62,903 nt of DNA from Gammaproteobacteria bacterium (GTDB taxonomy: Bacteria; Pseudomonadota; Gammaproteobacteria; Ga0077536). Each line of letters starts with the position of its first letter. Position 1 is the first letter of the stretch. The DNA lies in contig JAUIFX010000002.1 of assembly GCA_030429865.1 (NCBI GenBank), positions 1-62,903 on the forward strand. Direction: 5' to 3'. Below, one piece after another: positions 1 to 62,903 of this stretch. Under the pieces are notes generated by a model that saw only the letters and a program-made list of their open reading frames with translations, did not search any database and had not been told where the DNA came from. The position numbers were made by a program, and so were the translations under genes.

Positions 1-108
1 CGCAAGCTGCTGCACCCGATGGACGAGATCGCCGCCATCGAGTTCCTGCTCGAGCGTCTCAAGGCGACGAAGAACAACGCCGAGTTCTTCGACGCGATGA
101 AGCGCTGA
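1..108 (+). CDS. 3' end of an unidentified CDS truncated by the window edge (ends ...[11 protein letters not shown])
   Basis: Frame +1 is open from base 1 to TGA at 106-108, with GC3-rich codon usage like the neighbours. Too short to assign a family. Confidence 0.3.
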
Positions 109-132
109 GCGCGCCCGTTTCCGGCGCCGGCT

Positions 133-477
133 TCAGCCCGGCGGCCAGGTGAAGGAGCGCCCACCGAGCACGTGCACGTGCAGGTGGAACACGGTCTGGC
201 CAACCGCCGCGCCATTGTTCACCACCAGGCGAAAACGATCGCCGTAACCTTCCGCCGTCGCGATTTCACCCGCTTTCAGCAACAGCGTGCCGAGCAACGC
301 GGCATCCTCGGGCTGCGCGCTCGACACCATCGTGATCGGTTTCTTCGGGCAGACCAGGATGTGCATCGGTGCCTGCGGGTTGATGTCGCGAATGGCGATG
401 ACGCCGTCGTCCTCGTAGACGATGTCCGCGGGGATTTCGCGATCGACGATCTTCTCGAACAGGGTTTTCTCGCTCAT
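133..477 (-). CDS. HIT (histidine triad) family nucleotide hydrolase
   Basis: 114 aa. Histidine triad HLHVHVLGG near the C-terminus. N-terminus TLFEKIVDREIPADIVYEDD is typical of HinT-like proteins. Confidence 0.9.
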   Translation of the reverse strand: MSEKTLFEKIVDREIPADIVYEDDGVIAIRDINPQAPMHILVCPKKPITMVSSAQPEDAALLGTLLLKAGEIATAEGYGDRFRLVVNNGAAVGQTVFHLHVHVLGGRSFTWPPG

Positions 478-513
478 GGTTCGGGATACTCCTTACGCTG
501 ACGTCGCCAGGTG

Positions 514-1104
514 TCAGCTCGCGCCTTCGTCCACGGGGGTGCGGCGTTCGAGCAGCACCGCCTCGCCGTTCTCGCGAATGATGTCGCCGAAGTGCAGGCG
601 GAAACGGCCCTGGCGGCGATCCTCGAAAAAGAATTTCAGCGTGTGCGTGATGGTCGGGAAAGCGAGTTCGGACCAGGGGATCTCATGCTCGTGATACAAC
701 CGGCACTCGAGGCTTTCGCTGCCGGGCGCGAACTCGAGCACGGGTAACTTGGCCAGGAACATCATGTAGACCTGGTTGATCTGCGGCAGGTTGAACACCG
801 CGTAGAGTTCGCCCACGTCGACCCGCGCGCAGGCTTCCTCCAGCGTCTCGCGCGCGGCCGCCTCGGCGGTCGTCTCCGCGTTCTCCATGAAACCGGCCGG
901 CAGCGTCCAGTAACCGAAGCGCGGCTCGATGGCGCGCTTGCACAGCAGGACCTGGTCACCCCACACCGGGATACTGCCGGCGACGATGTTGGGATTCTGG
1001 TAGAAGATCTCGCCGCAGCTGTCGCAGACGTGGCGCGGCCGCGTATCGCCCTCGGGCGTCCGCCAGACCATGTGCTCGGAGCCGCAACGGCTGCAGAATT
1101 TCAA
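514..1104 (-). CDS. NUDIX hydrolase with N-terminal zinc ribbon
   Basis: Nudix box GFMENAETTAEAAARETLEEA (G-x5-E-x7-REx2EE). CSRCG...CDSCG zinc ribbon. TTG start at 1104 keeps the zinc ribbon and overlaps the tesA stop (1101-1103). The ATG at 1071 would remove the first CxxC. Confidence 0.8.
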   Translation of the reverse strand: MKFCSRCGSEHMVWRTPEGDTRPRHVCDSCGEIFYQNPNIVAGSIPVWGDQVLLCKRAIEPRFGYWTLPAGFMENAETTAEAAARETLEEACARVDVGELYAVFNLPQINQVYMMFLAKLPVLEFAPGSESLECRLYHEHEIPWSELAFPTITHTLKFFFEDRRQGRFRLHFGDIIRENGEAVLLERRTPVDEGAS

Positions 1105-1760
1105 GGTGAGGGACTCTCCTGTGCCGCGTCGAGCGCGGCACGTATCGACGGCCACAGCGTCTCCAGGATGTCGACCTGCGCCGCCGCCGTGGGATGCAGG
1201 CCGTCGTCCTGGAACGCCTGCCAGTCGGTGGCGAAGCGCTCGAGCATGAACGGCGCGAGGACCACGTCCGCGGCTTGCGCGACATCGTCGTAGACGCTTT
1301 CGAACGCGGCAGTGTACCGGGGACCGTAGTTCGGCGGAATGCGCATGCGTACCAGCACCACGCGCGCGCCGGCGGCAGATGCGGCAGCGACCATGGCGCC
1401 GAGCTTGCGGCGCGTCTCGGCGACGTCCATGCCGCGCAGCCCGTCGTTGCTGCCGAGCGCGACCACCACGACCGCGGGCTCGTGTTCGCGCAGCAGCCCG
1501 GGCAGCCGCCGCGCACCGCCGGAGGACGTCTCGCCGCTGATACTGGCGTTGACCACGGATTGCCGATAGCCTTCTGCGGACAGCTTCGCCGCGAGCAGAC
1601 GCGGCCAGGCCGCCGCGCTGTCGATGCCGTAACCGGCGCTGAGGCTGTCTCCCACGATCAGGACCGGACCGGATGCCGCCGCGATGGCGACGGATGCCTT
1701 CCCTGCCAGAAAGAACATGAGTGCAAAGCCGACGATCGAACCCCGCCAGAACGCCATCAT
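1101..1760 (-). CDS. tesA: SGNH/GDSL arylesterase-thioesterase-lysophospholipase (TesA-like), exported
   Basis: GDSLSAGYG, ALGSNDG and DGLHP blocks. Signal-like N-terminus MMAFWRGSIVGFALMFFLAG. Divergent from ybbA-ybbP as in E. coli. Confidence 0.85.
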   Translation of the reverse strand: MMAFWRGSIVGFALMFFLAGKASVAIAAASGPVLIVGDSLSAGYGIDSAAAWPRLLAAKLSAEGYRQSVVNASISGETSSGGARRLPGLLREHEPAVVVVALGSNDGLRGMDVAETRRKLGAMVAAASAAGARVVLVRMRIPPNYGPRYTAAFESVYDDVAQAADVVLAPFMLERFATDWQAFQDDGLHPTAAAQVDILETLWPSIRAALDAAQESPSP

Positions 1761-2415
1761 CGAAGTCGAACGTGTGAGCAAGTCGGTCACCGGCCCCCAG
1801 GGCGAGTTGCGAATCCTCGATGATATCAACTTTGCCCTCGCGCCTCGTGATCGTCTCGCCGTCACCGGTGTGTCCGGCTCGGGCAAATCGACGCTGCTGG
1901 GCCTGCTGGCCGGACTCGACACCGTCACCAGCGGGCGCATCAGCGTGCTCGGCCAGGATCTCGCGCAGCTCGATGAAGACGCACGAGCACGCCTGCGGCG
2001 CCAGCACGTCGGTTTCGTCTTCCAGGCCTTTCACCTGGTCGCGAGCTTCACGGCGCTCGAGAACGTGATGCTGCCGCTCGAACTCAAGGGCAGCGGCGAC
2101 GCCGCGGCGGTCGCCCGTGACATGCTGGAACGCGTCGGTCTCGGCGCACGCCTGGGCCATTTCCCGCGTCAGCTCTCCGGCGGCGAGCAGCAACGCGTCG
2201 CGCTGGCGCGCGCCTTCTGCACCTCGCCCGCGATCCTCTACGCCGACGAGCCCACCGGCAATCTCGACGCGGCCAATGCCGAAGCCGTTGCCGAACTGCT
2301 GTTCGACCTCAACGAGGCTTTCGGCACCACGCTGGTCATCGTCACGCACGACGAGCGCCTGGCCGCGGCCTGCCCGCGCCGCATCGCGCTGGCCGGAGGA
2401 CGTCTCGTTGCCTGA
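1717..2415 (+). CDS. ybbA: ABC transporter ATP-binding protein (YbbA-like)
   Basis: Walker A GVSGSGKST, signature LSGGEQQRV, Walker B ILYADEPT. ATG at 1717 keeps the first beta-strand IIEVERVSK. An alternative ATG lies at 1684. Confidence 0.85.
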   Translation: MSAKPTIEPRQNAIIEVERVSKSVTGPQGELRILDDINFALAPRDRLAVTGVSGSGKSTLLGLLAGLDTVTSGRISVLGQDLAQLDEDARARLRRQHVGFVFQAFHLVASFTALENVMLPLELKGSGDAAAVARDMLERVGLGARLGHFPRQLSGGEQQRVALARAFCTSPAILYADEPTGNLDAANAEAVAELLFDLNEAFGTTLVIVTHDERLAAACPRRIALAGGRLVA

Positions 2416-4909
2416 GCGCGCAGCGCGAACCCGCCTGCTGCTGCTCGCCACGCGCCTGCTGCGGCGCGATCTCGCGAGCGGGCGCCTGGTCGTCATGCTG
2501 CTCGCGGCGATCGTGGCGGTCGCGAGCACGACCTCGATCAACCTGCTCGTCACGCGCGTCGAGCGCGCCATGCTGGCGGAGTCGAGCGCCCTGCTCGCGG
2601 GCGATCTCGCGATCGGCACGCGCGACCCCACGCCGCCGCGCTACGCCGAGCGCGCGCGCGCTGCCGGTCTCGACACCGCGCGTACGGTCACCATGCGCAG
2701 CGTCGTCGCCGCCGGCGAAGCCCTCCAGCTCGTGCGCCTCAAGGCGGTCGACGACGCCTACCCCCTGCGCGGCGAGCTCCAGCTCGCGCCCCGCGTCCTC
2801 GGCCCGGTAAGTTTCGAACGCAGCGGCCCGCCGCCGGGCGAAGCCTGGGCCGACGCACGCCTGTTCCAGCTGCTCGATCTCGCGCCCGGCGATCGCATCA
2901 CCGTCGGTGAGCGCAGCTTCCCGCTGACCCGCGTGGTGGTGCTCGAGCCCGACCGCGGCGGCGACGTGTTCACGCTCGCGCCGCGGGTGATGATCAACCT
3001 CGCCGATCTCGATTCGACCGGCCTCGTGCTGCCAGGCACGCGCGCCAGCTACCAGTTGCTATTGAGCGGCCCGCCCGCGGCGCTCGAAGCGTTTCGCCGG
3101 GCGCTCGATGTGCCGCCCGGGGTGAGCGTCACCGATCCGAGCGAAGCACGTCCCGAGATGCGCGCCGCCTTCATGCAGGCCGGACGCTTCCTCACCCTCG
3201 CCGCCTTTGCCGGCGTGCTGCTCGCGACCATCGGCATCGCCCTCGCCGCCAGTGCCTATGCCGAACATCATGAAAAGACCGTCGCGATCGTACGCACCCT
3301 CGGCCTGACCGGCCGCGAGACACGGCTGCTGCTCGGCGCCGAGATCGCGCTGCTTGCGGTGCTTGCCGCGGCGCTCGGCAGCGGGCTCGCGTGGCTGGTG
3401 CACAGCGTGTTGCTCGAACACCTGCTGCCGGCGAGCGCCGCGCCGCTGACCGCCCCGCCGGGATCGGCGCTCTTGCACGGCGCGTGGGTCGCGTTGGTCG
3501 TGCTGGCGGGTTTCGCCCTGCCGGCACTGATGCGGCTCACCCGTCTGCCGGTCGTTGTCGTGCTCAACCGCGATCGCGCGGCGCTGCCCGCGCAGGGCCT
3601 GCGCGCCGCGCTCGCCATGATCCTTGCCACCGCGCTCATCGCACCGTGGCACGTCGACGACGCGCGACTGGTCGCCCTCGCCTTCGCCGGCATGATGTGC
3701 GCGGCGCTGGTGCTGGCCGCGGCTGCGCTCGTGCTGGTGCGTGCACTCGGCCGGCTGCGTACGCGAACCCGCATGACGTGGCGTTTCGGCCTCGCCAGCG
3801 TCGCACGCCGCGCACGCCTGAGCGTGGTGCAGACCACCGCCATCGGGCTCGGCATCGCCGTGATCCTGCTGCTGGCACTGGTCCGTGGCGACCTTCTCGG
3901 CCAATGGCAGGCGCGTCTGCCGGCCGATGCGCCGAACCAGTTCCTGATCAACATACAAGGTGACGAAGTCGACGCGATGCACGCGTTCCTGCGCGACGAA
4001 GCCGGCGTCGAGGCCGCGTTCTACCCGATGGTCCGCGGGCGCTTGCGCGCCATCGGCGCGGCGCCGGTCGATCCGGATGCCTACGCCGACCCGCGCTCGC
4101 GCCGGCTCGCCGACCGCGAATTCAACCTGTCGTGGGCGACGCACATGAAGGCCGACAACCGCCTCGTGGCCGGAAGCTGGTGGGCGGCCGACGCGGTGGG
4201 CGAGATGTCCGTCGAACGCGGCATCGCCGAGCGCCTCGGTATCGGTCTCGGAGACATCCTCGAATTCAGCGTTGCCGACGACCGCGTGCGCGGCCGCGTG
4301 ACGAGCCTGCGCGAGGTCGAATGGGACAACTTCGAGGTCAACTTCTTCGTCGTCACGACCCCCGAGCTGCTCGCCGGGACGCCGGCGACCTGGATCACGA
4401 GTTTTCACCTGCGGCGCAACGATGCCGGCCTGATGGCGCGCCTGGTCGAGCGCTTCCCGAGCGTCACGGTAATCGACGTCGATGCCCTGATGCGCCAGGT
4501 GCGCCAGGTCATGGGGCGCGTCGCCGCGGCGCTCACCTGGGTGTTCGGTTTCGCCCTCGCCGCCGGCGCACTGGTCCTGCTCGCGGCGGTCCAGGCGAGT
4601 CAGAACGAGCGCGTGCTCGACGTCGTGCTGCTCAAGACACTCGGCGCCTCGCGCCGCTTCGTCACGCTGGCAACGCTGACCGAGTTCACGCTGATCGGCC
4701 TCATCGCAGGCCTACTCGGCAGCGGCGGTGCGGTCGCCACCGGTTGGCTGCTCGCCGAGCGCGTATTCGACATGCCCTACCTGCCGGACTGGCGCATCCC
4801 GCTGACCGGCGTCGTCAGCGGCGTGCTCGCGGTCGGCGTGCTCGGCGTCGCGGTGGCGCGGCGCACGCACCGCCAATCGGTCGTCGCCAGTCTGCGCGCG
4901 AGCACCTGA
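2408..4909 (+). CDS. ybbP: ABC transporter permease, FtsX-like, duplicated (YbbP-like)
   Basis: About 830 aa with many hydrophobic helices. LKAVDDAYPLRGEL resembles E. coli YbbP. TTG at 2408 is the only plausible in-frame start and overlaps the ybbA stop (2413-2415). Confidence 0.8.
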   Translation: MPERAARTRLLLLATRLLRRDLASGRLVVMLLAAIVAVASTTSINLLVTRVERAMLAESSALLAGDLAIGTRDPTPPRYAERARAAGLDTARTVTMRSVVAAGEALQLVRLKAVDDAYPLRGELQLAPRVLGPVSFERSGPPPGEAWADARLFQLLDLAPGDRITVGERSFPLTRVVVLEPDRGGDVFTLAPRVMINLADLDSTGLVLPGTRASYQLLLSGPPAALEAFRRALDVPPGVSVTDPSEARPEMRAAFMQAGRFLTLAAFAGVLLATIGIALAASAYAEHHEKTVAIVRTLGLTGRETRLLLGAEIALLAVLAAALGSGLAWLVHSVLLEHLLPASAAPLTAPPGSALLHGAWVALVVLAGFALPALMRLTRLPVVVVLNRDRAALPAQGLRAALAMILATALIAPWHVDDARLVALAFAGMMCAALVLAAAALVLVRALGRLRTRTRMTWRFGLASVARRARLSVVQTTAIGLGIAVILLLALVRGDLLGQWQARLPADAPNQFLINIQGDEVDAMHAFLRDEAGVEAAFYPMVRGRLRAIGAAPVDPDAYADPRSRRLADREFNLSWATHMKADNRLVAGSWWAADAVGEMSVERGIAERLGIGLGDILEFSVADDRVRGRVTSLREVEWDNFEVNFFVVTTPELLAGTPATWITSFHLRRNDAGLMARLVERFPSVTVIDVDALMRQVRQVMGRVAAALTWVFGFALAAGALVLLAAVQASQNERVLDVVLLKTLGASRRFVTLATLTEFTLIGLIAGLLGSGGAVATGWLLAERVFDMPYLPDWRIPLTGVVSGVLAVGVLGVAVARRTHRQSVVASLRAST

Positions 4910-4938
4910 GCGGGATCCGGGCACCTCGCTGCGCTGCA

Positions 4939-4958
4939 GCCTGCCGCGATCGGCAGGC
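4939..4958. terminator. GC-rich stem-loop between convergent ybbP and the cupin gene
   Basis: gcctgccg-cgat-cggcaggc gives a perfect 8-bp stem. No U-tract on either side, so it is only a candidate terminator. Confidence 0.25.
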
Positions 4959-4996
4959 CGGACTCCCGGGACAGCGGCACGCGCGCGCCGGCGCCC

Positions 4997-5356
4997 TTAC
5001 AAGCGCTCGTCGTCGGCTTCCGTCCACGGCGGGCTCACTACGGCGATGAATCGCAGGGCTTCGTCGCCGCGGTTCTCGATCCACTGCACCGCGCCGCCCG
5101 GGATGACCACGGCATCACCGACCGTCAGCATCCGGGTCGCGTCATCGACGTGCATCAAGCCACGGCCGGCGATGACATAGTAGACTTCGGTCTGCGCGAG
5201 GCGATGACGGTAACTGTGTTCGCCGATCGCTACCTCGGCGAGCGCGAACGAGTAGGGCAGATCCAGCGCATCGTTCTTTGGATGCAGGATCTCCCACACG
5301 CGACAACCGTCGTTGGCAATCAACGAGACACAATCGGACAGGGACTTGGTGAACAT
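4997..5356 (-). CDS. cupin domain protein
   Basis: 119 aa from MFTKSL. Cupin-like motifs GEHSYRHRLAQTEVYYVIAGRG ... GDAVVIPGGAVQWIEN. Confidence 0.7.
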   Translation of the reverse strand: MFTKSLSDCVSLIANDGCRVWEILHPKNDALDLPYSFALAEVAIGEHSYRHRLAQTEVYYVIAGRGLMHVDDATRMLTVGDAVVIPGGAVQWIENRGDEALRFIAVVSPPWTEADDERL

Positions 5357-5425
5357 GCCGGCCGCGCTTTCCTCTCGCTTCGAACAGCTACGCAGCATAC
5401 CGCGCGCGAGCGCCGGGGACGCGCC

Positions 5426-6529
5426 GTGACACGATTCACCGGCCGTGCCGATTTCACCCACGGGCGCGCCACGCGCATCGGCGTCCTGCTGTGCAACCTC
5501 GGCACGCCCGAGGCGCCGACGCCCCGCGCGGTGCGGCGCTATCTCGCCGAGTTTCTCGCCGACCCGCGCGTCGTCGAGCTGCCACGCTGGCTGTGGCTGC
5601 CGATCCTGCACGGCGTCATACTGAACACCCGGCCGCGGCGTTCGGCCCACGCCTACGCCGCGATCTGGGGCGCTGACGGGTCACCGCTGCTGCGCGGCTC
5701 GGAGCGGCTGCGCGACCGCTTGGGCGATCGCCTGCGCGCGCGCCACGGCGAAGTCGTGGAAGTGGCACTGGGCATGCGCTACGGCGAACCCTCGATCGCG
5801 AGCGCGATCGACGACCTCCTCGCGCGCGAGGTGCGCCAGCTGCTGGTCGTGCCGCTCTACCCCCAATACGCCTCGGCCACGACCGCCTCGGTCATGGACG
5901 CCGTGTTCGCCCACCTCGGCACGCTGCGCTGGATGCCCGAGCTGCGCTACGTCGCGAGCTACCACGACGATGCGCGTTACATCGGTGCGCTGGCCGACAG
6001 CCTGCGCGCGCACCATGCCGCCGCGCCCCGCGGCGAACGGCTGCTGCTGTCGTTTCATGGCATCCCCCACGACACCTTCCTCGCCGGCGATCCCTACTTC
6101 TGCCAGTGCCAGGCCAGCGCGCGCCTGCTCGGCACCGAGCTCGGTCTCAACGAGGAGCAGGTGCACGTCACCTTCCAGTCACGCGTGGGGCCCAAGCGCT
6201 GGCTCGAACCCTACACGGACAAGACCCTCGAAGCATGGGGCAGCGCCGGTGTCGGCGACATCGACGTCATGTGCCCCGGATTCGCCATCGATTGCCTCGA
6301 GACGCTCGAGGAAATCGCGATGCAGAACGCCGCGACGTTCAGCGCCGCCGGCGGCGGCACGCTGCGTTACGTGCCGGCACTGAACGACAGCGCCGCGCAC
6401 GTCGAGGCACTCGGCGGCATCATCGAAGATCACCTCGGCAACTGGCTCGCCGGCCCCCGGGGCGACGCCGACACCGCGCCGGCGCGCCAGGCCGCGGCTG
6501 CCCGCGCCCGCGCCATGGGCGGCAACTGA
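5426..6529 (+). CDS. hemH: ferrochelatase
   Basis: GVLLCNLGTPEAPTPRAVRRYLAEFLADPRVVE, LYPQYASATT and SFHGIP match HemH. GTG at 5426 is the only in-frame start just upstream of the conserved N-terminus. Confidence 0.9.
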   Translation: MTRFTGRADFTHGRATRIGVLLCNLGTPEAPTPRAVRRYLAEFLADPRVVELPRWLWLPILHGVILNTRPRRSAHAYAAIWGADGSPLLRGSERLRDRLGDRLRARHGEVVEVALGMRYGEPSIASAIDDLLAREVRQLLVVPLYPQYASATTASVMDAVFAHLGTLRWMPELRYVASYHDDARYIGALADSLRAHHAAAPRGERLLLSFHGIPHDTFLAGDPYFCQCQASARLLGTELGLNEEQVHVTFQSRVGPKRWLEPYTDKTLEAWGSAGVGDIDVMCPGFAIDCLETLEEIAMQNAATFSAAGGGTLRYVPALNDSAAHVEALGGIIEDHLGNWLAGPRGDADTAPARQAAAARARAMGGN

Positions 6530-6589
6530 GCCGCTGCGACGACGCCGCCGCGCGCCGCCGGGCAAGCCCGCCCAGCTGGCGGCGCTTCG

Positions 6590-7003
6590 CTAACCGGCTA
6601 CCGTCACGGCGACGTGCCGCTCGTGCGCGCGCGTACGATGCTCCCACAGGTACACGCCCTGCCAGGTGCCGAGCGCGAGACGGCCGTTGCGTACCGGCAG
6701 CGTGAGTTCCGTCTGGGTCAGCACGCTGCGCACGTGCGCCGGCATGTCGTCGGGTCCCTCGGCGGTGTGCCGGAACAACGGGTCGCCATCGGCGACGAGG
6801 CGCGCCATGAAGCGCTCGAGATCGCGCAGCACCTCGCCGTCGGCGTTCTCGCACACCATGAGCGAAGCACTCGTATGGCGGATGAAGACCGAGCACAGGC
6901 CGTTATAGACCCCGCTGGCCCGGACCACCTCGTCGAGTTCGGCGCTCAGCTCGTAGCAACCGCGGCCACGCGTCGCGCAGCGGATATCAGCGCAGTGCAT
7001 CAT
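6590..7003 (-). CDS. YjbQ/UPF0047 family protein (secondary thiamine-phosphate synthase-like)
   Basis: 137 aa. FIRHTSASLMVCENADGEVLRDLE ... MPAHVRSVLT ... GTWQGVYLWEH are typical of the YjbQ family. Confidence 0.85.
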   Translation of the reverse strand: MMHCADIRCATRGRGCYELSAELDEVVRASGVYNGLCSVFIRHTSASLMVCENADGEVLRDLERFMARLVADGDPLFRHTAEGPDDMPAHVRSVLTQTELTLPVRNGRLALGTWQGVYLWEHRTRAHERHVAVTVAG

Positions 7004-7013
7004 GCCCGCGCGC

Positions 7014-7592
7014 TCAGGGGACGTGGACCACGAAGCGTTCGAGCGGACGCCGCATCTGGTTCGTCACCGTGGCCGGCCAGCCGTACCAGAACAGGCCCAC
7101 GACCTGCTCGGCGCCGGCATCGAAGCCGACGATGTCGGCGAAGCGTGCGTCGCGCACCACGCCTCCCGTGGTCCACTTCGTACCGACCCCCTCGGCCCAC
7201 AACGCCAGCATGAAATTCTGCGCCGCGCAACAACAGGCCGCGTAGTCTTCGCGCTCGCGCAGGGGATCCTCACCGCGCGCCGAAGTCAGCACCAGCCAAC
7301 CGGGCATGGCGCGCCAGCGCCGCAGCTTGACCTCCGCCGCGCGCTCACCGCTCTTCGCCGCGACCATTTCCGCGTTCAGTTCCGCCACCGCGTCGCGCGC
7401 CTGCGCGCCGAGCAGGTAGAAGCGCCACGGCTCGGTGCGATGATGATTGGGCGCCCAGCAGGCGAGTTCGAGCGCGCGTTCGACGAGATCCGGCGGCACC
7501 GGCCCGGGCAGGAAGTCATGCACGGTGCGGCGCTCGCGCAGCACCCGGGCGATGGCAGCGTTCGCCGCCGCGTCGAAAGCCGTCTCAGTCAT
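7014..7592 (-). CDS. nitroreductase family protein
   Basis: RRTVHDFLPGPVP ... ACWAPNHHRTEPWRF are nitroreductase N-terminal motifs. The ATG overlaps the stop of the upstream CULT gene (ATGA at 7589-7592). Confidence 0.85.
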   Translation of the reverse strand: MTETAFDAAANAAIARVLRERRTVHDFLPGPVPPDLVERALELACWAPNHHRTEPWRFYLLGAQARDAVAELNAEMVAAKSGERAAEVKLRRWRAMPGWLVLTSARGEDPLREREDYAACCCAAQNFMLALWAEGVGTKWTTGGVVRDARFADIVGFDAGAEQVVGLFWYGWPATVTNQMRRPLERFVVHVP

Positions 7593-7990
7593 GGTTCGTC
7601 ATCCTCGACCAGGCATTGCTCGATGAGCGCGAAGAACGCGGCCGCGGGCGGCGCACTGAAGCGCCAGCCGCAATGCACGGCACACGCGCCGCACTGCGCG
7701 AGCTGCCAACGTGCCGGCGGAAACCAGCTGTGCTCGGCGTGCGCTGCACCGACGACGTCACAACCGGGAGCGGCGGCGAACGTCGCGAAGCGGAAAGAGA
7801 AACCGGCCGGGTTGGTCGCATGATGCTGCATGCGCCCGGCGACCTCGATCGCCTGCGAGGTGAACGTCAGCAGGTGACCGCAGGCCGCGCAGCGCAGCCG
7901 CACGCGGCCGGTCTCGTCGCCGGTTTCGCTGCCCTGCGCGGCAGCGGCGTCAAACCATTCGTGCCGTTGGTTGTCGAAAGCATCGAGCAT
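7589..7990 (-). CDS. bacterial cereblon-like CULT domain protein
   Basis: Two CxxC pairs (CAACGH, CGAC). HSWFPPARWQLAQCGACAVHCGWRF has the same Trp spacing as [25 protein letters not shown] of Magnetospirillum MsCI4, recalled from memory. NPAGFSFRF resembles NPAGMIFRV. Confidence 0.7.
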   Translation of the reverse strand: MLDAFDNQRHEWFDAAAAQGSETGDETGRVRLRCAACGHLLTFTSQAIEVAGRMQHHATNPAGFSFRFATFAAAPGCDVVGAAHAEHSWFPPARWQLAQCGACAVHCGWRFSAPPAAAFFALIEQCLVEDDEP

Positions 7991-8251
7991 GTCGTGACGA
8001 GCCGGACTGGAAGGGACGCGCGCATCGTAACGAGGTCACGCGGACCCTTGATGTCACGCCGTGCGCACCAGTATAAGGGACCCTGCGCAGCAATGATGCG
8101 AACCTGCCCGGCGGCAAGGCCCGCGGCGCGCCCGCATGCGCTGCAGGCACCGAACCTCGGCATCGCGGCGCGGCGCGTCCCAGCGGCGCGCGGTGATGCT
8201 GCCAGGGCTTCGGCCCATCCCCGAGCGACCTGTTTCCGCCGCCACGCAACC

Positions 8252-10225
8252 ATGTCACGACGATTGCCCGCCTTCGCGCGCCACGCACTGATCCTCATCT
8301 GTCTCGCCGCAACCGTGTCACCGGCCACGGCCACCGCGCAGGCCGATCCCCACGCGGCACAGCGCGAGCGTTTCGCCAAGGTGCTCGCTGCCCAGACGGC
8401 CGGCCGTCACGCGCAGGCGGCGGCGCTCGCGAGCGGCCTCGAGGATTACCCGCTCTACCCGTATTACCTCTACGAGGATCTGCGGCGGCGCCTGCACGAG
8501 TACCCGGTGGACGAGGTCGCGCGTTTCCTCAGTGCCTATCCCGGTTCGCTGCTCGCCACGCGACTGCGCGCGAGCTGGCTCACGCAGCTCGCCCGCGGCA
8601 AGCGCTGGCGCAACTACCTCGATTTCTACCAGGTCGGCGACGACGCCACCCTGCGCTGCCACCAGCTCGTCGCGCGCTTCGAGAGCGCCCAGCTCGAGGG
8701 CGCGCTGGCCGATACCCGGGCGACCTGGCTGAGCGGCGGGTCGCTGCCCGACGCGTGCGACCCGGCCTTCGCGCGGCTGTACGCGAGCGAGCTGATGACC
8801 GACGAGCTGGTCTGGCAACGCATCGCCCTGGCCATGGAAGCCGGTAATCGCGGGCTGGCCAGCTACCTCGCGCGACGTCTCGAGGCCCCGCGCCTGCAAC
8901 GCCTGCACGCGCTGTGGGACGAAGCCCACCGCCAACCGCAAGCGGTGCTTGCCCGCGGCGGGCTCGACGACGATAGCGTGACGCGCACGATCCTGCTGCA
9001 TGCCCTGGCCCGTCTCGCGCGCGGCAATCTCGAAGCTGCCGAGCGCGCCTGGGAACGGCTGCGCGAACGTCATGCCTGGAGCGCCGCGGAGCGTGGCGAG
9101 GCCGCGCGCACGCTGGCGCTGGCGGCTGCCGCCGCGGACCACCCGCGGCGCGTCGCGCTCCTCGACGCCGTACCGCCGGCCAGCGTGAACGATGCCGTCG
9201 AACGCTACCGCATCCGCGAAGGTATCCTCGCCCGCGCCTGGCCGGAACTGGTGCGCTGGACCGAGCATCCGCCGACGGGCGAGGTCAATGCGCTGCGCTG
9301 GCGCTACTGGCGTGCCGTGGCGCTGACGCACACCGGCGCGGCGGAAGCCGCGCGCATCCTGTTCGCCGACCTCGCCGGCGAACGCGACTATTACGGCTTC
9401 CTGGCCGCCGACCGCCTCGGTCGGCGCTACGACTTCGGCCACCGCCCGGTCGCCGCGAGCGACGCCGAACTCGCCGCGCTCCAGGCGCGGCCCGGCATCG
9501 CCCGCGCACGCGAACTCTACCTGCTCGAACGCCGCTACCCCGCGCGGCGCGAATGGTTCCACGAGATGTCGCGCCTCGAACGCCGCGAACTGGAAGTCGC
9601 GGCGACGCTCGCCACGGCATGGGGCTGGCGCAACCAGGCCATCTTCGCGCTCGGCCAGGCACGCTCCTACGACGACCTCGAGCTGCGTTTCCCGGTCATC
9701 CACGCCGAACTGGCCGAGAAGTATGCCGTTCAGCGCCAGCTCGACCCGGCCCGGGTGATGGCTCTGATCCGCTCCGAGAGCGCTTTCGTGGTCGACGCCC
9801 GCTCGCCCGCCGGCGCGCTCGGCCTGATGCAGCTGATGCCGGCCACGGCGCGGGAAATGGCGCGCCGCACCGGGCTGCGCCTCGAGCGGCTCGAGCGGCT
9901 CTACGAGCCGGCCGTCAACATCGCCCTCGGCACCGCGTACATGGAGCGCATGCTGGCGCGCTACGACGGCAACTTCGCCATGGCCGCGGCGGCGTATAAT
10001 GCCGGTCCGCAACGTGTACGGCAGTGGCAGGGCGGCAACTGCACGGCGGCCGAAATCTGGATCGACACGATCCCGTTCACCGAGACCCGCCGTTACGTCA
10101 GGCGCGCCTTTTTCTACGCCGCCGTCTACGAGTGGCGGCTGGGGCGCGACATTACGCCGCTGTCCAGCGTCATGCCCCCGATTCCCGCGGCGCGCTCGAA
10201 CGACATTTCGGATTGCAGGACATGA
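8252..10225 (+). CDS. slt: soluble lytic murein transglycosylase (Slt70-like)
   Basis: Signal peptide MSRRLPAFARHALILICLAATVSPATATA. Long superhelical repeat region. C-terminal lysozyme-like motifs ESAF, GLMQLMPATA and AYNAG. Confidence 0.9.
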   Translation: MSRRLPAFARHALILICLAATVSPATATAQADPHAAQRERFAKVLAAQTAGRHAQAAALASGLEDYPLYPYYLYEDLRRRLHEYPVDEVARFLSAYPGSLLATRLRASWLTQLARGKRWRNYLDFYQVGDDATLRCHQLVARFESAQLEGALADTRATWLSGGSLPDACDPAFARLYASELMTDELVWQRIALAMEAGNRGLASYLARRLEAPRLQRLHALWDEAHRQPQAVLARGGLDDDSVTRTILLHALARLARGNLEAAERAWERLRERHAWSAAERGEAARTLALAAAAADHPRRVALLDAVPPASVNDAVERYRIREGILARAWPELVRWTEHPPTGEVNALRWRYWRAVALTHTGAAEAARILFADLAGERDYYGFLAADRLGRRYDFGHRPVAASDAELAALQARPGIARARELYLLERRYPARREWFHEMSRLERRELEVAATLATAWGWRNQAIFALGQARSYDDLELRFPVIHAELAEKYAVQRQLDPARVMALIRSESAFVVDARSPAGALGLMQLMPATAREMARRTGLRLERLERLYEPAVNIALGTAYMERMLARYDGNFAMAAAAYNAGPQRVRQWQGGNCTAAEIWIDTIPFTETRRYVRRAFFYAAVYEWRLGRDITPLSSVMPPIPAARSNDISDCRT

Positions 10226-11187
10226 ACAGAACCACTATCGGACTACTCGGCGGCAGCGGCTTCGTCGGCGGCGTGCTCGCCAACCGGCTGGTCACGGCCG
10301 GCTACGCGGTACGCATCTTCACCCGCGCCCGCGCCCATGCGCGCGAGTCGTGGCTGCTGCCCGATACCGACGTCGTCGAGGTCGACAGCACCGAGCAGGA
10401 ACAGCTCAACGACGCCTTCGAAGGCTGTGCCGCGGTCGTCAACCTGGTCGGCATCCTCAACGAGCGCGGTGACAACGGCGCCGGCTTCCGCCGCGCCCAT
10501 GTCGATGTCGCCGCGCGCGCCGCCAAGGCCTGCAAGCACGCCGACGTCCCGCAGCTCGTGCACCTCAGCGCCCTCAACGCCGACAGTTTCGCCGCCAGCC
10601 ACTACCTGCGCAGCAAGGGTGAGGCGGAGAAACTGCTCGCCGAGGAGAACGGGCGCGTGCTCCGGGTGACCGTCATGCGGCCTTCGGTGATCTTCGGCGC
10701 GCACGACGATTTCACCAATCGCTTCGCCCGCCTCATCCGGCTGAGCCCCGGCGTATTCCCGCTGGCCTGCGCCGAGGCGCGCCTGCAGCCGGTCTATGTC
10801 GGCGACGTCGCCGACGCCATCCTGCGGGTCATCGCCGATCGCGCCCTCGGCGGCCAGCGCTACGAGCTGGCCGGACCGGACGTCATCACGCTGGGCGAGC
10901 TGGTGCGCTACATCGGTGAGCTCATCGGTCACCCGGTGCGCGTGATCCCGCTCGGCAGTACGTTGTCGAAGCTGCAGGCGAACGTTCTCGAGCACGTCCC
11001 CGGCAAGCCGTTCTCGCGCGACAACCTGCGCTCGCTGCAGGAGGATTCGGTGCTGACCCAGGGCAACGGCCTCGAAGCGCTCGGCATCGTACCCACGCCG
11101 ATGCGGGTCATCCTGCCCGATTACCTCGCCCACAGCGGTACGCGTCATCGGTATTATGACTATCGCACCACCGCGCGGCGCGACTGA
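10222..11187 (+). CDS. NAD(P)H-binding NDUFA9/NmrA-like SDR family protein
   Basis: N-terminal Rossmann GGSGFVGG and YLRSKGEAE (YxxxK). The ATG overlaps the slt stop (ATGA at 10222-10225). Confidence 0.8.
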
Positions 11188-11279
11188 GACGAGACACGCG
11201 TCGTCGTCGCCCGGCGCGTGCGGCCGGTTGCATCGCGCCCGTTCCGGCTCACCCGCCGCGGCGGCCTGACCCGCCCGTC

Positions 11280-12485
11280 ATGGAGATCTACGAAGTCGGC
11301 GGCGCCGTGCGCGACGGTCTGCTCGGCCGCCCGGTCGAGGATCGCGACTGGGTCGTGGTCGGCGCGAACGAGGACGCCATGCTGGCACGCGGCTTCCGCA
11401 AAGTCGGCGCCGACTTCCCCGTCTTCCTGCATCCCGAAACGCACGAGGAGTACGCCCTCGCCCGCACCGAACGCAAGGCCGGGCACGGCTACAAGGGCTT
11501 CGTGACCGACGCCGAGGGCGTCACCCTCGAGCAAGACCTCGCGCGGCGCGACTTCACCATCAACGCCATGGCGCGGGATGCCGGCGGCCGTCTCGTCGAT
11601 CCCTACGGTGGCCAGCGCGACCTCGCCGCCGGGCTCCTGCGCCACGTCACCGAGGCCTTCGCCGAGGATCCGCTGCGCGTCCTGCGCGGCGCGCGTTTCG
11701 CGGCGCGCTTCGGTTTCGCCATCGCGCCGGAGACGATGGCGCTGATGCGGCGCATGGCGGCCGCGGGCGAGCTCGCCACGCTCGCGCCCGAGCGTGTCTG
11801 GCAGGAGCTCGCGCGCGCGCTCGACGAAACGCACCCGGAACGCTTCGTCACCGTGCTGCGGGAATGCGGTGCGCTGGCCGCCCTGTTCCCCGAAATCGAC
11901 TGCCTGTTCGGCGTGCCACAGCCGGCGCGCCACCATCCCGAGATCGATACCGGTGAGCACATCCTCCTCGCGCTCGCCCAGGCCGCGCGCTGGCAGGCGC
12001 CGCAGACGGTACGCTTTGCCGTGCTCGTGCACGACCTCGGCAAGGGCACGACGCCGGTCGAGAAACTGCCCTCGCACCACGGGCACGACGTACGCGGCGT
12101 CGCCCTGATCGAGGCGTTGTGCGAGCGCATCCGCGCGCCGCGCGAACACCGCGACCTGGCGTGCCTGGTGTCGCGCCTGCACATCCGCGCCCATCGCGTG
12201 CTCGAACTCCGGCCGCCCGCGCTGCTGCGCCTGCTCGAACAGGCCGACGCCTGGCGGCGGCGCGAGCGCTTCGAGCTGCTGCTCATGGCCTGCGCCATCG
12301 ACGCCACCGGCCGTGCCGGCTTCAGCGAACGACCCTACCCGCAGGCCGAACGCCTGCGCCAGGCGGCGGACATCGCCAGCGCGGTCGATGCACGGGCGAT
12401 TGCCGCAAGCGGCGTCAGTGGGCCCGCACTCGGCGAGGCGATTCGCGCCGCCCGCCTCGAAGCACTCACTCGCAGCGGTATCTGA
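11280..12485 (+). CDS. cca: multifunctional CCA-adding enzyme (tRNA nucleotidyltransferase with HD domain)
   Basis: [36 protein letters not shown]. Confidence 0.9.
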
Positions 12486-13377
12486 TCGCGAACTCCTCTT
12501 CGTTGTCCGGTGGCTTGCCGGGAACGATGATGCCGCTGCCGGCAAGGCGCAGGGACTCGCGCTTGAGCGGGTAACGCGTGCCGTCGTCCATGATCACCAC
12601 CGAGCCGTTGGTGCTGTTGTCCGTGATGGTGCAGCGCCCGCGGCTGAACTGCGCAGAGAGGTGCTGGCGCGAGACGAGATCCTTGCGCACGACGAGGTCG
12701 TTGTGCTCGCCGCGCCCGATCGAGACGACCGGCCGCGCGGCATCGACGGTCAGGCTGTCACCGCCGTAGGTGAATACGACGCGCACGCAGCGCCGGGCGT
12801 CGCGCGGCGCGGTCTGTTCACCCGCGTAGGCCGTGATCGTCTCGACATTCCAGATGATCTCGTAGAGTTCGACGTGCTCGAGCGACACCGCGTTCCAGGT
12901 CTCGTCGTCGACGTAGCGGGACACGGCGCGGAAGATCCGCGGCAGCTCGTCGATGACCGCGCGGGTGGCGAGCGTCTGCTCGGGCTTGGCGTTGTGCCCG
13001 GCCCAGTCCGCGATCTTGCCCGTGGTGCTGGCGAGGGCCTCGTTGCCGGGCGGAACCGCGCCACAGTGCAGACCGATGCGCATGCGCATCTCGCGCCCCC
13101 CGCGTGGCGGCTGATCATGGAGGCACTCGTGGATGCCGCTCGCCGCCGCCGCGGCATCGGTCGCTCGTTCGAACGAGACCAGCAGTTGATCGCCCGCCTC
13201 GGCCAGCACCTCGCCGTGGTGATCGCGGCAGAGGCGGCGCGCCGTGTCGAGCATGCGGGCGACGATCTCGCGTGCCTCGGCGTCGCCGAGAGTCTCGTAC
13301 AGCGCCGTGCTGCCGACGATGTCGGCGGACATCACGACCTTGTGCCCAACCAATGATGGCGCACGCTCGCCAGCCAA
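12466..13377 (-). CDS. class III nucleotidyl cyclase-like domain fused to a C-terminal FHA domain
   Basis: Cyclase motifs [29 protein letters not shown] motifs [11 protein letters not shown]...VSRQH...STNGS. TTG at 13377 follows a gagggg SD. Alternative starts are GTG 13335 and ATG 13332. Confidence 0.75.
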
Positions 13378-13492
13378 CGTTTTCCCCTCGCTCAACGATC
13401 CTTGCTCAGCCGGCCCTGGAAAAGTGGCCGGACGCGACGGTATCACGTCGCCCGCCAGGTCTCCATGCGCGGGATCAACACATCGGCAGCGC

Positions 13493-14119
13493 TCAGTGCG
13501 CCGTACCCCACAGCTCCTCGAGCCGCTGGTCGCGCCCGCAGTTGTAACGGTAGAAGCGATAACGGAACGCGTTCTTGACGTAGAAATCCTGGTGGTAGTC
13601 CTCGGCCGGGTAGAACGTGGCGGCATCCTCGATGGTCACGACGATGTCTCCGGAGAACGGCTTGTTCCGTTCGAGCGCCGCACGCGAGGCCTCCGCCGCG
13701 GCCCGCTGCGCCGCGTCGTGGACGAAGATCGCGGGGCGGTACTGGTTGCCGTGGTCACAGAACTGTCCGTCGGCCGTGGTCGGGTCGACGTTGTGCCAGA
13801 AGACGTCTAGCAGGCGCTCGTAACTGACGCGCTCGGCATCGTAGACGACCTGCACGGCCTCGGCATGGCCGGTCTTGCCGCGCGAGACCTGGTCATAAGT
13901 GGGGTTCTCGACACTGCCGCCGATGTAGCCGGAGGTGGTCGAGACGACTCCCTCGAGGACGTCGAAGGGGCCCTCCATGCACCAGAAACAGCCGCCCGCG
14001 AACGTCGCCACCGCGCGCTCGCCGACCGCTTCCTCCGCCGCCACGGCCACGGCCGGCGCGAGCCACGCGCACAGACAGGCGGCGAGCGCCGACACGATAC
14101 GAACTCGGACGCGGGGCAT
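13493..14119 (-). CDS. msrA: peptide-methionine (S)-S-oxide reductase MsrA with a signal peptide
   Basis: GGCFWCMEG active site and GHAEAVQVVYD. N-terminus MPRVRVRIVSALAACLCAWLAPAVAVAAEE looks like a cleavable signal. Confidence 0.9.
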   Translation of the reverse strand: MPRVRVRIVSALAACLCAWLAPAVAVAAEEAVGERAVATFAGGCFWCMEGPFDVLEGVVSTTSGYIGGSVENPTYDQVSRGKTGHAEAVQVVYDAERVSYERLLDVFWHNVDPTTADGQFCDHGNQYRPAIFVHDAAQRAAAEASRAALERNKPFSGDIVVTIEDAATFYPAEDYHQDFYVKNAFRYRFYRYNCGRDQRLEELWGTAH

Positions 14120-14201
14120 GGCGAAGCTCCTGGGTAGATGCACGGGAGTGCCTTGAGACCGCCGCGGGCGCGCTAAGTTGCAGTGCGTCGCGCGCAGCCG
14201 T

Positions 14202-14999
14202 CTACCAGAACATCCATACCAGCCAGGCACCGAGCAGCAGTCGATAGAGTGCGAACGGCCACATGCCGACACGCTCGATGAAGCGCAGGAACAACACGAT
14301 GCAGACCAGCGCGCTGAACCCCGAACAAGCGGCGACGAGCGCGAGCTGACCCCAGGGTTGCGGACCCCCGGCGCTGACGAGCTCGAGCGCTTCGAGGCCG
14401 CCGGCGAGCACGATGACCGGGATCGAGAGCAGGAACGAGAAGCGCGCACCGGCGGCGCGCGAGAGGCCGGCGGCAAGGGCCGCGGTCATCGTGATACCGG
14501 AACGCGACACGCCCGGAATCAGCGCGAGCGCCTGCGCGGCGCCGATCAGCAGCACGTCGCGCCAGCCGAGCGAGCCGAGCTCGCGGCGCCGTGCGCCGAG
14601 ACGATCGGCGAGCCACAACAGGACACCGAAGATGACCGTGGTGGCAGCGATGACGAGTGGCGAGCGCAGGTTGTTGGCGATGAAATCGTGGCCGAGCAGG
14701 CCGACCAGGCCGACCGGGATCGTCCCCAGCAGCACGGCCCACGCGAGGCGTGCCTCGGGATTGCTCTCGCGCCGCGCGAGCGCCAGGCACCAGCCGCGGC
14801 TGAGGGCGAGGATGTCATGGCGAAAATAAGCGCACACCGCGGCCAGGCTGCCGAGATGGGCGGCGACGTCGAAGGCCAGTCCCTGGTCGGGCCAGTCGGT
14901 CACCGCCGGGAGCAGGATAAGGTGCGCCGAACTCGAGATGGGCAGGAACTCGGTGACGCCCTGCAGCAGGGCGAGCACGATGATGTGAAAGGTGGTCAC
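14202..14999 (-). CDS. uppP: undecaprenyl-diphosphate phosphatase
   Basis: LLQGVTEFLPISSSAHL and PGVSRSG motifs. Polytopic membrane protein of 265 aa. Confidence 0.9.
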   Translation of the reverse strand: MTTFHIIVLALLQGVTEFLPISSSAHLILLPAVTDWPDQGLAFDVAAHLGSLAAVCAYFRHDILALSRGWCLALARRESNPEARLAWAVLLGTIPVGLVGLLGHDFIANNLRSPLVIAATTVIFGVLLWLADRLGARRRELGSLGWRDVLLIGAAQALALIPGVSRSGITMTAALAAGLSRAAGARFSFLLSIPVIVLAGGLEALELVSAGGPQPWGQLALVAACSGFSALVCIVLFLRFIERVGMWPFALYRLLLGAWLVWMFW

Positions 15000-15172
15000 G
15001 CGCTGGTCCGTCCTCGACGTCGCGATGAATCAGGCAAGCTCTGCACGGGCAGCCGCCGTGTCCGCCGATGGCCTCGGGCGAGGCCCGCACCGGTCACCCG
15101 GACCGCGAGGTCGCGCGGCGCAAACGGCCCGGCCGCACCGCTGAGCGGCGGCGCCCGCGCCGTCGCGCCTGC

Positions 15173-16351
15173 TCAACGCACGAAACCGTCCAGGCGGTGA
15201 CGTTCGTCGATGGCGAAGCCGCAGAGCGCCGCATCATAATCGATCGCCAACGCCATGAACTTGAACGTTTCGCCCATTTCGCCTGGCAGCAACAATCGTT
15301 TTGCTTCCTGTGCGCGGGCGTAATCGTCGACCGCCGAAGCGCCGGCGGCATCGGCCAGGATCCGCTCGAGACCGCAGCCGATGAGAAAGCGCGCCTGCGT
15401 GGCATAACCGGCGACGCGGAAGCCGGCCGCGGCAGCGGCCTCGGCCAGATGGGTGAAGTCGACCGAGACGGTGAGGTCCTGCAAGCCCGGCAGGAAGAAC
15501 GGATCGTCATGCACGTGGTGGCGGTAGTGACACTTGAGCGTACCGTCGCGGCGCGCCGGGTGCAGGTACTCGTGGCGCGCATAACCGTAATCGGCGATCA
15601 GCGCGACGCCCCGCGACAGCACGCCGGCGAGCCCTTCGCACCAGGACTCGAGGCCTGGCAGGTATTCGCTCACGTAGCCGGCCGGGTGGGCGGCGAGTGC
15701 GGCGAGAAACGCGGCCGGCGGCGGCGGTTCCGGGCGGCCCATCGCGCGCCATGCGAAGGCGTCGCCGTCGAGCCCCACCCCCAGCGCCTCCGGCCCCGCC
15801 TCGGCGGCACGTACGCGTGCCGCCGGCATCGCGTCGAGCACCTCGTTGGCGACGATCACGCCGACGCCGGCGGCGACGTGATCGGCCGACCAGGTGACGC
15901 GCTCGACGAGGGCCGGCACGGCGCGTTCGAGATGCGCGCGCTGACGCGCACGCAACGCCGCGCTTGGCTCGACGATGTGGTAGCGCAAATTCGGATCGGC
16001 GCCGAGCAGCGCGCCACACAACGCCGCGGCGAGCCGGCCGCTGCCGGCGCCGTATTCGACGATGACCTCGCCGTCTTCGGCGAGGATGTCGCGGCACTGG
16101 CGTGCGAGACAGGCGGCAAACAAGTCACCGCTCTCCGGCGCGGTGACGAAATCGCCGGCCGCTCCGAAGATCGGATTGTCCGACGCGTAGTAGCCGAGCC
16201 CCGGTTCGTAGAGCGCACGGCGCATGTAATCGGCGAACGGGATCGCGCCGGCGGGGCTGGCCGCGATGTCCGCACGGATCAGCGCGGCGAGGCGCCGGGA
16301 GCGCGCTAGCCCCGCCGGATCCGGATCCGGTAAGCTTGCCGGCGCACTCAT
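15173..16351 (-). CDS. SAM-dependent methyltransferase, MidA/NDUFAF7 (DUF185) family
   Basis: FADYMRRALYEPGLGYY, GDFVTAPE, VEYGAGSGRLA. Confidence 0.8.
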   Translation of the reverse strand: MSAPASLPDPDPAGLARSRRLAALIRADIAASPAGAIPFADYMRRALYEPGLGYYASDNPIFGAAGDFVTAPESGDLFAACLARQCRDILAEDGEVIVEYGAGSGRLAAALCGALLGADPNLRYHIVEPSAALRARQRAHLERAVPALVERVTWSADHVAAGVGVIVANEVLDAMPAARVRAAEAGPEALGVGLDGDAFAWRAMGRPEPPPPAAFLAALAAHPAGYVSEYLPGLESWCEGLAGVLSRGVALIADYGYARHEYLHPARRDGTLKCHYRHHVHDDPFFLPGLQDLTVSVDFTHLAEAAAAAGFRVAGYATQARFLIGCGLERILADAAGASAVDDYARAQEAKRLLLPGEMGETFKFMALAIDYDAALCGFAIDERHRLDGFVR

Positions 16352-16359
16352 AGCCAGAG

Positions 16360-17151
16360 GTGGCCGCGCCGACGGGCGGGCCAGTCGTCATCAGCGCGCA
16401 AGCATCCCGCACAACACCCGCCGCGTCGTCTCCGGTCGCGCTCATCACCGGCGCCGCGAAACGCCTCGGCGCCGTCACCGCCCGACGCCTGCACGGCGCC
16501 GGCTACGACATCGCGATCCACTACCACACTTCGGCTGGCGAAGCGCGCGCACTCGCCGCGGAACTCAACGAGGATCGCGCCGGCTCGGCGTTCGTGCTGC
16601 GGCAGAATCTCGCCGCACGCGACGCCGGCGAGCGCCTCGTGCGCAACTTCGCCAGGAAGGCAACGCGCCTCGACGTGCTGATCAACAATGCGTCGGTTTT
16701 CGATGCAACGGACCTCGACGCGGCCGAGCCGGGCGCCTGGGAGCACATGCAGGCGATCAACCTGCGCACGCCCTACTTCCTGTGCCTGCACGCCGCGCCG
16801 CTGCTGCGGCGGCAGCGTGGTGCGATCATCAACATCGCCGACATCCACGCCGAACGGCCGCGCGCCGGGTACTCGATGTACTGCACGTCGAAGGCCGGCC
16901 TGCTCGCGGTGACACGCTCGCTCGCGCTCGAACTCGCGCCCGAGATCCGCGTCAACGGCATCTCTCCCGGCGCCATCCTGTGGGCCGACAGCGAAGATGC
17001 CGCGCTGCGCCGGGACGCCCTGCGCGCGACCCCGCTGGGCCGCCGTGGCGAGCCCTCGGACATCGCCGAGGCGGTGCTCTACCTGGTCCGCGCGGGCTAC
17101 GTCACGGGCCAGGTCATCAACGTCGACGGCGGCCGCTCGCTGCACATGTGA
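16360..17151 (+). CDS. short-chain dehydrogenase, pteridine reductase (FolM)-like
   Basis: ALITGAAKRLG Rossmann motif, NNAS, YCTSK (YxxxK), GYVTGQVINVDGG. GTG at 16360 is the only in-frame start upstream of the glycine motif. Confidence 0.7.
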   Translation: MAAPTGGPVVISAQASRTTPAASSPVALITGAAKRLGAVTARRLHGAGYDIAIHYHTSAGEARALAAELNEDRAGSAFVLRQNLAARDAGERLVRNFARKATRLDVLINNASVFDATDLDAAEPGAWEHMQAINLRTPYFLCLHAAPLLRRQRGAIINIADIHAERPRAGYSMYCTSKAGLLAVTRSLALELAPEIRVNGISPGAILWADSEDAALRRDALRATPLGRRGEPSDIAEAVLYLVRAGYVTGQVINVDGGRSLHM

Positions 17152-17287
17152 GCGCAACGCCGCCATCGCGGCCACGGGCGCGCCTGGATACGTGTCGGGC
17201 CACGGTGCATGTCGTTCGGCGCAGAGCATGGATGGCGTTCGAAGGGCTGTCGTCCGGTGCGAGCCGGCCGCGCGCGGTCGCGACGCC

Positions 17288-17725
17288 TCAGCGGCGCGTC
17301 AAGCCGAAAGCCGGCAGGGGTGAGCCCAGGTACCAGCGCCCGGAGTCGTCGTCGTACCACCAGAACTGTTCGTCGCGCAGTTCCTTGACCACCCCGGAAT
17401 CGACGTCGTAGTACTCGATCAACGCGACCACGCGGCCCTCGCGGCCCGTGTCGGCGACGAGCTTGGTACCGATGTCGTAGCCGGTCACGCGGTAGCGCGC
17501 GACGCGCGCGAGGTCGGCGTCGACCGCGCTGCCGTCACGGGCGCGCAGGACCTTGGCCGCTTCGTCGTAGTAACCCCAGCGCAGCAGCTTGCCATAGGTC
17601 TTCACCGCGGCATCGAAGTCGTCGGTGCGCGAGCGCTTGGCGACCAGCGGCACCTCGGAACAGGCCGCGAGCAGGGCCGCCGCGAGCAGCGCGATGCCGA
17701 TCCGCAGCGCGCACCGCGTGGCCAT
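17288..17725 (-). CDS. hypothetical lipoprotein
   Basis: Lipobox LLAAC after MATRCALRIGIALLAAA. Starts 11 nt after the folK stop. No family recognised. Confidence 0.55.
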   Translation of the reverse strand: MATRCALRIGIALLAAALLAACSEVPLVAKRSRTDDFDAAVKTYGKLLRWGYYDEAAKVLRARDGSAVDADLARVARYRVTGYDIGTKLVADTGREGRVVALIEYYDVDSGVVKELRDEQFWWYDDDSGRWYLGSPLPAFGLTRR

Positions 17726-17736
17726 GCGCCGCGCGT

Positions 17737-18282
17737 TCACGGGCAGGCCACCGGGTCGCCGCGCAGCGGCTGCGCGAGCGGCGGCAACTCGTTCGGCGCC
17801 ACCACGTGCAGGGGCAGCGCGCCCGGCGCCGCGGCCTGCCACAGCTCGGCGAGCGTCGCGTTGCACGCCGGATGACGCCAGCCCGGCAGCAGTTCGGCGA
17901 GCGGCGCGAGCACGTAGCTCGCGCGCTCGAGCGCCGCGAGCGGCAGGTCGAACTGGTCGCCGTCGGGCGGCGGTGCGCGCAGCAGCAACACGTCGAGATC
18001 GAGCGCGACCGCACCGGCGGCATCGGCGCCACGGGTGCGCCCGCACAAGTCCTCGATGGTCTTCAGCTGCGCGCGCAGCTGCGAATAGTTGAGCACGGTG
18101 TCGAACGCGACGACGAGATTCCAGTAGGCCTCGCCGACGCCATCGACCGGCGCGCTTTCGTAGACGGTGGACAGTTCGAGCTCACCGAACTGCTGGCCGA
18201 GGCTGCGCAGGCCGCAGGCCAGGCTCGGCGCGCGCGCGACGTTGCTGCCGATGCCGACGTAGGCGCGTCGCTTGAGACTCAT
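17737..18282 (-). CDS. folK: 2-amino-4-hydroxy-6-hydroxymethyldihydropteridine diphosphokinase
   Basis: AYVGIGSN, STVYESAP, LDLDVLL. The start overlaps the folB stop (ATGA at 18279-18282). Confidence 0.85.
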   Translation of the reverse strand: MSLKRRAYVGIGSNVARAPSLACGLRSLGQQFGELELSTVYESAPVDGVGEAYWNLVVAFDTVLNYSQLRAQLKTIEDLCGRTRGADAAGAVALDLDVLLLRAPPPDGDQFDLPLAALERASYVLAPLAELLPGWRHPACNATLAELWQAAAPGALPLHVVAPNELPPLAQPLRGDPVACP

Positions 18283-18638
18283 CCGCCGCGCTCCCCGCGC
18301 TCGATCACGATGCCCACCTCGCGCACCTCGCGCAGCACGCCGGGCTTGCGGATGCGCAGGCGGATCCAGCGCACATCGAACTCGCCGAGCACGGTGCGCG
18401 TGAGATTCTCGCCCAGCGCCTCGACGAGCTGGTAGCTGCTCGCACGCGTGAACTCGATGATGCGATCGGTGACCGCCTTGTAATCGACGGTGTGGACGAG
18501 GTCGTCACTCGTGCCGGCCTCGCGCATGTCGGTGCCGAGCTCGACGTCCATGATCAGCGTCTGGCGGATGCGCCGCTCCCACTCCCACACCCCGATCAGG
18601 GCGTCGACACGCAGTTCGTTGAGAAAGACGATGTCCAT
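18279..18638 (-). CDS. folB: dihydroneopterin aldolase
   Basis: 119 aa from MDIVFLNELRVDALIGVWEWERRIRQ, then DYKAV...I. Typical FolB size and N-terminus. Confidence 0.85.
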   Translation of the reverse strand: MDIVFLNELRVDALIGVWEWERRIRQTLIMDVELGTDMREAGTSDDLVHTVDYKAVTDRIIEFTRASSYQLVEALGENLTRTVLGEFDVRWIRLRIRKPGVLREVREVGIVIERGERGG

Positions 18639-18936
18639 CGATTTCTTGTAGCTCTGGCTGACGACGGCGCACGGTTGCGCCGGGCAGGACGTTCGATCGG
18701 GCCAGTGTATACCGGATCGCGCCCGACCGGTCCGCGTGCCATCCCTGCGGGCGGTCGAAGGGTGGTCGAACGGCGGCCTGATGCCAGCCCGAGGGCAGCC
18801 CGAGGGTAGCGATAGTAGCAAAGCGGGCAACGCGGCCGCGCAGCCACGCCACCACCCACGCGCCCGCCGCGGGCGACCTCGGCACGGCCGCTTCGCGGCG
18901 CTTGATTGCCCCCGGGGCTTCGGCTGCAATAGCGCG

Positions 18937-19536
18937 ATGCTGCTCCTCATCGTGCTCGTCGCCGCGGCCTACGCGATCGGCTCGGTCGCCTCCGCGGTGA
19001 TCGTGTGCCGCGCGCTCGGCATCGCCGATCCGCGCGAGGTCGGCTCGGGCAACCCCGGCGCCACCAACGTGCTGCGTCACGGTGGCAAGAAAGCCGCCAT
19101 CGTGACCCTGCTCGGCGATGCCGGCAAGGGCGTGCTGCCGGTCCTCGCTGGCCACCTGCTCGGGTTCGCGCCGCCTGCGCTCACCGCGATCGGCGCGGCC
19201 GCGTTCGCCGGTCACCTGTTCCCAATCTTCTACGGCTTCAAGGGCGGTAAGGGCGTGGCCACGTTCATCGGCGTGAACTTCGCGCTCGATTGGCGCATCG
19301 GCGCGGCGTTTGCCGTGGTGTGGCTGCTCGTCGCACTGGCCACGCGCTATTCGTCGCTCGCCGCACTACTCGCCACGGCGCTGACACCCGTGGTCGCCTG
19401 GTACCTCGCGCAACCCGCGGCCGCGGTCGCACTCTACGCGGTGATGGCGGCACTCATCTTCTGGCGCCACCAGCGCAACATCCGCGACCTGCTCGCCGGG
19501 CGCGAGAAGAAGATCGGCGAGAAAAGCCCGGCCTGA
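18937..19536 (+). CDS. plsY: glycerol-3-phosphate acyltransferase PlsY
   Basis: [32 protein letters not shown]. Confidence 0.9.
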
Positions 19537-19549
19537 GGCGTGCCGCGGT

Positions 19550-20575
19550 TCAGCGGGCCGGATGCGGCGCCGGCAGCGTATCCAGCGGCCAGCGCGGGCG
19601 CACGGCGAAAGCGGCGCCGTCGGCTTCACCGGCGACCAGGCGCCGGTAGCCGGCATAGGCGATCATCGCGCCGTTGTCGGTCGCCAGGCGCAGCGGCGGA
19701 AACACCACGCGACAGCCGAGGTCCGTCCCCAGCGCGGCGAGCGCGGCGCGCAGGTCGGCGTTGGCGCTCACACCGCCGGCGACGACCAGCGTCCGCAGAC
19801 CGGTGGCCTTCAGTGCGCGGCGGCACTTGATGACGAAGGTATCGACCACCGCGTCGGTGAACGCACGGGCAACGTCGGCGCCGAGCGCCGCGTTCGCCGG
19901 GGTTTCGGCGAGCGTGTTCATGACGTAGGTCTTCAGGCCGCTGAAGCTGAAATCGAGGCCCGGCCGATCGGTCATCGGGCGCGGAAAGCGGAACCGCGCG
20001 CCGTCACCCGCGCGCGCCAGTCGCTCGATCGCGGGCCCGCCCGGGTAGCCGAGGTCGAGCATCTTGGCGACCTTGTCGAACGCTTCGCCGGCGGCATCGT
20101 CGAGCGATTCGCCGATGATGCGGTAGGCACCGAGCGCCTCGACGTGCACGAACTGCGTGTGCCCGCCGGACACCAGCAGGGCAAGGAACGGCATCTCGAG
20201 ATCGTCGTGCTCGAGCAGCGGCGCGAGCAGGTGGCCTTCCATGTGGTGCACGCCGAGCGCCGGGATGTCCAGGCTCCAGGCGAGCGCCCGCGCGAAGCCG
20301 GCGCCGACCAGCAAGGCGCCGGCGAGGCCCGGTCCGGCCGTGTAGGCGACGGCGTCGAGGTCGGCCGGAACGAGGCCGCATTCGGCCAGGGTCTCGCGCA
20401 CCAGCGGCACCAGCTTGCGCACGTGGTCGCGCGACGCCAGTTCCGGCACCACGCCGCCGTAGGCTGCGTGCGTCGCGACCTGGCTGTAGAGACGCTCGGC
20501 GAGCAGTCCGCGGGCGCCGTCGTAGACCGCCACCCCGGTCTCGTCGCAGGAGGTTTCCAGGCCCAGCACGCGCAT
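19550..20575 (-). CDS. tsaD: tRNA N6-adenosine threonylcarbamoyltransferase
   Basis: [30 protein letters not shown]. Divergent from rpsU as in E. coli. Confidence 0.95.
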
Positions 20576-20598
20576 CAGGCGGCCCTCGGCGCAAATTC

Positions 20599-20627
20599 TC
20601 GACTTTGTCGCTGCACGCGGCTATTAT
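20599..20627 (+). promoter_or_regulatory. candidate sigma70 promoter of rpsU
   Basis: TCGACT, 17-nt spacer, TATTAT, located 66 nt upstream of the rpsU ATG. An aagga SD lies 12 nt before the ATG. Confidence 0.3.
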
Positions 20628-20692
20628 CGCGCGTTCCCTTGCAGCCCGGCGGCCCGTGTGCGGTCCGCACCAACGAAGGATTTGATTCAGGT

Positions 20693-20908
20693 ATGCCCAC
20701 TGTTCGCGTCCGAGAAAACGAGCCTTTCGACATTGCCATGCGTCGCTTCAAGCGCGCCTGCGAAAAAGCGGGCGTCCTCGCCGAAGTGCACCGCCGCGAA
20801 TACTACGAGAAGCCGACCCAGGTGCGGAAGCGCAAAGCCGCCGCCGCCGTCAAGCGCTGGCAGAAGAAAGCCGCGCGCCAGTCGCTGCGTCGCACGCGTC
20901 CCTACTGA
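20693..20908 (+). CDS. rpsU: 30S ribosomal protein S21
   Basis: [42 protein letters not shown], 71 aa. Confidence 0.95.
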
Positions 20909-20937
20909 CCCCCTCCCACGCCCCTTCCCGCCCGCGC

Positions 20938-21393
20938 TTGAGCACCGAGATCCGCGATCGCCTCGCCGCCGACGTCAAGGCGGCGATGAAAGCCGGTGAA
21001 AAGGACCGCCTCGCCGCGCTGCGCCTGATATCCGCCGCCTTCAAGCAGTTCGAGGTCGACCAGCGCGCCGAGGTCGACGACGAGCGCGCCGTCGAACTGC
21101 TCACGCGCATGGCGAAGCAGCGCCGCGAGTCGATCGAGCAATATGACAGCGCGGGCCGCGACGAACTCGCGGACAAGGAGCGTTTCGAACTCGACATCAT
21201 CGCCACCTACCTCCCCGCACAGCTCGACGCGGCAGAACTCGAGGCGCACGTCGCCGCCGCCATCGCGAGCACCGGCGCCAGCGGCATGCGCGACATGGGC
21301 AAGGTGATGGGCGTGCTCAACGGCGAACTCAAGGGCCGTGCCGACATGGCCGCGGTAAGCGCCCTGGTCAAGGCCCGCCTCGCCGGGCAGTAA
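20938..21393 (+). CDS. GatB/YqeY domain protein
   Basis: IRDRLAADVKAAMKAGEKDRLAALRLI ... MGKVMGVL. TTG start. Confidence 0.85.
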   Translation: MSTEIRDRLAADVKAAMKAGEKDRLAALRLISAAFKQFEVDQRAEVDDERAVELLTRMAKQRRESIEQYDSAGRDELADKERFELDIIATYLPAQLDAAELEAHVAAAIASTGASGMRDMGKVMGVLNGELKGRADMAAVSALVKARLAGQ

Positions 21394-21505
21394 GCCCGGC
21401 CGCCCGCCCGCGTCCCCCGATTCGCCGCGACGCGATTCCCGCGTCCGCCCGGCGCCGCTACACCGGTACAATAGCGCGCCCGAGTCCGAGTTTCCCCGCC
21501 CCGCC

Positions 21506-23245
21506 ATGGCCGGACGCATCCCGGAACAGTTCATCGACGACCTGCTCGCCCGCATCGACATCGTCGATGTCATCGAGGCGCACCTGCCGCTGCGCAAGGC
21601 CGGCCGCGAGTTCCAGGCGCTGTGCCCCTTCCACGGCGAAAAGACGCCGTCGTTCACGGTCAGCCGCGAGAAGCAGTTCTTCCATTGCTTTGGCTGCGGC
21701 GCCCACGGCACCGCCGTCGGCTTCCTCATGCAGCATCGCAACCTCGAATTCCCGGAGGCCATCGAAGAACTCGCCGCGATGGTCGGCGTCGAGGTCCCGC
21801 GCGAGGGCGGCGGTGGCAGTCGCGGCCGCGCGAGCGACAGCCGCGAACTCTACGCGGTGCTCGAGCGCGCGCGCAGCTGGTTCGAGCAACAGCTGCGCCA
21901 GGCCGAATCGCGCCAGCGTGCGGTCGATTACTTCAAGGGGCGCGGGGTGAGCGGCGAGATCGCACGCCGGTTTCGCCTCGGCTTCGCGCCGGACGGCTGG
22001 CGCAACCTCTACGAGAAGCTGACCGCGGAAGGTATCGACGAGAGCCGCCTCGAGCGCACGGGCCTGGTCATCAAGCGTGAACGCGGCGGCTACTACGACC
22101 GCTTCCGCGACCGCGTGATGTTTCCCATCCACGACCGGCGCGGGCGCGTCATCGGCTTCGGCGGGCGCGTCATCGACCAGGGCGAACCTAAGTACCTCAA
22201 CTCGCCCGAGACCGAGGTCTTCCACAAGGGACGCGAGCTGTACGGCCTGTTCGAGGCGCTCGCTGCCGGCAAGCCGCGCAGCCTGCTCGTCGTCGAGGGC
22301 TACATGGACGTCATCGCGCTCGCCCAGCACGGGCTCGACAATGCCGTCGCGACGCTCGGTACCGCGGTCACCGGTGACCACCTCGACCAGCTGTTCCGTC
22401 ACGTGCCCGAGGTGGTGTTCTGTTTCGACGGCGACGCCGCCGGGCGGCGGGCGGCGTGGAAAGCGCTGGAAACCGCCCTGCCGCGCATGGCCGGCGATCG
22501 CCAGGTGCGCTTCGCATTCCTCCCCGAGGGCCACGATCCGGACACCGCCGTGCGCGAATTCGGCGCCGACGGCTTCCTGCGCGAAGCGAAACGCTACGGG
22601 CTGTCGGAGTACCTGCTCGAACAGCTGCGCCGGGACATCGACATCACGACCGCGGACGGCCGCACGCGTCTCGTCGCCCAGGCGGTGCGCCACCTCAAGC
22701 AGATCCCCGACGAGGCGCACCGCGTGACCGGCGCGCGCCTGCTCGCCGGGCTGTCGCAGTTCGACGAGGATCTCATCCGCGAGCAGCTCGGTTTCCGCTC
22801 GCGGCGCCGCGCACGGGCGCCGGTCGCGCCGCTCAACCGCTTCACCCGGCGCAGCCTGGAGGAGCAGGTCCTGGCGATACTGTTGCAGCAGCCGGCGCTC
22901 GCGGCCTGCGTCGCGCCGGCCGCCATCGGAACCCTCGGCGAGCTCGACACCGCGGCCCTGTTGCTCGCCGTGCACGCGCAGGCCAGGGCCGGCATCGGCA
23001 CCGCGGCGCTGCTCGAACGTTTCCGCGGCACGCCGCACGAAGCCGCGCTGCTTGAACTCGCCGCGGCCGACCTCAATATTGCACCGGAAGCGATGGAAAC
23101 CGAGCTGCGTGATGCCGTCGCCCGGCTGGTCCAGCGCGTCGAGGACCGCCAGATCCAGCGCATCCGCGCGATTCCTTTTGCCGAGATGACGCCGGAACAG
23201 AAGGAGCTGCTGCGCAACTACCGCCGCCGGCCGGCGCCGGAGTGA
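21506..23245 (+). CDS. dnaG: DNA primase
   Basis: Zinc finger CPFHGEKTPSFTVSREKQFFHCFGCGAHG. TOPRIM motif VVEGYMDVIAL. Confidence 0.95.
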   Translation: MAGRIPEQFIDDLLARIDIVDVIEAHLPLRKAGREFQALCPFHGEKTPSFTVSREKQFFHCFGCGAHGTAVGFLMQHRNLEFPEAIEELAAMVGVEVPREGGGGSRGRASDSRELYAVLERARSWFEQQLRQAESRQRAVDYFKGRGVSGEIARRFRLGFAPDGWRNLYEKLTAEGIDESRLERTGLVIKRERGGYYDRFRDRVMFPIHDRRGRVIGFGGRVIDQGEPKYLNSPETEVFHKGRELYGLFEALAAGKPRSLLVVEGYMDVIALAQHGLDNAVATLGTAVTGDHLDQLFRHVPEVVFCFDGDAAGRRAAWKALETALPRMAGDRQVRFAFLPEGHDPDTAVREFGADGFLREAKRYGLSEYLLEQLRRDIDITTADGRTRLVAQAVRHLKQIPDEAHRVTGARLLAGLSQFDEDLIREQLGFRSRRRARAPVAPLNRFTRRSLEEQVLAILLQQPALAACVAPAAIGTLGELDTAALLLAVHAQARAGIGTAALLERFRGTPHEAALLELAAADLNIAPEAMETELRDAVARLVQRVEDRQIQRIRAIPFAEMTPEQKELLRNYRRRPAPE

Positions 23246-23453
23246 ACTCGAGCGCTGCCGCGAACCTCTAAGAGCGTGTCGCGGAAGGCCGCTGACCGGT
23301 GCCGCGGTGTGTACAGACGGCCCGCAATCGCCTTATACTGTCCGGCTGGTTTATGGCGCATTTGCGGCACGTTCGTGCGGTGCAGATCGACATCGTTAGA
23401 CTACACTTCAAGTAGTTATCCCAACAGATTGAAGCGTGAGAGGCTGATCCAGA

Positions 23454-25331
<1,878 letters not shown>

Positions 25332-25380
25332 CCCACTCGAGGGGGGTGCGCGGACAACGCCACCCCCTTGCCCCTTCGAG

Positions 25381-25401
25381 GCCGGCACGCAAGGTGCCGG
25401 C
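25381..25401 (+). terminator. stem-loop between rpoD and the tRNA
   Basis: gccggcac-gcaag-gtgccggc gives a perfect 8-bp stem 50 nt after the rpoD stop. No U-tract. Could be a terminator or a tRNA processing structure. Confidence 0.3.
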
Positions 25402-25412
25402 CGCTGTGCCCC

Positions 25413-25489
25413 GGGCCTGTAGCTCAGTTGGTTAGAGCAGGGGACTCATAATCCTTTGGTCGTAGGTTCAAGTCCTACCGGGCCCACCA
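25413..25489 (+). tRNA. ileX: tRNA with CAU anticodon, most likely tRNA-Ile2 (lysidine-modified), CCA encoded
   Basis: The cloverleaf folds by hand: acceptor GGGCCTG/CGGGCCC, D arm GCTC/GAGC, anticodon arm GGGGA-CTCATAA-TCCTT, T arm GTAGG-TTCAAGT-CCTAC. It has G1-C72 (not an initiator) plus C4-G69 and C5-G68. It is close to my recollection of E. coli ileX and lies downstream of rpoD as ileX does. Confidence 0.8.
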
Positions 25490-25620
25490 TCTCGGCACTT
25501 GCGCATTGCGCGGCAACCCGCGCACCGCCTACCCGGTACACGCCGACGGCTCGTGCCTGGCCGCGCCCGAGGCGCGCGTAGCCGTGGACTGGCCATGGCC
25601 GGCAACCCGGCGCAAACGCG

Positions 25621-26607
25621 TCAGTCGCCGACCAGCTGTGCCGCCGCCCGCCCGGCACGGGCGGGAGCGAGTCCCGGCGTACGCGGCAGCGTGGCGGGTT
25701 CGCGCAGCAGCATGCCCGAAGCGGGATCGAGATGCGTGACGAAGAACTCGAGGAAGTCGCGAATCTTGCCGGCGATGTGGTCGCGGCTGCCGTAGAGGGC
25801 GTAGACCGGCAGCGAGATCGGCGTGCCGTCGACGAGCGTTATCTCGTCGAGTTCGCCGCGCTCGAGTTCCTCGATGACCGCGTAGCGCGGCACGTAGGTG
25901 ACGCCGATGCCGCCGACCGTGGCCTCGATCACGGCCTCCGTGCTCAGGGATGAGAAGTTGCCGGACACGGGCTGCTCGATGCGGCTGCCGTCGCGCTCGA
26001 AATCCCAGCGGCCGGTGTCCTGGATGGAACGGTCGACGATGCAGTTATGGGCGTCGAGATCGGTGCTGCGGCGTGGTGTCCCCGCACGGGCGAGATAGGA
26101 CGGCGCCGCGCACAGCGCGAACGGCGCGCGCCCGACCTGGCGCGAGACCAGCGAGCTGTCGCGCAGTTTGCCGAGGCGGAAGATGAGGTCGAGGCGCGAG
26201 GCGATGACGTTCGGCTCGTCGTCCTGCAGCCCGAGTTCGACGCGGATGTCGACATATTGACGCAGGAAGCCGGCGATGATCGGGGTCAGCACGTGGGTGC
26301 CGAAAGACGGCGGACAGTTCACGCGCAGCACGCCGCGCGGGCCGCTTGCGAGCGCCGTGACGGCGGTCTCGGTGTCGTCGATCTGCTGCAGGATTTCGAT
26401 GGCGCGGCCGACGTAGAGTTCACCAGCGTCGGTCAGCGAGACGCCGCGCGTGGTCCGGTGCAGCAGGCGCACGTCGAGCTCGTCCTCGAGCTGCTTGACC
26501 TGTTTCGACATCATGCCCGGCGTGACCCCGAATTCCTTCGCGGCGGCCGAGAACGAGCCCAGCTTGGCCACCGTGACCAGCGAGCGCATGTGTCCGAGCT
26601 TGTCCAT
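25621..26607 (-). CDS. LysR family transcriptional regulator
   Basis: N-terminal HTH MRSLVTVAKLGSFSAAAKEFGVTPGMMSKQVKQLEDELDVRLLHRTTRGVSLT, followed by a substrate-binding domain. Confidence 0.9.
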   Translation of the reverse strand: MDKLGHMRSLVTVAKLGSFSAAAKEFGVTPGMMSKQVKQLEDELDVRLLHRTTRGVSLTDAGELYVGRAIEILQQIDDTETAVTALASGPRGVLRVNCPPSFGTHVLTPIIAGFLRQYVDIRVELGLQDDEPNVIASRLDLIFRLGKLRDSSLVSRQVGRAPFALCAAPSYLARAGTPRRSTDLDAHNCIVDRSIQDTGRWDFERDGSRIEQPVSGNFSSLSTEAVIEATVGGIGVTYVPRYAVIEELERGELDEITLVDGTPISLPVYALYGSRDHIAGKIRDFLEFFVTHLDPASGMLLREPATLPRTPGLAPARAGRAAAQLVGD

Positions 26608-26828
26608 GACTAAACGCTTTCCTTCGGGCCGTCGTTAGCCCGCTACAACGGCAGGTGAGGGCCCGGGCGCTGCCCCCCGGGCCGTGCACGCTTGGGCCGA
26701 AGACGCACGCCGTGGCGGCGTACCGCGCCTCCCGCGAGGTACTTGCTGCATTGCAGCACACCGACCAGCATAGGCCAGCGCCGGGGGGCGATCAACGCGC
26801 GCAGTGTGCGGCCTGCCGCAAATCGGGC

Positions 26829-27647
26829 TCAGCGCACCCCCAGGATCCACCCCTCGAGCCGAGCCTGGCGCCGTTCCTTCAGCGTCAGCGGCGGGTTGAA
26901 ATAATCGGCGAGCGCGCCGCGCGTGTCCATCTCGCGCAGCCAGCTCGCGACGACGAAAGCGTCGTGTTCGTCGGCGGTGCGCCCGGCGCGGCCGTAACGG
27001 CGCCGGAACAGGGACGGGAAGACCTCGGCGACGACCGATTTACCCGCATCGACGTCGAAACCGTCGAACGGCCAGAAATGCGTGCGTGCACGGATCCTGG
27101 GATCGCGGCGCAGCTGTTGCAGCCAGGGAATGCCGGCGTGGGTGGATTTCGCCACCGAGCCCTGCACGTCGAAATGGAACACGCTCTTGGCGCCGGCGGT
27201 CCAGCGTTCGCACAGGCGCAGTTCGCTCGCGTCACCGCCGACGGGATTGTCGCGGCGCGCAAATTCGACGTGCATGTGATCGAAATCGGTACGCCAACGC
27301 GAGCAGAAATGGCCCAGGAACGCGTCCCAGCTGGCGAGTTCGTGGCGTTCGAAGTAGCCGAGTGGAAAGGCGAAGCCGTGATCGATGCCGATGATGCACG
27401 GGGCATCGCCGAGCAGGCATTCATGCAGGTAACGGCCGACTTCCTTGCGGCACCAGTTGCGCGCCCCGCGATCGTAGGGCTGCACGGCATCCACTTCGCC
27501 GGCGCCGGCGCAGGCGTAGACCTGGAGCGCGCGCAGGCGCGAGACGGGCGCCTCGGCGCCCGAGTAGTCGATGCCGACATAGCGCGCGAACTGGGTCATG
27601 GGCTCCACCGTGACACGGGCGTCGATTTTCTTGAGCAGCGCAGTCAT
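26829..27647 (-). CDS. hypothetical protein, DUF429/RNase H-like fold suspected
   Basis: 272 aa. YVGIDYSGA near the N-terminus, IIGIDHGFAFP, and C-terminal DEHDAFVVASWL resemble DUF429 motifs as I recall them. The ATG at 27647 overlaps the ChaC-like stop (ATGA). ATG at 27599 is an alternative. Confidence 0.55.
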   Translation of the reverse strand: MTALLKKIDARVTVEPMTQFARYVGIDYSGAEAPVSRLRALQVYACAGAGEVDAVQPYDRGARNWCRKEVGRYLHECLLGDAPCIIGIDHGFAFPLGYFERHELASWDAFLGHFCSRWRTDFDHMHVEFARRDNPVGGDASELRLCERWTAGAKSVFHFDVQGSVAKSTHAGIPWLQQLRRDPRIRARTHFWPFDGFDVDAGKSVVAEVFPSLFRRRYGRAGRTADEHDAFVVASWLREMDTRGALADYFNPPLTLKERRQARLEGWILGVR

Positions 27648-28189
27648 CGCGCCGCCATGTGCAAGGTCATGCCGTCGCCCGCTTCGACCGTGGCATGGAG
27701 GCTCGCCACTTCGTCGTCCTCGATACCGAGTTCGACCAGCGTCGCCGCGAGGCGCGCGAGGTATTCGCGGTTCGAACCGCTCGGCCCGTGAGCGCGCGCG
27801 ATCTGCGCGGCCATCGCACCGAGCGGCGCCGGCCCGGCGAAACTCGGGTTGTCCGGACCGGCGATATAGGTCAGCGCCTCCGCGGCGCTGCCGTCGTCGA
27901 ATTCCAGGGCCACCGTATGCGCGTCGTAACCGTTTTTCTCGCGCTCGTCGAGCATCGCGACGATGGCCTCGTAGTGCGCCGCTTCGGCCTGGAAGGCGAC
28001 ACCCCAGCAGGTCGCCGCCGCGTCGGCCACCAGCGTCACCACCCGGCCAGGGGCCGCCGGCACGCCGCGATGATCGGGCGAAGCCTGCCAGAAGCGCCGC
28101 CGCCAGCCGCGCACGGCCGCCTTGCGCGCGGTGGTGTAGGGAAAGTCGGGCCGCCAGATGAGCGAACCGTAACCGAAGATCCAATGCAT
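27644..28189 (-). CDS. gamma-glutamylcyclotransferase, ChaC family
   Basis: MHWIFGYGSLIWRP, RGWRRRFWQ, PGRVVTL, LDEREKNGY. Confidence 0.8.
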   Translation of the reverse strand: MHWIFGYGSLIWRPDFPYTTARKAAVRGWRRRFWQASPDHRGVPAAPGRVVTLVADAAATCWGVAFQAEAAHYEAIVAMLDEREKNGYDAHTVALEFDDGSAAEALTYIAGPDNPSFAGPAPLGAMAAQIARAHGPSGSNREYLARLAATLVELGIEDDEVASLHATVEAGDGMTLHMAAR

Positions 28190-28352
28190 GTCGTGTCTCT
28201 GCGCGGCACACGGTGTCACCGGTTGCCGCTCCTGCTCGAAGCGTTGACAATGAGGCGCAGTATCTTACGCGCTCGCGGTCCGCCCTTCGATGCCAGTGCG
28301 CCAACGCGCCTGCGGGTGCGGCCTGCCGCGCCCGGAATCCTCGACACCCATC

Positions 28353-29072
28353 ATGCTCGTCATCGGTCATCGCGGCGCCGCCGGTCACGTCGCCGAGAAC
28401 ACGCTCGGCTCGATACGCCGGGCGCTCGCCCTCGGCGTCGACGGCATCGAGTTCGACGTACGCCGCTGCGGCGACGGCCTCGTGGTCCTGCACGATGCGA
28501 CGCTCGAACGCACCACCGACGGTCACGGCCCGTGCCGTGACCTGCCGCTCGCCGAACTGCGCACGCTGCACACGGCCAACGGCGAACGCGTGCCACTGCT
28601 CGACGAAGTCCTCGCGCTCGTCTCCGGCTGTGCGCTGGTCAACGTCGAGATCAAGGAAGGCGACATCGCCGACAGCGTGGTCGCCGCGCTCGAGCAATGC
28701 TATGCGGAGACGCCGCGCGCACTCGAACACGTGCTGTTGTCGACGTTCGACGTCGCCGCCACCGCGCACCTGGCCTCACACCGCGGCCGCATGCGGCTCG
28801 GCGTGCTCTACGAGGACGAACCGTTCGCGCACGCCCTCACCCGGGCAGGCGAGCTCGCCGCCGACTCCATCCACCTGCCGCTCGAGGACGTCTCGCTCGC
28901 GGCGGTCACCGCGGCACGCGACGCCGGTCTCGCCGTCTATGTCTACACCGTCAACGAGGCCGCCGACATCGCACACTGTCATGCCTGTGGTGTCGATGGC
29001 GTGTTTTCCGATTTTCCCGACCGGGTGATCGCGTTCAAGCGCGATCACGGCGACAAGGAGACACAACGATGA
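28353..29072 (+). CDS. ugpQ: glycerophosphodiester phosphodiesterase (cytoplasmic, UgpQ-like)
   Basis: [30 protein letters not shown]. No signal peptide. Confidence 0.85.
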
Positions 29073-30556
29073 GCGTGCTGCTCGCACTCGACCAGGGCAC
29101 CACCAGTTCGCGCGCGCTGGTGTTCGATGCCGACGGCCACCAGCTCGCACTCGCGCGCGAGGAGTTTCCGCAGATCTTCCCGCAGCCGGGCTGGGTCGAG
29201 CACGATCCGAACACGATCCTGTCGAGCCAGGTCGCCGTGGCGCAGGCGGCGCTCGCGCAGGCCGGGGTCAGCGCGCGCGACGTCGCCGCCATCGGTATCA
29301 CCAACCAGCGCGAGACCTGCCTGCTGTGGGAACGCGCAAGCGGACGGCCCTGCGGCAACGCGCTGGTCTGGCAGGACCGCCGCACCGCCGCGCTGTGCGC
29401 GGAACTGCGCGCGGATGGCGCGGAGGAACTCGTCGCCGCCCGCTCGGGCCTGGTCGTCGATCCCTACTTCTCCGCGTCCAAGCTGCGCTGGCTGCTCGAC
29501 CAGGACGCCACGCTGCGCGCCCGCGCCGGGCGCGGCGAACTCGCCTTCGGCACCATCGACAGCTGGCTGGTGTGGCACCTCAGCGATGCGCGCGAACATC
29601 TCACCGATGCGACCAACGCGTCGCGCACCGGGCTCTACGACATCCATCGCGGCGACTGGGACGACGACCTGCTGGCCTTGTGGCAGGTGCCGCGCGAGGT
29701 GCTGCCACGCGTGGTCGATACCGCCGGCGTGTGCGCGACGACCAGCACGCTCGGCGCCGAGATACCCATCGCCGGCATCGCCGGCGACCAGCAGGCGGCG
29801 CTGTTCGGCCAGGCCTGCTTCGAACCCGGCATGGCGAAATGCACCTACGGCACGGGCTGTTTCCTGCTGCTGGTCACCGGCACGCAGGCGCCGCGCTCGC
29901 GGCATCGCATGCTCACGACCATCGCCAGCCGCATCGCGGGCGAAACCCATTACGCGCTGGAAGGCAGCGTCTTCATGGGTGGCGCCACGGTACAGTGGTT
30001 GCGCGACGGTCTCGGCATCATCGCCACCGCGGCGGAGGTCGAAGCGCTCGCGGCAAGCGTGCCGGACAGCGATGGCGTGGTGCTGGTACCGGCCTTCACC
30101 GGGCTCGGCGCGCCGCACTGGGACGCCGATGCGCGCGCCCTGCTGATCGGCATGACACGCGGCACCACGCGCGCCCACGTCGCGCGCGCCGCGCTCGACG
30201 GCATCGCCTGCCAGGTCGCCGATCTCGCCACGGCGATGCGTGCCGATGCCGGGATCGCGCCGGCCGAACTGCGCGTCGACGGCGGTGCGAGTAACGACGA
30301 CCTGCTCATGCAGACCCAGGCCGACCTGCTCGACCTGCCGCTGGTGCGTCCGCGCGAGAGCGAGTGCACGGCGTTCGGGGCGGCAATGCTCGCCGGCCTC
30401 GGCGTCGGCCTGTACGGCAACCGGGAGTCGGCTGCCGCGGCCTGGCAGGCCGAACGCCGCTTCACGCCCGCGATGGACGCGGCACGGCGCGCCGCGCACC
30501 TCGAACGATGGCGCAGCGCGGTGGCGCTGGCCGGGGGCTGGGCACGCCCTGCATGA
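29069..30556 (+). CDS. glpK: glycerol kinase
   Basis: [33 protein letters not shown]. The ATG overlaps the ugpQ stop (ATGA). Confidence 0.95.
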
Positions 30557-32121
30557 GCGGCGCGCGCGAGGCCATGCAGGCCGCGCTCGATGCGCGGCGC
30601 GAACCGTTCGACGTCGCCGTCATCGGCGGCGGCGCGAACGGCGCCGGCATCGCGCTCGACTGCGCCAGCCGCGGTTACAGCGTCGCCCTGTTCGAACGCG
30701 ATGAATTCGCGGCCGGCACCTCGTCCCGCTCGAGCAAGTTGATCCACGGCGGTCTGCGCTACGTCGGCCTGGGACAATGGGGGCTGGTGCGCGAAGCCCT
30801 CGCCGAGCGCGCCCGGCTGATCGCGAATGCGCCGGCGATCGTCGCCCCCTTGGGTTTCGTCGTGCCCTTGTACGGCTTCATCGATGCGCTCAAGTTCCCG
30901 CTCGGACTGTGGCTCTACGACCGCCTCGCCGGCAGCGCCCGCCTCACCCCGAGCCGCCGCATCGACCGCGACAGCGCGCTGGGCCGCGCGCCCGGACTGG
31001 TGCGCGACGCGCTGCGCGGCGCGGCCTGCTACAGCGACGCCGGTTTCGACGATGCGCGCCTGGTGCAGGCCCTGCTCGCACGCGCCCGCGCACTCGGCGC
31101 CGTGACGCTCAACCACGCCGAAGTGGTGGGCCTCGAACGCGCTCGCGGCGCGCGCCTCGACGGCGTCACCGTGCGCGATCGCGAAACCGGTGCCACCCGC
31201 GAGATCGCCGCGCGTGTCGTCATCAACGCGGCCGGTCCCTGGAGCGACCGGGTCCGCGGCCTCGGCGAACGCACACGCACGGCCGGCGTGACGCCCAGCC
31301 AGGGCACGCACGTCGTCGTGCCGGCACGCTTTCTCGGTGGTACGGACGCGCTGGTGTTTCCGCACACCCCCGACGGCCGCATCATGTTCGCGATTCCCTG
31401 GCAGGGCCACACCCTGCTCGGCACCACCGACACCGCCGTCGAACTGCAAGCGGACAATCCGCGCCCGCTGGCGCGCGAGGTCGACGAGATCCTCGCCGTC
31501 GCCGCGCGCTACCTCGACCCGGCGCCGACCCGCGCCGACGTGCTGAGCGTGTTCGCCGGCCTGCGCCCGCTGGCCGGTGCCCCCGACGGCGCAGGCACCG
31601 CGCAGCGCTCGCGCGAGCATCGTCTCGACGTCGGCGCGGACGGCCTGGTCACGGTGAGCGGCGGCAAGTGGACGACTTACCGGCTGATCGCCGAGCAGGC
31701 CGTCGACCTGGCCGCCGAGTCCGCCGGGCTGCCGGCGCGCCCGGCACGCACGGCGACGCTCGCGATCGCACCGCTGGCGGCCAACGTCGACCCGCGCTAT
31801 GCCGCCTACGGCGAAGACGCGCACGCCGTCGCCGCCATCGCCGCGGCCGATCCCGAACTCGCCGTGCCGCTGCACGAGAAGCTGCCCGGCACCGGCGCCG
31901 ACTACGTGTGGGCCGCGCGCGGCGCACTCGCGGTGCACGTCAGCGATGCGCTCGCCTACCATACCCGCGCGCTGTTCCTCGATGCCGCCGCCGCGTCCGC
32001 CATCGCGCCGCGCGTGGCCGGCCTGCTTGCCGCCGAGCTCGGCCATGGTGCCGAGTGGATCGCGCGCGAGACAGCCGCGGCACAAGCGGCGGCGGCGGCG
32101 TTCTTACCAGGCGAGACGTGA
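30553..32121 (+). CDS. glpD: FAD-dependent glycerol-3-phosphate dehydrogenase
   Basis: [32 protein letters not shown]. The ATG overlaps the glpK stop (ATGA). Confidence 0.9.
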
Positions 32122-32147
32122 CCCGCGGCATCGCGCCGTGCCGCGGG
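32122..32147 (+). terminator. stem-loop immediately after glpD
   Basis: cccgcggca-tcgcgccg-tgccgcggg gives a perfect 9-bp stem starting 1 nt after the TGA. No U-tract. Confidence 0.35.
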
Positions 32148-32224
32148 CAGCCGGAACCGCGCGGCGTATCAGCAGCGGGCCGCTGTCGCGACGACCGGGC
32201 GCGGTCGGCAACGTGGCAAGCACC

Positions 32225-33151
32225 CTACTCCCACTCGAGCTCGCGAAACGCGCGGCTGACGTTGACCGCGTGGGCGCGGCCGGTCAGCGCGAAACCCGCA
32301 CGCGCCTCGCGCGCGATGTCCTCGCGCGCATCCTCGATGAACGCTCCCGCGGCGATCGCTGCGCGCGTGTCGTCGCGCAGCGCTTCGAGGTAGACGAGCT
32401 GGGCGTCGGCGCCGCGCGGCCAGTCGTGATCGACCGGCCCGTGGCCGGGTACGACGTGGGCGTAGTCCACCGCCCGCGCCTGCTGCATCCAGGCGAGCCA
32501 GCCTTTGAGGCTGCCGTCGACAATCGGCAGGCGGTCGCGGAACAGCAGGTCACCCGTCCACAGCGTGTTAGTCGCGACGTCGTGCACGGTGAGATCGGTC
32601 GTGGTATGCGCCCGCCCGACCGCGCGCAGCACCAGCGTGCGGCCCCCCAGGTCGAGTTCGAGACTGTCTTCGACGAGCTGCTCCGGACCGATCACGAGCG
32701 CTTCGTTGCCGGGACCACCGAGTTCCTCGGCGAAGTGCTCGGCGAAGTACGCGCGGTTGGCGGTCATGGCCTCGGCCAGTTCGTGGTGACCGGTGAAACG
32801 CGCCTCGCCGCCAGCGAACGCGGCGTTGCCGAGCACGTGGTCGAAGTGGACATGGGTGTTGATGACGTAGCACACCGCGGCGTTGCCCGTCGCGGCGATG
32901 GCCGCGGCCAGGGCATGGCCGGTCGCCACGGCGCCACCGCTGTCGATGACCGCGGCGCAGCGCTCGCCGACGACGAAGCCGATGTTGGCGCTGTCGGCTC
33001 GCGCCGGCGACTCCAGCCCGGCGAGCGCGCCCTGGTGTACGTAGACGCCCGGGGCAATCTCGCTGACCGTGAACGACGCCCCTGACGCGGCTGCGCCCGG
33101 CGCCACGGCGAGCGCCAGCGCGGCGGCGAGATGACGGATGGTGGCGGACAT
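32225..33151 (-). CDS. MBL-fold metallo-hydrolase, exported
   Basis: THVHFDH zinc motif. Signal peptide MSATIRHLAAALALAVAPGAAAS. PGHG further on. Confidence 0.8.
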   Translation of the reverse strand: MSATIRHLAAALALAVAPGAAASGASFTVSEIAPGVYVHQGALAGLESPARADSANIGFVVGERCAAVIDSGGAVATGHALAAAIAATGNAAVCYVINTHVHFDHVLGNAAFAGGEARFTGHHELAEAMTANRAYFAEHFAEELGGPGNEALVIGPEQLVEDSLELDLGGRTLVLRAVGRAHTTTDLTVHDVATNTLWTGDLLFRDRLPIVDGSLKGWLAWMQQARAVDYAHVVPGHGPVDHDWPRGADAQLVYLEALRDDTRAAIAAGAFIEDAREDIAREARAGFALTGRAHAVNVSRAFRELEWE

Positions 33152-33237
33152 GCGGGGACTCCGGGCAGGGCGGCAAGCACTGATCATAGCCACCGATCAT
33201 AGCCGCCGCCGCGCGCTCGCGCAGCGCGTCCGGACCG

Positions 33238-34095
33238 TCAGCTGTTGGCGACGTGGGCGAGCCCGCCGGCGCCGGAGTCGCGTGCGCGCGCGAGGTTGCC
33301 GTAGAGATGGGCGAGGATGTCGCGGCCGTCGACGGTGGTCTCGAGCAGGGCCACGGCGGCACCGATGTAGGGCGCGACGTGACGCTCGAAGAAGTCGGGG
33401 TAGCCGGACAGCAGGTCACCCGGGCGCTCGTAGCCGGTGAGCTCGTTGAAGCCGATTTCCTCGAATTCGAAGAACACCGCCGAAAGCTTGTTCAGGTAGC
33501 GCGGATCGCTGAGCTGCCCGATCAGGTCCGCGGCCCGGACCAGGCCCGGGTAATCGTCGATCTGCACGTACCAGGCGTCGGCCGGCACGGGGAAGCGCGT
33601 GCGCTCGATGCAGGCCTTGATGAAACCGACGTCGGCGAGCGGCTCGCGGGTGAAGGCCTCCTCGACGAAGCGCTTGCCGCGGTTGACGTGAATCGGCATC
33701 AGGATGGCGTCGCTGGAACCGTCGACGTTGCGCATCGGCGGGCCGTCGCCACCCGTTGCGATGTGATGCTCGGTATCGGCACGGCACAGGCCGCGCACGT
33801 AACCGATGTCGTGGCACAACAGCGCGATGATCATGTTCGCCCACAGCGTCGGCGTGACGTCACCGTCGCGCAGCTGCCGGGCGCGCGCGATCTCGAGCCC
33901 GACGAGCGTCACGTGGGCGGTGTGCTCGATGTTGTGGTAGAGCGCGTCGCTGCCGCTGATCGCCGAGAGCGCACCTTCCACGGCACGGCCGACGACGCCC
34001 AGCACGTGCGCCGGCGCGCCCGGATACAGGGCGCGATAGTGCGTCGCCGCCCGTTCGTTGACGATACCGGTGAGGACCTGTGTGACGTCTAACAT
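33238..34095 (-). CDS. HD-domain metal-dependent phosphohydrolase family protein
   Basis: YHNIEHTAHV ... LLCHDIGY (H...HD). Confidence 0.65.
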   Translation of the reverse strand: MLDVTQVLTGIVNERAATHYRALYPGAPAHVLGVVGRAVEGALSAISGSDALYHNIEHTAHVTLVGLEIARARQLRDGDVTPTLWANMIIALLCHDIGYVRGLCRADTEHHIATGGDGPPMRNVDGSSDAILMPIHVNRGKRFVEEAFTREPLADVGFIKACIERTRFPVPADAWYVQIDDYPGLVRAADLIGQLSDPRYLNKLSAVFFEFEEIGFNELTGYERPGDLLSGYPDFFERHVAPYIGAAVALLETTVDGRDILAHLYGNLARARDSGAGGLAHVANS

Positions 34096-34243
34096 GTCCG
34101 GGTCTCGTCAGGCTCGCAGTGGGTGCCCCACGGCGCGCCCCGGGCGCCCCGTGCAGCAGGTCAGGAAAATCAGTATATGCAGGCCATTTCGGGCTGTGAG
34201 TTTAAAGCGGCCGATTTGTGACGGACTTGAACTGGCGGACACC

Positions 34244-37200
34244 TCAGGCGGTGCCGGCGGCGGCGGGTGCCGGCGCCCCGCGGCCCCGGCGCCAGCCCAT
34301 CAGCAGGCGATAGCTCATCGGCACCATGACCAGGGTGAGCGCGGTGGAGAACGTCAGCCCCCACACGATGGCCGTCGCCATCGGCCCCCAGATGAACGAT
34401 TCGCCGGCCAGTCCCGCCGCCAGCGAGAACAGGCCCGCGACCGTCGTGGCAGAGGTGATGAGGATGGGCACAACGCGGCGGCGGGCCGCGTAGATTGTGG
34501 CGTGATTGAGGCTCATCCCGTTCTCCAGGCGCGCGTTTGCGGCCGATATCAGCACGATCGACGCATTTACCGCAATCCCGGCCAGCGCAACCATGCCATA
34601 GATGGTGTACAGGCTGAGCGGGTTGCCGGTCACCAGCAGCCCGAGTACGACGCCGGTGAACGCCAGCGGCACGGTGCAGAGGATCAGCAGCGGCTGCAGG
34701 TAACTGCGGAACTGGGTGCCGAGGATGATGTACATCAGGCCGACACCGAGCACGAACAGCAGCGTGATGGCGTCGAGCGACTCCTCGATATCGTCGAGCT
34801 CGCCGGAAAAATCGATGTCGACATTGGCGTGCTGCGGCGCCATGCGCTGCCATTGTTCGGCGATCAGCCGGTTGGCGGTGACGGTATCGATGGCGGCGTC
34901 GTCGATATCCGCCTCCAGCGTCACCGCGCGGCGGTAATCGTGGTGGCGGACGTTGTAACGGCTCGCACCCGGTGCATGCTCGAGCAGCTGGCCGAGCGCC
35001 ATCGCGCCGCCGCCCGGCAGCGCCACGGTCTGGCGCAACAGTTCACTGATGTCGCCGAGTTCGTCGCCGGCGGCGCGCACACGCACGCGTACCTCTTCGC
35101 CGCGGTGCTGGAACTCGGTCACGATCTCGCCGTCGACGAACAGGCTGACCGCGCGGTTGATGGTCGTCGGCAAGACCCCGGCGCGCTTGATGGCCTCGCC
35201 GTCATGGCGTAGCACGAGCTCGGGATTGCCCGGCCGGTAATCGGTCACGACGTCCCGGTAGACGGGGTTGCTCTCGAGGAAAGCGCGCAGCCGCCCGACC
35301 ACTTCGAGGATCGCGTCGAAGTCGTCACCGCGCACCTTGAGCTTGACCGGCCGGTCCGTCGGTGGACCGTCCTTGAGGCGCAGCAGCCAGACCTTCTTCG
35401 GACCCGGGTAGTCGGCGATCGCCGCTTCGACCGCATCGGCAACCTCGAACACGTGCCGATCACCAGGCCGCGCGGGCTTGAGACTGATCAGCACCTGGCC
35501 CATGACGTCACCGAACATCTGCTCGGTCTCGGTGAACATCTGCCCGGCGTAGGCGAGCGAACCGCGCAGGGTGTCCGGCTCGATCACCGCCCGCGCGCGG
35601 CGTTCGATGTCGACCAGCGCGCGCGAGGTCACGGCCAGCGGCGTGCCGGGCGGCATCTCGACGCTGATGTAGAACAAGCGCACGGCATCGCCCTGGAAGA
35701 AATTGACCCGCACGAGCCCGGAGGCAAGCGTACCGCCGGCGACGGCGAACGCGAGCAGCACCAGCGATAGCGCCAGCCATGGCCGGCGCAGGGCGCGCAC
35801 CAGCAGGCGCGTGTACTTCAGGCGCAGCCAGTGATTGAAGCGCTGGCGCCACGGATGCAGGCGCGAGGGACGGCGGAAGTCGACGCGGAACGCGACGACG
35901 TGCGCAGGCAGCATCCAGTAGGCCTCGAGCAGGCTGAGCACGAGCGCGGTGCATACGACGAGGGGAATGACGCGCATGAACTCGCCGAGCACGCCGGGCA
36001 GCAGCGCGAGCGGCAGGAACGCGGCCACCGTGGTCAGTACCGAGGTCGTGACCGGCGCGAATACCTCGCGCAGGCCACCGAGCGCGGCGGCGAGCGGCGC
36101 GGCTCCGTCGAGCAGCCGCTGGTAGACGGACTCCACCACCACCACCGCGTCGTCGACCAGCATGCCGAGCGCGATGACCACGCCGAGCAGCACGGTGTTG
36201 TTGACCGTCATGCCGGCGAGATTGAGCACGATGAAGGTCGCCGCGAGGGTGAACGGAATGCCGACACTGGTCAGCAGGGCGATGCGCGAACCGAGGAACA
36301 CCCAGGTCACCAGCAGGACGCAGGCGAGGCCGATGGCGGCGTTGGTCTGCATCAGGTCGAGCGCCTCGCGCGTGCTCACCGTCTGGTCGTCGACCAGGAA
36401 CAGGCGCACACCGGTCTGCGCGGCGAGTGCGTTGCGCGAGGCAATGTAGTCCTGCAGCGTGGCGACGAGATCGATGACGTTGGCGTCTTCCTCCTTGGTG
36501 ACCGCGAGCATGGTCGCGGGACGCCCGTCGAAGGTGACGAGTTCCTCGAGTTCCTCGGTGGTGAAAGAGATCTCGGCGAGTTGGCCGAGTTCGACCACGC
36601 CGCTCGCGGTCGTCACCGGCAGGCGCGCGAGGCGTTCGGGATCGGCCGAGGTGCCGGCGATGCGGACCAGCCAGCGGCCGCCCTGGGTGGCGACATCGCC
36701 GGCCGAGACGTCACGGAAGTAACCACGCACGGTGTCGGCGAGGTCGGCCGGGGTGATTCCCAGCCCGTGCAGGCGTTCGGGGCGGAAGGCGATCAGGAGT
36801 TCCGGACGCGGCAGCCCGACCGCGTTGATGGCATCGACGCCGGGCAGTGCCTCGATGTCGCGCTTCACGTAACGCGCCTGGCGGCGAAGGTTGTCGTCGC
36901 GGCCTTCGCCGTAGACCGCGACCATCGCGGTCGGGAACCAGGTCGAGGACGTCAGTTCGTAGAAGATCGGATCCTCGGCTTCTTCCGGCAACTGGTCGTT
37001 GTAGGCGTTCTGTACCTCGCGGCGCAGATCGATCACGCGCTTGTCGTACGTCGCGTCGTCGATGTAGTCGAAGCGCACGATGATGTTCGACACGCCCTCG
37101 CGCGAGGTGCTCGAGACGAAGTCGATGTCGCGCACCGACCGCTGGATCACTTCCTCGATCGGATCGGTCACGCGCTTCTCGACGTCCTCCGCCGCGGCGC

Positions 37201-37357
37201 CGGGCAGGTAGGTGATGATGTTGACCCAGTTGAGCTTGATGTCCGGGTCCTTGGCACGCGGCATCTGCAGGTAGGATGCGGCCCCGAGCACGAGCACCAG
37301 CGCGAACACCAGGTTCGCGAGCACGTGGTTGGACAACAGCGCCGTGAGCAGGCGCAT
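34244..37357 (-). CDS. RND efflux transporter permease (AcrB family)
   Basis: 1037 aa with a 12-TM pattern and two large loops. N-terminus MRLLTALLSNHVLANLVF. The ATG shares one base with the adaptor stop (TGATG). Confidence 0.9.
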   Translation of the reverse strand: MRLLTALLSNHVLANLVFALVLVLGAASYLQMPRAKDPDIKLNWVNIITYLPGAAAEDVEKRVTDPIEEVIQRSVRDIDFVSSTSREGVSNIIVRFDYIDDATYDKRVIDLRREVQNAYNDQLPEEAEDPIFYELTSSTWFPTAMVAVYGEGRDDNLRRQARYVKRDIEALPGVDAINAVGLPRPELLIAFRPERLHGLGITPADLADTVRGYFRDVSAGDVATQGGRWLVRIAGTSADPERLARLPVTTASGVVELGQLAEISFTTEELEELVTFDGRPATMLAVTKEEDANVIDLVATLQDYIASRNALAAQTGVRLFLVDDQTVSTREALDLMQTNAAIGLACVLLVTWVFLGSRIALLTSVGIPFTLAATFIVLNLAGMTVNNTVLLGVVIALGMLVDDAVVVVESVYQRLLDGAAPLAAALGGLREVFAPVTTSVLTTVAAFLPLALLPGVLGEFMRVIPLVVCTALVLSLLEAYWMLPAHVVAFRVDFRRPSRLHPWRQRFNHWLRLKYTRLLVRALRRPWLALSLVLLAFAVAGGTLASGLVRVNFFQGDAVRLFYISVEMPPGTPLAVTSRALVDIERRARAVIEPDTLRGSLAYAGQMFTETEQMFGDVMGQVLISLKPARPGDRHVFEVADAVEAAIADYPGPKKVWLLRLKDGPPTDRPVKLKVRGDDFDAILEVVGRLRAFLESNPVYRDVVTDYRPGNPELVLRHDGEAIKRAGVLPTTINRAVSLFVDGEIVTEFQHRGEEVRVRVRAAGDELGDISELLRQTVALPGGGAMALGQLLEHAPGASRYNVRHHDYRRAVTLEADIDDAAIDTVTANRLIAEQWQRMAPQHANVDIDFSGELDDIEESLDAITLLFVLGVGLMYIILGTQFRSYLQPLLILCTVPLAFTGVVLGLLVTGNPLSLYTIYGMVALAGIAVNASIVLISAANARLENGMSLNHATIYAARRRVVPILITSATTVAGLFSLAAGLAGESFIWGPMATAIVWGLTFSTALTLVMVPMSYRLLMGWRRGRGAPAPAAAGTA

Positions 37358-38364
37358 CAGTCGTCGAGCAGCGTGACGCTGTCGCCGTCGTTGAGGCCGT
37401 ACTGCCCCTCGACGACGATCGTCGCCGCGTCCGGCAGCGCGACCGCGCTGGGCCGCCCGGCCTGTGCCGCGGGCAGGGCCGTGAAGCGCGCGCGCCCGTC
37501 GGCGACGACGAACAGGCCGAGCGCCTCACCGCGCTGCACCAGGACGCTCCCGGGCACGTGTGGCCGCGCATCGCGCCATTCGAGTTCCCCCGCGGTGCCG
37601 CTCAAGGGGTGGGCGCCGGTGAAGCGCAGCCGCAGCTCGCGGGTGCGCGTGGCGGTCGTGATCGCGGCGACCGCGACCCGCAGGCTGACCGCGTAACGCC
37701 GGCCACCGGCGACGAAATCGAGCGAGGTGGCCGCCTCGATGGCAGCGACGTCGTCGGCGCCGACCTGTGCCGAGAGCTCGATGTCGTCGAGATCGATCAC
37801 CCGCGCCACGGCTTCGCCAACCGCGGTGTACTGGCCGAGCGGCGCGAGGCGCTCGAGCAGCGCGGCGCGATACGGACTTCTCACGACGCAGCGGCTGACC
37901 GCGACCTCGTCGCGTTCGATGCGTGCGCGCGCCCCGGCGATCTGTGCCCGCGCCACGGCGCGCTCGGCGCTGCGCTCGTCGAGCACCTCGGCGGCGAGCG
38001 ATTGCCGCGCGGCGAGCTCGCGTGCGCGCTCGAGACGCCGCTCGGCGAGTTCGAGCCGCGCCTCGAGTTCGGCCAGGTCGGCGCGCGCCGCGGCGAGTTC
38101 GAGCTGGTAATCGCGGCAGTCGAGCCGCGCAATCGTGGCCCCCTCCTCGACGACGTCACCGACCGCGGGCGGGAACGCGACGATGCGCGCGGCGAGTTCG
38201 GCGCTGAGCTCCGCCTCGCTGCCGCTGACCACGGTGGCCGGCGCCGTATGTGCAGGGTAGACGGCGATGGCATCGAGGCGGGCGGTGCGCACGGGCGTCG
38301 CCCCGGCCGCGAACACGGATTGGGCCAAGACGGCGAGCAGGCCGGCGAGGAGCACGGGCAACAT
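37357..38364 (-). CDS. RND efflux periplasmic adaptor (HlyD/MFP family)
   Basis: Signal peptide MLPVLLAGLLAVLAQSVFA, a coiled-coil hairpin rich in A/E/R/L, and beta-barrel segments. Confidence 0.8.
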   Translation of the reverse strand: MLPVLLAGLLAVLAQSVFAAGATPVRTARLDAIAVYPAHTAPATVVSGSEAELSAELAARIVAFPPAVGDVVEEGATIARLDCRDYQLELAAARADLAELEARLELAERRLERARELAARQSLAAEVLDERSAERAVARAQIAGARARIERDEVAVSRCVVRSPYRAALLERLAPLGQYTAVGEAVARVIDLDDIELSAQVGADDVAAIEAATSLDFVAGGRRYAVSLRVAVAAITTATRTRELRLRFTGAHPLSGTAGELEWRDARPHVPGSVLVQRGEALGLFVVADGRARFTALPAAQAGRPSAVALPDAATIVVEGQYGLNDGDSVTLLDD

Positions 38365-38509
38365 GGTCGGAACGGGTCTCGTTATGGCTGCAGGAATGCC
38401 GCCGCACGGATGGTGACAGCCGTGCCGTGCACGGCACGATCGTGCGGCCGGGCACGGCCGCGTCGGGCCGCGGCAGGCGTCGGCAAGTGTACACGCAGCG
38501 AAGCGCCGC

Positions 38510-39643
38510 TCATTCTCCCACGCGACCCGGCAGCGCCGCGCGGCGTGCGGGCCGGGCGAGCACGGCGGCGGCCCGGGTGAACACCTCGCGCGGCACGCCG
38601 AGCGCCGCCTTGATGGCGATGTCGCGATCGAGCGGGTTGTCGAGCATGGCCGCGTAGCGCAACTCGGCCAGCGGTGCCCGCCCGAGTTGCCACCAGGCCC
38701 ACACGAGCGGGAAGAACTGCAGCGGCCAGTCGCTGCCATGCATGAGCCGCGCGACGAGGGCGGGCCGCTCGAGGGCGCGCGGCAGGAAACCGAGCTTGTT
38801 GACCTGGGTCAGGCTCGATTCCTCGGTGTAGAGATTGGCGTGGCGCTCGAACATCGGCAGCAGCCGCTCGAAGTTGCCTTCACCGCCGTTTTCACCCGTC
38901 GTCGCCACATGCGCGGCGATCACGCGGACGCCGGCGGCAAGCGGCCGCGCGAGGCGGCGTGGGTCACCGAGGCGATTGTCGGCGTGGTGAAACGCGTTCT
39001 CGTCGCCGACGTGCACGAGCAGCGGCAGATCGAGCGCGACGAGGCGCGCGTAGAAGGCATCCAACGCCGGGTCGGCCGGATCGATGTGCATGATCGCGGG
39101 AATCCACTTCACCAGCACCGCGCCGTCGGCGGCCGCGCGGTCGAGGCGCGCGAGCGCATCTTCGCGGTAGGGATTGATGCTCGCGCCGAACGCGAACTCG
39201 GCGTGTTGCCGGGCCAGCCCGGCAATGTACTCGTTGGGCACGTAAACCTGGGTCGCGGCGCGATCGATCGCGCCGTCGGCGCCGATCACGCCGTCGAGCG
39301 CGAGCAGCACGGCCCGTTCCACGTAGCGCGAGTCGCGAATCAGGTCACGCAGGCGCAGCGCCGTGATGGTATCGCCGTGCGCCGCCATCTCCCGCGCATC
39401 GGTGCCGAAAGCGCGCAGGTAAAACGCGAACTTGTAACTCGCGACCAGGTCGTCGGAGACGAAGCATCCCGCACAGCCCTCGCCGAGCCCGGCGGTGTGC
39501 GCGTGCATGTCGAGGACCGAGCCATGTGGCGGTAGCGTCGTCGGCGCGCGCGGTTCGACCATGGCAATGCTTAGTGTGAGCAGCACGATCGCGAGCGCGC
39601 CGAGCGCGGTAGCGAGGCCGAGCGCACGCAGCACGGCGCGCAT
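38510..39643 (-). CDS. amidohydrolase family protein with N-terminal membrane anchor/signal
   Basis: MRAVLRALGLATALGALAIVLLTLSIAMV followed by LDMHAHT (HxH metal motif), later VHVGDE and HGSDWP. Confidence 0.7.
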   Translation of the reverse strand: MRAVLRALGLATALGALAIVLLTLSIAMVEPRAPTTLPPHGSVLDMHAHTAGLGEGCAGCFVSDDLVASYKFAFYLRAFGTDAREMAAHGDTITALRLRDLIRDSRYVERAVLLALDGVIGADGAIDRAATQVYVPNEYIAGLARQHAEFAFGASINPYREDALARLDRAAADGAVLVKWIPAIMHIDPADPALDAFYARLVALDLPLLVHVGDENAFHHADNRLGDPRRLARPLAAGVRVIAAHVATTGENGGEGNFERLLPMFERHANLYTEESSLTQVNKLGFLPRALERPALVARLMHGSDWPLQFFPLVWAWWQLGRAPLAELRYAAMLDNPLDRDIAIKAALGVPREVFTRAAAVLARPARRAALPGRVGE

Positions 39644-39731
39644 TACGCGGGCAGGTCCGCGGCCGTGGTAGCGATGCCGCCAGGACGTGCCGGCATCACC
39701 GTGCGGCTCCCGTTGTGGTCACGGCCGTAGC

Positions 39732-40118
39732 TCAGATCTCCGCGTCGATCGCGCGGAAGGTCTCCTGGACGAGCTTGAAGCCGTGGTTCGCCGCCGGCAC
39801 GCCGCAGTACACCGCCGCGTGCAGCAGCAACTCGCGGATCTCCTCGCGGGTGAGTCCGTTGTTGAGCGCGCCGCGCACGTGCAGCACGAATTCGTCGTCC
39901 CGGCCGAGCGCGAGCAGCATGGCGAGCGTGAGGAAGCTGCGCGTGCGGCGGTCGAGCCCGTCGCGCTGCCAGATGTCACCCCAGGCATAGCGGGTGATGA
40001 GATCGTGGAAATCGGCGTTGAAGGTATTACGGTTGGCCTCGGCCCGTTTGACGTGCCCTTCGCCTAGTACCGCTCTGCGCGTGGCCATACCGGCCGCGCG
40101 GCGCTGCTCGTCATCCAT
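39732..40118 (-). CDS. pcaC: 4-carboxymuconolactone decarboxylase
   Basis: 128 aa. FHDLITRYAWGDIWQRDGLDRRTRSFLTLAML...ELLLHAAVYCGVPAA (CMD family). Overlaps the pcaB 3' end by 8 nt. Confidence 0.85.
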   Translation of the reverse strand: MDDEQRRAAGMATRRAVLGEGHVKRAEANRNTFNADFHDLITRYAWGDIWQRDGLDRRTRSFLTLAMLLALGRDDEFVLHVRGALNNGLTREEIRELLLHAAVYCGVPAANHGFKLVQETFRAIDAEI

Positions 40119-41562
40119 CGTCTTCCTCCTCGAGGTGCGGTTCCGCGGCGGGCGGCCCGGCCGGCGTCGCGGAGGTGGAACATGCGGCCGCGCCCGGCGA
40201 CGCCTGTGGCGGTGCAGCGCCGGCGAGTACCGCGGCGCCCGCCAGCGCCTGGTCGATGAAGCGCGCACTCGCGCCGAGGTAGGCGAGCGGGTCGAGCGCG
40301 CGCGCCAGCGCTGCGCCATCGAGATGTTCGCCGACGCTGTCCATGCCGGCGAGCACGTCGCCGAGCGGGCGCTGCTGTTCGCGCGCGCGGCTCACCGCCT
40401 GGCGCACCAGTGCCTGCGCCGCGGCCCGCCCGAGCGCCGGCGCCAGCGCCATGCTCACCGCCTCGCTCATGCCGAGTCCGAGGTCGGCCTCGAGGTGGCG
40501 GCGCATTGCCGCGGTATCGATTTCGAGACCGTCGAGCGCGCGCTCGAGCTGGGCGAGCGCGCCGCCGGCAAGGGTCGCCAGTTCGGCGAGCGCCGGCGCC
40601 TCGGCGTGCCAGGCACCGGCCGCCCTCTCGTGCCAGTGATCGAAACAGGCGTAGACGGTCGCCAAGGCGCCTGGCGCTCGGCGCGCGCAGGCGACCACGG
40701 CAATCGCCGCGACCGGGTTGCGCTTGTGCGGCATGGCCGAGGAGCCGCCGCGGCCGGGAGCGGCGGCTTCGGCGAGTTCACCGATCTCGTTTTGCGCCGC
40801 CAGCACGATGTCGGTTGCGGGCTTGCCAGCGGCGGCGCAGACATCGGCGAACGCCGCGGCGAGTTCGCGTACGATACCGCGCTCGGTGTGCCACGGCGCG
40901 CTCGGCGCGAGGCCGAGGCGCACGGCGAGCAGCTCGGCGACGGCCGCGGCGTCGTCACCGAACGCTGCCAGCGTGCCGCTGGCGCCGCCGCACTGCAGTG
41001 GCAGGCGTGCGTAGAGGGCGTTGAGACGCTCGTGCGCGGCGACGAGCCCGTTGAGCCACCCGGCCACCTTGAGCCCGAACGTCGTCGGCCCGGCCTGCTG
41101 GCCGAGGGTGCGCGCAACCATCGGCGTGGCCCGATGCGCGTCGGCGAGCGCTGCCAGGCCATGCTCGAGCCGGCGCAGGCGCGCATCGAGATGCTCGATG
41201 GCGGTACGCGCGGCGAGCATCAGCGCACTGTCCATCACGTCCTGGCTGGTCGCGCCCCAGTGCACGTAACGCGCCGCGCCCTTGTCGCTCTCGGCCACCG
41301 CCGCGGTGAGCGCGGCGACCAACGGGATGGCCGGGTTACTTGCCGCGACCGTCGCCTCGCGCAGCCGTGCCAGGTCGGGGCGCAGGGTGCCGGCACAGGC
41401 GACAATGGTCTCCGCCGCGGCCTGCGGGATGAGTGCCAGCTCGGCTTGTACCTCGGCCAGTGCGCCCTCGAACGCGAGCATGTGTGCGCAGCTGGCCACG
41501 GCGCCGAAGCAGGCCGCCACGTCCGGCGAGCCGAGGTAGTCGTCGCTCAGGCCATCGGTCAT
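40111..41562 (-). CDS. pcaB: 3-carboxy-cis,cis-muconate cycloisomerase
   Basis: Fumarate-lyase superfamily signature GSSAMPHKRNP and HWGATSQDVMD. Pro/Ala-rich C-terminal tail. Confidence 0.85.
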   Translation of the reverse strand: MTDGLSDDYLGSPDVAACFGAVASCAHMLAFEGALAEVQAELALIPQAAAETIVACAGTLRPDLARLREATVAASNPAIPLVAALTAAVAESDKGAARYVHWGATSQDVMDSALMLAARTAIEHLDARLRRLEHGLAALADAHRATPMVARTLGQQAGPTTFGLKVAGWLNGLVAAHERLNALYARLPLQCGGASGTLAAFGDDAAAVAELLAVRLGLAPSAPWHTERGIVRELAAAFADVCAAAGKPATDIVLAAQNEIGELAEAAAPGRGGSSAMPHKRNPVAAIAVVACARRAPGALATVYACFDHWHERAAGAWHAEAPALAELATLAGGALAQLERALDGLEIDTAAMRRHLEADLGLGMSEAVSMALAPALGRAAAQALVRQAVSRAREQQRPLGDVLAGMDSVGEHLDGAALARALDPLAYLGASARFIDQALAGAAVLAGAAPPQASPGAAACSTSATPAGPPAAEPHLEEEDDG

Positions 41563-41586
41563 CGGGTCCTCCCGTCGCGCGCCCGC

Positions 41587-43284
<1,698 letters not shown>

Positions 43285-43288
<4 letters not shown>

Positions 43289-43989
43289 GGGGGGTTCTCC
43301 CAGGGTGTCTCGGCCGGACCGCGCAGCACGATGTCGAACCGGTAGGCGAGTGCGTGCCCGGGCTCGGTACGCGCGAGGTCGAAATGCGCGACCAGGCGCG
43401 CGCGGGCCGCGGCGTCGGCGATGCCCATGAAGATCGGGTCGAGCGGCAGTAACGGATCGCCCGGGAAATACATCTGGGTGACCAGGCGGCTGCCCCACGC
43501 GGGCCCGAACAAGGAGAAATGAATGTGCCGCGGACGCCAGGCGTTCGCGTGGTTGCCCCACGGGTAGGCGCCGGGCTCTATGGTGTAGAACGCGTAGCGG
43601 CCGTCGGCGTCGGTGAGGCATTGGCCCGCGCCCGTGAAATACGGGTCCAGCGGCGCGTCATGAGCGTCGTTGACGTGGCGATAGCGGCCGGCCGCGTTGG
43701 CCTGCCAGACCTCGACCAGCGCGTGCGCCTCGGGCCGTCCGTACTCGTCGCTGACGCGCCCGTGAACGAGGATGCGCTGGCCCTGGGGGACGCCGCCCGC
43801 TACCTGGCGCGTCATGTCGCTGGCACCGGCGCGCAGGGCTTCGGCGCCGAAACGCGGTCCGCGCGTCTCCGACAGCGTGTGCGGGATGACGACGCGCGGC
43901 TCGCGTGGTGCGCGTTTCTCGCTCGAACGGTAGGCCGGGGCGTCATTGTCCGGGTAGACGCCCGGGGGCACGCGCCGGTAGCTGAACAT
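43285..43989 (-). CDS. pcaH: protocatechuate 3,4-dioxygenase beta subunit
   Basis: VEVWQANAAGRYRH, YPWGNHANAWRPRHIHFSL. The ATG shares one base with the pcaJ stop. Confidence 0.9.
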
Positions 43990-44663
43990 CAGCCCACCTC
44001 GGCACGCAGGCGGCGGCAGTCGGGCGCGAACCGCAGCGGCGCACCGGTCTGCGCGGCGAGCTCGTCCTCGCCGAGACCTTCGAGCAGATCGGTGACGAGG
44101 AAGCCGTCGGCGTCGATCTCGATGACCGCGAGATCGGAATAGACCCGATCGACGCAGGCGAGCCCGGTCAACGGCAGCGAACAACGTTCGACCAGTTTCG
44201 CTGCGCCGTCCTTGGCCACGTGGCTCGAGAGCATCACCCATACGCGCTGCGCGCCGGCGACGAGATCCATCGCGCCGCCCACGGCGGGCGGCTTGCTGCC
44301 ACCGAGCGACCAGTTGGCGATATCGCCATTCGCCGCGACCTGGTAGGCGCCGAGAATCGAGACGTCGATGTGGCCGCCGCGAATCATCGCGAAGGAATCG
44401 GCCTGGTGGAAATAGGCGCCGCCCGGCACGATCGTCACCGGCTGCTTGCCGGCATTGGTGAGGTCCGGGTCGACGGCATCGGGCGCTGGCGCCGGGCCCA
44501 TCCCGAGCAGGCCGTTCTCCGAGTGCAGCACGAACTCGCGTCCCGGCGGCACGTGGTCGGCGACCTTCATCGGCATGCCGATGCCGAGATTGACGTAGGC
44601 GCCGTCGGGCACGTCCTGCGCGACGCGGCGCGCGATGTCGGCGGCAGAGAGTCGTCCCGTCAT
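43989..44663 (-). CDS. pcaJ: 3-oxoadipate CoA-transferase subunit B
   Basis: LHSENGLLG (catalytic Glu motif) and YVNLGIGMP. Confidence 0.9.
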   Translation of the reverse strand: MTGRLSAADIARRVAQDVPDGAYVNLGIGMPMKVADHVPPGREFVLHSENGLLGMGPAPAPDAVDPDLTNAGKQPVTIVPGGAYFHQADSFAMIRGGHIDVSILGAYQVAANGDIANWSLGGSKPPAVGGAMDLVAGAQRVWVMLSSHVAKDGAAKLVERCSLPLTGLACVDRVYSDLAVIEIDADGFLVTDLLEGLGEDELAAQTGAPLRFAPDCRRLRAEVG

Positions 44664-45328
44664 GCCCCCACCTCCACGATGCGATCGACGAAGATGCCGG
44701 GCGTTACCACCACCTCCGGGTCGACCATGTCGACCGTCGTGCGCACTTCGGCGAGCGTGGTACGCGCAGCCGTCGCCATGATCGGGTTGAAGTTGCGCGA
44801 CGTCTTGGCGTAGGTCAGGTTGCCGAAGCGATCGCCCGTGGCGGCGTGGATGAGCGCGACGTCGGCGCGGATGGCGCGCTCCATCACGTAATGACGGCCC
44901 TCGAACTCGCGCGTCTCCTTGCCCTCGGCGAGCGGCGTGCCGTAGCCCGTCGCGGTATAGAACGCCGGCACGCCGGCGCCACCGGCGCGGATGCGCTCGG
45001 CCAGCGTGCCCTGCGGCACCAGCTCGAGCTCGATGCGGCCCGCCTCGTAGAGCTCCTCGAACACCACCGAGCCGCTCGAACGCGGGAACGAGCAGACCAT
45101 GCGCGCCGCGCAGCCGGAGGCGAGCAGCCGCGCAAGACCGTAATCGCCCGAGCCCGCGTTGTTGCTGACGATGGTGAGGCCGCTGAGGCCGCGGTCGCGC
45201 ACCGCGTCGATGAGCCGCTCCGGCACCCCCGCGTCACCGAAACCGCCGATCAGGATCACCGCGCCGTCGCGCAGGTCCTCGCAGTCCGCCACGGCCGCGG
45301 CCGCGCTCGCGTAGCGCTTATCGATCAT
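44660..45328 (-). CDS. pcaI: 3-oxoadipate CoA-transferase subunit A
   Basis: DGAVILIGGFGDAGVPE, ELVPQGTLAERIRAGGAG. Confidence 0.9.
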   Translation of the reverse strand: MIDKRYASAAAAVADCEDLRDGAVILIGGFGDAGVPERLIDAVRDRGLSGLTIVSNNAGSGDYGLARLLASGCAARMVCSFPRSSGSVVFEELYEAGRIELELVPQGTLAERIRAGGAGVPAFYTATGYGTPLAEGKETREFEGRHYVMERAIRADVALIHAATGDRFGNLTYAKTSRNFNPIMATAARTTLAEVRTTVDMVDPEVVVTPGIFVDRIVEVGA

Positions 45329-45358
45329 GCTCCCCAGCTTCCTCCGGCCCAGGGCCGG

Positions 45359-45389
45359 ATTATGCCCGCTTTGAGCACACCGCGTTCAA
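45359..45389 (-). promoter_or_regulatory. candidate sigma70 promoter of the pca operon
   Basis: On the minus strand: TTGAAC, 19-nt spacer, CATAAT, about 30 nt upstream of the pcaI ATG, followed by a GGAGGA SD. The spacer is longer than optimal. Confidence 0.35.
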
Positions 45390-45410
45390 GTCCCTGACAC
45401 GGCACGATCG

Positions 45411-45428
45411 AAAGTGTCAGACACTTTT
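45411..45428. promoter_or_regulatory. palindromic operator-like element, copy 1 (AAAGTGTCAGACACTTTT)
   Basis: 17-bp perfect inverted repeat centred at 45419. Confidence 0.6.
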
Positions 45429-45455
45429 GGGGTGATCCGCCGATCCGACCGAGAG

Positions 45456-45476
45456 CAAAAGTGTCAGACACTTTTG
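45456..45476. promoter_or_regulatory. palindromic operator-like element, copy 2 (CAAAAGTGTCAGACACTTTTG)
   Basis: 21-bp perfect inverted repeat centred at 45466, 47 bp from copy 1. Confidence 0.6.
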
Positions 45477-45502
45477 CGCGGCGCAGCGCGTTCGTAGCGG
45501 GT

Positions 45503-45523
45503 CAAAAGTGTCTGACACTTTTG
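45503..45523. promoter_or_regulatory. palindromic operator-like element, copy 3 (CAAAAGTGTCTGACACTTTTG)
   Basis: 21-bp perfect inverted repeat centred at 45513, 47 bp from copy 2. It is the exact reverse complement of copy 2. Confidence 0.6.
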
Positions 45524-45573
45524 CTTAGTTTTTGCGCAGTTCTCGGCGTGCAGGCGGCGCGCGCCGGTGGCGC

Positions 45574-46605
45574 TCAGCCGTCGAGCAGGGCGAGCGCCGC
45601 GTCGGCGCAGCGCTCCACGCTGCGCTTGAACAGGTCGAGGTCGACGTCTGCGCGCTCGCCCATCGCGCCTTCGAGGTAGCGCTTGTAGACGCCCTGGCGG
45701 ATCGCCGCAATGCGCCAGAACGAGAACGCGCGGTAGTAGTCGATCCGGCTGACGTCGCGTCCGCTGGCGCTGGCATAGGCCTCGAGCAGCGCCTGGCGCG
45801 AGGGGAAGCCGCCGGCCACCGTCGGCATGTGTTCGTCGACGCCTTCGATGGTCTCGTCCGGCCCGACCCAGGAGTTCAGCAGGTAACCGAGGTCGGCCAG
45901 GGCGTCACCGAGCGTGCACAGCTCCCAGTCGAGCACCGCGCGGATGCGCCCGCCGCCGACGATGAAGTTGCCGAGACGGTAGTCCCCGTGGACGATGGCC
46001 GTGCCGACCTGCTGCGGCATGCGCTCGGCGAGCAGCCGCGCACAGGCCTCCATCGCAGGAATCGGGTGCGTGGTGGTCGCCTCCCACTGCCGCGTCCATC
46101 GCTTGAGCTGGCGTGCGATGTAGCCCTCGTGGCGACCGAGCTCGCCGAGGCCGACGCTGGCCGGATCGATCGCGTGCAGGCGCGCGAGCACTTCGACGAC
46201 GTGCTCGCCGAGCGCCGTACGCTCGGGCGGCGGCAGCGTCGCGGCCACATCGCGGTCATGGAGCACGGTACCGGCGACGAAATCCATCACGTAGAACGGC
46301 GCGCCGTTGACCGCGGGGTCCTCGCACAGCCCGCAGGTCGGCGCGACCGGCACCGCGCTGCCGGCCAGCGCACTGATGATGCGATGCTCGCGGGCCATGT
46401 CGTGGGCCGATTCGAGTACGTGGCCGAGGGGCGGACGGCGCAACACCCAGGTGTGCCCCGCGGCATCCTCGCAGGCGTAGGTCAGGTTGGAATGTCCGCC
46501 GGCGATGAGGCGGAAGCTGAGCGGCGCGCGCAAGGCCGGCAGGTGCGCGGCCAGCCAGGCGCCGACGCGGGGTGCGTCGATACCCTGCGGCACGGTTTCG
46601 GTCAT
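45574..46605 (-). CDS. phosphotransferase (APH/choline-kinase-like) family protein
   Basis: IVHGDYRLGN (catalytic loop) and VLDWELC. The N-terminus resembles the kinase-like module associated with ACAD10/11-type proteins. Confidence 0.75.
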   Translation of the reverse strand: MTETVPQGIDAPRVGAWLAAHLPALRAPLSFRLIAGGHSNLTYACEDAAGHTWVLRRPPLGHVLESAHDMAREHRIISALAGSAVPVAPTCGLCEDPAVNGAPFYVMDFVAGTVLHDRDVAATLPPPERTALGEHVVEVLARLHAIDPASVGLGELGRHEGYIARQLKRWTRQWEATTTHPIPAMEACARLLAERMPQQVGTAIVHGDYRLGNFIVGGGRIRAVLDWELCTLGDALADLGYLLNSWVGPDETIEGVDEHMPTVAGGFPSRQALLEAYASASGRDVSRIDYYRAFSFWRIAAIRQGVYKRYLEGAMGERADVDLDLFKRSVERCADAALALLDG

Positions 46606-46741
46606 CAGCAGTCTCCTCGATTCGATCAGGCGCCCCGGCGTGCGGCGAGCGGCAGCATAACGCGCGCGGCGCAGTGCATGCTGCCGGGGTCGGTGCCCGC
46701 GCTGTGTCGGCCGCGCACGCCCGGGCCGGGTGGGCCGCCCG

Positions 46742-47155
46742 TCAGGCGCCGGCGAGGCGCAACAGCGTGCGCCAGGTGGGAGCATCGACCGGCATCACCG
46801 ACAGCCGCGGCTGACGCACCAGGGCGAAGTCGGACAGCCCGGGCTGCGCCTTGATCGTGGCCAGCGACACCGGCTGCGGCAGGCGCGCCAGCGCACGCAC
46901 CGTCACGGCCACGAAGCGGCCGCTCGGATCGGTCGGGTCGGGGTAGCTGGCACGGGTGACCTCGAACGTGCCGACGACACGACGCTCGCGACCGCTGTGG
47001 TAGCACAAGCCCTGGTCACCGACCGCCATCTCGCGCAGGAATCCGGCCGCCTGGTGGTTGCGTACGCCGTCCCAGGTATCGCCGGCCGCGCCACAACCGA
47101 GCAGGTCGTCGAAGGAGAACGTCTCGGGCTCGGTCTTGAGCAGCCAGTAATGCAT
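46742..47155 (-). CDS. EVE (PUA-like) domain protein
   Basis: MHYWLLKTEPETFSFDDL ... WDGVRNHQA. Confidence 0.8.
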   Translation of the reverse strand: MHYWLLKTEPETFSFDDLLGCGAAGDTWDGVRNHQAAGFLREMAVGDQGLCYHSGRERRVVGTFEVTRASYPDPTDPSGRFVAVTVRALARLPQPVSLATIKAQPGLSDFALVRQPRLSVMPVDAPTWRTLLRLAGA

Positions 47156-47403
47156 GTCATGCGACTCCCTGTGCGGGGCTGGCCGGTGTGAGCTCCGCAA
47201 CGCCGTTCACTGCGCAGCCGGGGTGGCCGGGTACGGCGGCCATCGGATGGCATCCGCGTTTATACGCGATGGACCGACGCCGCGGAAGGCAGCCAGCCGC
47301 ATCCGCCGCGGCGCGGCACCCACCGCGACGCGGGCGGCAGCGGCCACCCCGAGTGCAACAGGGCCTAGAATGTCGCGCTTTGCCACCGCACGCGAGAACA
47401 CCC

Positions 47404-48825
47404 ATGCTCATCAACGGCCAATGGCTTGCCGGCGAACGCCGCTTCAGCGTCGCCAACCCCGCCACCGGCGAGATCCTCGGCGAGGTCGCCGACGGCGCCG
47501 GCGCCGAAACCACCGCCGCCATCGACGCGGCCGCGGCCGCCTTTCCGGCCTGGGCGGCATGCAGCGCCTTCGAGCGCGCCGCGGTGCTCGAACGTGCCTA
47601 CGCGCTGATGGTCGAACGCAAGGGCGAGCTGGCGCAGCTGCTGACGCGGGAACAAGGCAAGCCGTTGCGCGCGGCCGCCGTGGAGACGCAGTACGCGGCC
47701 GATTTCCTGTCCTGGTTCGCCGGGCAGGCGAAACGCGTCTACGGCGACATCCTGCCCTCGCCACGTGCCGACCAGCGCTTCCTGGTGCGGCGACAGCCCG
47801 TCGGCGTGGTCGGCGCCATTACGCCGTGGAACTATCCCATCTCGATGCTCACGCGCAAGCTCGGTCCAGCGCTCGCGGCCGGCTGCACGGTGGTGCTGAA
47901 ACCGGCCGAAGCGACACCACTGATCGCAATCGAGGTGTTCAAGCTGCTGCAGGAAGCCGGCGTACCCGACGGCGTCATCAACCTCGTCACCGCGAGCGAC
48001 CCGCGGCCGGTCGGCGAGGTGCTGGTCAGCGATCCGCGCGTGCGCAAGCTGACTTTCACCGGTTCCACGGAAGTCGGCAAACAGCTCGCGGCGGCGGCGG
48101 GCGCCAACATGAAGCGCATCTCGCTCGAACTCGGCGGCCACGCACCGTTCATCGTCTTCCCCGACGCCGACCCCGTGCACGCGGCCAAGGGTGCGGCGGC
48201 GGTCAAGTTCCTCAACATGGGCCAGGCCTGCATCAGCCCGAACCGCCTGTACGTCCATCGTGCGCAGGTCGAGCCGTTCGTCGCCGAACTGGTCGGGCGC
48301 GTCGCGCGGCTGACCGTCGGCAACGGCCTCGCGCAGGGTGTCGCCGTGGGCCCGCTGATCAACGAGGCGGCCATCGCCAAGGTCGACGCCCAGGTGCGCG
48401 ATGCCGTGAACAAGGGCGCCCAGTGCCTGACCGGCGGCGAGCGCCTGCAGGACGGCGACTTCGCCGCCGGCACGTTCTACGCCCCGACCGTACTCAGCGG
48501 CATCACGCACGACATGACCATCTACCGCGAGGAGACCTTCGGCCCGGTCGCCGCCGTGGTGCCCTACGACGACGGCGACGACGTCATCGCAATGGCCAAC
48601 GACACCCGCTACGGGCTCGCTGCGTACGTCTACACCAACGATCTCAAGACGGCGTTGCGCAGCTTCGAGGCGCTCGACTTCGGCATCATCGGCATCAACG
48701 ACATCAACCCGACGGCGGCCGCCGCACCGTTCGGCGGCATCAAGGAATCGGGTATCGGCCGCGAGGGCGGGCGCGAGGGCATCGAGGAGTACCTCGACGT
48801 CAAGCTCGGCGGCATCGCCCTGTAA
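47404..48825 (+). CDS. gabD: NAD(P)-dependent succinate-semialdehyde dehydrogenase
   Basis: Collinear with E. coli GabD: ITPWNYP, KPAEATP, FTGSTEVG, ELGGHAPFIV, GQACISPNR, EETFGP, APFGGIKESGIGREG. Confidence 0.85.
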   Translation: MLINGQWLAGERRFSVANPATGEILGEVADGAGAETTAAIDAAAAAFPAWAACSAFERAAVLERAYALMVERKGELAQLLTREQGKPLRAAAVETQYAADFLSWFAGQAKRVYGDILPSPRADQRFLVRRQPVGVVGAITPWNYPISMLTRKLGPALAAGCTVVLKPAEATPLIAIEVFKLLQEAGVPDGVINLVTASDPRPVGEVLVSDPRVRKLTFTGSTEVGKQLAAAAGANMKRISLELGGHAPFIVFPDADPVHAAKGAAAVKFLNMGQACISPNRLYVHRAQVEPFVAELVGRVARLTVGNGLAQGVAVGPLINEAAIAKVDAQVRDAVNKGAQCLTGGERLQDGDFAAGTFYAPTVLSGITHDMTIYREETFGPVAAVVPYDDGDDVIAMANDTRYGLAAYVYTNDLKTALRSFEALDFGIIGINDINPTAAAAPFGGIKESGIGREGGREGIEEYLDVKLGGIAL

Positions 48826-49014
48826 GCGCAGGCCGCGCGTCGTCCGCTTGCGGCAACGGACGTCCGCCCGGCGCCGGGACCCCGGCAGCCGACCACCCTG
48901 GCACGCGCCTTGCGATACGGTCTCGTGACCAGCCACCGGCGCGGGTGACGGGCCGCGCTTCGTTGCCCGGCTTGCAGCCCCGTGCAAGCCTTACAAGGCC
49001 GGCGTGGCGCGGTT

Positions 49015-50229
49015 TCAGTGCTCGCCACGCGGCAGCAGGAGCACCTGGCACACCAGCGACAGCGACATGAACGAACCCATCAGCAACGCGAGGTTGAGCG
49101 CGCCGTCGTGCGGCACGAGTCCCACCGCGTAACCGCCGACGGCACCGAAGAGCTGCTGCGCGAGACCGGCGCCCGCGGCCGCGGCGCCGGCCAGCGCCGG
49201 CACCAGGCTGACCGTGCCGGCAAGCGTGGACGGCATCATCAACCCGTGCCCGAGACCGAGCAACGCGAGCGGTGCGGCGACCGCGAACGGCGAGCGCACG
49301 CCGAGCAGCGCGAGCGCGAGCACGATGCCGATGCCGCTCAGCGCGGTGACCTGCCCGAGCAGGATCAGGCGTTCGTTGCTGGTGTGGCGTACCAGCCGGC
49401 TGACCAGGAAATTGCCGACGATGTAGAACATCGGCGGAAACATGATGAACCAGCCGATCGTCGCCGGGCCGACGCCGTAACCGGCCAGCACCACCGGCAC
49501 GCCGGCAAGAAAAGCGTAGAACGTGCCGGTGCACATCCCGAGCATCGCGGTGTAGCCGAGGAAGGCGGGCAGCCGCAGCAAGGTCGCGTACGCAGCAAGG
49601 AACTCGGCCAGCCAGTGCCCGCCAGCGGCGCGCCGCGGCGCATCCGCCGGCAGCACCCGGGAGATAGTCGCGAGCAGGGTCACGGCGACGAGCGCGGCGA
49701 GCACGAAGTTTGCGCGCCAGCCGAGGTGCACGTGCAGCTGGCCGCCGACCAGCGTCGCGAGCGGTGGACAGACGCCGAGGATCATGCCGGTGTAGGCCAT
49801 GACACGCGGCCGATCGGCGCCACGAAAGAAGTCCTGCACCATGGCGCGGCCGAGCACCATGCCGGCCGCGGCGCCGGCGCCCTGCACGAACCGCGCGGCA
49901 ACCAGGCCCGCGAGGCTGCCGGCCATCGCGCAGGCGAGCGAGCCGAGCGCGGCGAGGGCGAATCCGGCGACGAGCAGGCGGCGGCGGCCATAGCGATCGG
50001 ACAGGGGGCCGTAGACCAGCTGCGCGCCGCCGAAGGCGACGACGAAGCTCGAGAAGGTCAGTTGCACCTCGGCCTGGCCGGCCGCGAACAACGTCGCCCA
50101 CTGCGGCATGGAGGGCAGGCAGACCGTCATCGAAAGCAGCCCGTAGGCGATCGCGGCAAGCAGGTTGGCGACCAGCCAGCGGCTCGTCGCGGGCGGCTCC
50201 GGGGCAGGGCTGTCGGGCGCGTCGGTCAA
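49015..50229 (-). CDS. MFS transporter, Bcr/CflA-type drug resistance family
   Basis: 12 predicted TM helices and GPLSDRYGRRR (MFS motif A). Confidence 0.85.
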   Translation of the reverse strand: MTDAPDSPAPEPPATSRWLVANLLAAIAYGLLSMTVCLPSMPQWATLFAAGQAEVQLTFSSFVVAFGGAQLVYGPLSDRYGRRRLLVAGFALAALGSLACAMAGSLAGLVAARFVQGAGAAAGMVLGRAMVQDFFRGADRPRVMAYTGMILGVCPPLATLVGGQLHVHLGWRANFVLAALVAVTLLATISRVLPADAPRRAAGGHWLAEFLAAYATLLRLPAFLGYTAMLGMCTGTFYAFLAGVPVVLAGYGVGPATIGWFIMFPPMFYIVGNFLVSRLVRHTSNERLILLGQVTALSGIGIVLALALLGVRSPFAVAAPLALLGLGHGLMMPSTLAGTVSLVPALAGAAAAGAGLAQQLFGAVGGYAVGLVPHDGALNLALLMGSFMSLSLVCQVLLLPRGEH

Positions 50230-50264
50230 CGGCGTGGCGGCGGGGCGGGCAGGCGTGGACGCGC

Positions 50265-51644
50265 ATGGTACCCGATGCGCCGGGGCGCCGCGCGGCTCGC
50301 GCGAATGCCGGCGGGCGGGTGCACGTGACCGGCCAGCCCCGCCGGCGTGAGCCGTCCAGCGTGCGCGCGGCCCCGCGCGCCGTGCCGCGTGGGCGCGCGC
50401 GGCTCGCCTGGTACGGGCCGGCGCTGGTCTGGATGGTCTCGGCAGTGGGCTCGGGCTCGGTGCTGTTCACACCGCGCGCCTGCATGTGGATCATGATTCG
50501 CGAGGCCGCGCGCTACACCACGGTCACCGGCCGCACCCTGCTCGACGGCTTCGGCCGGCTGCCGGGCCCGCGCGGCTGGGCCCTGTGGGTGATCTTCGTC
50601 CCGCAGCTCGTCGCCGCGGTCGTCGGCGTGGCGGGGCTGAGCGCGCTGGTCGGCAGCGCCGGAAGCGTCGCGCTGGGCGGCCCGCACTGGCTCTACACGC
50701 TGGGCCTCCTGGGCGCCGCTTCGGGCATCGTCGCGTTCGGCGAGTACGACGCGCTCGAACGCGCCAGCCGCTACATGGCGATGATCCTGATCGCGCTCAG
50801 CGTCGCCGCCGCGCTCAGCGTGCTGCCGCCTCCCGCCACGCTCGCCGCCGGGCTCGTGCCACGGATCCCGGCTGACTTCGAACTCGCTTTCGTGCTGCCC
50901 TGGGTCGGCACCATCCTGGCTGGTTCGATGGGTATCGTGTGGTTCGCCTACTGGACCGCGACGCACGGCTACGGCGGCGCCAGCGCGCTGTCGGGCGAGC
51001 ACCGCGAGGACAACGCGCAGGACGATGCCGGCACGGCCGAGGCGGTTCACGAGCGCCTGGCCGGCTGGCTGCGCCTGGTCTCGCGCGCCGCGCTCGCGGC
51101 CGTCGTCGGCGGGGCCTGCGTGATCGTCGCGTTCAATGTCCTCGGCGCCGAGTTGCTCGCGCCGCGCGGCCTGGTCCCGGCCGGCACCGATGTCGCCCGT
51201 GACCTCGCCCGCCTGCTCGAAGGCGTGTGGGGGGCGTTCGGCTTCTGGGCCCTGATCGTGCTGACCGTGTTCGCGCTCGGCGGCAGCGTGATGGCGAACC
51301 AGGACGGCTGGTCGCGCAGCTTCGCCGACATCACGCTGCTGCTGCTCGGTACGCGGGCGCGGCCGGCCTGGCTCACGCGGCGCAATCTCAAGCGTGCCTA
51401 TGCCCTGGGCGTGACGGGAGCCGCGCCGGCGGCGGTCTACCTGACCGTGCGCGACCCGGTCGCGATCATGTCCTGGTCGGGTGTCGTGGCGGCGGCGCAC
51501 ACGCCGTTCATCGTCGCGCTGATCCTGTTGGTCAACCGGGCACACCTGCCGCGGGGCCTGGCGCCCGGCCGCCTGGCAAGCGCTTGCCTGGCCACGGCCG
51601 GGCTCTTCTATCTCGGCGTCTCTCTCATGCGCCTGGCGGTGTGA
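50265..51644 (+). CDS. Nramp-like divalent metal transporter (divergent; start uncertain)
   Basis: YGPALVWMVSAVGSGSVLF resembles the Nramp TM1 motif. REAARYTTVTGRTLLDGF and NQDGWSRSFADI resemble distant Nramp-family members. See the finding on a possible missing segment. Confidence 0.6.
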   Translation: MVPDAPGRRAARANAGGRVHVTGQPRRREPSSVRAAPRAVPRGRARLAWYGPALVWMVSAVGSGSVLFTPRACMWIMIREAARYTTVTGRTLLDGFGRLPGPRGWALWVIFVPQLVAAVVGVAGLSALVGSAGSVALGGPHWLYTLGLLGAASGIVAFGEYDALERASRYMAMILIALSVAAALSVLPPPATLAAGLVPRIPADFELAFVLPWVGTILAGSMGIVWFAYWTATHGYGGASALSGEHREDNAQDDAGTAEAVHERLAGWLRLVSRAALAAVVGGACVIVAFNVLGAELLAPRGLVPAGTDVARDLARLLEGVWGAFGFWALIVLTVFALGGSVMANQDGWSRSFADITLLLLGTRARPAWLTRRNLKRAYALGVTGAAPAAVYLTVRDPVAIMSWSGVVAAAHTPFIVALILLVNRAHLPRGLAPGRLASACLATAGLFYLGVSLMRLAV

Positions 51645-51655
51645 CAAGCGCCGCC

Positions 51656-51673
51656 GTGACACAACTGTGACAC
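51656..51673 (+). promoter_or_regulatory. direct repeat GTGACAC-N4-GTGACAC, candidate OmpR/PhoB-type response-regulator box
   Basis: Two identical heptamers with an 11-bp period lie 58-75 nt upstream of the hemA-like ATG. A third GTGACA sits at 51641-51646. Confidence 0.3.
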
Positions 51674-51730
51674 GCAGGCGGCGGCGGTTTGCTATCTGTA
51701 AGCGCGTACTCCAATGGAACGGGCAGCGCC

Positions 51731-53059
51731 ATGCTGGAACGATTGGGCATGATCGGCGCCTCGTGGCGCCGCGGCGGCAGCGAGTCACTCGCCGGGTTCA
51801 GCCTGCCAACCGAGCAGCGCGAAGCGCGCCTGGCTGATTTCGCCGACGCGCACGGTCTCGCCGAGATCGTCTACATCGGCACCTGCAACCGGGTCGAGCT
51901 GGTCTTCGTACATGCCGACGCGGTCGCGGCATCGACCGATTTGCGCGCGGCCGCGTGGGAACTGCTGACGGGTACGCGCAGCACGCCGGGCGAAGCCAGG
52001 CGCCATCTCCGCGCCTGGGCCGGAGAGGGTGCCCTGGAACACCTCTTCCTCGTCACCGCCGCCCTCGATTCGGCGTGTCTCGGCGAAGCCGAGATTGCCG
52101 GCCAGGTACGCGCCGCCCATGACGCCGCCCGCGAACACGCACTCAGCGGCAAGGCCCTGGACCCCGTCTTCGAGGCGGCGTTCCGGGTCGGCGCGCAAGT
52201 GCGCACCGAGACGGCACTCGCGAGCGGACGCGTTTCACTCGCCGAGATCGCGGCCGACGAGCTCGCCGTCCAGCAGCGCGCGTGCGGGGGGCGGATCGCC
52301 CTCGTCGGGGTTTCGCCGATGACCGAGAAAGCCGCAGCCGCGCTGGCCACGCGTGACATACCGCTGCTCATCGTCAACCGCACGGCAGCCCGCGCGGCGG
52401 CTCTCGCCGGGCGCCACGGCGCGCAGAGCATGCTTCTCGACGATTTTCGCCGCGAGGGTGCCCGTGACGTCTGCGCGCTCCTCAGCGCCACGGGGGCCCC
52501 GAATGCCGTCGTCGGGCGCGCCGCACTCGAACGCCTGCAGGCACTCGCCCCACGTGACACCCTCCTCGTCGTCGACATGGCCGTACCACCGGATGTCGCG
52601 CCGGAGGCCTGCCGCGCACTCGGCCTGCGGCGGATCGGGATGGACGACATCGCCGCGGTGGCGGCCCGTAATCGCGGCGCCCGCCAACGCGAGGCGGCCA
52701 CTGCGCGGGAGATCGTCGACGAGGCATTGACGACGTTCATCGCGACGCAGGCGGAGCGCCGCTACGGCACGCTGATCGGCAACCTGCAACGGCGCTACCA
52801 GCACACGGCCGAGAGCGGTGTGGAGCGCCTGCTCGGCCGGGAGCTCGCCGGGCTCGGCGAAGCGGAGCGCGATGCCGTGCGGCGCTGGGCACGGGTACTG
52901 GCCCGCCGCTTCGCACATATTCCCTGCGTGGGTCTGCGCGGCTTGCTGCGCGACGGCCCGGATGGCGCGCTCGAAGCGTTCGTCGGCGGTCTCGATCCCG
53001 AGCTTGCCGACGAGTTGTTCGCTGCCCCGCGGCACGCGCCGACGGAGGCGCGGGGATGA
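51731..53059 (+). CDS. glutamyl-tRNA reductase homologue (divergent)
   Basis: GTCNRVEL (catalytic Cys motif), HLFLVTAALDSACLGEAEIAGQVR, QVRTETAL, IVNRTAARA and VVDMAVPPDV are collinear with HemA. NHKTAP is replaced by GASWRRGG, and GAGEM is replaced by GVSPM. Confidence 0.75.
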   Translation: MLERLGMIGASWRRGGSESLAGFSLPTEQREARLADFADAHGLAEIVYIGTCNRVELVFVHADAVAASTDLRAAAWELLTGTRSTPGEARRHLRAWAGEGALEHLFLVTAALDSACLGEAEIAGQVRAAHDAAREHALSGKALDPVFEAAFRVGAQVRTETALASGRVSLAEIAADELAVQQRACGGRIALVGVSPMTEKAAAALATRDIPLLIVNRTAARAAALAGRHGAQSMLLDDFRREGARDVCALLSATGAPNAVVGRAALERLQALAPRDTLLVVDMAVPPDVAPEACRALGLRRIGMDDIAAVAARNRGARQREAATAREIVDEALTTFIATQAERRYGTLIGNLQRRYQHTAESGVERLLGRELAGLGEAERDAVRRWARVLARRFAHIPCVGLRGLLRDGPDGALEAFVGGLDPELADELFAAPRHAPTEARG

Positions 53060-54189
53060 GCACACGGCCACTCGCCGCTAACATGGCAGGGCGTTTCCGT
53101 TCCCGGCGGGGCGAACCCATGGCGCTCAAGCGAGATTATGCCAAGCTGCTGCAGATCGTCTTCGTCATCCTGCTCGTGGTGTGCTCGGCACAGGTCGCGT
53201 GGTGGATCGGCGAGAACCTGCATTACGCGGAAACGACGACGGCGCGCCTGGAGGGGCTTTACCGCGACCTCGCTCGCAGCCACGCCGGGCGCAGCGCGGA
53301 GTCCCTGCCCGCTTACCTGGCGGTCGACGCCACCAGCGGCGAAATCGGCGTATCTCCTGACGTGCTCGAGGCCCTGCGAACCACCGGTGATGCCCGCGCA
53401 AGGCGCTACTACTGGGAAGGCGGCTTCTTCCTGGTGGTCTTGATCAGCGGCATGGCCGTGGTCTCGGCAGCGATCCGCCACGACGCCGCGCTGCGCCGGC
53501 GCCAGCAGAACTTCCTGGCCGGCGTCTCCCACGAGTTCAAGAGTCCGCTGGCCAGCATCCGGCTCGCCGCCGAGTCACTTGCCCGGCGGGGCAGTGCCAG
53601 CGACACCGCTCGCTGGACCCCGCGCATCATCGCCGACTGCGAGCGCCTCCTGCGCACCGTGGACAACCTGCTCGACACCGCGCGCCTGGAGGACGGCCGG
53701 CACCTCGTCACCGCGCGGCGGGTCGTGCTCAGCACCGCCATCGACCAGGCGATCGACGAACAGTCGGCACGTGCCTCGCGCGATGGCATCGCCCTCGCGC
53801 AGGAGGTCGATGATCCCGGACTCGCGCTGGACGTCGACCCGGAAGCGCTGGCAAGCATCCTGCGCAACCTGATCGACAACGGCATCAAAGCCTGCGTGGC
53901 CGGCGACGGCTCGGCGGTCACCGTGTCCGTGGACAGCGAACAGGGTCCCGTTACGCTTCGCGTGAGTGACGACGGCATGGGGTTCCCGCCCTCCGAAGCG
54001 GCGCTGTTGTTCGAGAAGTTCTACCGCGTGGGGGACGAACGCCAGCGACGCACGAGCGGCAGCGGGCTCGGCCTCTACCTGGTGCTGCGGTTGACGCAGA
54101 TGTCGGGGGCGCGTGTCCATGCCGACAGTGCCGGGCCCGGACGCGGTGCGACGATCACGGTGCGCTGGCCACCGGAGCGACGCGCGTGA
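53056..54189 (+). CDS. sensor histidine kinase (two TM helices, roughly 75-aa periplasmic loop)
   Basis: H-box SHEFKSPL, N-box LRNLIDNGIKA, G1 DDGMGF, G2 GSGLGL. ATG at 53056 overlaps the hemA-like stop (ATGA). An alternative ATG is at 53119. Confidence 0.85.
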   Translation: MSTRPLAANMAGRFRSRRGEPMALKRDYAKLLQIVFVILLVVCSAQVAWWIGENLHYAETTTARLEGLYRDLARSHAGRSAESLPAYLAVDATSGEIGVSPDVLEALRTTGDARARRYYWEGGFFLVVLISGMAVVSAAIRHDAALRRRQQNFLAGVSHEFKSPLASIRLAAESLARRGSASDTARWTPRIIADCERLLRTVDNLLDTARLEDGRHLVTARRVVLSTAIDQAIDEQSARASRDGIALAQEVDDPGLALDVDPEALASILRNLIDNGIKACVAGDGSAVTVSVDSEQGPVTLRVSDDGMGFPPSEAALLFEKFYRVGDERQRRTSGSGLGLYLVLRLTQMSGARVHADSAGPGRGATITVRWPPERRA

Positions 54190-54917
54190 CCAGCCGCGCG
54201 GAGATCCTGGTCGTCGACGACGAGGTCCATCTCGCCGAGGGTATCGGCGAGAACCTGGCAGCCGAAGGCTACGCGGTGCGCATCGCCCATGACGGCGCGG
54301 AGGGACTCGCCGCGGCGCTCGCCGAGCCGCCGGATCTGATCGTGCTCGACGTCATGATGCCGCATCTCGACGGTATCGAAGTCTGTGCTCGCCTGCGCGC
54401 GGCCGGGCTCGACACGCCGGTGCTGTTCCTGACCGTCAAGGCGGCCGCCGACGACCGCGTCGAAGGCCTCGAAGCCGGCGGCGACGATTACCTCGCCAAA
54501 CCGTTTCACCTCAAGGAGCTGTTGCTGCGCGTGGCGGCGATCCTGCGCCGCCGTACCTGGACTCCGGGGCGCCCGGGCACGCCGTTACGCTTTGGCGGCA
54601 ACGAGGTGGATTTCGCCACCTACCGCGCCCAGGCCTGGGACGGCCGCGAGCACGAGCTTCCCTACAAGGAGGCGATGATCCTGCGGCTGCTGAGCGACCA
54701 GGCAGGGTCGGTGGTGACCCGCGAGGACATCCTCGAACACGTCTGGGGCCAGGAAGTCTTTCCCTCGACGCGCACCGTGGACAACTTCATCGTCCGCCTG
54801 CGCAAGCGCTTCGAGCGCAACCCCGAACAACCCGTTCACATTCACACGGTGCGCGGCGTCGGCTACCGGCTGAGCACCGATCCGGACAGCGCCAGGGCGG
54901 CCGACGCCGCAATCTGA
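54186..54917 (+). CDS. OmpR/PhoB-family response regulator
   Basis: ILVVDDE, LIVLDVMMP, AKPF, winged helix TVRGVGYRL. The GTG overlaps the kinase stop (GTGA). Confidence 0.9.
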   Translation: MTSRAEILVVDDEVHLAEGIGENLAAEGYAVRIAHDGAEGLAAALAEPPDLIVLDVMMPHLDGIEVCARLRAAGLDTPVLFLTVKAAADDRVEGLEAGGDDYLAKPFHLKELLLRVAAILRRRTWTPGRPGTPLRFGGNEVDFATYRAQAWDGREHELPYKEAMILRLLSDQAGSVVTREDILEHVWGQEVFPSTRTVDNFIVRLRKRFERNPEQPVHIHTVRGVGYRLSTDPDSARAADAAI

Positions 54918-55047
54918 TCCCGGCCCGGATTCGGGACCGGGGCAGCGTGTATACTCCGCGCACCAGCCCCGTGCTGGCCTTCGCACGGTGGGCTCGCCGC
55001 GGTTTCCTCGCGCCACCGCGCTCTGCTGACAGTTCCCGGCCACCGAT

Positions 55048-56430
55048 GTGACTACCGACACCGAAAACCCGCAGCCAGACGTGACCCTCGTGCTCGATCT
55101 CGAGGGCGTCATCCAGCAGGTCAATCACTCGCCCGCGATTCCCGATTTCGACAGCACCGACTGGATTGGACGCGCCTGGACCGACACCGTCGAGGACGGC
55201 GGCGCGGAGAAGCTGCGGCGCCTGATCGATGACGCTTCCACGCAGGGCGTTTCGGCTTTCCGCCAGGTCAACCAGCGGTTCCCCGGCGGCAACGAGATTC
55301 TGATGGAGTACACGGCGGTGCGGCTCGACGACCGCGCCAGCCTGCTCGCGGTCGGCAAGAGCCTGCAGGCGGTCGCCCAGCTGCAGGAACGATTGGTCGC
55401 CGCACAGCAGGCGATGGAACGCGATTACTGGAAGCTGCGCCAGGTAGAGACCCGATACCAGCGTCTTTTCCAGTCGAGCAGCGAGGCCGTGCTGATCATC
55501 AGCCAACCGGATTGCCGCATCGTCGAAGCCAATCCGACCGCGGCCAGGGCCATCGATCATCAGGGCAAGCGTGGGCACGACGTGCAGGGACTGAGCTTCC
55601 TCGATGAACTCAATTCCGACGATCAGCGCGCGCTGCGTGCGTTGCTCGCGCGCGTGCTCGAGCAAGGTGCGGCCCCGGGGATCCTGGTCCACCTCGGACC
55701 GCAGCGCAGTTCGTGGATACTCCGCGCCGTGCCCATGACGACGGAACGCGGGCAGGGCTTTCTGCTGCAGATGACGGCCGGCGCCGGCAACGAACCCGCG
55801 CCACAGGAAACGCCGCAGCGTTTCTCGGTGGAAGCGCTGGTCGAGCGCATGGTCGACGCTTTCGTGATCACGGATGACGAAGGACAGGTCCTGTACGCCA
55901 ATCCCGCGTTCGCCGAACTGGCCCAGCTCAGCTCGGCCGGCGCCGCGCTCGGCAAACGCCTCTCGCGCTGGCTCGGCAACCCGGGCGCCGATGCCTCCAT
56001 CCTGCTCGCGAACGCTTTCCGGCACGGCTGCGTGCGCTTGCTCGGCACGACGCTGCATGGCGAACTCGGCGCGACCAGCGAGATCGAAATTTCGGCGGCG
56101 GTGGACGACCCGAATGCGCCGCACTTCTGTGCGCTGGCGCTACGCGACGTGGGCCGGCGCCTGCGCGCCAACGGCGAAGGCGCCGGACTCGGGTCGATAC
56201 TCGACGCACTGACCGAGCAGATCGGCAAGAAAGGCCTCAAGGATCTCGTTGCGGATGCGGTCGCGGTCGTCGAGCGGCATTACGTCGAGGCCGCGCTGCA
56301 GCTCACCAGCGGCAACCGGACCGCCGCGGCCGACGTGCTCGGCCTCAGCCGCCAAAGCCTCTACGCGAAGCTCAACCGCTACGGCCTGGACACGATTCCG
56401 GCGCGCAAGCCGAGCGATGATGAGAGCTGA
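55048..56430 (+). CDS. ppsR: photosynthesis gene repressor PpsR/CrtJ
   Basis: 460 aa. PAS repeats with the Q-linker-like MERDYWKLRQVETRYQRLFQSSSEAVLI. C-terminal Fis-type HTH NRTAAADVLGLSRQSLYAKLNRYGL. Confidence 0.85.
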   Translation: MTTDTENPQPDVTLVLDLEGVIQQVNHSPAIPDFDSTDWIGRAWTDTVEDGGAEKLRRLIDDASTQGVSAFRQVNQRFPGGNEILMEYTAVRLDDRASLLAVGKSLQAVAQLQERLVAAQQAMERDYWKLRQVETRYQRLFQSSSEAVLIISQPDCRIVEANPTAARAIDHQGKRGHDVQGLSFLDELNSDDQRALRALLARVLEQGAAPGILVHLGPQRSSWILRAVPMTTERGQGFLLQMTAGAGNEPAPQETPQRFSVEALVERMVDAFVITDDEGQVLYANPAFAELAQLSSAGAALGKRLSRWLGNPGADASILLANAFRHGCVRLLGTTLHGELGATSEIEISAAVDDPNAPHFCALALRDVGRRLRANGEGAGLGSILDALTEQIGKKGLKDLVADAVAVVERHYVEAALQLTSGNRTAAADVLGLSRQSLYAKLNRYGLDTIPARKPSDDES

Positions 56431-58600
56431 CGGCTCACCGCAGACGAATTCGACACCGGCATTTGGTAAAGCCGACCTATCGAACTGCGAGCGCGAGCAG
56501 ATCCATCTCGCCGGCGCCATTCAGCCGCATGGTGCCCTGCTCGCGCTGGACGCGGAAACGCTGCAGGTGCGGCAGGCCAGCAGCAACGCCATGGCGTTCC
56601 TGGATCTGCCCCGCGAACCACTGGGCGAGCACGTCGCCGCCCTGCCCGGCGACGTCGCCGATCAGATTGCACCCTGGCTCGATCGCGAACTGAGCGGGAT
56701 TCCCGTCGCCGTGCGCTGCCGCGTGGGCCTGTCCCGCGGGCACTACGACTGCCTGCTGCACCGCGCCCATGCCCGGATCATCGTGCTCGAGTTCGAACGC
56801 GCAGAGCGCTCGGAGCTGCGCTCCGGCACGCTGCGTGACGCGCTCGAGCGCATCGCCCAGGCGTCCTCGCTGACGGCGCTGAGCGAGAACACCGCGAAGA
56901 TTTTCCGGCAGCTGACCGGCTACGACCGGGTCATGATCTACCGCTTCGACGAGGCAGGACACGGCGAAGTCTTCGCCGAGAGCCGGGTGGACGAGCTGGA
57001 ACCCCTGCTCGGCAATCGATACCCGGCATCCGACATCCCGCAGATCGCGCGGAAACTCTACGAACGCAATCGTGTCCGCCTGCTCAGCGACGTCCACAGC
57101 GAACAAGTCCCCCTCGTGCCGCCGCGCAACCCGGTCACCGACGCCGAGCTCGACATGTCCCTGTGCACCCTGCGCAGCATGTCGCCCATCCACGTGCAGT
57201 ACCTGAGGAACATGGGTGTCTCGGGCACGCTAGTCGCCTCCCTGATGGTCGGCGGACGCCTGTGGGGCCTGATCTCCTGTCACCACTACGAGCCGCGCTT
57301 CGTGGATTACGAGATGCGTGCGCAGTGCGAGCTCCTCGCGGAAGCCGTGAGTACGCGGATTGCCGCCCTGGACAGCTTCGTGCAGGCGCGCGCCGAGCTC
57401 TCGGTACGGCGCATCGAACAACACATGCGCGCCGCCACGCGACAGCATGGCGACTGGCGGGCAGCCCTGTTCGACAGCGCCGAGCCGTTGCTATGGCCGC
57501 TCGGGGCAGCCGGCGCAGCAATGTTGTTCGAAGGGCAGGTCCACACGGTGGGCGAAGTGCCGGCGACCGAACACCTGCGCGACCTCGCCGCCTGGCTGGA
57601 TACGCGGCCGCGCGCCGCGATCTACAGCACGGCTTCGCTGGGCGCCGAGGAAGCACGCTTCGGCGCCCTCTCGCCCATACTGTGCGGGCTGCTCGCGGCA
57701 CCGATTTCGCGCACCCCGGGAGAATACCTGCTCTGGGTGCGGCCGGAACGGGTACGAACGGAGGTGTGGGGCGGAAATCCTAACGAGCCCGTCATCGTCG
57801 GCGACGACCCCGCGGATTTGTCGCCGCGACGCTCGTTCGCCAAGTGGCACGAGCTGGTCCGCGGCACCGCCGATCCGTGGAGCGAAGCCGATCTCACCGC
57901 CGCCAATCTGATCGCGGGCTCGGTAGCCGACGTCATCAACCAGTTTCGCTCGGTGCGCGCGCTGATCGTGCGCGACCAGCTCGAGGAACTTCACAGCCAG
58001 GTGCGCGGCGCCGAACAGCCCATACTGATCTGTGATGCCGAGGGCAACGTTCTGCTCGTCAACCACGCGATGTTGCAGCTGCTGCCGTCACCCGACGACC
58101 CGCCGCAGCACCTGCTCGAGCTCGCCGCACCCTTCATCGATCACGATGCCGCTCGAGCCTGTCTCGATGCGCTGTTGCGTGCCCGTCAGCCATGGCACGC
58201 GGAGGTCGAGTGCCAGGCCCGGGATGGCGACGCACTGCCCCTGCTGGTGCGCGCCGATCCGGTGATCTCGCCGCGCCAGAAGCTACTCGGCTTCGTCGTG
58301 CTGTTTACCGACATCTCGGTGCAGAAGAACGCCGAGCGTGCCCGCGCGCGCTTCCAGGAACGCATCATCGATCGCAGCGCGCTTTCCCGATTGCGCCTCA
58401 CTAACGAAGGTGACGCGCAGTTTCGCAAGTTGATGTCCGTAATAGTCGATAACGCTCAACTCGCTGCCCTCGAAATTACCGACGGCCTCAATCCGCAGCG
58501 CATGCCGGGCATGCTCGACGGCGTGCAAGCGAGCGTCGCACGCTCCACCGAGCTGCTCGAGATCCTGCTGCGCCATGCCTCCCGCTCAGCGCGAAGCTGA
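56417..58600 (+). CDS. bphP: bacteriophytochrome without a histidine-kinase output (PAS-GAF-PHY-PAS plus helical tail)
   Basis: Biliverdin Cys in DLSNCEREQIHLAGAIQPHG. Also RVMIYRFD, YPASDIPQIARKLY, SPIHVQYLRNMGV, and the PHY tongue WGGNPNEP...PRRSFAKW. No H/N/G1/G2 kinase boxes in the C-terminal 230 aa. Confidence 0.9.
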   Translation: MMRADGSPQTNSTPAFGKADLSNCEREQIHLAGAIQPHGALLALDAETLQVRQASSNAMAFLDLPREPLGEHVAALPGDVADQIAPWLDRELSGIPVAVRCRVGLSRGHYDCLLHRAHARIIVLEFERAERSELRSGTLRDALERIAQASSLTALSENTAKIFRQLTGYDRVMIYRFDEAGHGEVFAESRVDELEPLLGNRYPASDIPQIARKLYERNRVRLLSDVHSEQVPLVPPRNPVTDAELDMSLCTLRSMSPIHVQYLRNMGVSGTLVASLMVGGRLWGLISCHHYEPRFVDYEMRAQCELLAEAVSTRIAALDSFVQARAELSVRRIEQHMRAATRQHGDWRAALFDSAEPLLWPLGAAGAAMLFEGQVHTVGEVPATEHLRDLAAWLDTRPRAAIYSTASLGAEEARFGALSPILCGLLAAPISRTPGEYLLWVRPERVRTEVWGGNPNEPVIVGDDPADLSPRRSFAKWHELVRGTADPWSEADLTAANLIAGSVADVINQFRSVRALIVRDQLEELHSQVRGAEQPILICDAEGNVLLVNHAMLQLLPSPDDPPQHLLELAAPFIDHDAARACLDALLRARQPWHAEVECQARDGDALPLLVRADPVISPRQKLLGFVVLFTDISVQKNAERARARFQERIIDRSALSRLRLTNEGDAQFRKLMSVIVDNAQLAALEITDGLNPQRMPGMLDGVQASVARSTELLEILLRHASRSARS

Positions 58601-59284
58601 GTCGCCGGCACGGCCCGCGACCGCCGCGGAAAGCGCGATGGTGTGACGGAACGCCACGCAGGCCTCGGCGACGATGCCGTCGTGATCAGAACGCTTCGCG
58701 GCATGCGCGATCGCCGCGCGCAACGCATCGGTCAAGGTGGGCGACACCGGGGAAGCCGTATCGGTCGGCACGCGCTCGGGAAAATCGAAATAGGCCAGGG
58801 CCTCGCGCGGTACGTCGAATCGTTCTCGCACCAGGCGCCGCAGGATGCGGCCACCGGAAAGGTCGCCGAGATAGCGCGCATAGACATGCGCCAGAAGTAA
58901 CGGGGGATGAGTAGCAGCGAGGGTCGCCAGATGCGCCGCGTAGTCCGCCGCCGGGGCCACGAGCGGCAGGTCCTCGCGCCAGTTCGGACCGGCGAGGCGG
59001 CCGAGGTCGCGCGTGAGGGCCGGGCCGCGGCGCAGCACGCCGCCATCGAATGGCGCCAGGATGGGACGCGCCTCGAGACCCAGCTCGAGGGCCGCATAGA
59101 CCGGGACCAGATTGCGCAGCAGCAGCAGGTAACCGTCGCGTGTAGCCCGTCCCGCGATCAGCGCACCGTAGATACCGCCCCGTTCCGCCTCGGTGTGCAG
59201 ATCGCGCGTCGCCGCGCGCAGCCGCGCGAGCAGGGACACCGGCGCTACCGGGTCAAGCGCCTGGTTCCGGATGACCTCGTCCAT
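58586..59284 (-). CDS. bphO: heme oxygenase (biliverdin-producing, BphO-like)
   Basis: LLARLRAATRDLHTEAE, YLLLLRNLVPVY, HVYARYLGDLSGG. Confidence 0.85.
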   Translation of the reverse strand: MDEVIRNQALDPVAPVSLLARLRAATRDLHTEAERGGIYGALIAGRATRDGYLLLLRNLVPVYAALELGLEARPILAPFDGGVLRRGPALTRDLGRLAGPNWREDLPLVAPAADYAAHLATLAATHPPLLLAHVYARYLGDLSGGRILRRLVRERFDVPREALAYFDFPERVPTDTASPVSPTLTDALRAAIAHAAKRSDHDGIVAEACVAFRHTIALSAAVAGRAGDSASR

Positions 59285-60554
59285 TCGTGCATGATACGTG
59301 ACCGTCCGGCTCCTGCGGGGCGCGGCGGGAACGGCGTTCCGGTCGCCGATCGAGACCGTAGGGAGCGACCAGTGACCACACGTGTGGCGGTATCAGGTGA
59401 CGCATCAGGCGCGGTCGCTGGCGGGCAAGATGCAGGACGGTCTCCGCCGCCTTCATTTCGACGCGGGCGCGCGCGAACTCGAGGCCGCGCGGTCCCACCC
59501 GCGGCATCAGGAAACCGAGCAAGGGCCGCAGCCAGCGCGGAGTGCGCCGCAGGGGCAGCCCGCCCGCGGCCCGCTCGAGGTTGGCAACGAAGCCCCGCAC
59601 CGCACTGGCGCGCCGCCCACCGCTGCCCGGCGCGGCCAGGCGCACTTCGCCGGTAAGCTGGTCGAGCAGCATCTCGCCCCGCGCATTGCGCACGATCAGC
59701 CACTGCTCGCCGTCACCGCCCATGTAACCGACGGTGATGTCGGCGAGCGCGTTGGTGTAGTCGACGCAGGTCCGGCAGGTGAGCGGAAAGAAATCCGCCG
59801 GCAGGTCCGCAATTGGCAGGGAAAGAAACGGGATCGCCTTGCGCCGACCGTCGTCGAAACGCAGTTCGACGTGGTAGTCGGTGCGGAACTCGAGATAGTT
59901 GATGGATTCGGGCTGGTCGCTGAGCAAGGCGAGGAAGTCGTGGAAGCGGTCCGTCGTCGTGTTATCCGAACAGGGCGTGCCGATCACGTAGAGGGCGTCG
60001 AAATCGAGTTCGGTTTCGAGCGCACGCAAGGCATGGACCTGGCACGGAATCCCGATGATCGCGAGTCGGCGCAGCCCGCGCTCACGCGCGGGCTCGAGAA
60101 GTGCGAGCAGCGGCGCGAACCCCATGCGCATGCCGCGGCACTTCGCGAGTTCGGCAGGGTCGGTGACGAGCACCGGCACCGGCTTCCAGCGGTCTTCCGG
60201 ATCCGGAGCGACGGTCAGCACCGCGTCGACGGTACCCGTCTCGAGCAGGCGCTCGGCGAGACGCGTGGTGATACCCGACCATTGCGCGCCCGCTCTCGGC
60301 GCGACGAGGCTAGCGCGAAGCAGGCGCCGAAACGGTCCGAAGAAACGCTCGTCGGAGCGATCGGCGGCACGCGAACGCCCATGCACGCGCTCTTCGAGCG
60401 CCGCGTGGTCGGGCCGGATGAACTGGCAGGCCTGCGCGCAGCGTGACGGCTTCGAAGTCCGCGAGATGCCGCAATCCGTACACAGCGTGCGCGGTGCGGC
60501 GTCGGCCAGCGGCGGCAGCGCAACACCGGGCAGCCGCGCACCCGAAGCCGGCAT
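59253..60554 (-). CDS. F420 hydrogenase/dehydrogenase beta-subunit (FrhB) family protein, possibly a BciB-type 8-vinyl reductase
   Basis: 433 aa. CTDCGISR...C..ACQF, LAIIGIPCQVHALR, VIGTPCSDN and CRTCVDYTNALADITVGYMG are FrhB/BciB-like. Starts 7 nt after pufC. Confidence 0.6.
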   Translation of the reverse strand: MPASGARLPGVALPPLADAAPRTLCTDCGISRTSKPSRCAQACQFIRPDHAALEERVHGRSRAADRSDERFFGPFRRLLRASLVAPRAGAQWSGITTRLAERLLETGTVDAVLTVAPDPEDRWKPVPVLVTDPAELAKCRGMRMGFAPLLALLEPARERGLRRLAIIGIPCQVHALRALETELDFDALYVIGTPCSDNTTTDRFHDFLALLSDQPESINYLEFRTDYHVELRFDDGRRKAIPFLSLPIADLPADFFPLTCRTCVDYTNALADITVGYMGGDGEQWLIVRNARGEMLLDQLTGEVRLAAPGSGGRRASAVRGFVANLERAAGGLPLRRTPRWLRPLLGFLMPRVGPRGLEFARARVEMKAAETVLHLARQRPRLMRHLIPPHVWSLVAPYGLDRRPERRSRRAPQEPDGHVSCTNGRGHPEPGA

Positions 60555-60561
60555 GATCCGG

Positions 60562-61557
60562 TCAGTCGCCTTGCAGGGCCGGGAACTCGGCGATCACGCT
60601 GGCCCCGCCCATCGGCTTGGGCAGGCCCTGGTGGCAGGTCCCGCAGTTGACCTTGGGCGCGTCGCCTTCCGGGCCGAGACGGTGCTCGGGGAGGACTTCG
60701 GCGAGCGGCGAGACATAATCGCCGTTGAGTGCCCGGACCATCTGAATGCCGTGCCAGGCCGTCACGCGGGTCGGCGGACTTTCGTCCCAGTTGTAGAACG
60801 CCCGCGTGTTGTGACAATAGGTGCAGTTGACGTCGAGTGCCTCCGAGAGATGCATCATCAACGCGTATGTCGCCTCGGTGTCCTTGATGTTCCGGGTGTT
60901 GCCGCGCGGCAAGGCCGAGTTCGTCGCCACGCGGATCGCGGCCTCGCCGTCGAGCATGTCGGTGAACGGGTCGACCGGCAACGATGCATACTGCGGCACC
61001 GGCGAAGGTGCGTTCTGCCCGGCCCGGTTACCCGCGAACACGCCCGCTTCCTCGACATTGGAGAACCAGGTCGTTGCAGGCACGTTCTCGCCGCGGTGGC
61101 AGGTGAAGCAGGTCACCCCGGTTTCGCCGACATGGGCGTGTCCACCGCTGTTGATGAAGCGTGTCATTTCGATCATGCGCCGCGCGACCACCTTCGTATA
61201 GAGTGCGTCGCTCGCCATGTCTGCGCCTTCATGGCAGTAGGCGCAACCCTGGTCCGGGGCAACCCAGGTCGTCAGCGCGGTCATGAGGCGGGTGAATGAC
61301 GCAATGTCGAGATCGCCGAGCAGCTGCACGTTCTGGTAGATATCGCCGGCTTTGGGTCCGCCGCCGGGCGCCGCCGGCGGCAACGCCGGCATCGCGGTGT
61401 CGGTCATGATCTTGTCGACCACCTTCATGTTGTCGACCTGCACCATGCCGGTCCCGCGAAAGCCCTGCTGGACGGACTCGGGCGGCGGGGCCTCGCAGCC
61501 GCTCAAGGCCAGTGCCACGCCCAGGCCCACGATGACATGTGCTTGCAGGAATCTCAT
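60562..61557 (-). CDS. pufC: photosynthetic reaction-centre tetraheme cytochrome subunit
   Basis: Four CxxCH motifs (CAYCH, CFTCH, CTYCH, CGTCH). Lipobox LALSGC. The ATG overlaps the pufM stop (ATGA). Confidence 0.9.
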
Positions 61558-62528
61558 GGCGCACCTCCGGCCGGGTCGGTGACGGCCGGAAAGACGTCGG
61601 GATAGGCTGGCGCCACCCCGTGCTTGACCGACCACAGGAACCAGTTGTCGACCGCGGTACCCGTCAGCAGGATGCCGATACCGCCGGTCAGCGGGCACAG
61701 CACCGCGAACCACCACGCCCACCGATGGATGGACTCCATCGTTGCGTTGAAGCCCATCGTCCAGCGCCAGAACAACGCCGCCCGCTCGGACGCCGTGCCG
61801 CGGTCGACCACTTGTTCGATCTCGCGTTCTCCACCGTAGCGGCTGACCGCGAGAATGGTCGCCCCGTGCATCGCGAAAAGCAGCGTCGACCCGTAGAGAA
61901 ACGCGATCGACAACATGTGGAACGGGTTGTAGAAGAGATTGCCGTACCTGATCGAGAACGCGGCCGTCCAATCCAGGTGCGGGAAGATTCCGAAGGGTAC
62001 GGCTTCCGACCAGCTGCCCATGAGCAGCGGACGAATGAAACCGAGCACGAGATAGAGCCAGATCGCCGCCGCGAAGGCCCACGCCACGTGCGTGCCCATG
62101 CCCAGCGCGCGAGCCCGGGTGTACACGCGGACCCACCAAAGCACGATGGAGGCGGTGAGGAAGAAGCCGGCGATCAGCCACCAACCGCCGTCGTTCAGTG
62201 GAGGGAACAAGCTGATCCCGTATTCCGCTCCCGGAGGCTCCAGCGCCAGCCATGGCAGCTGGCGTACGAATTCGACCGGACTCCAGTCGACCGAGGCCCA
62301 CATGTTGAGTCCGATGATTTCGATCGCGATGAAGCCGCACAGCAACGAGGCGATACCGGTCGTGCCGAGATGGATCGGCCCGATCTGGGCATCACCGAGC
62401 TTCCCCAGCCAGTAGGAGAAGAACGGCCGGCCTGCGCGCGGCCACAGTTCGTGTTGCTCAGATGGCACGCCGTCGTAGGGCGGCGCATGCACCTGAACGC
62501 GAGTGAAGATGTTCTGATATCCAGCCAT
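61554..62528 (-). CDS. pufM: photosynthetic reaction-centre M subunit
   Basis: [13 protein letters not shown]..., [43 protein letters not shown]. Confidence 0.95.
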
Positions 62529-62542
62529 GGCTTAGTCGCCTC

Positions 62543-62903
62543 CTACCACACCGGCAAGTTGAGCCACCAGGTCCACCATTCCGGCCAGCCCCGGGTCCAG
62601 AAGGGTCCGCTGATGACGATGCACACCGCGCTCCAGAAGCCCGCCGAGAGCGCCAGGAAGAGCCCCAGGCGATGGATTCCGAGGGTTCCTATCGAATAGC
62701 CGATGGTGTCGCGGAAGAAGGTGTTCTCGTGTTCGACGGTCTTCACCGCCTCGCCCTTGCGCGGGTTGGTTGCCGACAGGATCAGGGATCCGTGCAGTGA
62801 CAGCGCAAAGGTCGTTGTGAAGAAGAAACTGACCGCGAGCATGTGCGCGGGGTTGTAATGGAAGTGAAGGTACTGGTACCCGACATTGGAGACCCAGTCG
62901 AGA
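62543..62903 (-). CDS. pufL: photosynthetic reaction-centre L subunit, 5'-truncated by the window edge
   Basis: The frame is open to the window end: ...[44 protein letters not shown]...[18 protein letters not shown] before pufM, 14 nt downstream. Confidence 0.95.

Follow-up and report, generated by a model that had tools for sequence, protein, structure and literature searches.

Gene content of the locus

The window, by which we mean the whole analysed stretch of 62,903 nucleotides, contains at positions 51731-54917 three overlapping ORFs, all on the (+) strand. These are hemA*, encoding a divergent glutamyl-tRNA reductase (GluTR) of 442 aa (51731..53059), the gene of a HemK-like sensor histidine kinase of 377 aa (53056..54189) and the gene of a HemR-like response regulator of the OmpR/PhoB family, 243 aa long (54186..54917). 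The ORFs are chained by an ATGA overlap at 53056-53059 (hemA*/kinase) and a GTGA overlap at 54186-54189 (kinase/regulator), just where the original prediction had placed them. All three have a coding-type composition (GC3 of 0.77-0.82) and strong Pfam matches; they are real genes that work together. Judging from the sequence, the start of hemA* is ATG 51731. A TTG codon at 51689 was rejected as the start, since the N-terminus of the family reads MLExLG and the predicted -10 hexamer (51690-51695, see below) lies downstream of this codon. The kinase may start at 53056, which has GGAGG 7 nt upstream and whose ATGA overlap also occurs in the related loci L006 and L002, or at 53119, where most orthologues begin.

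The hemA* product has the three-domain GluTR architecture, comprising the catalytic GlutR_N domain (PF05201, 104 bits), a Rossmann NADPH domain (Shikimate_DH, PF01488, 59 bits) and a dimerisation domain on a long helix (GlutR_dimer, PF00745, 31 bits), all scoring above the cut-offs. A PDB sequence search matched it to 1gpj and 4n7r at ~1e-24, and the top Foldseek matches of its AF2 model (pLDDT 86.5) were the GluTR structures 1gpj, 5yjl, 5che and 4n7r. Its score against the NCBI hemA equivalog TIGR01035 is 201.7, just below the cut-off of 209.55, which makes "divergent" an accurate description; against NF000744 it scores 194 with a cut-off of 429. Identity is 27% to E. coli HemA (b1210) and 27-32% to canonical HemA proteins, and NCBI annotations of MAGs name the proteins of this clade "hypothetical protein".

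Each of the motifs quoted in the original prediction was found, namely TCNRVEL with the catalytic Cys, LDSACLGEAEIAGQV, VRTET, VNRT and VDMAVPPD. The catalytic Cys motif TCNRxE and the glutamate-recognition motifs (the His of ExLF, LDS and GExxIxxQV) align with E. coli HemA and are kept across the 22-member clade alignment, the His being replaced by Arg in two of the 22 members; in this alignment, whose members are ~55% identical, TCNRxE, LDS..GE.E...QV and VNR(T/S), the motif for the 2'-phosphate of NADPH, do not vary. Both sequence changes claimed at the outset were also borne out by comparison with E. coli HemA: IGASWRRGG stands at the position of INHKTAP (IGxSWR being the clade form), and VGVSPMT at the position of VGAGET. 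The canonical GxGxxG/A loop for NADPH is therefore absent from hemA*, which reads G-V-S-P-M-T with G193, V194, S195, M197 and T198 invariant throughout the 22-member alignment (loop GVS(P/A)MT), whereas the loop reads GAGETI in E. coli, GAGEMG in M. kandleri and GTGQLA in Leptospira alstonii. This clade-wide swap of the loop is new. Two of the three Rossmann glycines are replaced by it, which weighs against taking the use of NADPH for granted; the Rossmann beta-alpha-beta unit is modelled with pLDDT >90. Further clade features are VP(P/A)D in place of the canonical VPRD and a clade-specific C-terminal motif, LARRFAHIPCxGLRGL. None of 82 loci has a second GluTR-like gene within 10 kb.

As for the kinase, Pfam revealed HisKA and HATPase_c domains and found neither a HAMP nor a PAS domain. 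Hydropathy analysis places TM1 at ~aa 31-52 and TM2 at ~aa 122-140, with a periplasmic loop of ~69 aa, which agrees with the HAMP-less membrane kinase with a loop of ~75 aa that had been predicted; the phospho-His (aa 159) follows TM2 by only ~18 aa, leaving no room for a HAMP domain. Conserved stretches lie next to the TM segments (AQVAWWI; RYxWEGGFFL) and in the H-box (SHEFKSPLAS), while the sequence of the periplasmic loop is variable within the clade. The regulator consists of Response_reg and Trans_reg_C domains (Pfam), its Asp55 being assigned by alignment position, and is 62-87% identical to its orthologues in related loci. The pair does not score as the PhoBR system of the phosphate regulon: the regulator scores 175 against the PhoB equivalog TIGR02154 (cut-off 296), the kinase scores 125 against the PhoR equivalog TIGR02966 (cut-off 334), and the kinase has no PAS domain.

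Upstream region and neighboring genes

A direct repeat TGACA-CAACTG-TGACA (51657..51672, + strand), at which the regulator encoded in the operon is predicted to bind, lies 74 nt upstream of hemA*. This hem-box is the sole match in the window, even with one mismatch allowed, an exact copy being expected there ~0.04 times. Of 82 related loci, 77 carry it without a mismatch and five with a single one, and all these copies precede hemA* by 47-149 nt on its coding strand. No further exact copy occurs on either strand of 1.43 Mb of flanking DNA, where ~1 was expected, and the box has survived three different rearrangements of the operon. When 77 loci are aligned on the box, a -10-like hexamer (TGCTAT, TGATAT, TGGTAT or CTAnnCT) recurs 17-18 nt past the second TGACA. 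From this alignment a putative hemA* promoter (51667..51695, + strand) can be read, in which the -35 element GTGACA (51667-51672), formed by the proximal half-site of the hem-box, is separated by a 17-nt spacer from the -10 element TGCTAT (51690-51695); a consensus promoter scanner did not call it. The box is conserved in all 82 loci and confined to this promoter, and the regulator gene always belongs to the same operon; the protein expected to bind the box is therefore the OmpR/PhoB-type regulator in its phosphorylated form. The TGACA half-site is complementary to CTGTCA, the core of the pho box, and the E. coli pho box read on its opposite strand likewise gives TGACA-N6-TGACA; PhoB-like half-sites are common to several regulators. 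The motif being PhoB-like, its identity alone proves neither descent from HemR nor binding by the operon's own regulator. The consensus is identical to that of the Leptospira HemR hem-box (PMC11426443).

Downstream of the regulator gene, after a gap of 130 nt, lies the photosynthesis repressor gene ppsR (55048..56430, + strand; TIGR02040, 441.6 bits with a cut-off of 275), as the original prediction had it, and the order hemA*-HK-RR-ppsR (HK and RR being the kinase and regulator genes) is found also in the related loci L002 and L006. No terminator is predicted between the regulator gene and ppsR; the only one in 51400-55200 is inside the upstream gene. Profile matches (Pfam/NCBI) identify the next gene as bphP, encoding a bacteriophytochrome of PAS_2-GAF-PHY-PAS architecture (56417..58600, start approximate, + strand), the orthologue of which in L006 is 81% identical. 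Convergent with bphP is a heme oxygenase ORF (58589..59392, - strand; Pfam Heme_oxygenase, 117 bits). No hem-box with up to two mismatches was found in the window upstream of this ORF or its operon, and the window has no more two-mismatch matches than expected by chance. The three-gene unit is thus located just upstream of ppsR-bphP and of the edge of the photosynthesis gene cluster.

Conservation in related genomes

The hemA* clade is large: 420 species genomes, which are Ca. Rariloculales-like MAGs, contain relatives. Conservation of the gene neighborhood had been named as a point on which the original prediction could fall; the hemA*-HK-RR linkage is in fact kept in 70 of the 71 informative loci, with one exception. 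In 51 of them the order is hemA*-hemC-hemD-hemB-hemL-HK-RR(-hemE-Cld), and in 19, the window included, the kinase gene directly follows hemA*. Linkage of hemA* to hemL and the downstream genes of the C5 pathway is accordingly seen in 51 related loci, and in the window itself to the HK-RR pair only. As a bridging case, a Planctomycetota MAG carries the operon hemH-hemA*-C-D-B-L-HK-RR-E-N-Y, with GVSPMT in its HemA, a hem-box with one mismatch and a regulator 66% identical to that of the window. A large group of uncultured gammaproteobacteria, with one phototrophic branch, has conserved the design in which hemA has its own sensor/regulator pair.

Discussion

The original prediction knew of no described hemA-kinase-regulator operon. 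One does exist, because the hem-box, the gene position and the kinase design are those of the published Leptospira HemKR (PMC2266917, PMC11426443). The genes of this two-component system (Hklep/Rrlep) lie between hemL and hemE, with which they are co-transcribed, and the periplasmic loop of Hklep is dispensable (Louvel 2008, PMC2266917). P~HemR binds TGACA[N6]TGACA upstream of hemA, activates hemA and represses hmuO (Imelio 2024, PMC11426443), and ALA triggers the phosphatase activity of HemK (PMC11426443; for HemKR and the hem-box see also Morero 2014, as cited there). The co-transcribed design of hemA with a sensor and a regulator was previously described only in Leptospira.

We consider it likely that tetrapyrrole synthesis has here, for its entry step, a self-contained and probably autoregulated unit that acts like Leptospira HemKR. 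That the committed step is placed under a dedicated signalling pair, one of the two readings offered originally, is well supported by the linkage in 70 of 71 loci and by the direct repeat that all 82 loci carry at the hemA* promoter. The mechanism could be as follows. One promoter, whose -35 element would be the proximal half of the box at 51657-51672, would give rise to a single translationally coupled transcript of hemA*, kinase and regulator genes, and binding of the regulator at the box would activate transcription, as does HemR at Leptospira hemA with the same box/-35 geometry. By the same analogy, the membrane kinase would phosphorylate the regulator by default and turn into a phosphatase when 5-aminolevulinate or a later metabolite of the porphyrin pathway accumulates, sensing it via its membrane-proximal segments and not via the variable loop, and the outcome would be negative feedback on the committed step. 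What the kinase senses, and whether regulation is positive or negative, we infer entirely by analogy with Leptospira HemKR. In the phototrophic sub-lineage of the window, the hemC-D-B-L genes that elsewhere separate hemA* from the pair have moved away, as has the hemE gene after it. As the hemA*-HK-RR core now immediately precedes ppsR-bphP, the pair would set how much precursor is available for both heme and bacteriochlorophyll, and its control would sit beside light and redox regulators.

The likeness to HemKR could also be a product of convergence, an unrelated PhoB-like pair having been recruited independently between the hemACDBL and hemE blocks and the TGACA repeat resulting from overlap with the -35 consensus; such a pair, HemKR-like only superficially, may sense phosphate, iron, oxygen/redox or envelope stress. 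We regard this as unlikely. Common descent with HemK/HemR is not settled by sequence because identity is low: 33-36% for the regulator (phmmer E of 2.5e-40 to 1e-24 at library size) and 26-30% for the kinase (E of 2e-11 to 2e-6). Moreover, the window pair and HemK/HemR are not each other's closest relatives. A generic pair not linked to hem genes (L088) is closer to the window, with 232 bits vs 104-155 for Leptospira HemR and 142 vs 44-60 for HemK; a search with HemR retrieves other non-Leptospira regulators at ~50% identity; thousands of other OmpR-family clusters match the window regulator as closely as HemR or more so, 6,485 clusters reaching E<=1e-30; and with the family HMM HemR came last of 169 targets, in a comparison set biased towards top matches. 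The PhoP/PhoB-type annotation of close relatives at JGI and the correspondence of the hem-box to a reversed pho box point the same way. However, both systems have the same insertion point, regulator family, HAMP-less 2-TM kinase and TM2-to-His spacing, and the same 16-bp box with the same box/-35/-10 geometry, while the window proteins fall far under the PhoB and PhoR cut-offs. The low identity of the regulators is also what deep vertical divergence with a change in GC content from 35% to 70% would produce, since the Leptospira and window lineages have only 30% identity even in hemE.

The other original reading, in which hemA* is a specialised or non-catalytic paralogue, is not favored, and we find it improbable. 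In such a case hemA* might be a Glu-tRNA- or heme-binding regulatory partner of the pair, and ALA would be made by a canonical hemA next to prfA or by ALA synthase. This reading would account for the clade-wide loss of GxGxxG and NHKTAP and the change of VPRD, for the score below the curated cut-off and for the identity of at most 32% to any canonical HemA, but not for the position of the gene, which comes first in hemA*-hemC-hemD-hemB-hemL of 51 species-level genomes, as a working GluTR would. The invariant catalytic Cys, glutamate-pocket and VNR(T/S) motifs in proteins of such divergence, the confidently modelled Rossmann unit and the lack of a second GluTR-like gene within 10 kb in the 82 loci argue against it as well. 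As it heads the hem operon and its catalytic motifs are invariant, hemA* is most likely the working glutamyl-tRNA reductase of the lineage in spite of the non-canonical nucleotide loop. Finally, it is very improbable that the hem-box is bound by another regulator, such as PhoB or a different member of the OmpR family, and that the co-transcribed pair controls other targets. Although the box assignment rests on comparison and several regulators have PhoB-like half-sites in common, the box stands in the same operon as both genes in 70 of 71 loci and was kept through all three rearrangements with no other exact copy in the flanking 1.43 Mb.

A broader idea, which we put forward tentatively and rather lean against, is that the hem-operon kinase/regulator pair together with the TGACA-N6-TGACA box may be an ancient cross-phylum precursor-sensing module (Spirochaetota, Planctomycetota, Gammaproteobacteria), the usual partner of which outside Leptospira would be a previously unrecognised GluTR clade without the GxGxxG loop. 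If so, in phototrophic members the module would gate the shared supply of heme and bacteriochlorophyll precursors next to PpsR and BphP, and the GluTR clade may have another way of binding its reductant, or a regulatory site where GxGxxG used to be.

Comparison with known systems

The HemKR genes of Leptospira, a kinase and an OmpR/PhoB regulator, lie between hemL and hemE of a C5 heme operon (hemA-hemCD-hemB-hemL-HK-RR-hemE-hemN in the L. alstonii DNA, L090), the same position as in 51 loci related to the window. In both systems the kinase has two N-terminal TM segments, HisKA, no HAMP and a His close to TM2 at identical spacing, as well as the TM-boundary motifs (V/A)(W/Y)W and EGxFF, and the regulators have in common the recognition helix RT(V/I)DNxI(V/L)RLR. 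The TGACA-N6-TGACA box lies 50-75 nt upstream of hemA in both, its proximal half being the -35; in L. alstonii an exact box 53 nt upstream of hemA overlaps the -35 TTGACA, followed after 18 nt by TATAGT. The differences are as follows. The periplasmic loop is ~69 aa long in the window kinase and 32 aa in HemK, its variability in the window clade matching the dispensability of the Hklep loop (PMC2266917), and the residue at His+4 is Ser in the former and Thr in the latter. Leptospira has a second hem-box at its heme oxygenase target, whereas the heme oxygenase gene of the window has none. The partner GluTR is of 442 aa with GVSPMT in the window and of 291 aa with a normal GTGQLA in Leptospira. 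Unlike HemKR, the window pair directly follows hemA* and precedes ppsR-bphP, and its host is a phototrophic gammaproteobacterium, not a spirochete.

With the canonical GluTR of E. coli (b1210), M. kandleri (1GPJ) and Arabidopsis (4N7R/5YJL), hemA* shares the three-domain fold, including the long spinal helix and the dimerisation domain, and the motifs TCNRxE, LDSxxxGExxIxxQV, VRxET, NR(T/S) and DxxVPxD. It differs in having GVS(P/A)MT, IGxSWR and VP(P/A)D instead of GxGxxG, NHKTAP and VPRD, and in its surroundings, as the E. coli hemA neighborhood contains prfA-prmC, which was the original expectation for canonical gammaproteobacterial hemA genes, and that of hemA* does not.

E. coli PhoBR resembles the window pair in having a regulator of the OmpR/PhoB family and in its pho box, a direct repeat with an 11-bp period that, like the hem-box, replaces or overlaps the -35. 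In contrast to PhoBR, the window kinase has no PAS domain, the box has the opposite orientation relative to the gene, and the partners are heme genes. HrrA of Corynebacterium controls hemA and other hem genes (PMC7337898). Like the window kinase, the sensors of Corynebacterium HrrSA/ChrSA and of S. aureus HssRS are membrane kinases, reporting the heme pool via membrane-embedded parts. These systems, however, are encoded outside the hem operon, use other DNA motifs and sense heme itself, whereas the window pair, by analogy, would respond to ALA or porphyrin precursors.

Gene content of the hemA* region

The gene content of the window, whose G+C content is 66-75%, was established with a GC3-based ORF filter and Pfam. 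Three ORFs with a coding-type codon composition (GC3 0.77-0.82) lie on the forward strand at 51731-54917. The first, hemA* (51731-53059), is a divergent glutamyl-tRNA reductase (GluTR) gene, its 442-aa product matching the Pfam domains GlutR_N (104 bits), Shikimate_DH (59 bits) and GlutR_dimer (31 bits). It is followed by the histidine kinase gene HK (53056-54189; HisKA and HATPase_c) and by RR (54186-54917; Response_reg and Trans_reg_C), encoding an OmpR/PhoB-type regulator. Both overlaps named in the original prediction, ATGA (53056-53059) and GTGA (54186-54189), were found as described, and all the motifs it quoted for the first ORF are present in translated hemA*. Rfam and tRNA scans gave no match in the region.

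Downstream, ppsR (TIGR02040, 442 bits) begins 130 nt 3' of the hemA*-HK-RR core, with no terminator predicted between them. Then come a bacteriophytochrome gene (bphP), a heme oxygenase gene convergent with it (from 58589), an FrhB/BciB-like gene (59256-60593, reverse strand), an ORF without Pfam match (60821-61198, forward strand), pufM (61557-62531, reverse strand) and a truncated pufL (62546-62902, reverse strand), within which the contig ends. With these genes the contig ends at the margin of a cluster of photosynthesis genes (58589-62902). No PpsR sites (TGT-N12-ACA) were found near hemA*, ppsR or the puf end of the window. As for the 5' side of hemA*, it carries genes of an Nramp-like transporter, an MFS pump, an aldehyde dehydrogenase and an APH-family kinase. 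Most relatives have the APH-family phosphotransferase gene directly 5' of hemA* and in the same orientation, whereas the window copy (45577-46794, reverse strand) lies 5 kb away on the opposite strand, separated from hemA* by the other three genes; this indicates a rearrangement or insertion 5' of hemA*.

A divergent clade of glutamyl-tRNA reductases

The hemA* product scores 201.7 against TIGR01035, slightly under the NCBI hemA cut-off of 209.55, and its identity to canonical HemA proteins is only 27-32%. It has IGASWRRGG where INHKTAP is expected and VGVSPMT in place of the GAGxxG loop, two of the three Rossmann glycines being absent from GVSPMT. Among the matches listed there are more than 120 homologues at 52-69% identity; those annotated by NCBI (Gammaproteobacteria MAGs) are named 'hypothetical protein', and those of JGI 'glutamyl-tRNA reductase'. 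A scan with one genome per species revealed relatives in 420 genomes. The 80 of these that were listed are all MAGs, and the listed hosts bearing a family or genus name belong to Candidatus Rariloculus/Rariloculaceae (order Ca. Rariloculales, Gammaproteobacteria); no published literature was found under the name 'Rariloculus'.

Decay as the source of these oddities is ruled out by their conservation in a coherent clade. Across an alignment of 22 members (~55% identity), not only TCNRxE, GEGAxE(H)LF, LDSAxxGExExxxQV, VRxxT, GRVSL and VNR(T/S) are kept, but also the deviations G-V-S-(P/A)-M-T, IGxSWR, DM(A/S)(V/I)P(P/A)D and the C-terminal LARRFAHxPxxGxRGL, so the oddities are best read as clade-defining features under selection. 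The AlphaFold model of hemA* has a pLDDT of 86.5 (>90 through the Rossmann beta-alpha-beta), its best matches being the GluTRs of M. kandleri and Arabidopsis. The His of GEGAxEHLF, which aligns with a conserved His of canonical GluTR, is replaced by Arg in two aligned proteins, P0003 and P0005 (L002), both from the ppsR-linked sub-group.

Conservation of the operon

Positions of hem, kinase and regulator genes were mapped by tblastn in 82 non-redundant loci, 71 of which have enough downstream sequence to be informative. The order hemA*-hemC-hemD-hemB-hemL-HK-RR(-hemE-chlorite-dismutase-like), often with the APH gene on the 5' side, is found in 51 of the 71, while 19 have hemA*-HK-RR followed by hemE-Cld, FBPase-PRK or ppsR(-bphP), the last arrangement being that of the window and of two related loci, L002 and L006. 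The linkage of hemA* with HK and RR thus holds in 70 of 71 loci: the pair is an integral part of the hemA* operon and stays with hemA* after the operon breaks up. The single exception, L083 (OY282447.1, 10001-18000), keeps the hem-box at -118, yet neither a kinase nor a regulator is encoded within 10 kb; its hemA* is followed by genes of TauD, a C13 peptidase and a large beta-propeller protein, and the pair may sit elsewhere in the genome, as in L. biflexa.

In most hosts a complete C5-pathway operon begins with hemA*, which is strong contextual evidence that it encodes the working GluTR. Its position and conserved motifs make the originally considered paralogous or non-catalytic nature unlikely. 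Neither prfA, prmC nor a second hemA was found within 10 kb of hemA* in the 82 loci. In most relatives a chlorite-dismutase-family (HemQ/ChdC-like) gene lies directly 3' of hemE (16473-17207 in L001; most of L007-L082), which hints that these gammaproteobacteria use the coproporphyrin-dependent branch of heme synthesis. This GluTR clade, missed by the curated HMM cut-offs and left as 'hypothetical protein' at NCBI, was not recognised before, and automated metabolic reconstructions for these gammaproteobacteria, which are abundant in soil and sediment, would wrongly lack the first enzyme of heme and bacteriochlorophyll synthesis.

The hem-box and the putative hemA* promoter

Just 5' of hemA*, at 51657-51672, the window contains TGACACAACTGTGACA, a hem-box, i.e., the TGACA-N6-TGACA direct repeat known as the site of Leptospira HemR (PMC11426443). 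It is the sole match in the window, even at one mismatch. An exact hem-box precedes hemA* in 77 of the 82 loci, at a distance of 47-149 nt (mostly ~48 or 71-77 nt) and invariably on the coding strand, and the remaining five have a box with one mismatch each; no further exact copies were found in 1.43 Mb on both strands, with about one expected from base composition. Together with the linkage in 70 of 71 loci, this conserved box on the promoter vindicates the earlier suggestion of a dedicated signalling pair at the committed step, and we consider the finding real and biologically coherent. A third TGACA (51642-51646), 15 nt 5' of the hem-box, is outside the 11-bp register, shares bases with the stop codon of the Nramp-like ORF and is probably due to chance.

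In the box-anchored alignment a -10-like hexamer recurs 17-18 nt past the second TGACA, and the proximal half-site GTGACA is therefore a putative -35 element. The putative window promoter (-35 at 51667-51672, -10 TGCTAT at 51690-51695, forward strand), as placed by cross-locus alignment only, was not called by a sigma-70 scanner; transcription would start at about 51702, giving a predicted leader of ~29 nt. TTG at 51689 was rejected as a hemA* start, since the placement of the predicted -10 rules out that codon. In ~27 loci (e.g., L013, L026, L035, L046, L056, L059, L063, L065, L077-L085) the box is only 47-51 nt before the start codon, which, given a 17-nt spacer between the half-site -35 and the -10, puts the predicted transcription start on or beside that codon, so these hemA* mRNAs may be leaderless.

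The kinase and a proposed mechanism

HK has two hydrophobic segments (~aa 31-52 and ~122-140) separated by a loop of ~69 aa, and its phospho-His is only ~18 residues past TM2, which leaves it without a HAMP domain; the predicted membrane kinase with a periplasmic loop and no HAMP is thus borne out. Two starts are candidates: 53056, with GGAGG 7 nt upstream and an ATGA overlap also present in L006 and L002, and 53119, where most orthologues begin. The ATGA-overlapping start opens a separate 35-aa ORF in L002 (9323-9430); in the window (53056-53118) and L006 (~11324-11389) it continues into the kinase reading frame and lengthens the kinase by 21 aa. This segment could be a translational-coupling relay instead of a part of the mature kinase. 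Position His+4, needed for phosphatase activity, is Thr102 in HemK of Leptospira, Ser throughout the clade (67-orthologue alignment; window H-box SHEFKSPL, 53530-53544) and Asn in the kinase of a Planctomycetota relative. In HK it is the segments at the membrane boundary that are conserved, whereas the loop varies.

We strongly infer that the co-encoded RR binds the hem-box. By analogy, its binding would activate the hemA* promoter, and HK would act as a kinase by default and as a phosphatase once ALA or a later porphyrin intermediate builds up, presumably sensing this signal with its conserved segments at the membrane boundary and not with the loop. The committed step of tetrapyrrole synthesis would thereby come under negative feedback. 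In the phototrophic sub-lineage the position of the core next to ppsR would bring the supply of heme and bacteriochlorophyll precursors beside light/redox control.

Comparison with HemKR of Leptospira

The original prediction knew of no precedent for a hemA-kinase-regulator operon, which was wrong: the genes of the heme-operon system HemKR (Hklep/Rrlep) are co-transcribed with hemL and hemE, which flank them in the hemACDBL-ENYH cluster of L. interrogans (Louvel et al., PMC2266917). Hklep has two TM segments, a dispensable 32-aa loop and His98, and the mutants require heme or ALA (PMC2266917), while phosphorylated HemR binds the hem-box, activates hemA and represses hmuO, and ALA turns HemK into a phosphatase (Imelio et al., PMC11426443). 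PLSDB queried with hemB and hemA* gave no Leptospira records, and a regulator search of representatives gave Planctomycetota and Thermoanaerobaculaceae clusters, with no Leptospira among the ten clusters checked; Leptospira DNA was found via a degenerate pattern derived from the published primers, followed by a HemR homologue search. In a saprophyte contig (L089) the kinase matches the published F31-S62 loop and His98 exactly, and the regulator has Asp53 and 87% identity to that of L. biflexa. The L. alstonii locus (L090) reads hemA-hemCD-hemB-hemL-HK-RR-hemE-hemN-x-hemY, with hemH opposite, and its exact hem-box is 53 nt 5' of hemA, the proximal half forming a TTGACA -35 followed after 18 nt by TATAGT.

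This box/-35/-10 geometry is that of the window. Both kinases end TM1 with (V/A)(W/Y)W and start TM2 with EGxFF, the stretch from TM2 to the His aligning without gaps, and both regulators have the recognition helix RT(V/I)DNxI(V/L)RLR. Judged by these features, the HK-RR-hem-box unit has the HemKR design. Overall identity, however, is only 33-36% for the regulators and 26-30% for the kinases (phmmer E 2.5e-40 to 1e-24 and 2e-11 to 2e-6, respectively, at library size). Independent recruitment of a PhoB-like pair, sharing no common descent with HemKR, is therefore a live rival: 6,485 regulator clusters reach 1e-30, and the L088 pair, which has no hem linkage, outscores HemKR against the window proteins. 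Moreover, the E. coli pho box in reverse complement also reads TGACA-N6-TGACA. On the other hand, hemE of Leptospira and of the window lineage is just as diverged (30% identity) and the G+C shift is extreme, which keeps deep vertical divergence plausible. L088 was dropped as an orthologue (regulator 52% identical), its locus not being hem-linked.

The two systems also differ. The Leptospira HemA is a short GluTR with a normal GTGQLA loop, so the hemA* type is not HemKR-wide; that of L. alstonii (L090, 4356-5231; 291 aa) has TCMR instead of TCNR, Pfam finds only GlutR_N in it, and it seems to lack the C-terminal dimerisation region. The window heme oxygenase gene has no accompanying hem-box; a search there and across the rest of the window gave only chance-level two-mismatch matches, none of them upstream of this gene.

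A bridging locus, L087 (Planctomycetota MAG, GCA_050248855.1, 2707-14602), contains a complete hemH-hemA*-hemC-hemD-hemB-hemL-HK-RR-hemE-hemN-hemY operon with a one-mismatch hem-box, TGACGCTCATTTGACA, upstream. Its regulator is 66% identical to the window RR, and its HemA, of the GVSPMT type, 44% identical to hemA*. This operon has hemN and hemY instead of a Cld-family gene. Unless the bin is misassigned, the module thus crosses phylum boundaries.

As far as the searched literature shows, a HemKR-like module was previously known only from Leptospira. It is now documented in 70 of 71 informative loci from a clade whose relatives occur in 420 species genomes. Its partner in these loci is a GluTR clade that had gone unrecognised, and in the window it is also linked to a photosynthesis cluster. 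In the phototrophic branch its location directly 5' of ppsR-bphP suggests a link between precursor feedback and the control of bacteriochlorophyll synthesis by light and redox state. For several hundred uncultured species the predicted regulator site, the layout of the promoter and the partner genes can be taken straight from the sequence, and the contrast of conserved membrane-boundary segments with a variable loop gives comparative leverage on the HemK signal. HemKR thereby ceases to be a peculiarity of Leptospira and becomes a widespread way of controlling the committed step of tetrapyrrole synthesis.

Follow-up and report, generated by a model that had tools for sequence, protein, structure and literature searches.

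Gene content and context of the locus

The window (the whole 62,903-nucleotide stretch of DNA that was analysed, from an uncultured gammaproteobacterium) carries two co-oriented genes, ppsR (55048..56430, forward strand) and bphP (56420..58600, forward strand), followed by a convergent heme oxygenase gene, bphO (58586..59284, reverse strand; PF01126 Heme_oxygenase, 9.5e-34), so placed that the 3' ends of bphP and bphO overlap by 15 nt (58586-58600). In many related loci, too, bphP is followed by a convergent bphO, which is absent from this position in the sister MAG. Further along the reverse strand lie a bciB-like gene (59253-60554; Pfam FrhB_FdhB_N/C) and, as read from the ORF translations, pufC (60562-61557), pufM (61554-62528) and a partial pufL (62543 to the window end at 62903). 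Since bphO and then bciB-pufCML follow bphP, we place the locus at the edge of a photosynthesis gene cluster; the counterparts in the sister MAG (L001) and in a rock-porewater contig (L086) were called CytoC_RC, Photo_RC and LHC, followed by bchZYX.

Upstream of ppsR, and in the same orientation (forward strand), are genes for a hemA-like glutamyl-tRNA reductase (51689-53059), a membrane histidine kinase (53056-54189) and an OmpR-type response regulator (54186-54917), an order shared with the sister MAG, the kinase-regulator pair being present in the porewater contig as well. The intergenic alignment of the window with L001 contains a single long identical run, the GTGTATACTCCGC block (54947..54959, forward strand), about 90 nt 5' of ppsR, which may be a -10 element (TATACT) or a site for a regulator; GTGTATACT was also found 5' of ppsR in L086 and in a further locus, L003. 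The host backbone is gammaproteobacterial, as originally proposed from its housekeeping genes: it carries uppP, folB, folK, tsaD, dnaG, rpoD and a CAT-anticodon tRNA, and every one of the best RpoD matches is labelled as a Gammaproteobacteria or Proteobacteria MAG.

The repressor

The ppsR product (460 aa, PpsR2-like) scored 441.6 bits against the PpsR-CrtJ equivalog model TIGR02040 (cutoff 275.4) over residues 8-447, contains the Pfam domains PAS_4, PAS_8, PAS and HTH_8 (the last at 405-445), and matched R. sphaeroides PpsR (PDB 4HH2) at 2.8e-30. Its HTH region lacks the Cys by comparison with the PpsR1-type copy in locus L005, and its tail reads VVERHYVEAAL where that copy reads ERLCIE. This redox-active residue is typical of PpsR1/CrtJ and missing from most PpsR2, as is reported for the majority of R. 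palustris and Bradyrhizobium strains (PMC6899989); its absence therefore aligns the protein with the PpsR2 type and leaves its membership of the PpsR/CrtJ family untouched. In the PpsR tree the protein likewise groups with bphP-linked PpsR2-type repressors, apart from the PpsR1-type copy.

The phytochrome and its output region

The bphP product (726 aa, or 727 aa if read from ATG 56417) was identified by Pfam, by its match to 4GW9 and by Foldseek as a type 3, BphP1-like bacteriophytochrome. Every photosensory hallmark that had been predicted lies where it was placed, namely the NCEREQIHL (56483-56509), ASDIPQIARKLY (57026-57061), SPIHVQYL (57182-57205), WGG (57767-57775) and PRRSF (57824-57838) motifs, all on the forward strand, and PAS_2, GAF and PHY (PF08446, PF01590, PF00360) were all detected over cutoff. 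The PAS2-GAF-PHY core, with its DIP motif, His258 and WGG...PRRSF tongue, spans 56486..57943 (forward strand), and starts at the codon of the N-terminal chromophore-binding Cys (56486..56488; Cys23 in the 726-aa numbering). Within an alignment of 12 family members from Alpha-, Beta- and Gammaproteobacteria, Cys23 (in SNCEREQIHL; N-C-E-x-E), D205-I206-P207, H258, W450-G451-G452 and P469-R-R-S-F473 are invariant, and Cys23 aligns to the RpBphP1 Cys of 4GW9. This RpBphP1 structure is the closest solved one (726 bits, 3.7e-217, residues 11-639) and also the best Foldseek match of the AlphaFold2 model (54% identity, target-normalised TM-score 0.77-0.81). By analogy with RpBphP1, the protein would bind biliverdin and adopt a Pfr ground state.

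The original prediction of a kinase-less phytochrome with a PAS-like segment was borne out by the domain scan, which recovered PAS_9 (PF13426; 1.3e-08 to 1.7e-09, 35-38 bits, cutoff 27) and neither HisKA nor HATPase_c, the tail included at E<=10. This PAS9 output domain (57986..58318, forward strand) aligns to that of 4GW9 up to residue 639; in the model a helix at 489-530 (the PHY-linker) leads into a PAS fold with a beta-sheet core at 535-631. The roughly 93 aa that follow PAS9 are too short for a kinase core, and the last 88 aa of the protein gave no Pfam match even at E<=10. They are modelled, at a modest pLDDT of about 55-74, as a linker helix (633-659; 58316-58396, forward strand) and two further helices (662-689 and 695-723) that constitute a HOS-like output (58403..58588, forward strand), in which NAQLAALEITDG and ML..V..S..R...L..L..H are invariant across the alpha, beta and gamma members of the same alignment. 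The 4GW9 structure is without the HOS domain (PMC6899989), so there is no solved HOS structure to set beside the model. Taken on its domains, the 4GW9 match and the model, the protein is of type 3 (PAS9-HOS) in the BphP1 subfamily, without histidine kinase, in agreement with the proposed likeness to RpBphP1 and BrBphP and their PpsR partners.

The ppsR-bphP junction

Read directly from the sequence, the ppsR frame is open from GTG 55048 to TGA 56428-56430, and a scan for ATG, GTG and TTG up to 45 codons 5' of the chromophore Cys yielded only ATG 56417 and ATG 56420 as starts in the bphP frame, as had been noted before. The two genes thus overlap (56420..56430, forward strand; ATGAGAGCTGA) by 11 nt from ATG 56420 or 14 nt from ATG 56417, the former being favoured by the 726-aa gene call in the database and by a homologous ATG in three relatives. 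Since bphP lies in the +1 frame relative to ppsR, the earlier description of the pair as translationally fused is wrong if it means one polypeptide: these are two separate, slightly overlapping genes.

Anti-Shine-Dalgarno pairing 5' of the bphP start (-2.2 kcal/mol) is no better than the median background (-2.7 kcal/mol), hence no Shine-Dalgarno sequence above background precedes bphP by this measure; the corresponding energies for pufC and pufM are -10 to -11 kcal/mol. Together with the overlap, this suggests that bphP may be co-transcribed with ppsR and its translation coupled to that of ppsR, which would hold the sensor to repressor ratio fixed. The proposal that sensor and repressor form one translational unit is no more than plausible, given overlapping genes of which the second is without a Shine-Dalgarno sequence.

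Distribution among relatives

The same gene order and the ATGA..GCTGA overlap recur in two sister Gammaproteobacteria MAGs (80% protein identity) and in the rock-porewater contig (67%), the motif reading ATGA(A/G)(G/A)GCTGA in L001 and L086. More broadly, among 46 species-representative loci that have a BphP1-type gene, 44 carry ppsR directly upstream on the same strand, usually at a distance of -11 to +30 nt; represented are Alpha-, Beta- and Gammaproteobacteria (the last by Lamprocystis) as well as MAGs labelled Myxococcota. No ppsR linkage was found at loci whose match ends at the photosensory core. The PpsR and BphP trees group taxa alike, which points to a co-evolving pair. One apparent in-frame ppsR-bphP fusion, at locus L042, proved to be an artefact, with a stop codon inside the tblastn alignment.

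In the literature found, the ppsR-bphP-bphO cassette is discussed only for Rhodopseudomonas and Bradyrhizobium (PMC6899989, PMC10569730); public genomes show ppsR-bphP(-bphO) to be the usual arrangement in Alpha-, Beta- and Gammaproteobacteria. The earlier finding itself held that the same overlapping pair, if common in close gammaproteobacterial relatives, would be ordinary. Because the pair is common well beyond the Alphaproteobacteria, and close gammaproteobacterial relatives carry the identical overlap, it has to be considered ordinary.

Comparison with known systems

The closest counterpart is RpBphP1/RpPpsR2 of R. palustris, with which the locus shares the N-terminal Cys, the PAS2-GAF-PHY core, PAS9, a two-helix tail without kinase (BphP identity of about 54-60% over residues 11-639), a ppsR directly 5' on the same strand that lacks the HTH-region Cys (as most PpsR2 do), and an adjoining heme oxygenase gene. 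It differs in its host, an uncultured gammaproteobacterium, in the junction (an 11-nt overlap here, about 0 nt in the Rhodopseudomonas loci examined), and in that no second ppsR, aerR or PpsR boxes are visible in the window's part of the cluster. In Bradyrhizobium, BrBphP and PpsR2 are also encoded inside the photosynthesis gene cluster and exert far-red control over photosystem synthesis (PMC10569730), and a Bradyrhizobium MAG (L012) has the same ppsR-bphP-bphO order; however, the BphP identity is about 53%, two PpsR with opposite roles operate there whereas only one ppsR was seen here, and the flanks are different, with hemA-like, kinase and regulator genes upstream of ppsR here and bciB-pufCML at the other end.

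XccBphP of Xanthomonas campestris, whose structures rank second as a group in the Foldseek search, is likewise a gammaproteobacterial, kinase-less type 3 BphP with a PAS9 output, but it is only 27-28% identical, has PAS9 without a HOS tail or PpsR partner, and regulates virulence rather than photosynthesis (PMC6899989). In the AppA-PpsR (Rhodobacter sphaeroides) and LdaP-PpsR (Dinoroseobacter shibae) systems a photoreceptor also sequesters a homologous PpsR (4HH2) and relieves repression of the photosynthesis cluster (PMC6899989), although these receptors are flavin-based (BLUF or LOV), sense blue light and are unrelated to phytochromes.

Proposed mode of regulation

We consider it very probable that the locus is a light-controlled antirepressor module of the PpsR2/BphP1 type, situated at the margin of an uncultured gammaproteobacterium's photosynthesis gene cluster. 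In such a module PpsR (PAS-PAS-HTH) would repress photosystem, bacteriochlorophyll and carotenoid genes, while BphP, with PAS9 and the two-helix HOS in place of a histidine kinase, would bind biliverdin supplied through the convergent bphO. By analogy with RpBphP1/RpPpsR2 (PMC6899989, PMC10569730), far-red light would convert BphP from Pfr to Pr, and the Pr form would free a HOS/PAS9 surface that binds PpsR and lifts the repression of photosynthesis genes; both the physical contact and the direction of regulation are carried over from that pair.

A different logic, in which PpsR is an activator or has a dual role, light represses pigment synthesis (as in aerobic anoxygenic phototrophs), or BphP has a Pr ground state, is unlikely but deserves consideration. 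The PpsR1 of Bradyrhizobium is an activator, and aerobic and anaerobic phototroph systems differ (PMC10569730), so the sign of light control in aerobic phototrophs may depart from that in R. palustris. Furthermore, many alpha and beta loci have a canonical PpsR box just 5' of ppsR, whereas none was found in the window clade: the operator TGTN12ACA is absent near the locus both in the window, where its two matches are distant from the locus and under chance expectation, and in the sister locus L001 (0 matches), most cluster promoters lying beyond the window end. Against this stand the grouping of the window PpsR with bphP-linked PpsR2-type repressors rather than with the PpsR1-type copy and the high conservation of the BphP output region with RpBphP1.

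Rather improbable, in our estimation, is a more elaborate, clade-specific unit of hemA-like glutamyl-tRNA reductase, histidine kinase, response regulator, ppsR and bphP, in which the conserved 11-nt overlap would enforce stoichiometric, coupled production and far-red light would be integrated with the two-component input and the supply of tetrapyrrole precursors. Lacking canonical PpsR boxes, such wiring would be unlike the alphaproteobacterial paradigm and would belong to an uncultured, undescribed gammaproteobacterial lineage.

Origin of the module

Two origins had been proposed, a lateral acquisition of the module or a poorly described phototroph lineage. It is very unlikely that ppsR-bphP-bphO came recently from an alphaproteobacterium into a gamma-type genome. 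The characterised examples are all alphaproteobacterial (PMC6899989, PMC10569730), and the GC content of ppsR and bphP is slightly below that of the backbone (0.67 vs 0.70); this gap is small, however, and pufCML is lower still (0.644). In neighbour-joining trees (without bootstrap) the window, its sister and P0005 form a deep branch of their own, for BphP as for PpsR, nested in no alphaproteobacterial genus, and the best identity to alphaproteobacterial proteins is 55-58%, as against 63-80% within the clade. In addition, the module is set in a puf/bch context that is conserved in relatives at 67-80% identity. Because the window clade stands on its own branch, outside any alphaproteobacterial genus, the data favour a little-described phototrophic gammaproteobacterial lineage, with its module in a puf/bch cluster syntenic in sister MAGs, over a recent acquisition of the module alone. 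Ancient between-class transfer of whole photosynthesis clusters may have occurred.

Improbable alternatives: the neighbouring kinase and a fused product

We hold it very unlikely that BphP acts not, or not only, on PpsR but through the adjacent histidine kinase and OmpR-type regulator (53056-54917), for instance as a split phytochrome-kinase in which DHp-like HOS helices pair with the kinase DHp. HOS domains have been described as distant DHp homologues (PMC6899989), and the kinase-regulator pair is found directly 5' of ppsR in the window, the sister MAG and the porewater contig. Yet this pair is missing beside ppsR-bphP in the next relative, L003, and in those alpha and beta loci that were looked at, while linkage to ppsR is nearly universal; with its two transmembrane segments and periplasmic loop, the kinase has a layout typical of envelope or solute sensors; and a conserved promoter-like block separates the regulator gene from ppsR.

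A single PpsR-BphP polypeptide, as the title of the earlier finding suggests, would need only one shift within 56420-56427 to join the ORFs (bphP being in the +1 frame), but such programmed +1 frameshifting, or an overlap born of sequencing error, is exceedingly improbable: no slippery motif is evident in GATGATGAGAGCTGA, an assembly error is unlikely because the two-frame overlap and its intact TGA recur in sequences assembled independently (two sister MAGs and two porewater contigs), and fusion is not a conserved property since in other members the genes stand +1 to +30 nt or more apart, with stops in all frames.

Implications

The PpsR2/BphP1-type reading leaves the understanding of the mechanism unchanged; the pair is of a well-known regulatory kind. 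Optogenetic tools (BphP1-PpsR2/QPAS1) have been built on the far-red switch of the RpBphP1/PpsR2 type, and the present finding helps annotation and offers diverged BphP1/PpsR2 pairs to draw on. For the organism, it very probably adds an uncultured gammaproteobacterial phototroph to the hosts of a well-studied far-red switch; for the family, the ppsR-bphP-bphO cassette proves to be a co-evolving unit that is widespread among Alpha-, Beta- and Gammaproteobacteria as well as other MAGs.

Domain architecture of the repressor and the phytochrome

In every feature that can be tested at the sequence level, the locus agrees with a type 3 BphP1 (PAS9 plus HOS output) paired with a PpsR2-type repressor, and the module identity put forward in the original prediction (PpsR with a kinase-less BphP of the PAS/HOS type) was right. 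The product of ppsR (55048-56430, +) scored 441.6 bits against TIGR02040 (cutoff 275.4), combines PAS domains with a Fis-type HTH and matches the R. sphaeroides PpsR structure (PDB 4HH2); judged by these homologies it is a bona fide PpsR/CrtJ. It carries the ERHY(V/I)E motif found in most bphP-linked PpsRs (a PpsR1-type second copy has ERLCIE), and its lack of the redox cysteine agrees with the published trait of PpsR2, from which this residue is usually absent (PMC6899989). Two ppsR copies were encountered in a Burkholderiales MAG (L005; 3094-4530 and 8605-9981) and in a contig labelled 'Pseudomonadota' (L088; 876-2339 and 6626-7975), one of them aerR-linked, PpsR1-type and bearing ERLCIE, the other bphP-linked and PpsR2-type; the two-ppsR layout of Rhodopseudomonas and Bradyrhizobium is thereby mirrored outside the Alphaproteobacteria.

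The photosensory motifs quoted for BphP were all recovered at the expected coordinates, and the protein was resolved by Pfam into PAS_2, GAF, PHY and PAS_9, with HisKA and HATPase_c absent from the scan. The C-terminus, for which a kinase scan had been proposed, accordingly holds PAS_9 and neither kinase domain; its last 88 residues matched no Pfam family and had no weak HisKA similarity, even at E<=10. RpBphP1 (4GW9) is the closest solved structure (E = 3.7e-217, residues 11-639). An AlphaFold2 model (mean pLDDT 72, from a 12-sequence alignment) places a PAS9 fold at 535-631, a linker helix at 633-659 and a helix pair at 662-689 and 695-723, and it contains no ATPase domain of the alpha/beta type; Foldseek ranked 4GW9 first for this model (target-normalised TM-score 0.77-0.81), followed by the PAS9-only Xanthomonas XccBphP. 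In the tail, NAQLAALEITDG and ML..V..S..R...L..L..H show no variation among the alpha-, beta- and gammaproteobacterial members of the family, which fits a putative conserved protein-protein output surface; the HOS domain has been described as a distant DHp homologue by Papiz et al. (PMC6899989).

When the PAS9-HOS region was searched against 1.84 billion representatives, 178 matches reached E<=1e-10. Those spanning the whole query were proteins of ~720 aa (or fragments thereof) with the match at the C-terminus, and such full-length-type matches fall in dozens of 50%-identity clusters; many multi-PAS proteins matched in the PAS part alone. The best 120 database clusters for the entire BphP were all 716-763 aa long, with a PAS2-GAF-PHY(-PAS) architecture and no kinase domains. 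From its sequence, the pair is a predicted BphP1-type bacteriophytochrome with a PpsR2-type repressor.

Overlap of ppsR and bphP

Within this window (G+C 69.8%), ppsR runs from GTG 55048 to TGA 56428-56430 (+, 460 aa), and the bphP frame contains no stop before TGA 58598-58600 (+). Upstream of the chromophore Cys (<=45 codons), the bphP frame offers just two possible start codons when ATG, GTG and TTG are all considered, namely ATG 56417 and ATG 56420, and since both lie inside ppsR, the genes necessarily overlap by 14 or 11 nt; inspection of ORFs and start codons thus bore out the overlap described in the original prediction. ATG 56420 coincides with the database gene call (726 aa), and its homologue is the start kept in relatives. 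The term "fused", applied earlier to this arrangement, is wrong: the bphP reading frame is shifted by +1 from that of ppsR, and the two genes therefore encode two proteins. An automated call of an in-frame ppsR-bphP fusion in another compared locus (L042) was rejected because a stop codon lies inside the tblastn alignment.

The 11-nt overlap is identical in the sister MAGs GCA_040220855.1 and GCA_040216455.1, and the junction GATGAAGGCTGA is the same in a rock-porewater contig (BphP 67% identity), so that the overlap is kept at 67-80% protein identity. Shine-Dalgarno complementarity at the bphP start (-2.2 kcal/mol, background median -2.7) does not rise above background; at the pufC and pufM starts it reaches -10 to -11 kcal/mol. 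Considering the conserved overlap together with the lack of such a signal at bphP, it is reasonable to infer that bphP translation is coupled to that of ppsR.

Gene neighbourhood and candidate regulatory sequences

Directly downstream of bphP and convergent with it lies bphO (58586-59284, -; heme oxygenase, PF01126 9.5e-34), the 3' ends of the two genes sharing 15 nt (58586-58600). On the minus strand bphO stands at the tail of a string formed by a partial pufL, pufM, pufC and a bciB-like gene, and may therefore be co-transcribed with the reaction-centre operon, supplying biliverdin. These adjoining genes place the locus at the border of a photosynthesis gene cluster, which continues past the window end.

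Directly upstream of ppsR (51689-54917, +) are a hemA-like glutamyl-tRNA reductase gene and genes for a two-TM histidine kinase (HK; 53056-54189) and an OmpR-type response regulator (RR). The reductase scored just below the TIGR01035 cutoff (201.5 versus 209.55 bits), but its catalytic TCNR motif is intact; the hemA-like-HK-RR order is preserved in the sister MAG, and HK-RR also in the porewater contig. The hemA-like gene could represent a GluTR paralogue that is associated with the cluster and controlled by a two-component system of its own. Other genes of the window are housekeeping (uppP, folB, folK, tsaD, dnaG, rpoD and one tRNA). This tRNA (25413-25489, +, anticodon CAT), the only one in the window, directly follows rpoD and was called tRNA-Met by ARAGORN; by position, the earlier assignment to ileX (tRNA-Ile2 with lysidine) is possible.

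The sole conserved stretch of the intergenic region is a 13-nt block, GTGTATACTCCGC (54947-54959), ~90 nt upstream of ppsR. Its GTGTATACT part, at 54947-54955, recurs 5' of ppsR in three relatives (the sister MAG locus L001, the porewater contig L086 and the next relative, L003), the remaining spacer having diverged. The block, which is not a PpsR palindrome, looks like a -10 element (TATACT) or a site for a regulator, and a ppsR-bphP promoter may use it as its -10 element. Scans of 54700-59500 found no promoter and two terminator-like matches at chance level. The PpsR operator TGTN12ACA was found near none of the loci of the window clade (window, L001, L086, L003) in a search covering the window and all compared loci, PpsR target promoters lying beyond the window end. 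A candidate TGT-N12-CCA (54949-54966) was discarded as a near-match, given that the sister MAG keeps only GTGTATACT and not the palindrome. Perfect TGTN12ACA boxes were recorded ~50-250 nt upstream of bphP-linked ppsR in alpha- and betaproteobacterial loci (L008, L013, L015, L017, L025, L030, L031, L034, L035, L036, L043 and L046), which suggests autoregulation there.

Relatives, distribution and evolutionary history

The nearest BphPs (80% identity) belong to the two sister MAGs, both labelled 'Gammaproteobacteria bacterium', in which the gene order is Aldedh-MgtC-MFS-Nramp-hemA-HK-RR-ppsR-bphP-bciB-pufCML-pufA...bchZYX, without bphO between bphP and bciB (L001 12181-12195). The rock-porewater contig reads HK-RR-ppsR-bphP-bphO-bciB-pufCMLAB...bchZ, and a JGI metagenome contig (63% identity) carries ppsR-bphP-bphO with a gap of 1 nt. 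For RpoD, the top matches (95-76% identity) fell, wherever labelled, in Gammaproteobacteria, Proteobacteria or Pseudomonadota MAGs, the host taxonomy being based on the MAG labels 'Gammaproteobacteria bacterium'. The 95%-identical RpoD is encoded on a contig whose length, 85,164 nt, is also that of the contig with the sister bphP (80% identity), and housekeeping backbone and photosynthesis cluster are thus apparently linked in the sister MAG too.

Public genomes were scanned with the family alignment (one genome per GTDB species; 600 stretches listed, the taxa being a sample, not a census, that did not include the window's own lineage). Among the matches listed, at least 46 loci had a match running through PAS9-HOS; 44 of these 46 are directly preceded by a same-strand region with PpsR similarity, and many have a convergent bphO. 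At listed loci whose match ends at the photosensory core, no upstream PpsR was found. The listed matches comprised Alphaproteobacteria (Bradyrhizobium, Rhodopseudomonas, Rhodoplanes, Roseomonas, Acidiphilium and others), Betaproteobacteria (Burkholderiales MAGs, Methylibium, Rhodoferax, Methyloversatilis), Gammaproteobacteria (Lamprocystis and uncultured MAGs) and also Myxococcota-labelled MAGs, and their ppsR-bphP junctions mostly ranged from -11 to +33 nt, with -4, -1, 0 and +1 frequent. According to the original prediction, the pair would be ordinary if close gammaproteobacterial relatives commonly carried it in the same overlapping form, and it is ordinary by that measure: close gammaproteobacterial relatives have the identical overlap, and the pair is widespread in other proteobacterial classes. 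BphP1-type pairs also occur in MAGs labelled Solirubrobacterales (L009) and Enterobacteriaceae (L035); as the trees group both with Burkholderiales, these labels probably stem from mistakes in binning or labelling and do not name the true hosts.

In neighbour-joining trees of BphP and PpsR (no bootstrap, indicative only) the window, the sister MAG and the JGI contig formed their own branch, outside the alphaproteobacterial genera and distinct from the Chromatiaceae group and a deep betaproteobacterial group. Both trees gave the same taxon groupings, as expected of a co-evolving pair. An ancient transfer of whole photosynthesis clusters can be envisaged. The original prediction raised lateral acquisition of the module; a recent gain from an alphaproteobacterium, limited to the module, is unlikely in view of the separate branch and of the G+C content, which for ppsR and bphP (0.67) differs little from the backbone value (0.70) and for pufCML is lower again (0.644).

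Proposed mechanism and significance

The best-supported reading, by homology, is a three-step antirepressor model founded on the RpBphP1/PpsR2 work (PMC6899989, PMC10569730): BphP would bind biliverdin produced by BphO, far-red light would convert it from Pfr to Pr, and the freed PAS9/HOS surface would bind PpsR, relieving the repression of photosystem genes. The open-access literature that we searched discusses the pair solely for Rhodopseudomonas and Bradyrhizobium (PMC6899989, PMC10569730), and we found no paper there on a BphP-PpsR pair in Gammaproteobacteria. A known far-red pair is now seen in a scarcely described gammaproteobacterial lineage of phototrophs, and public genomes indicate that ppsR-bphP is widespread in further proteobacterial classes, beyond the two genera of the literature.
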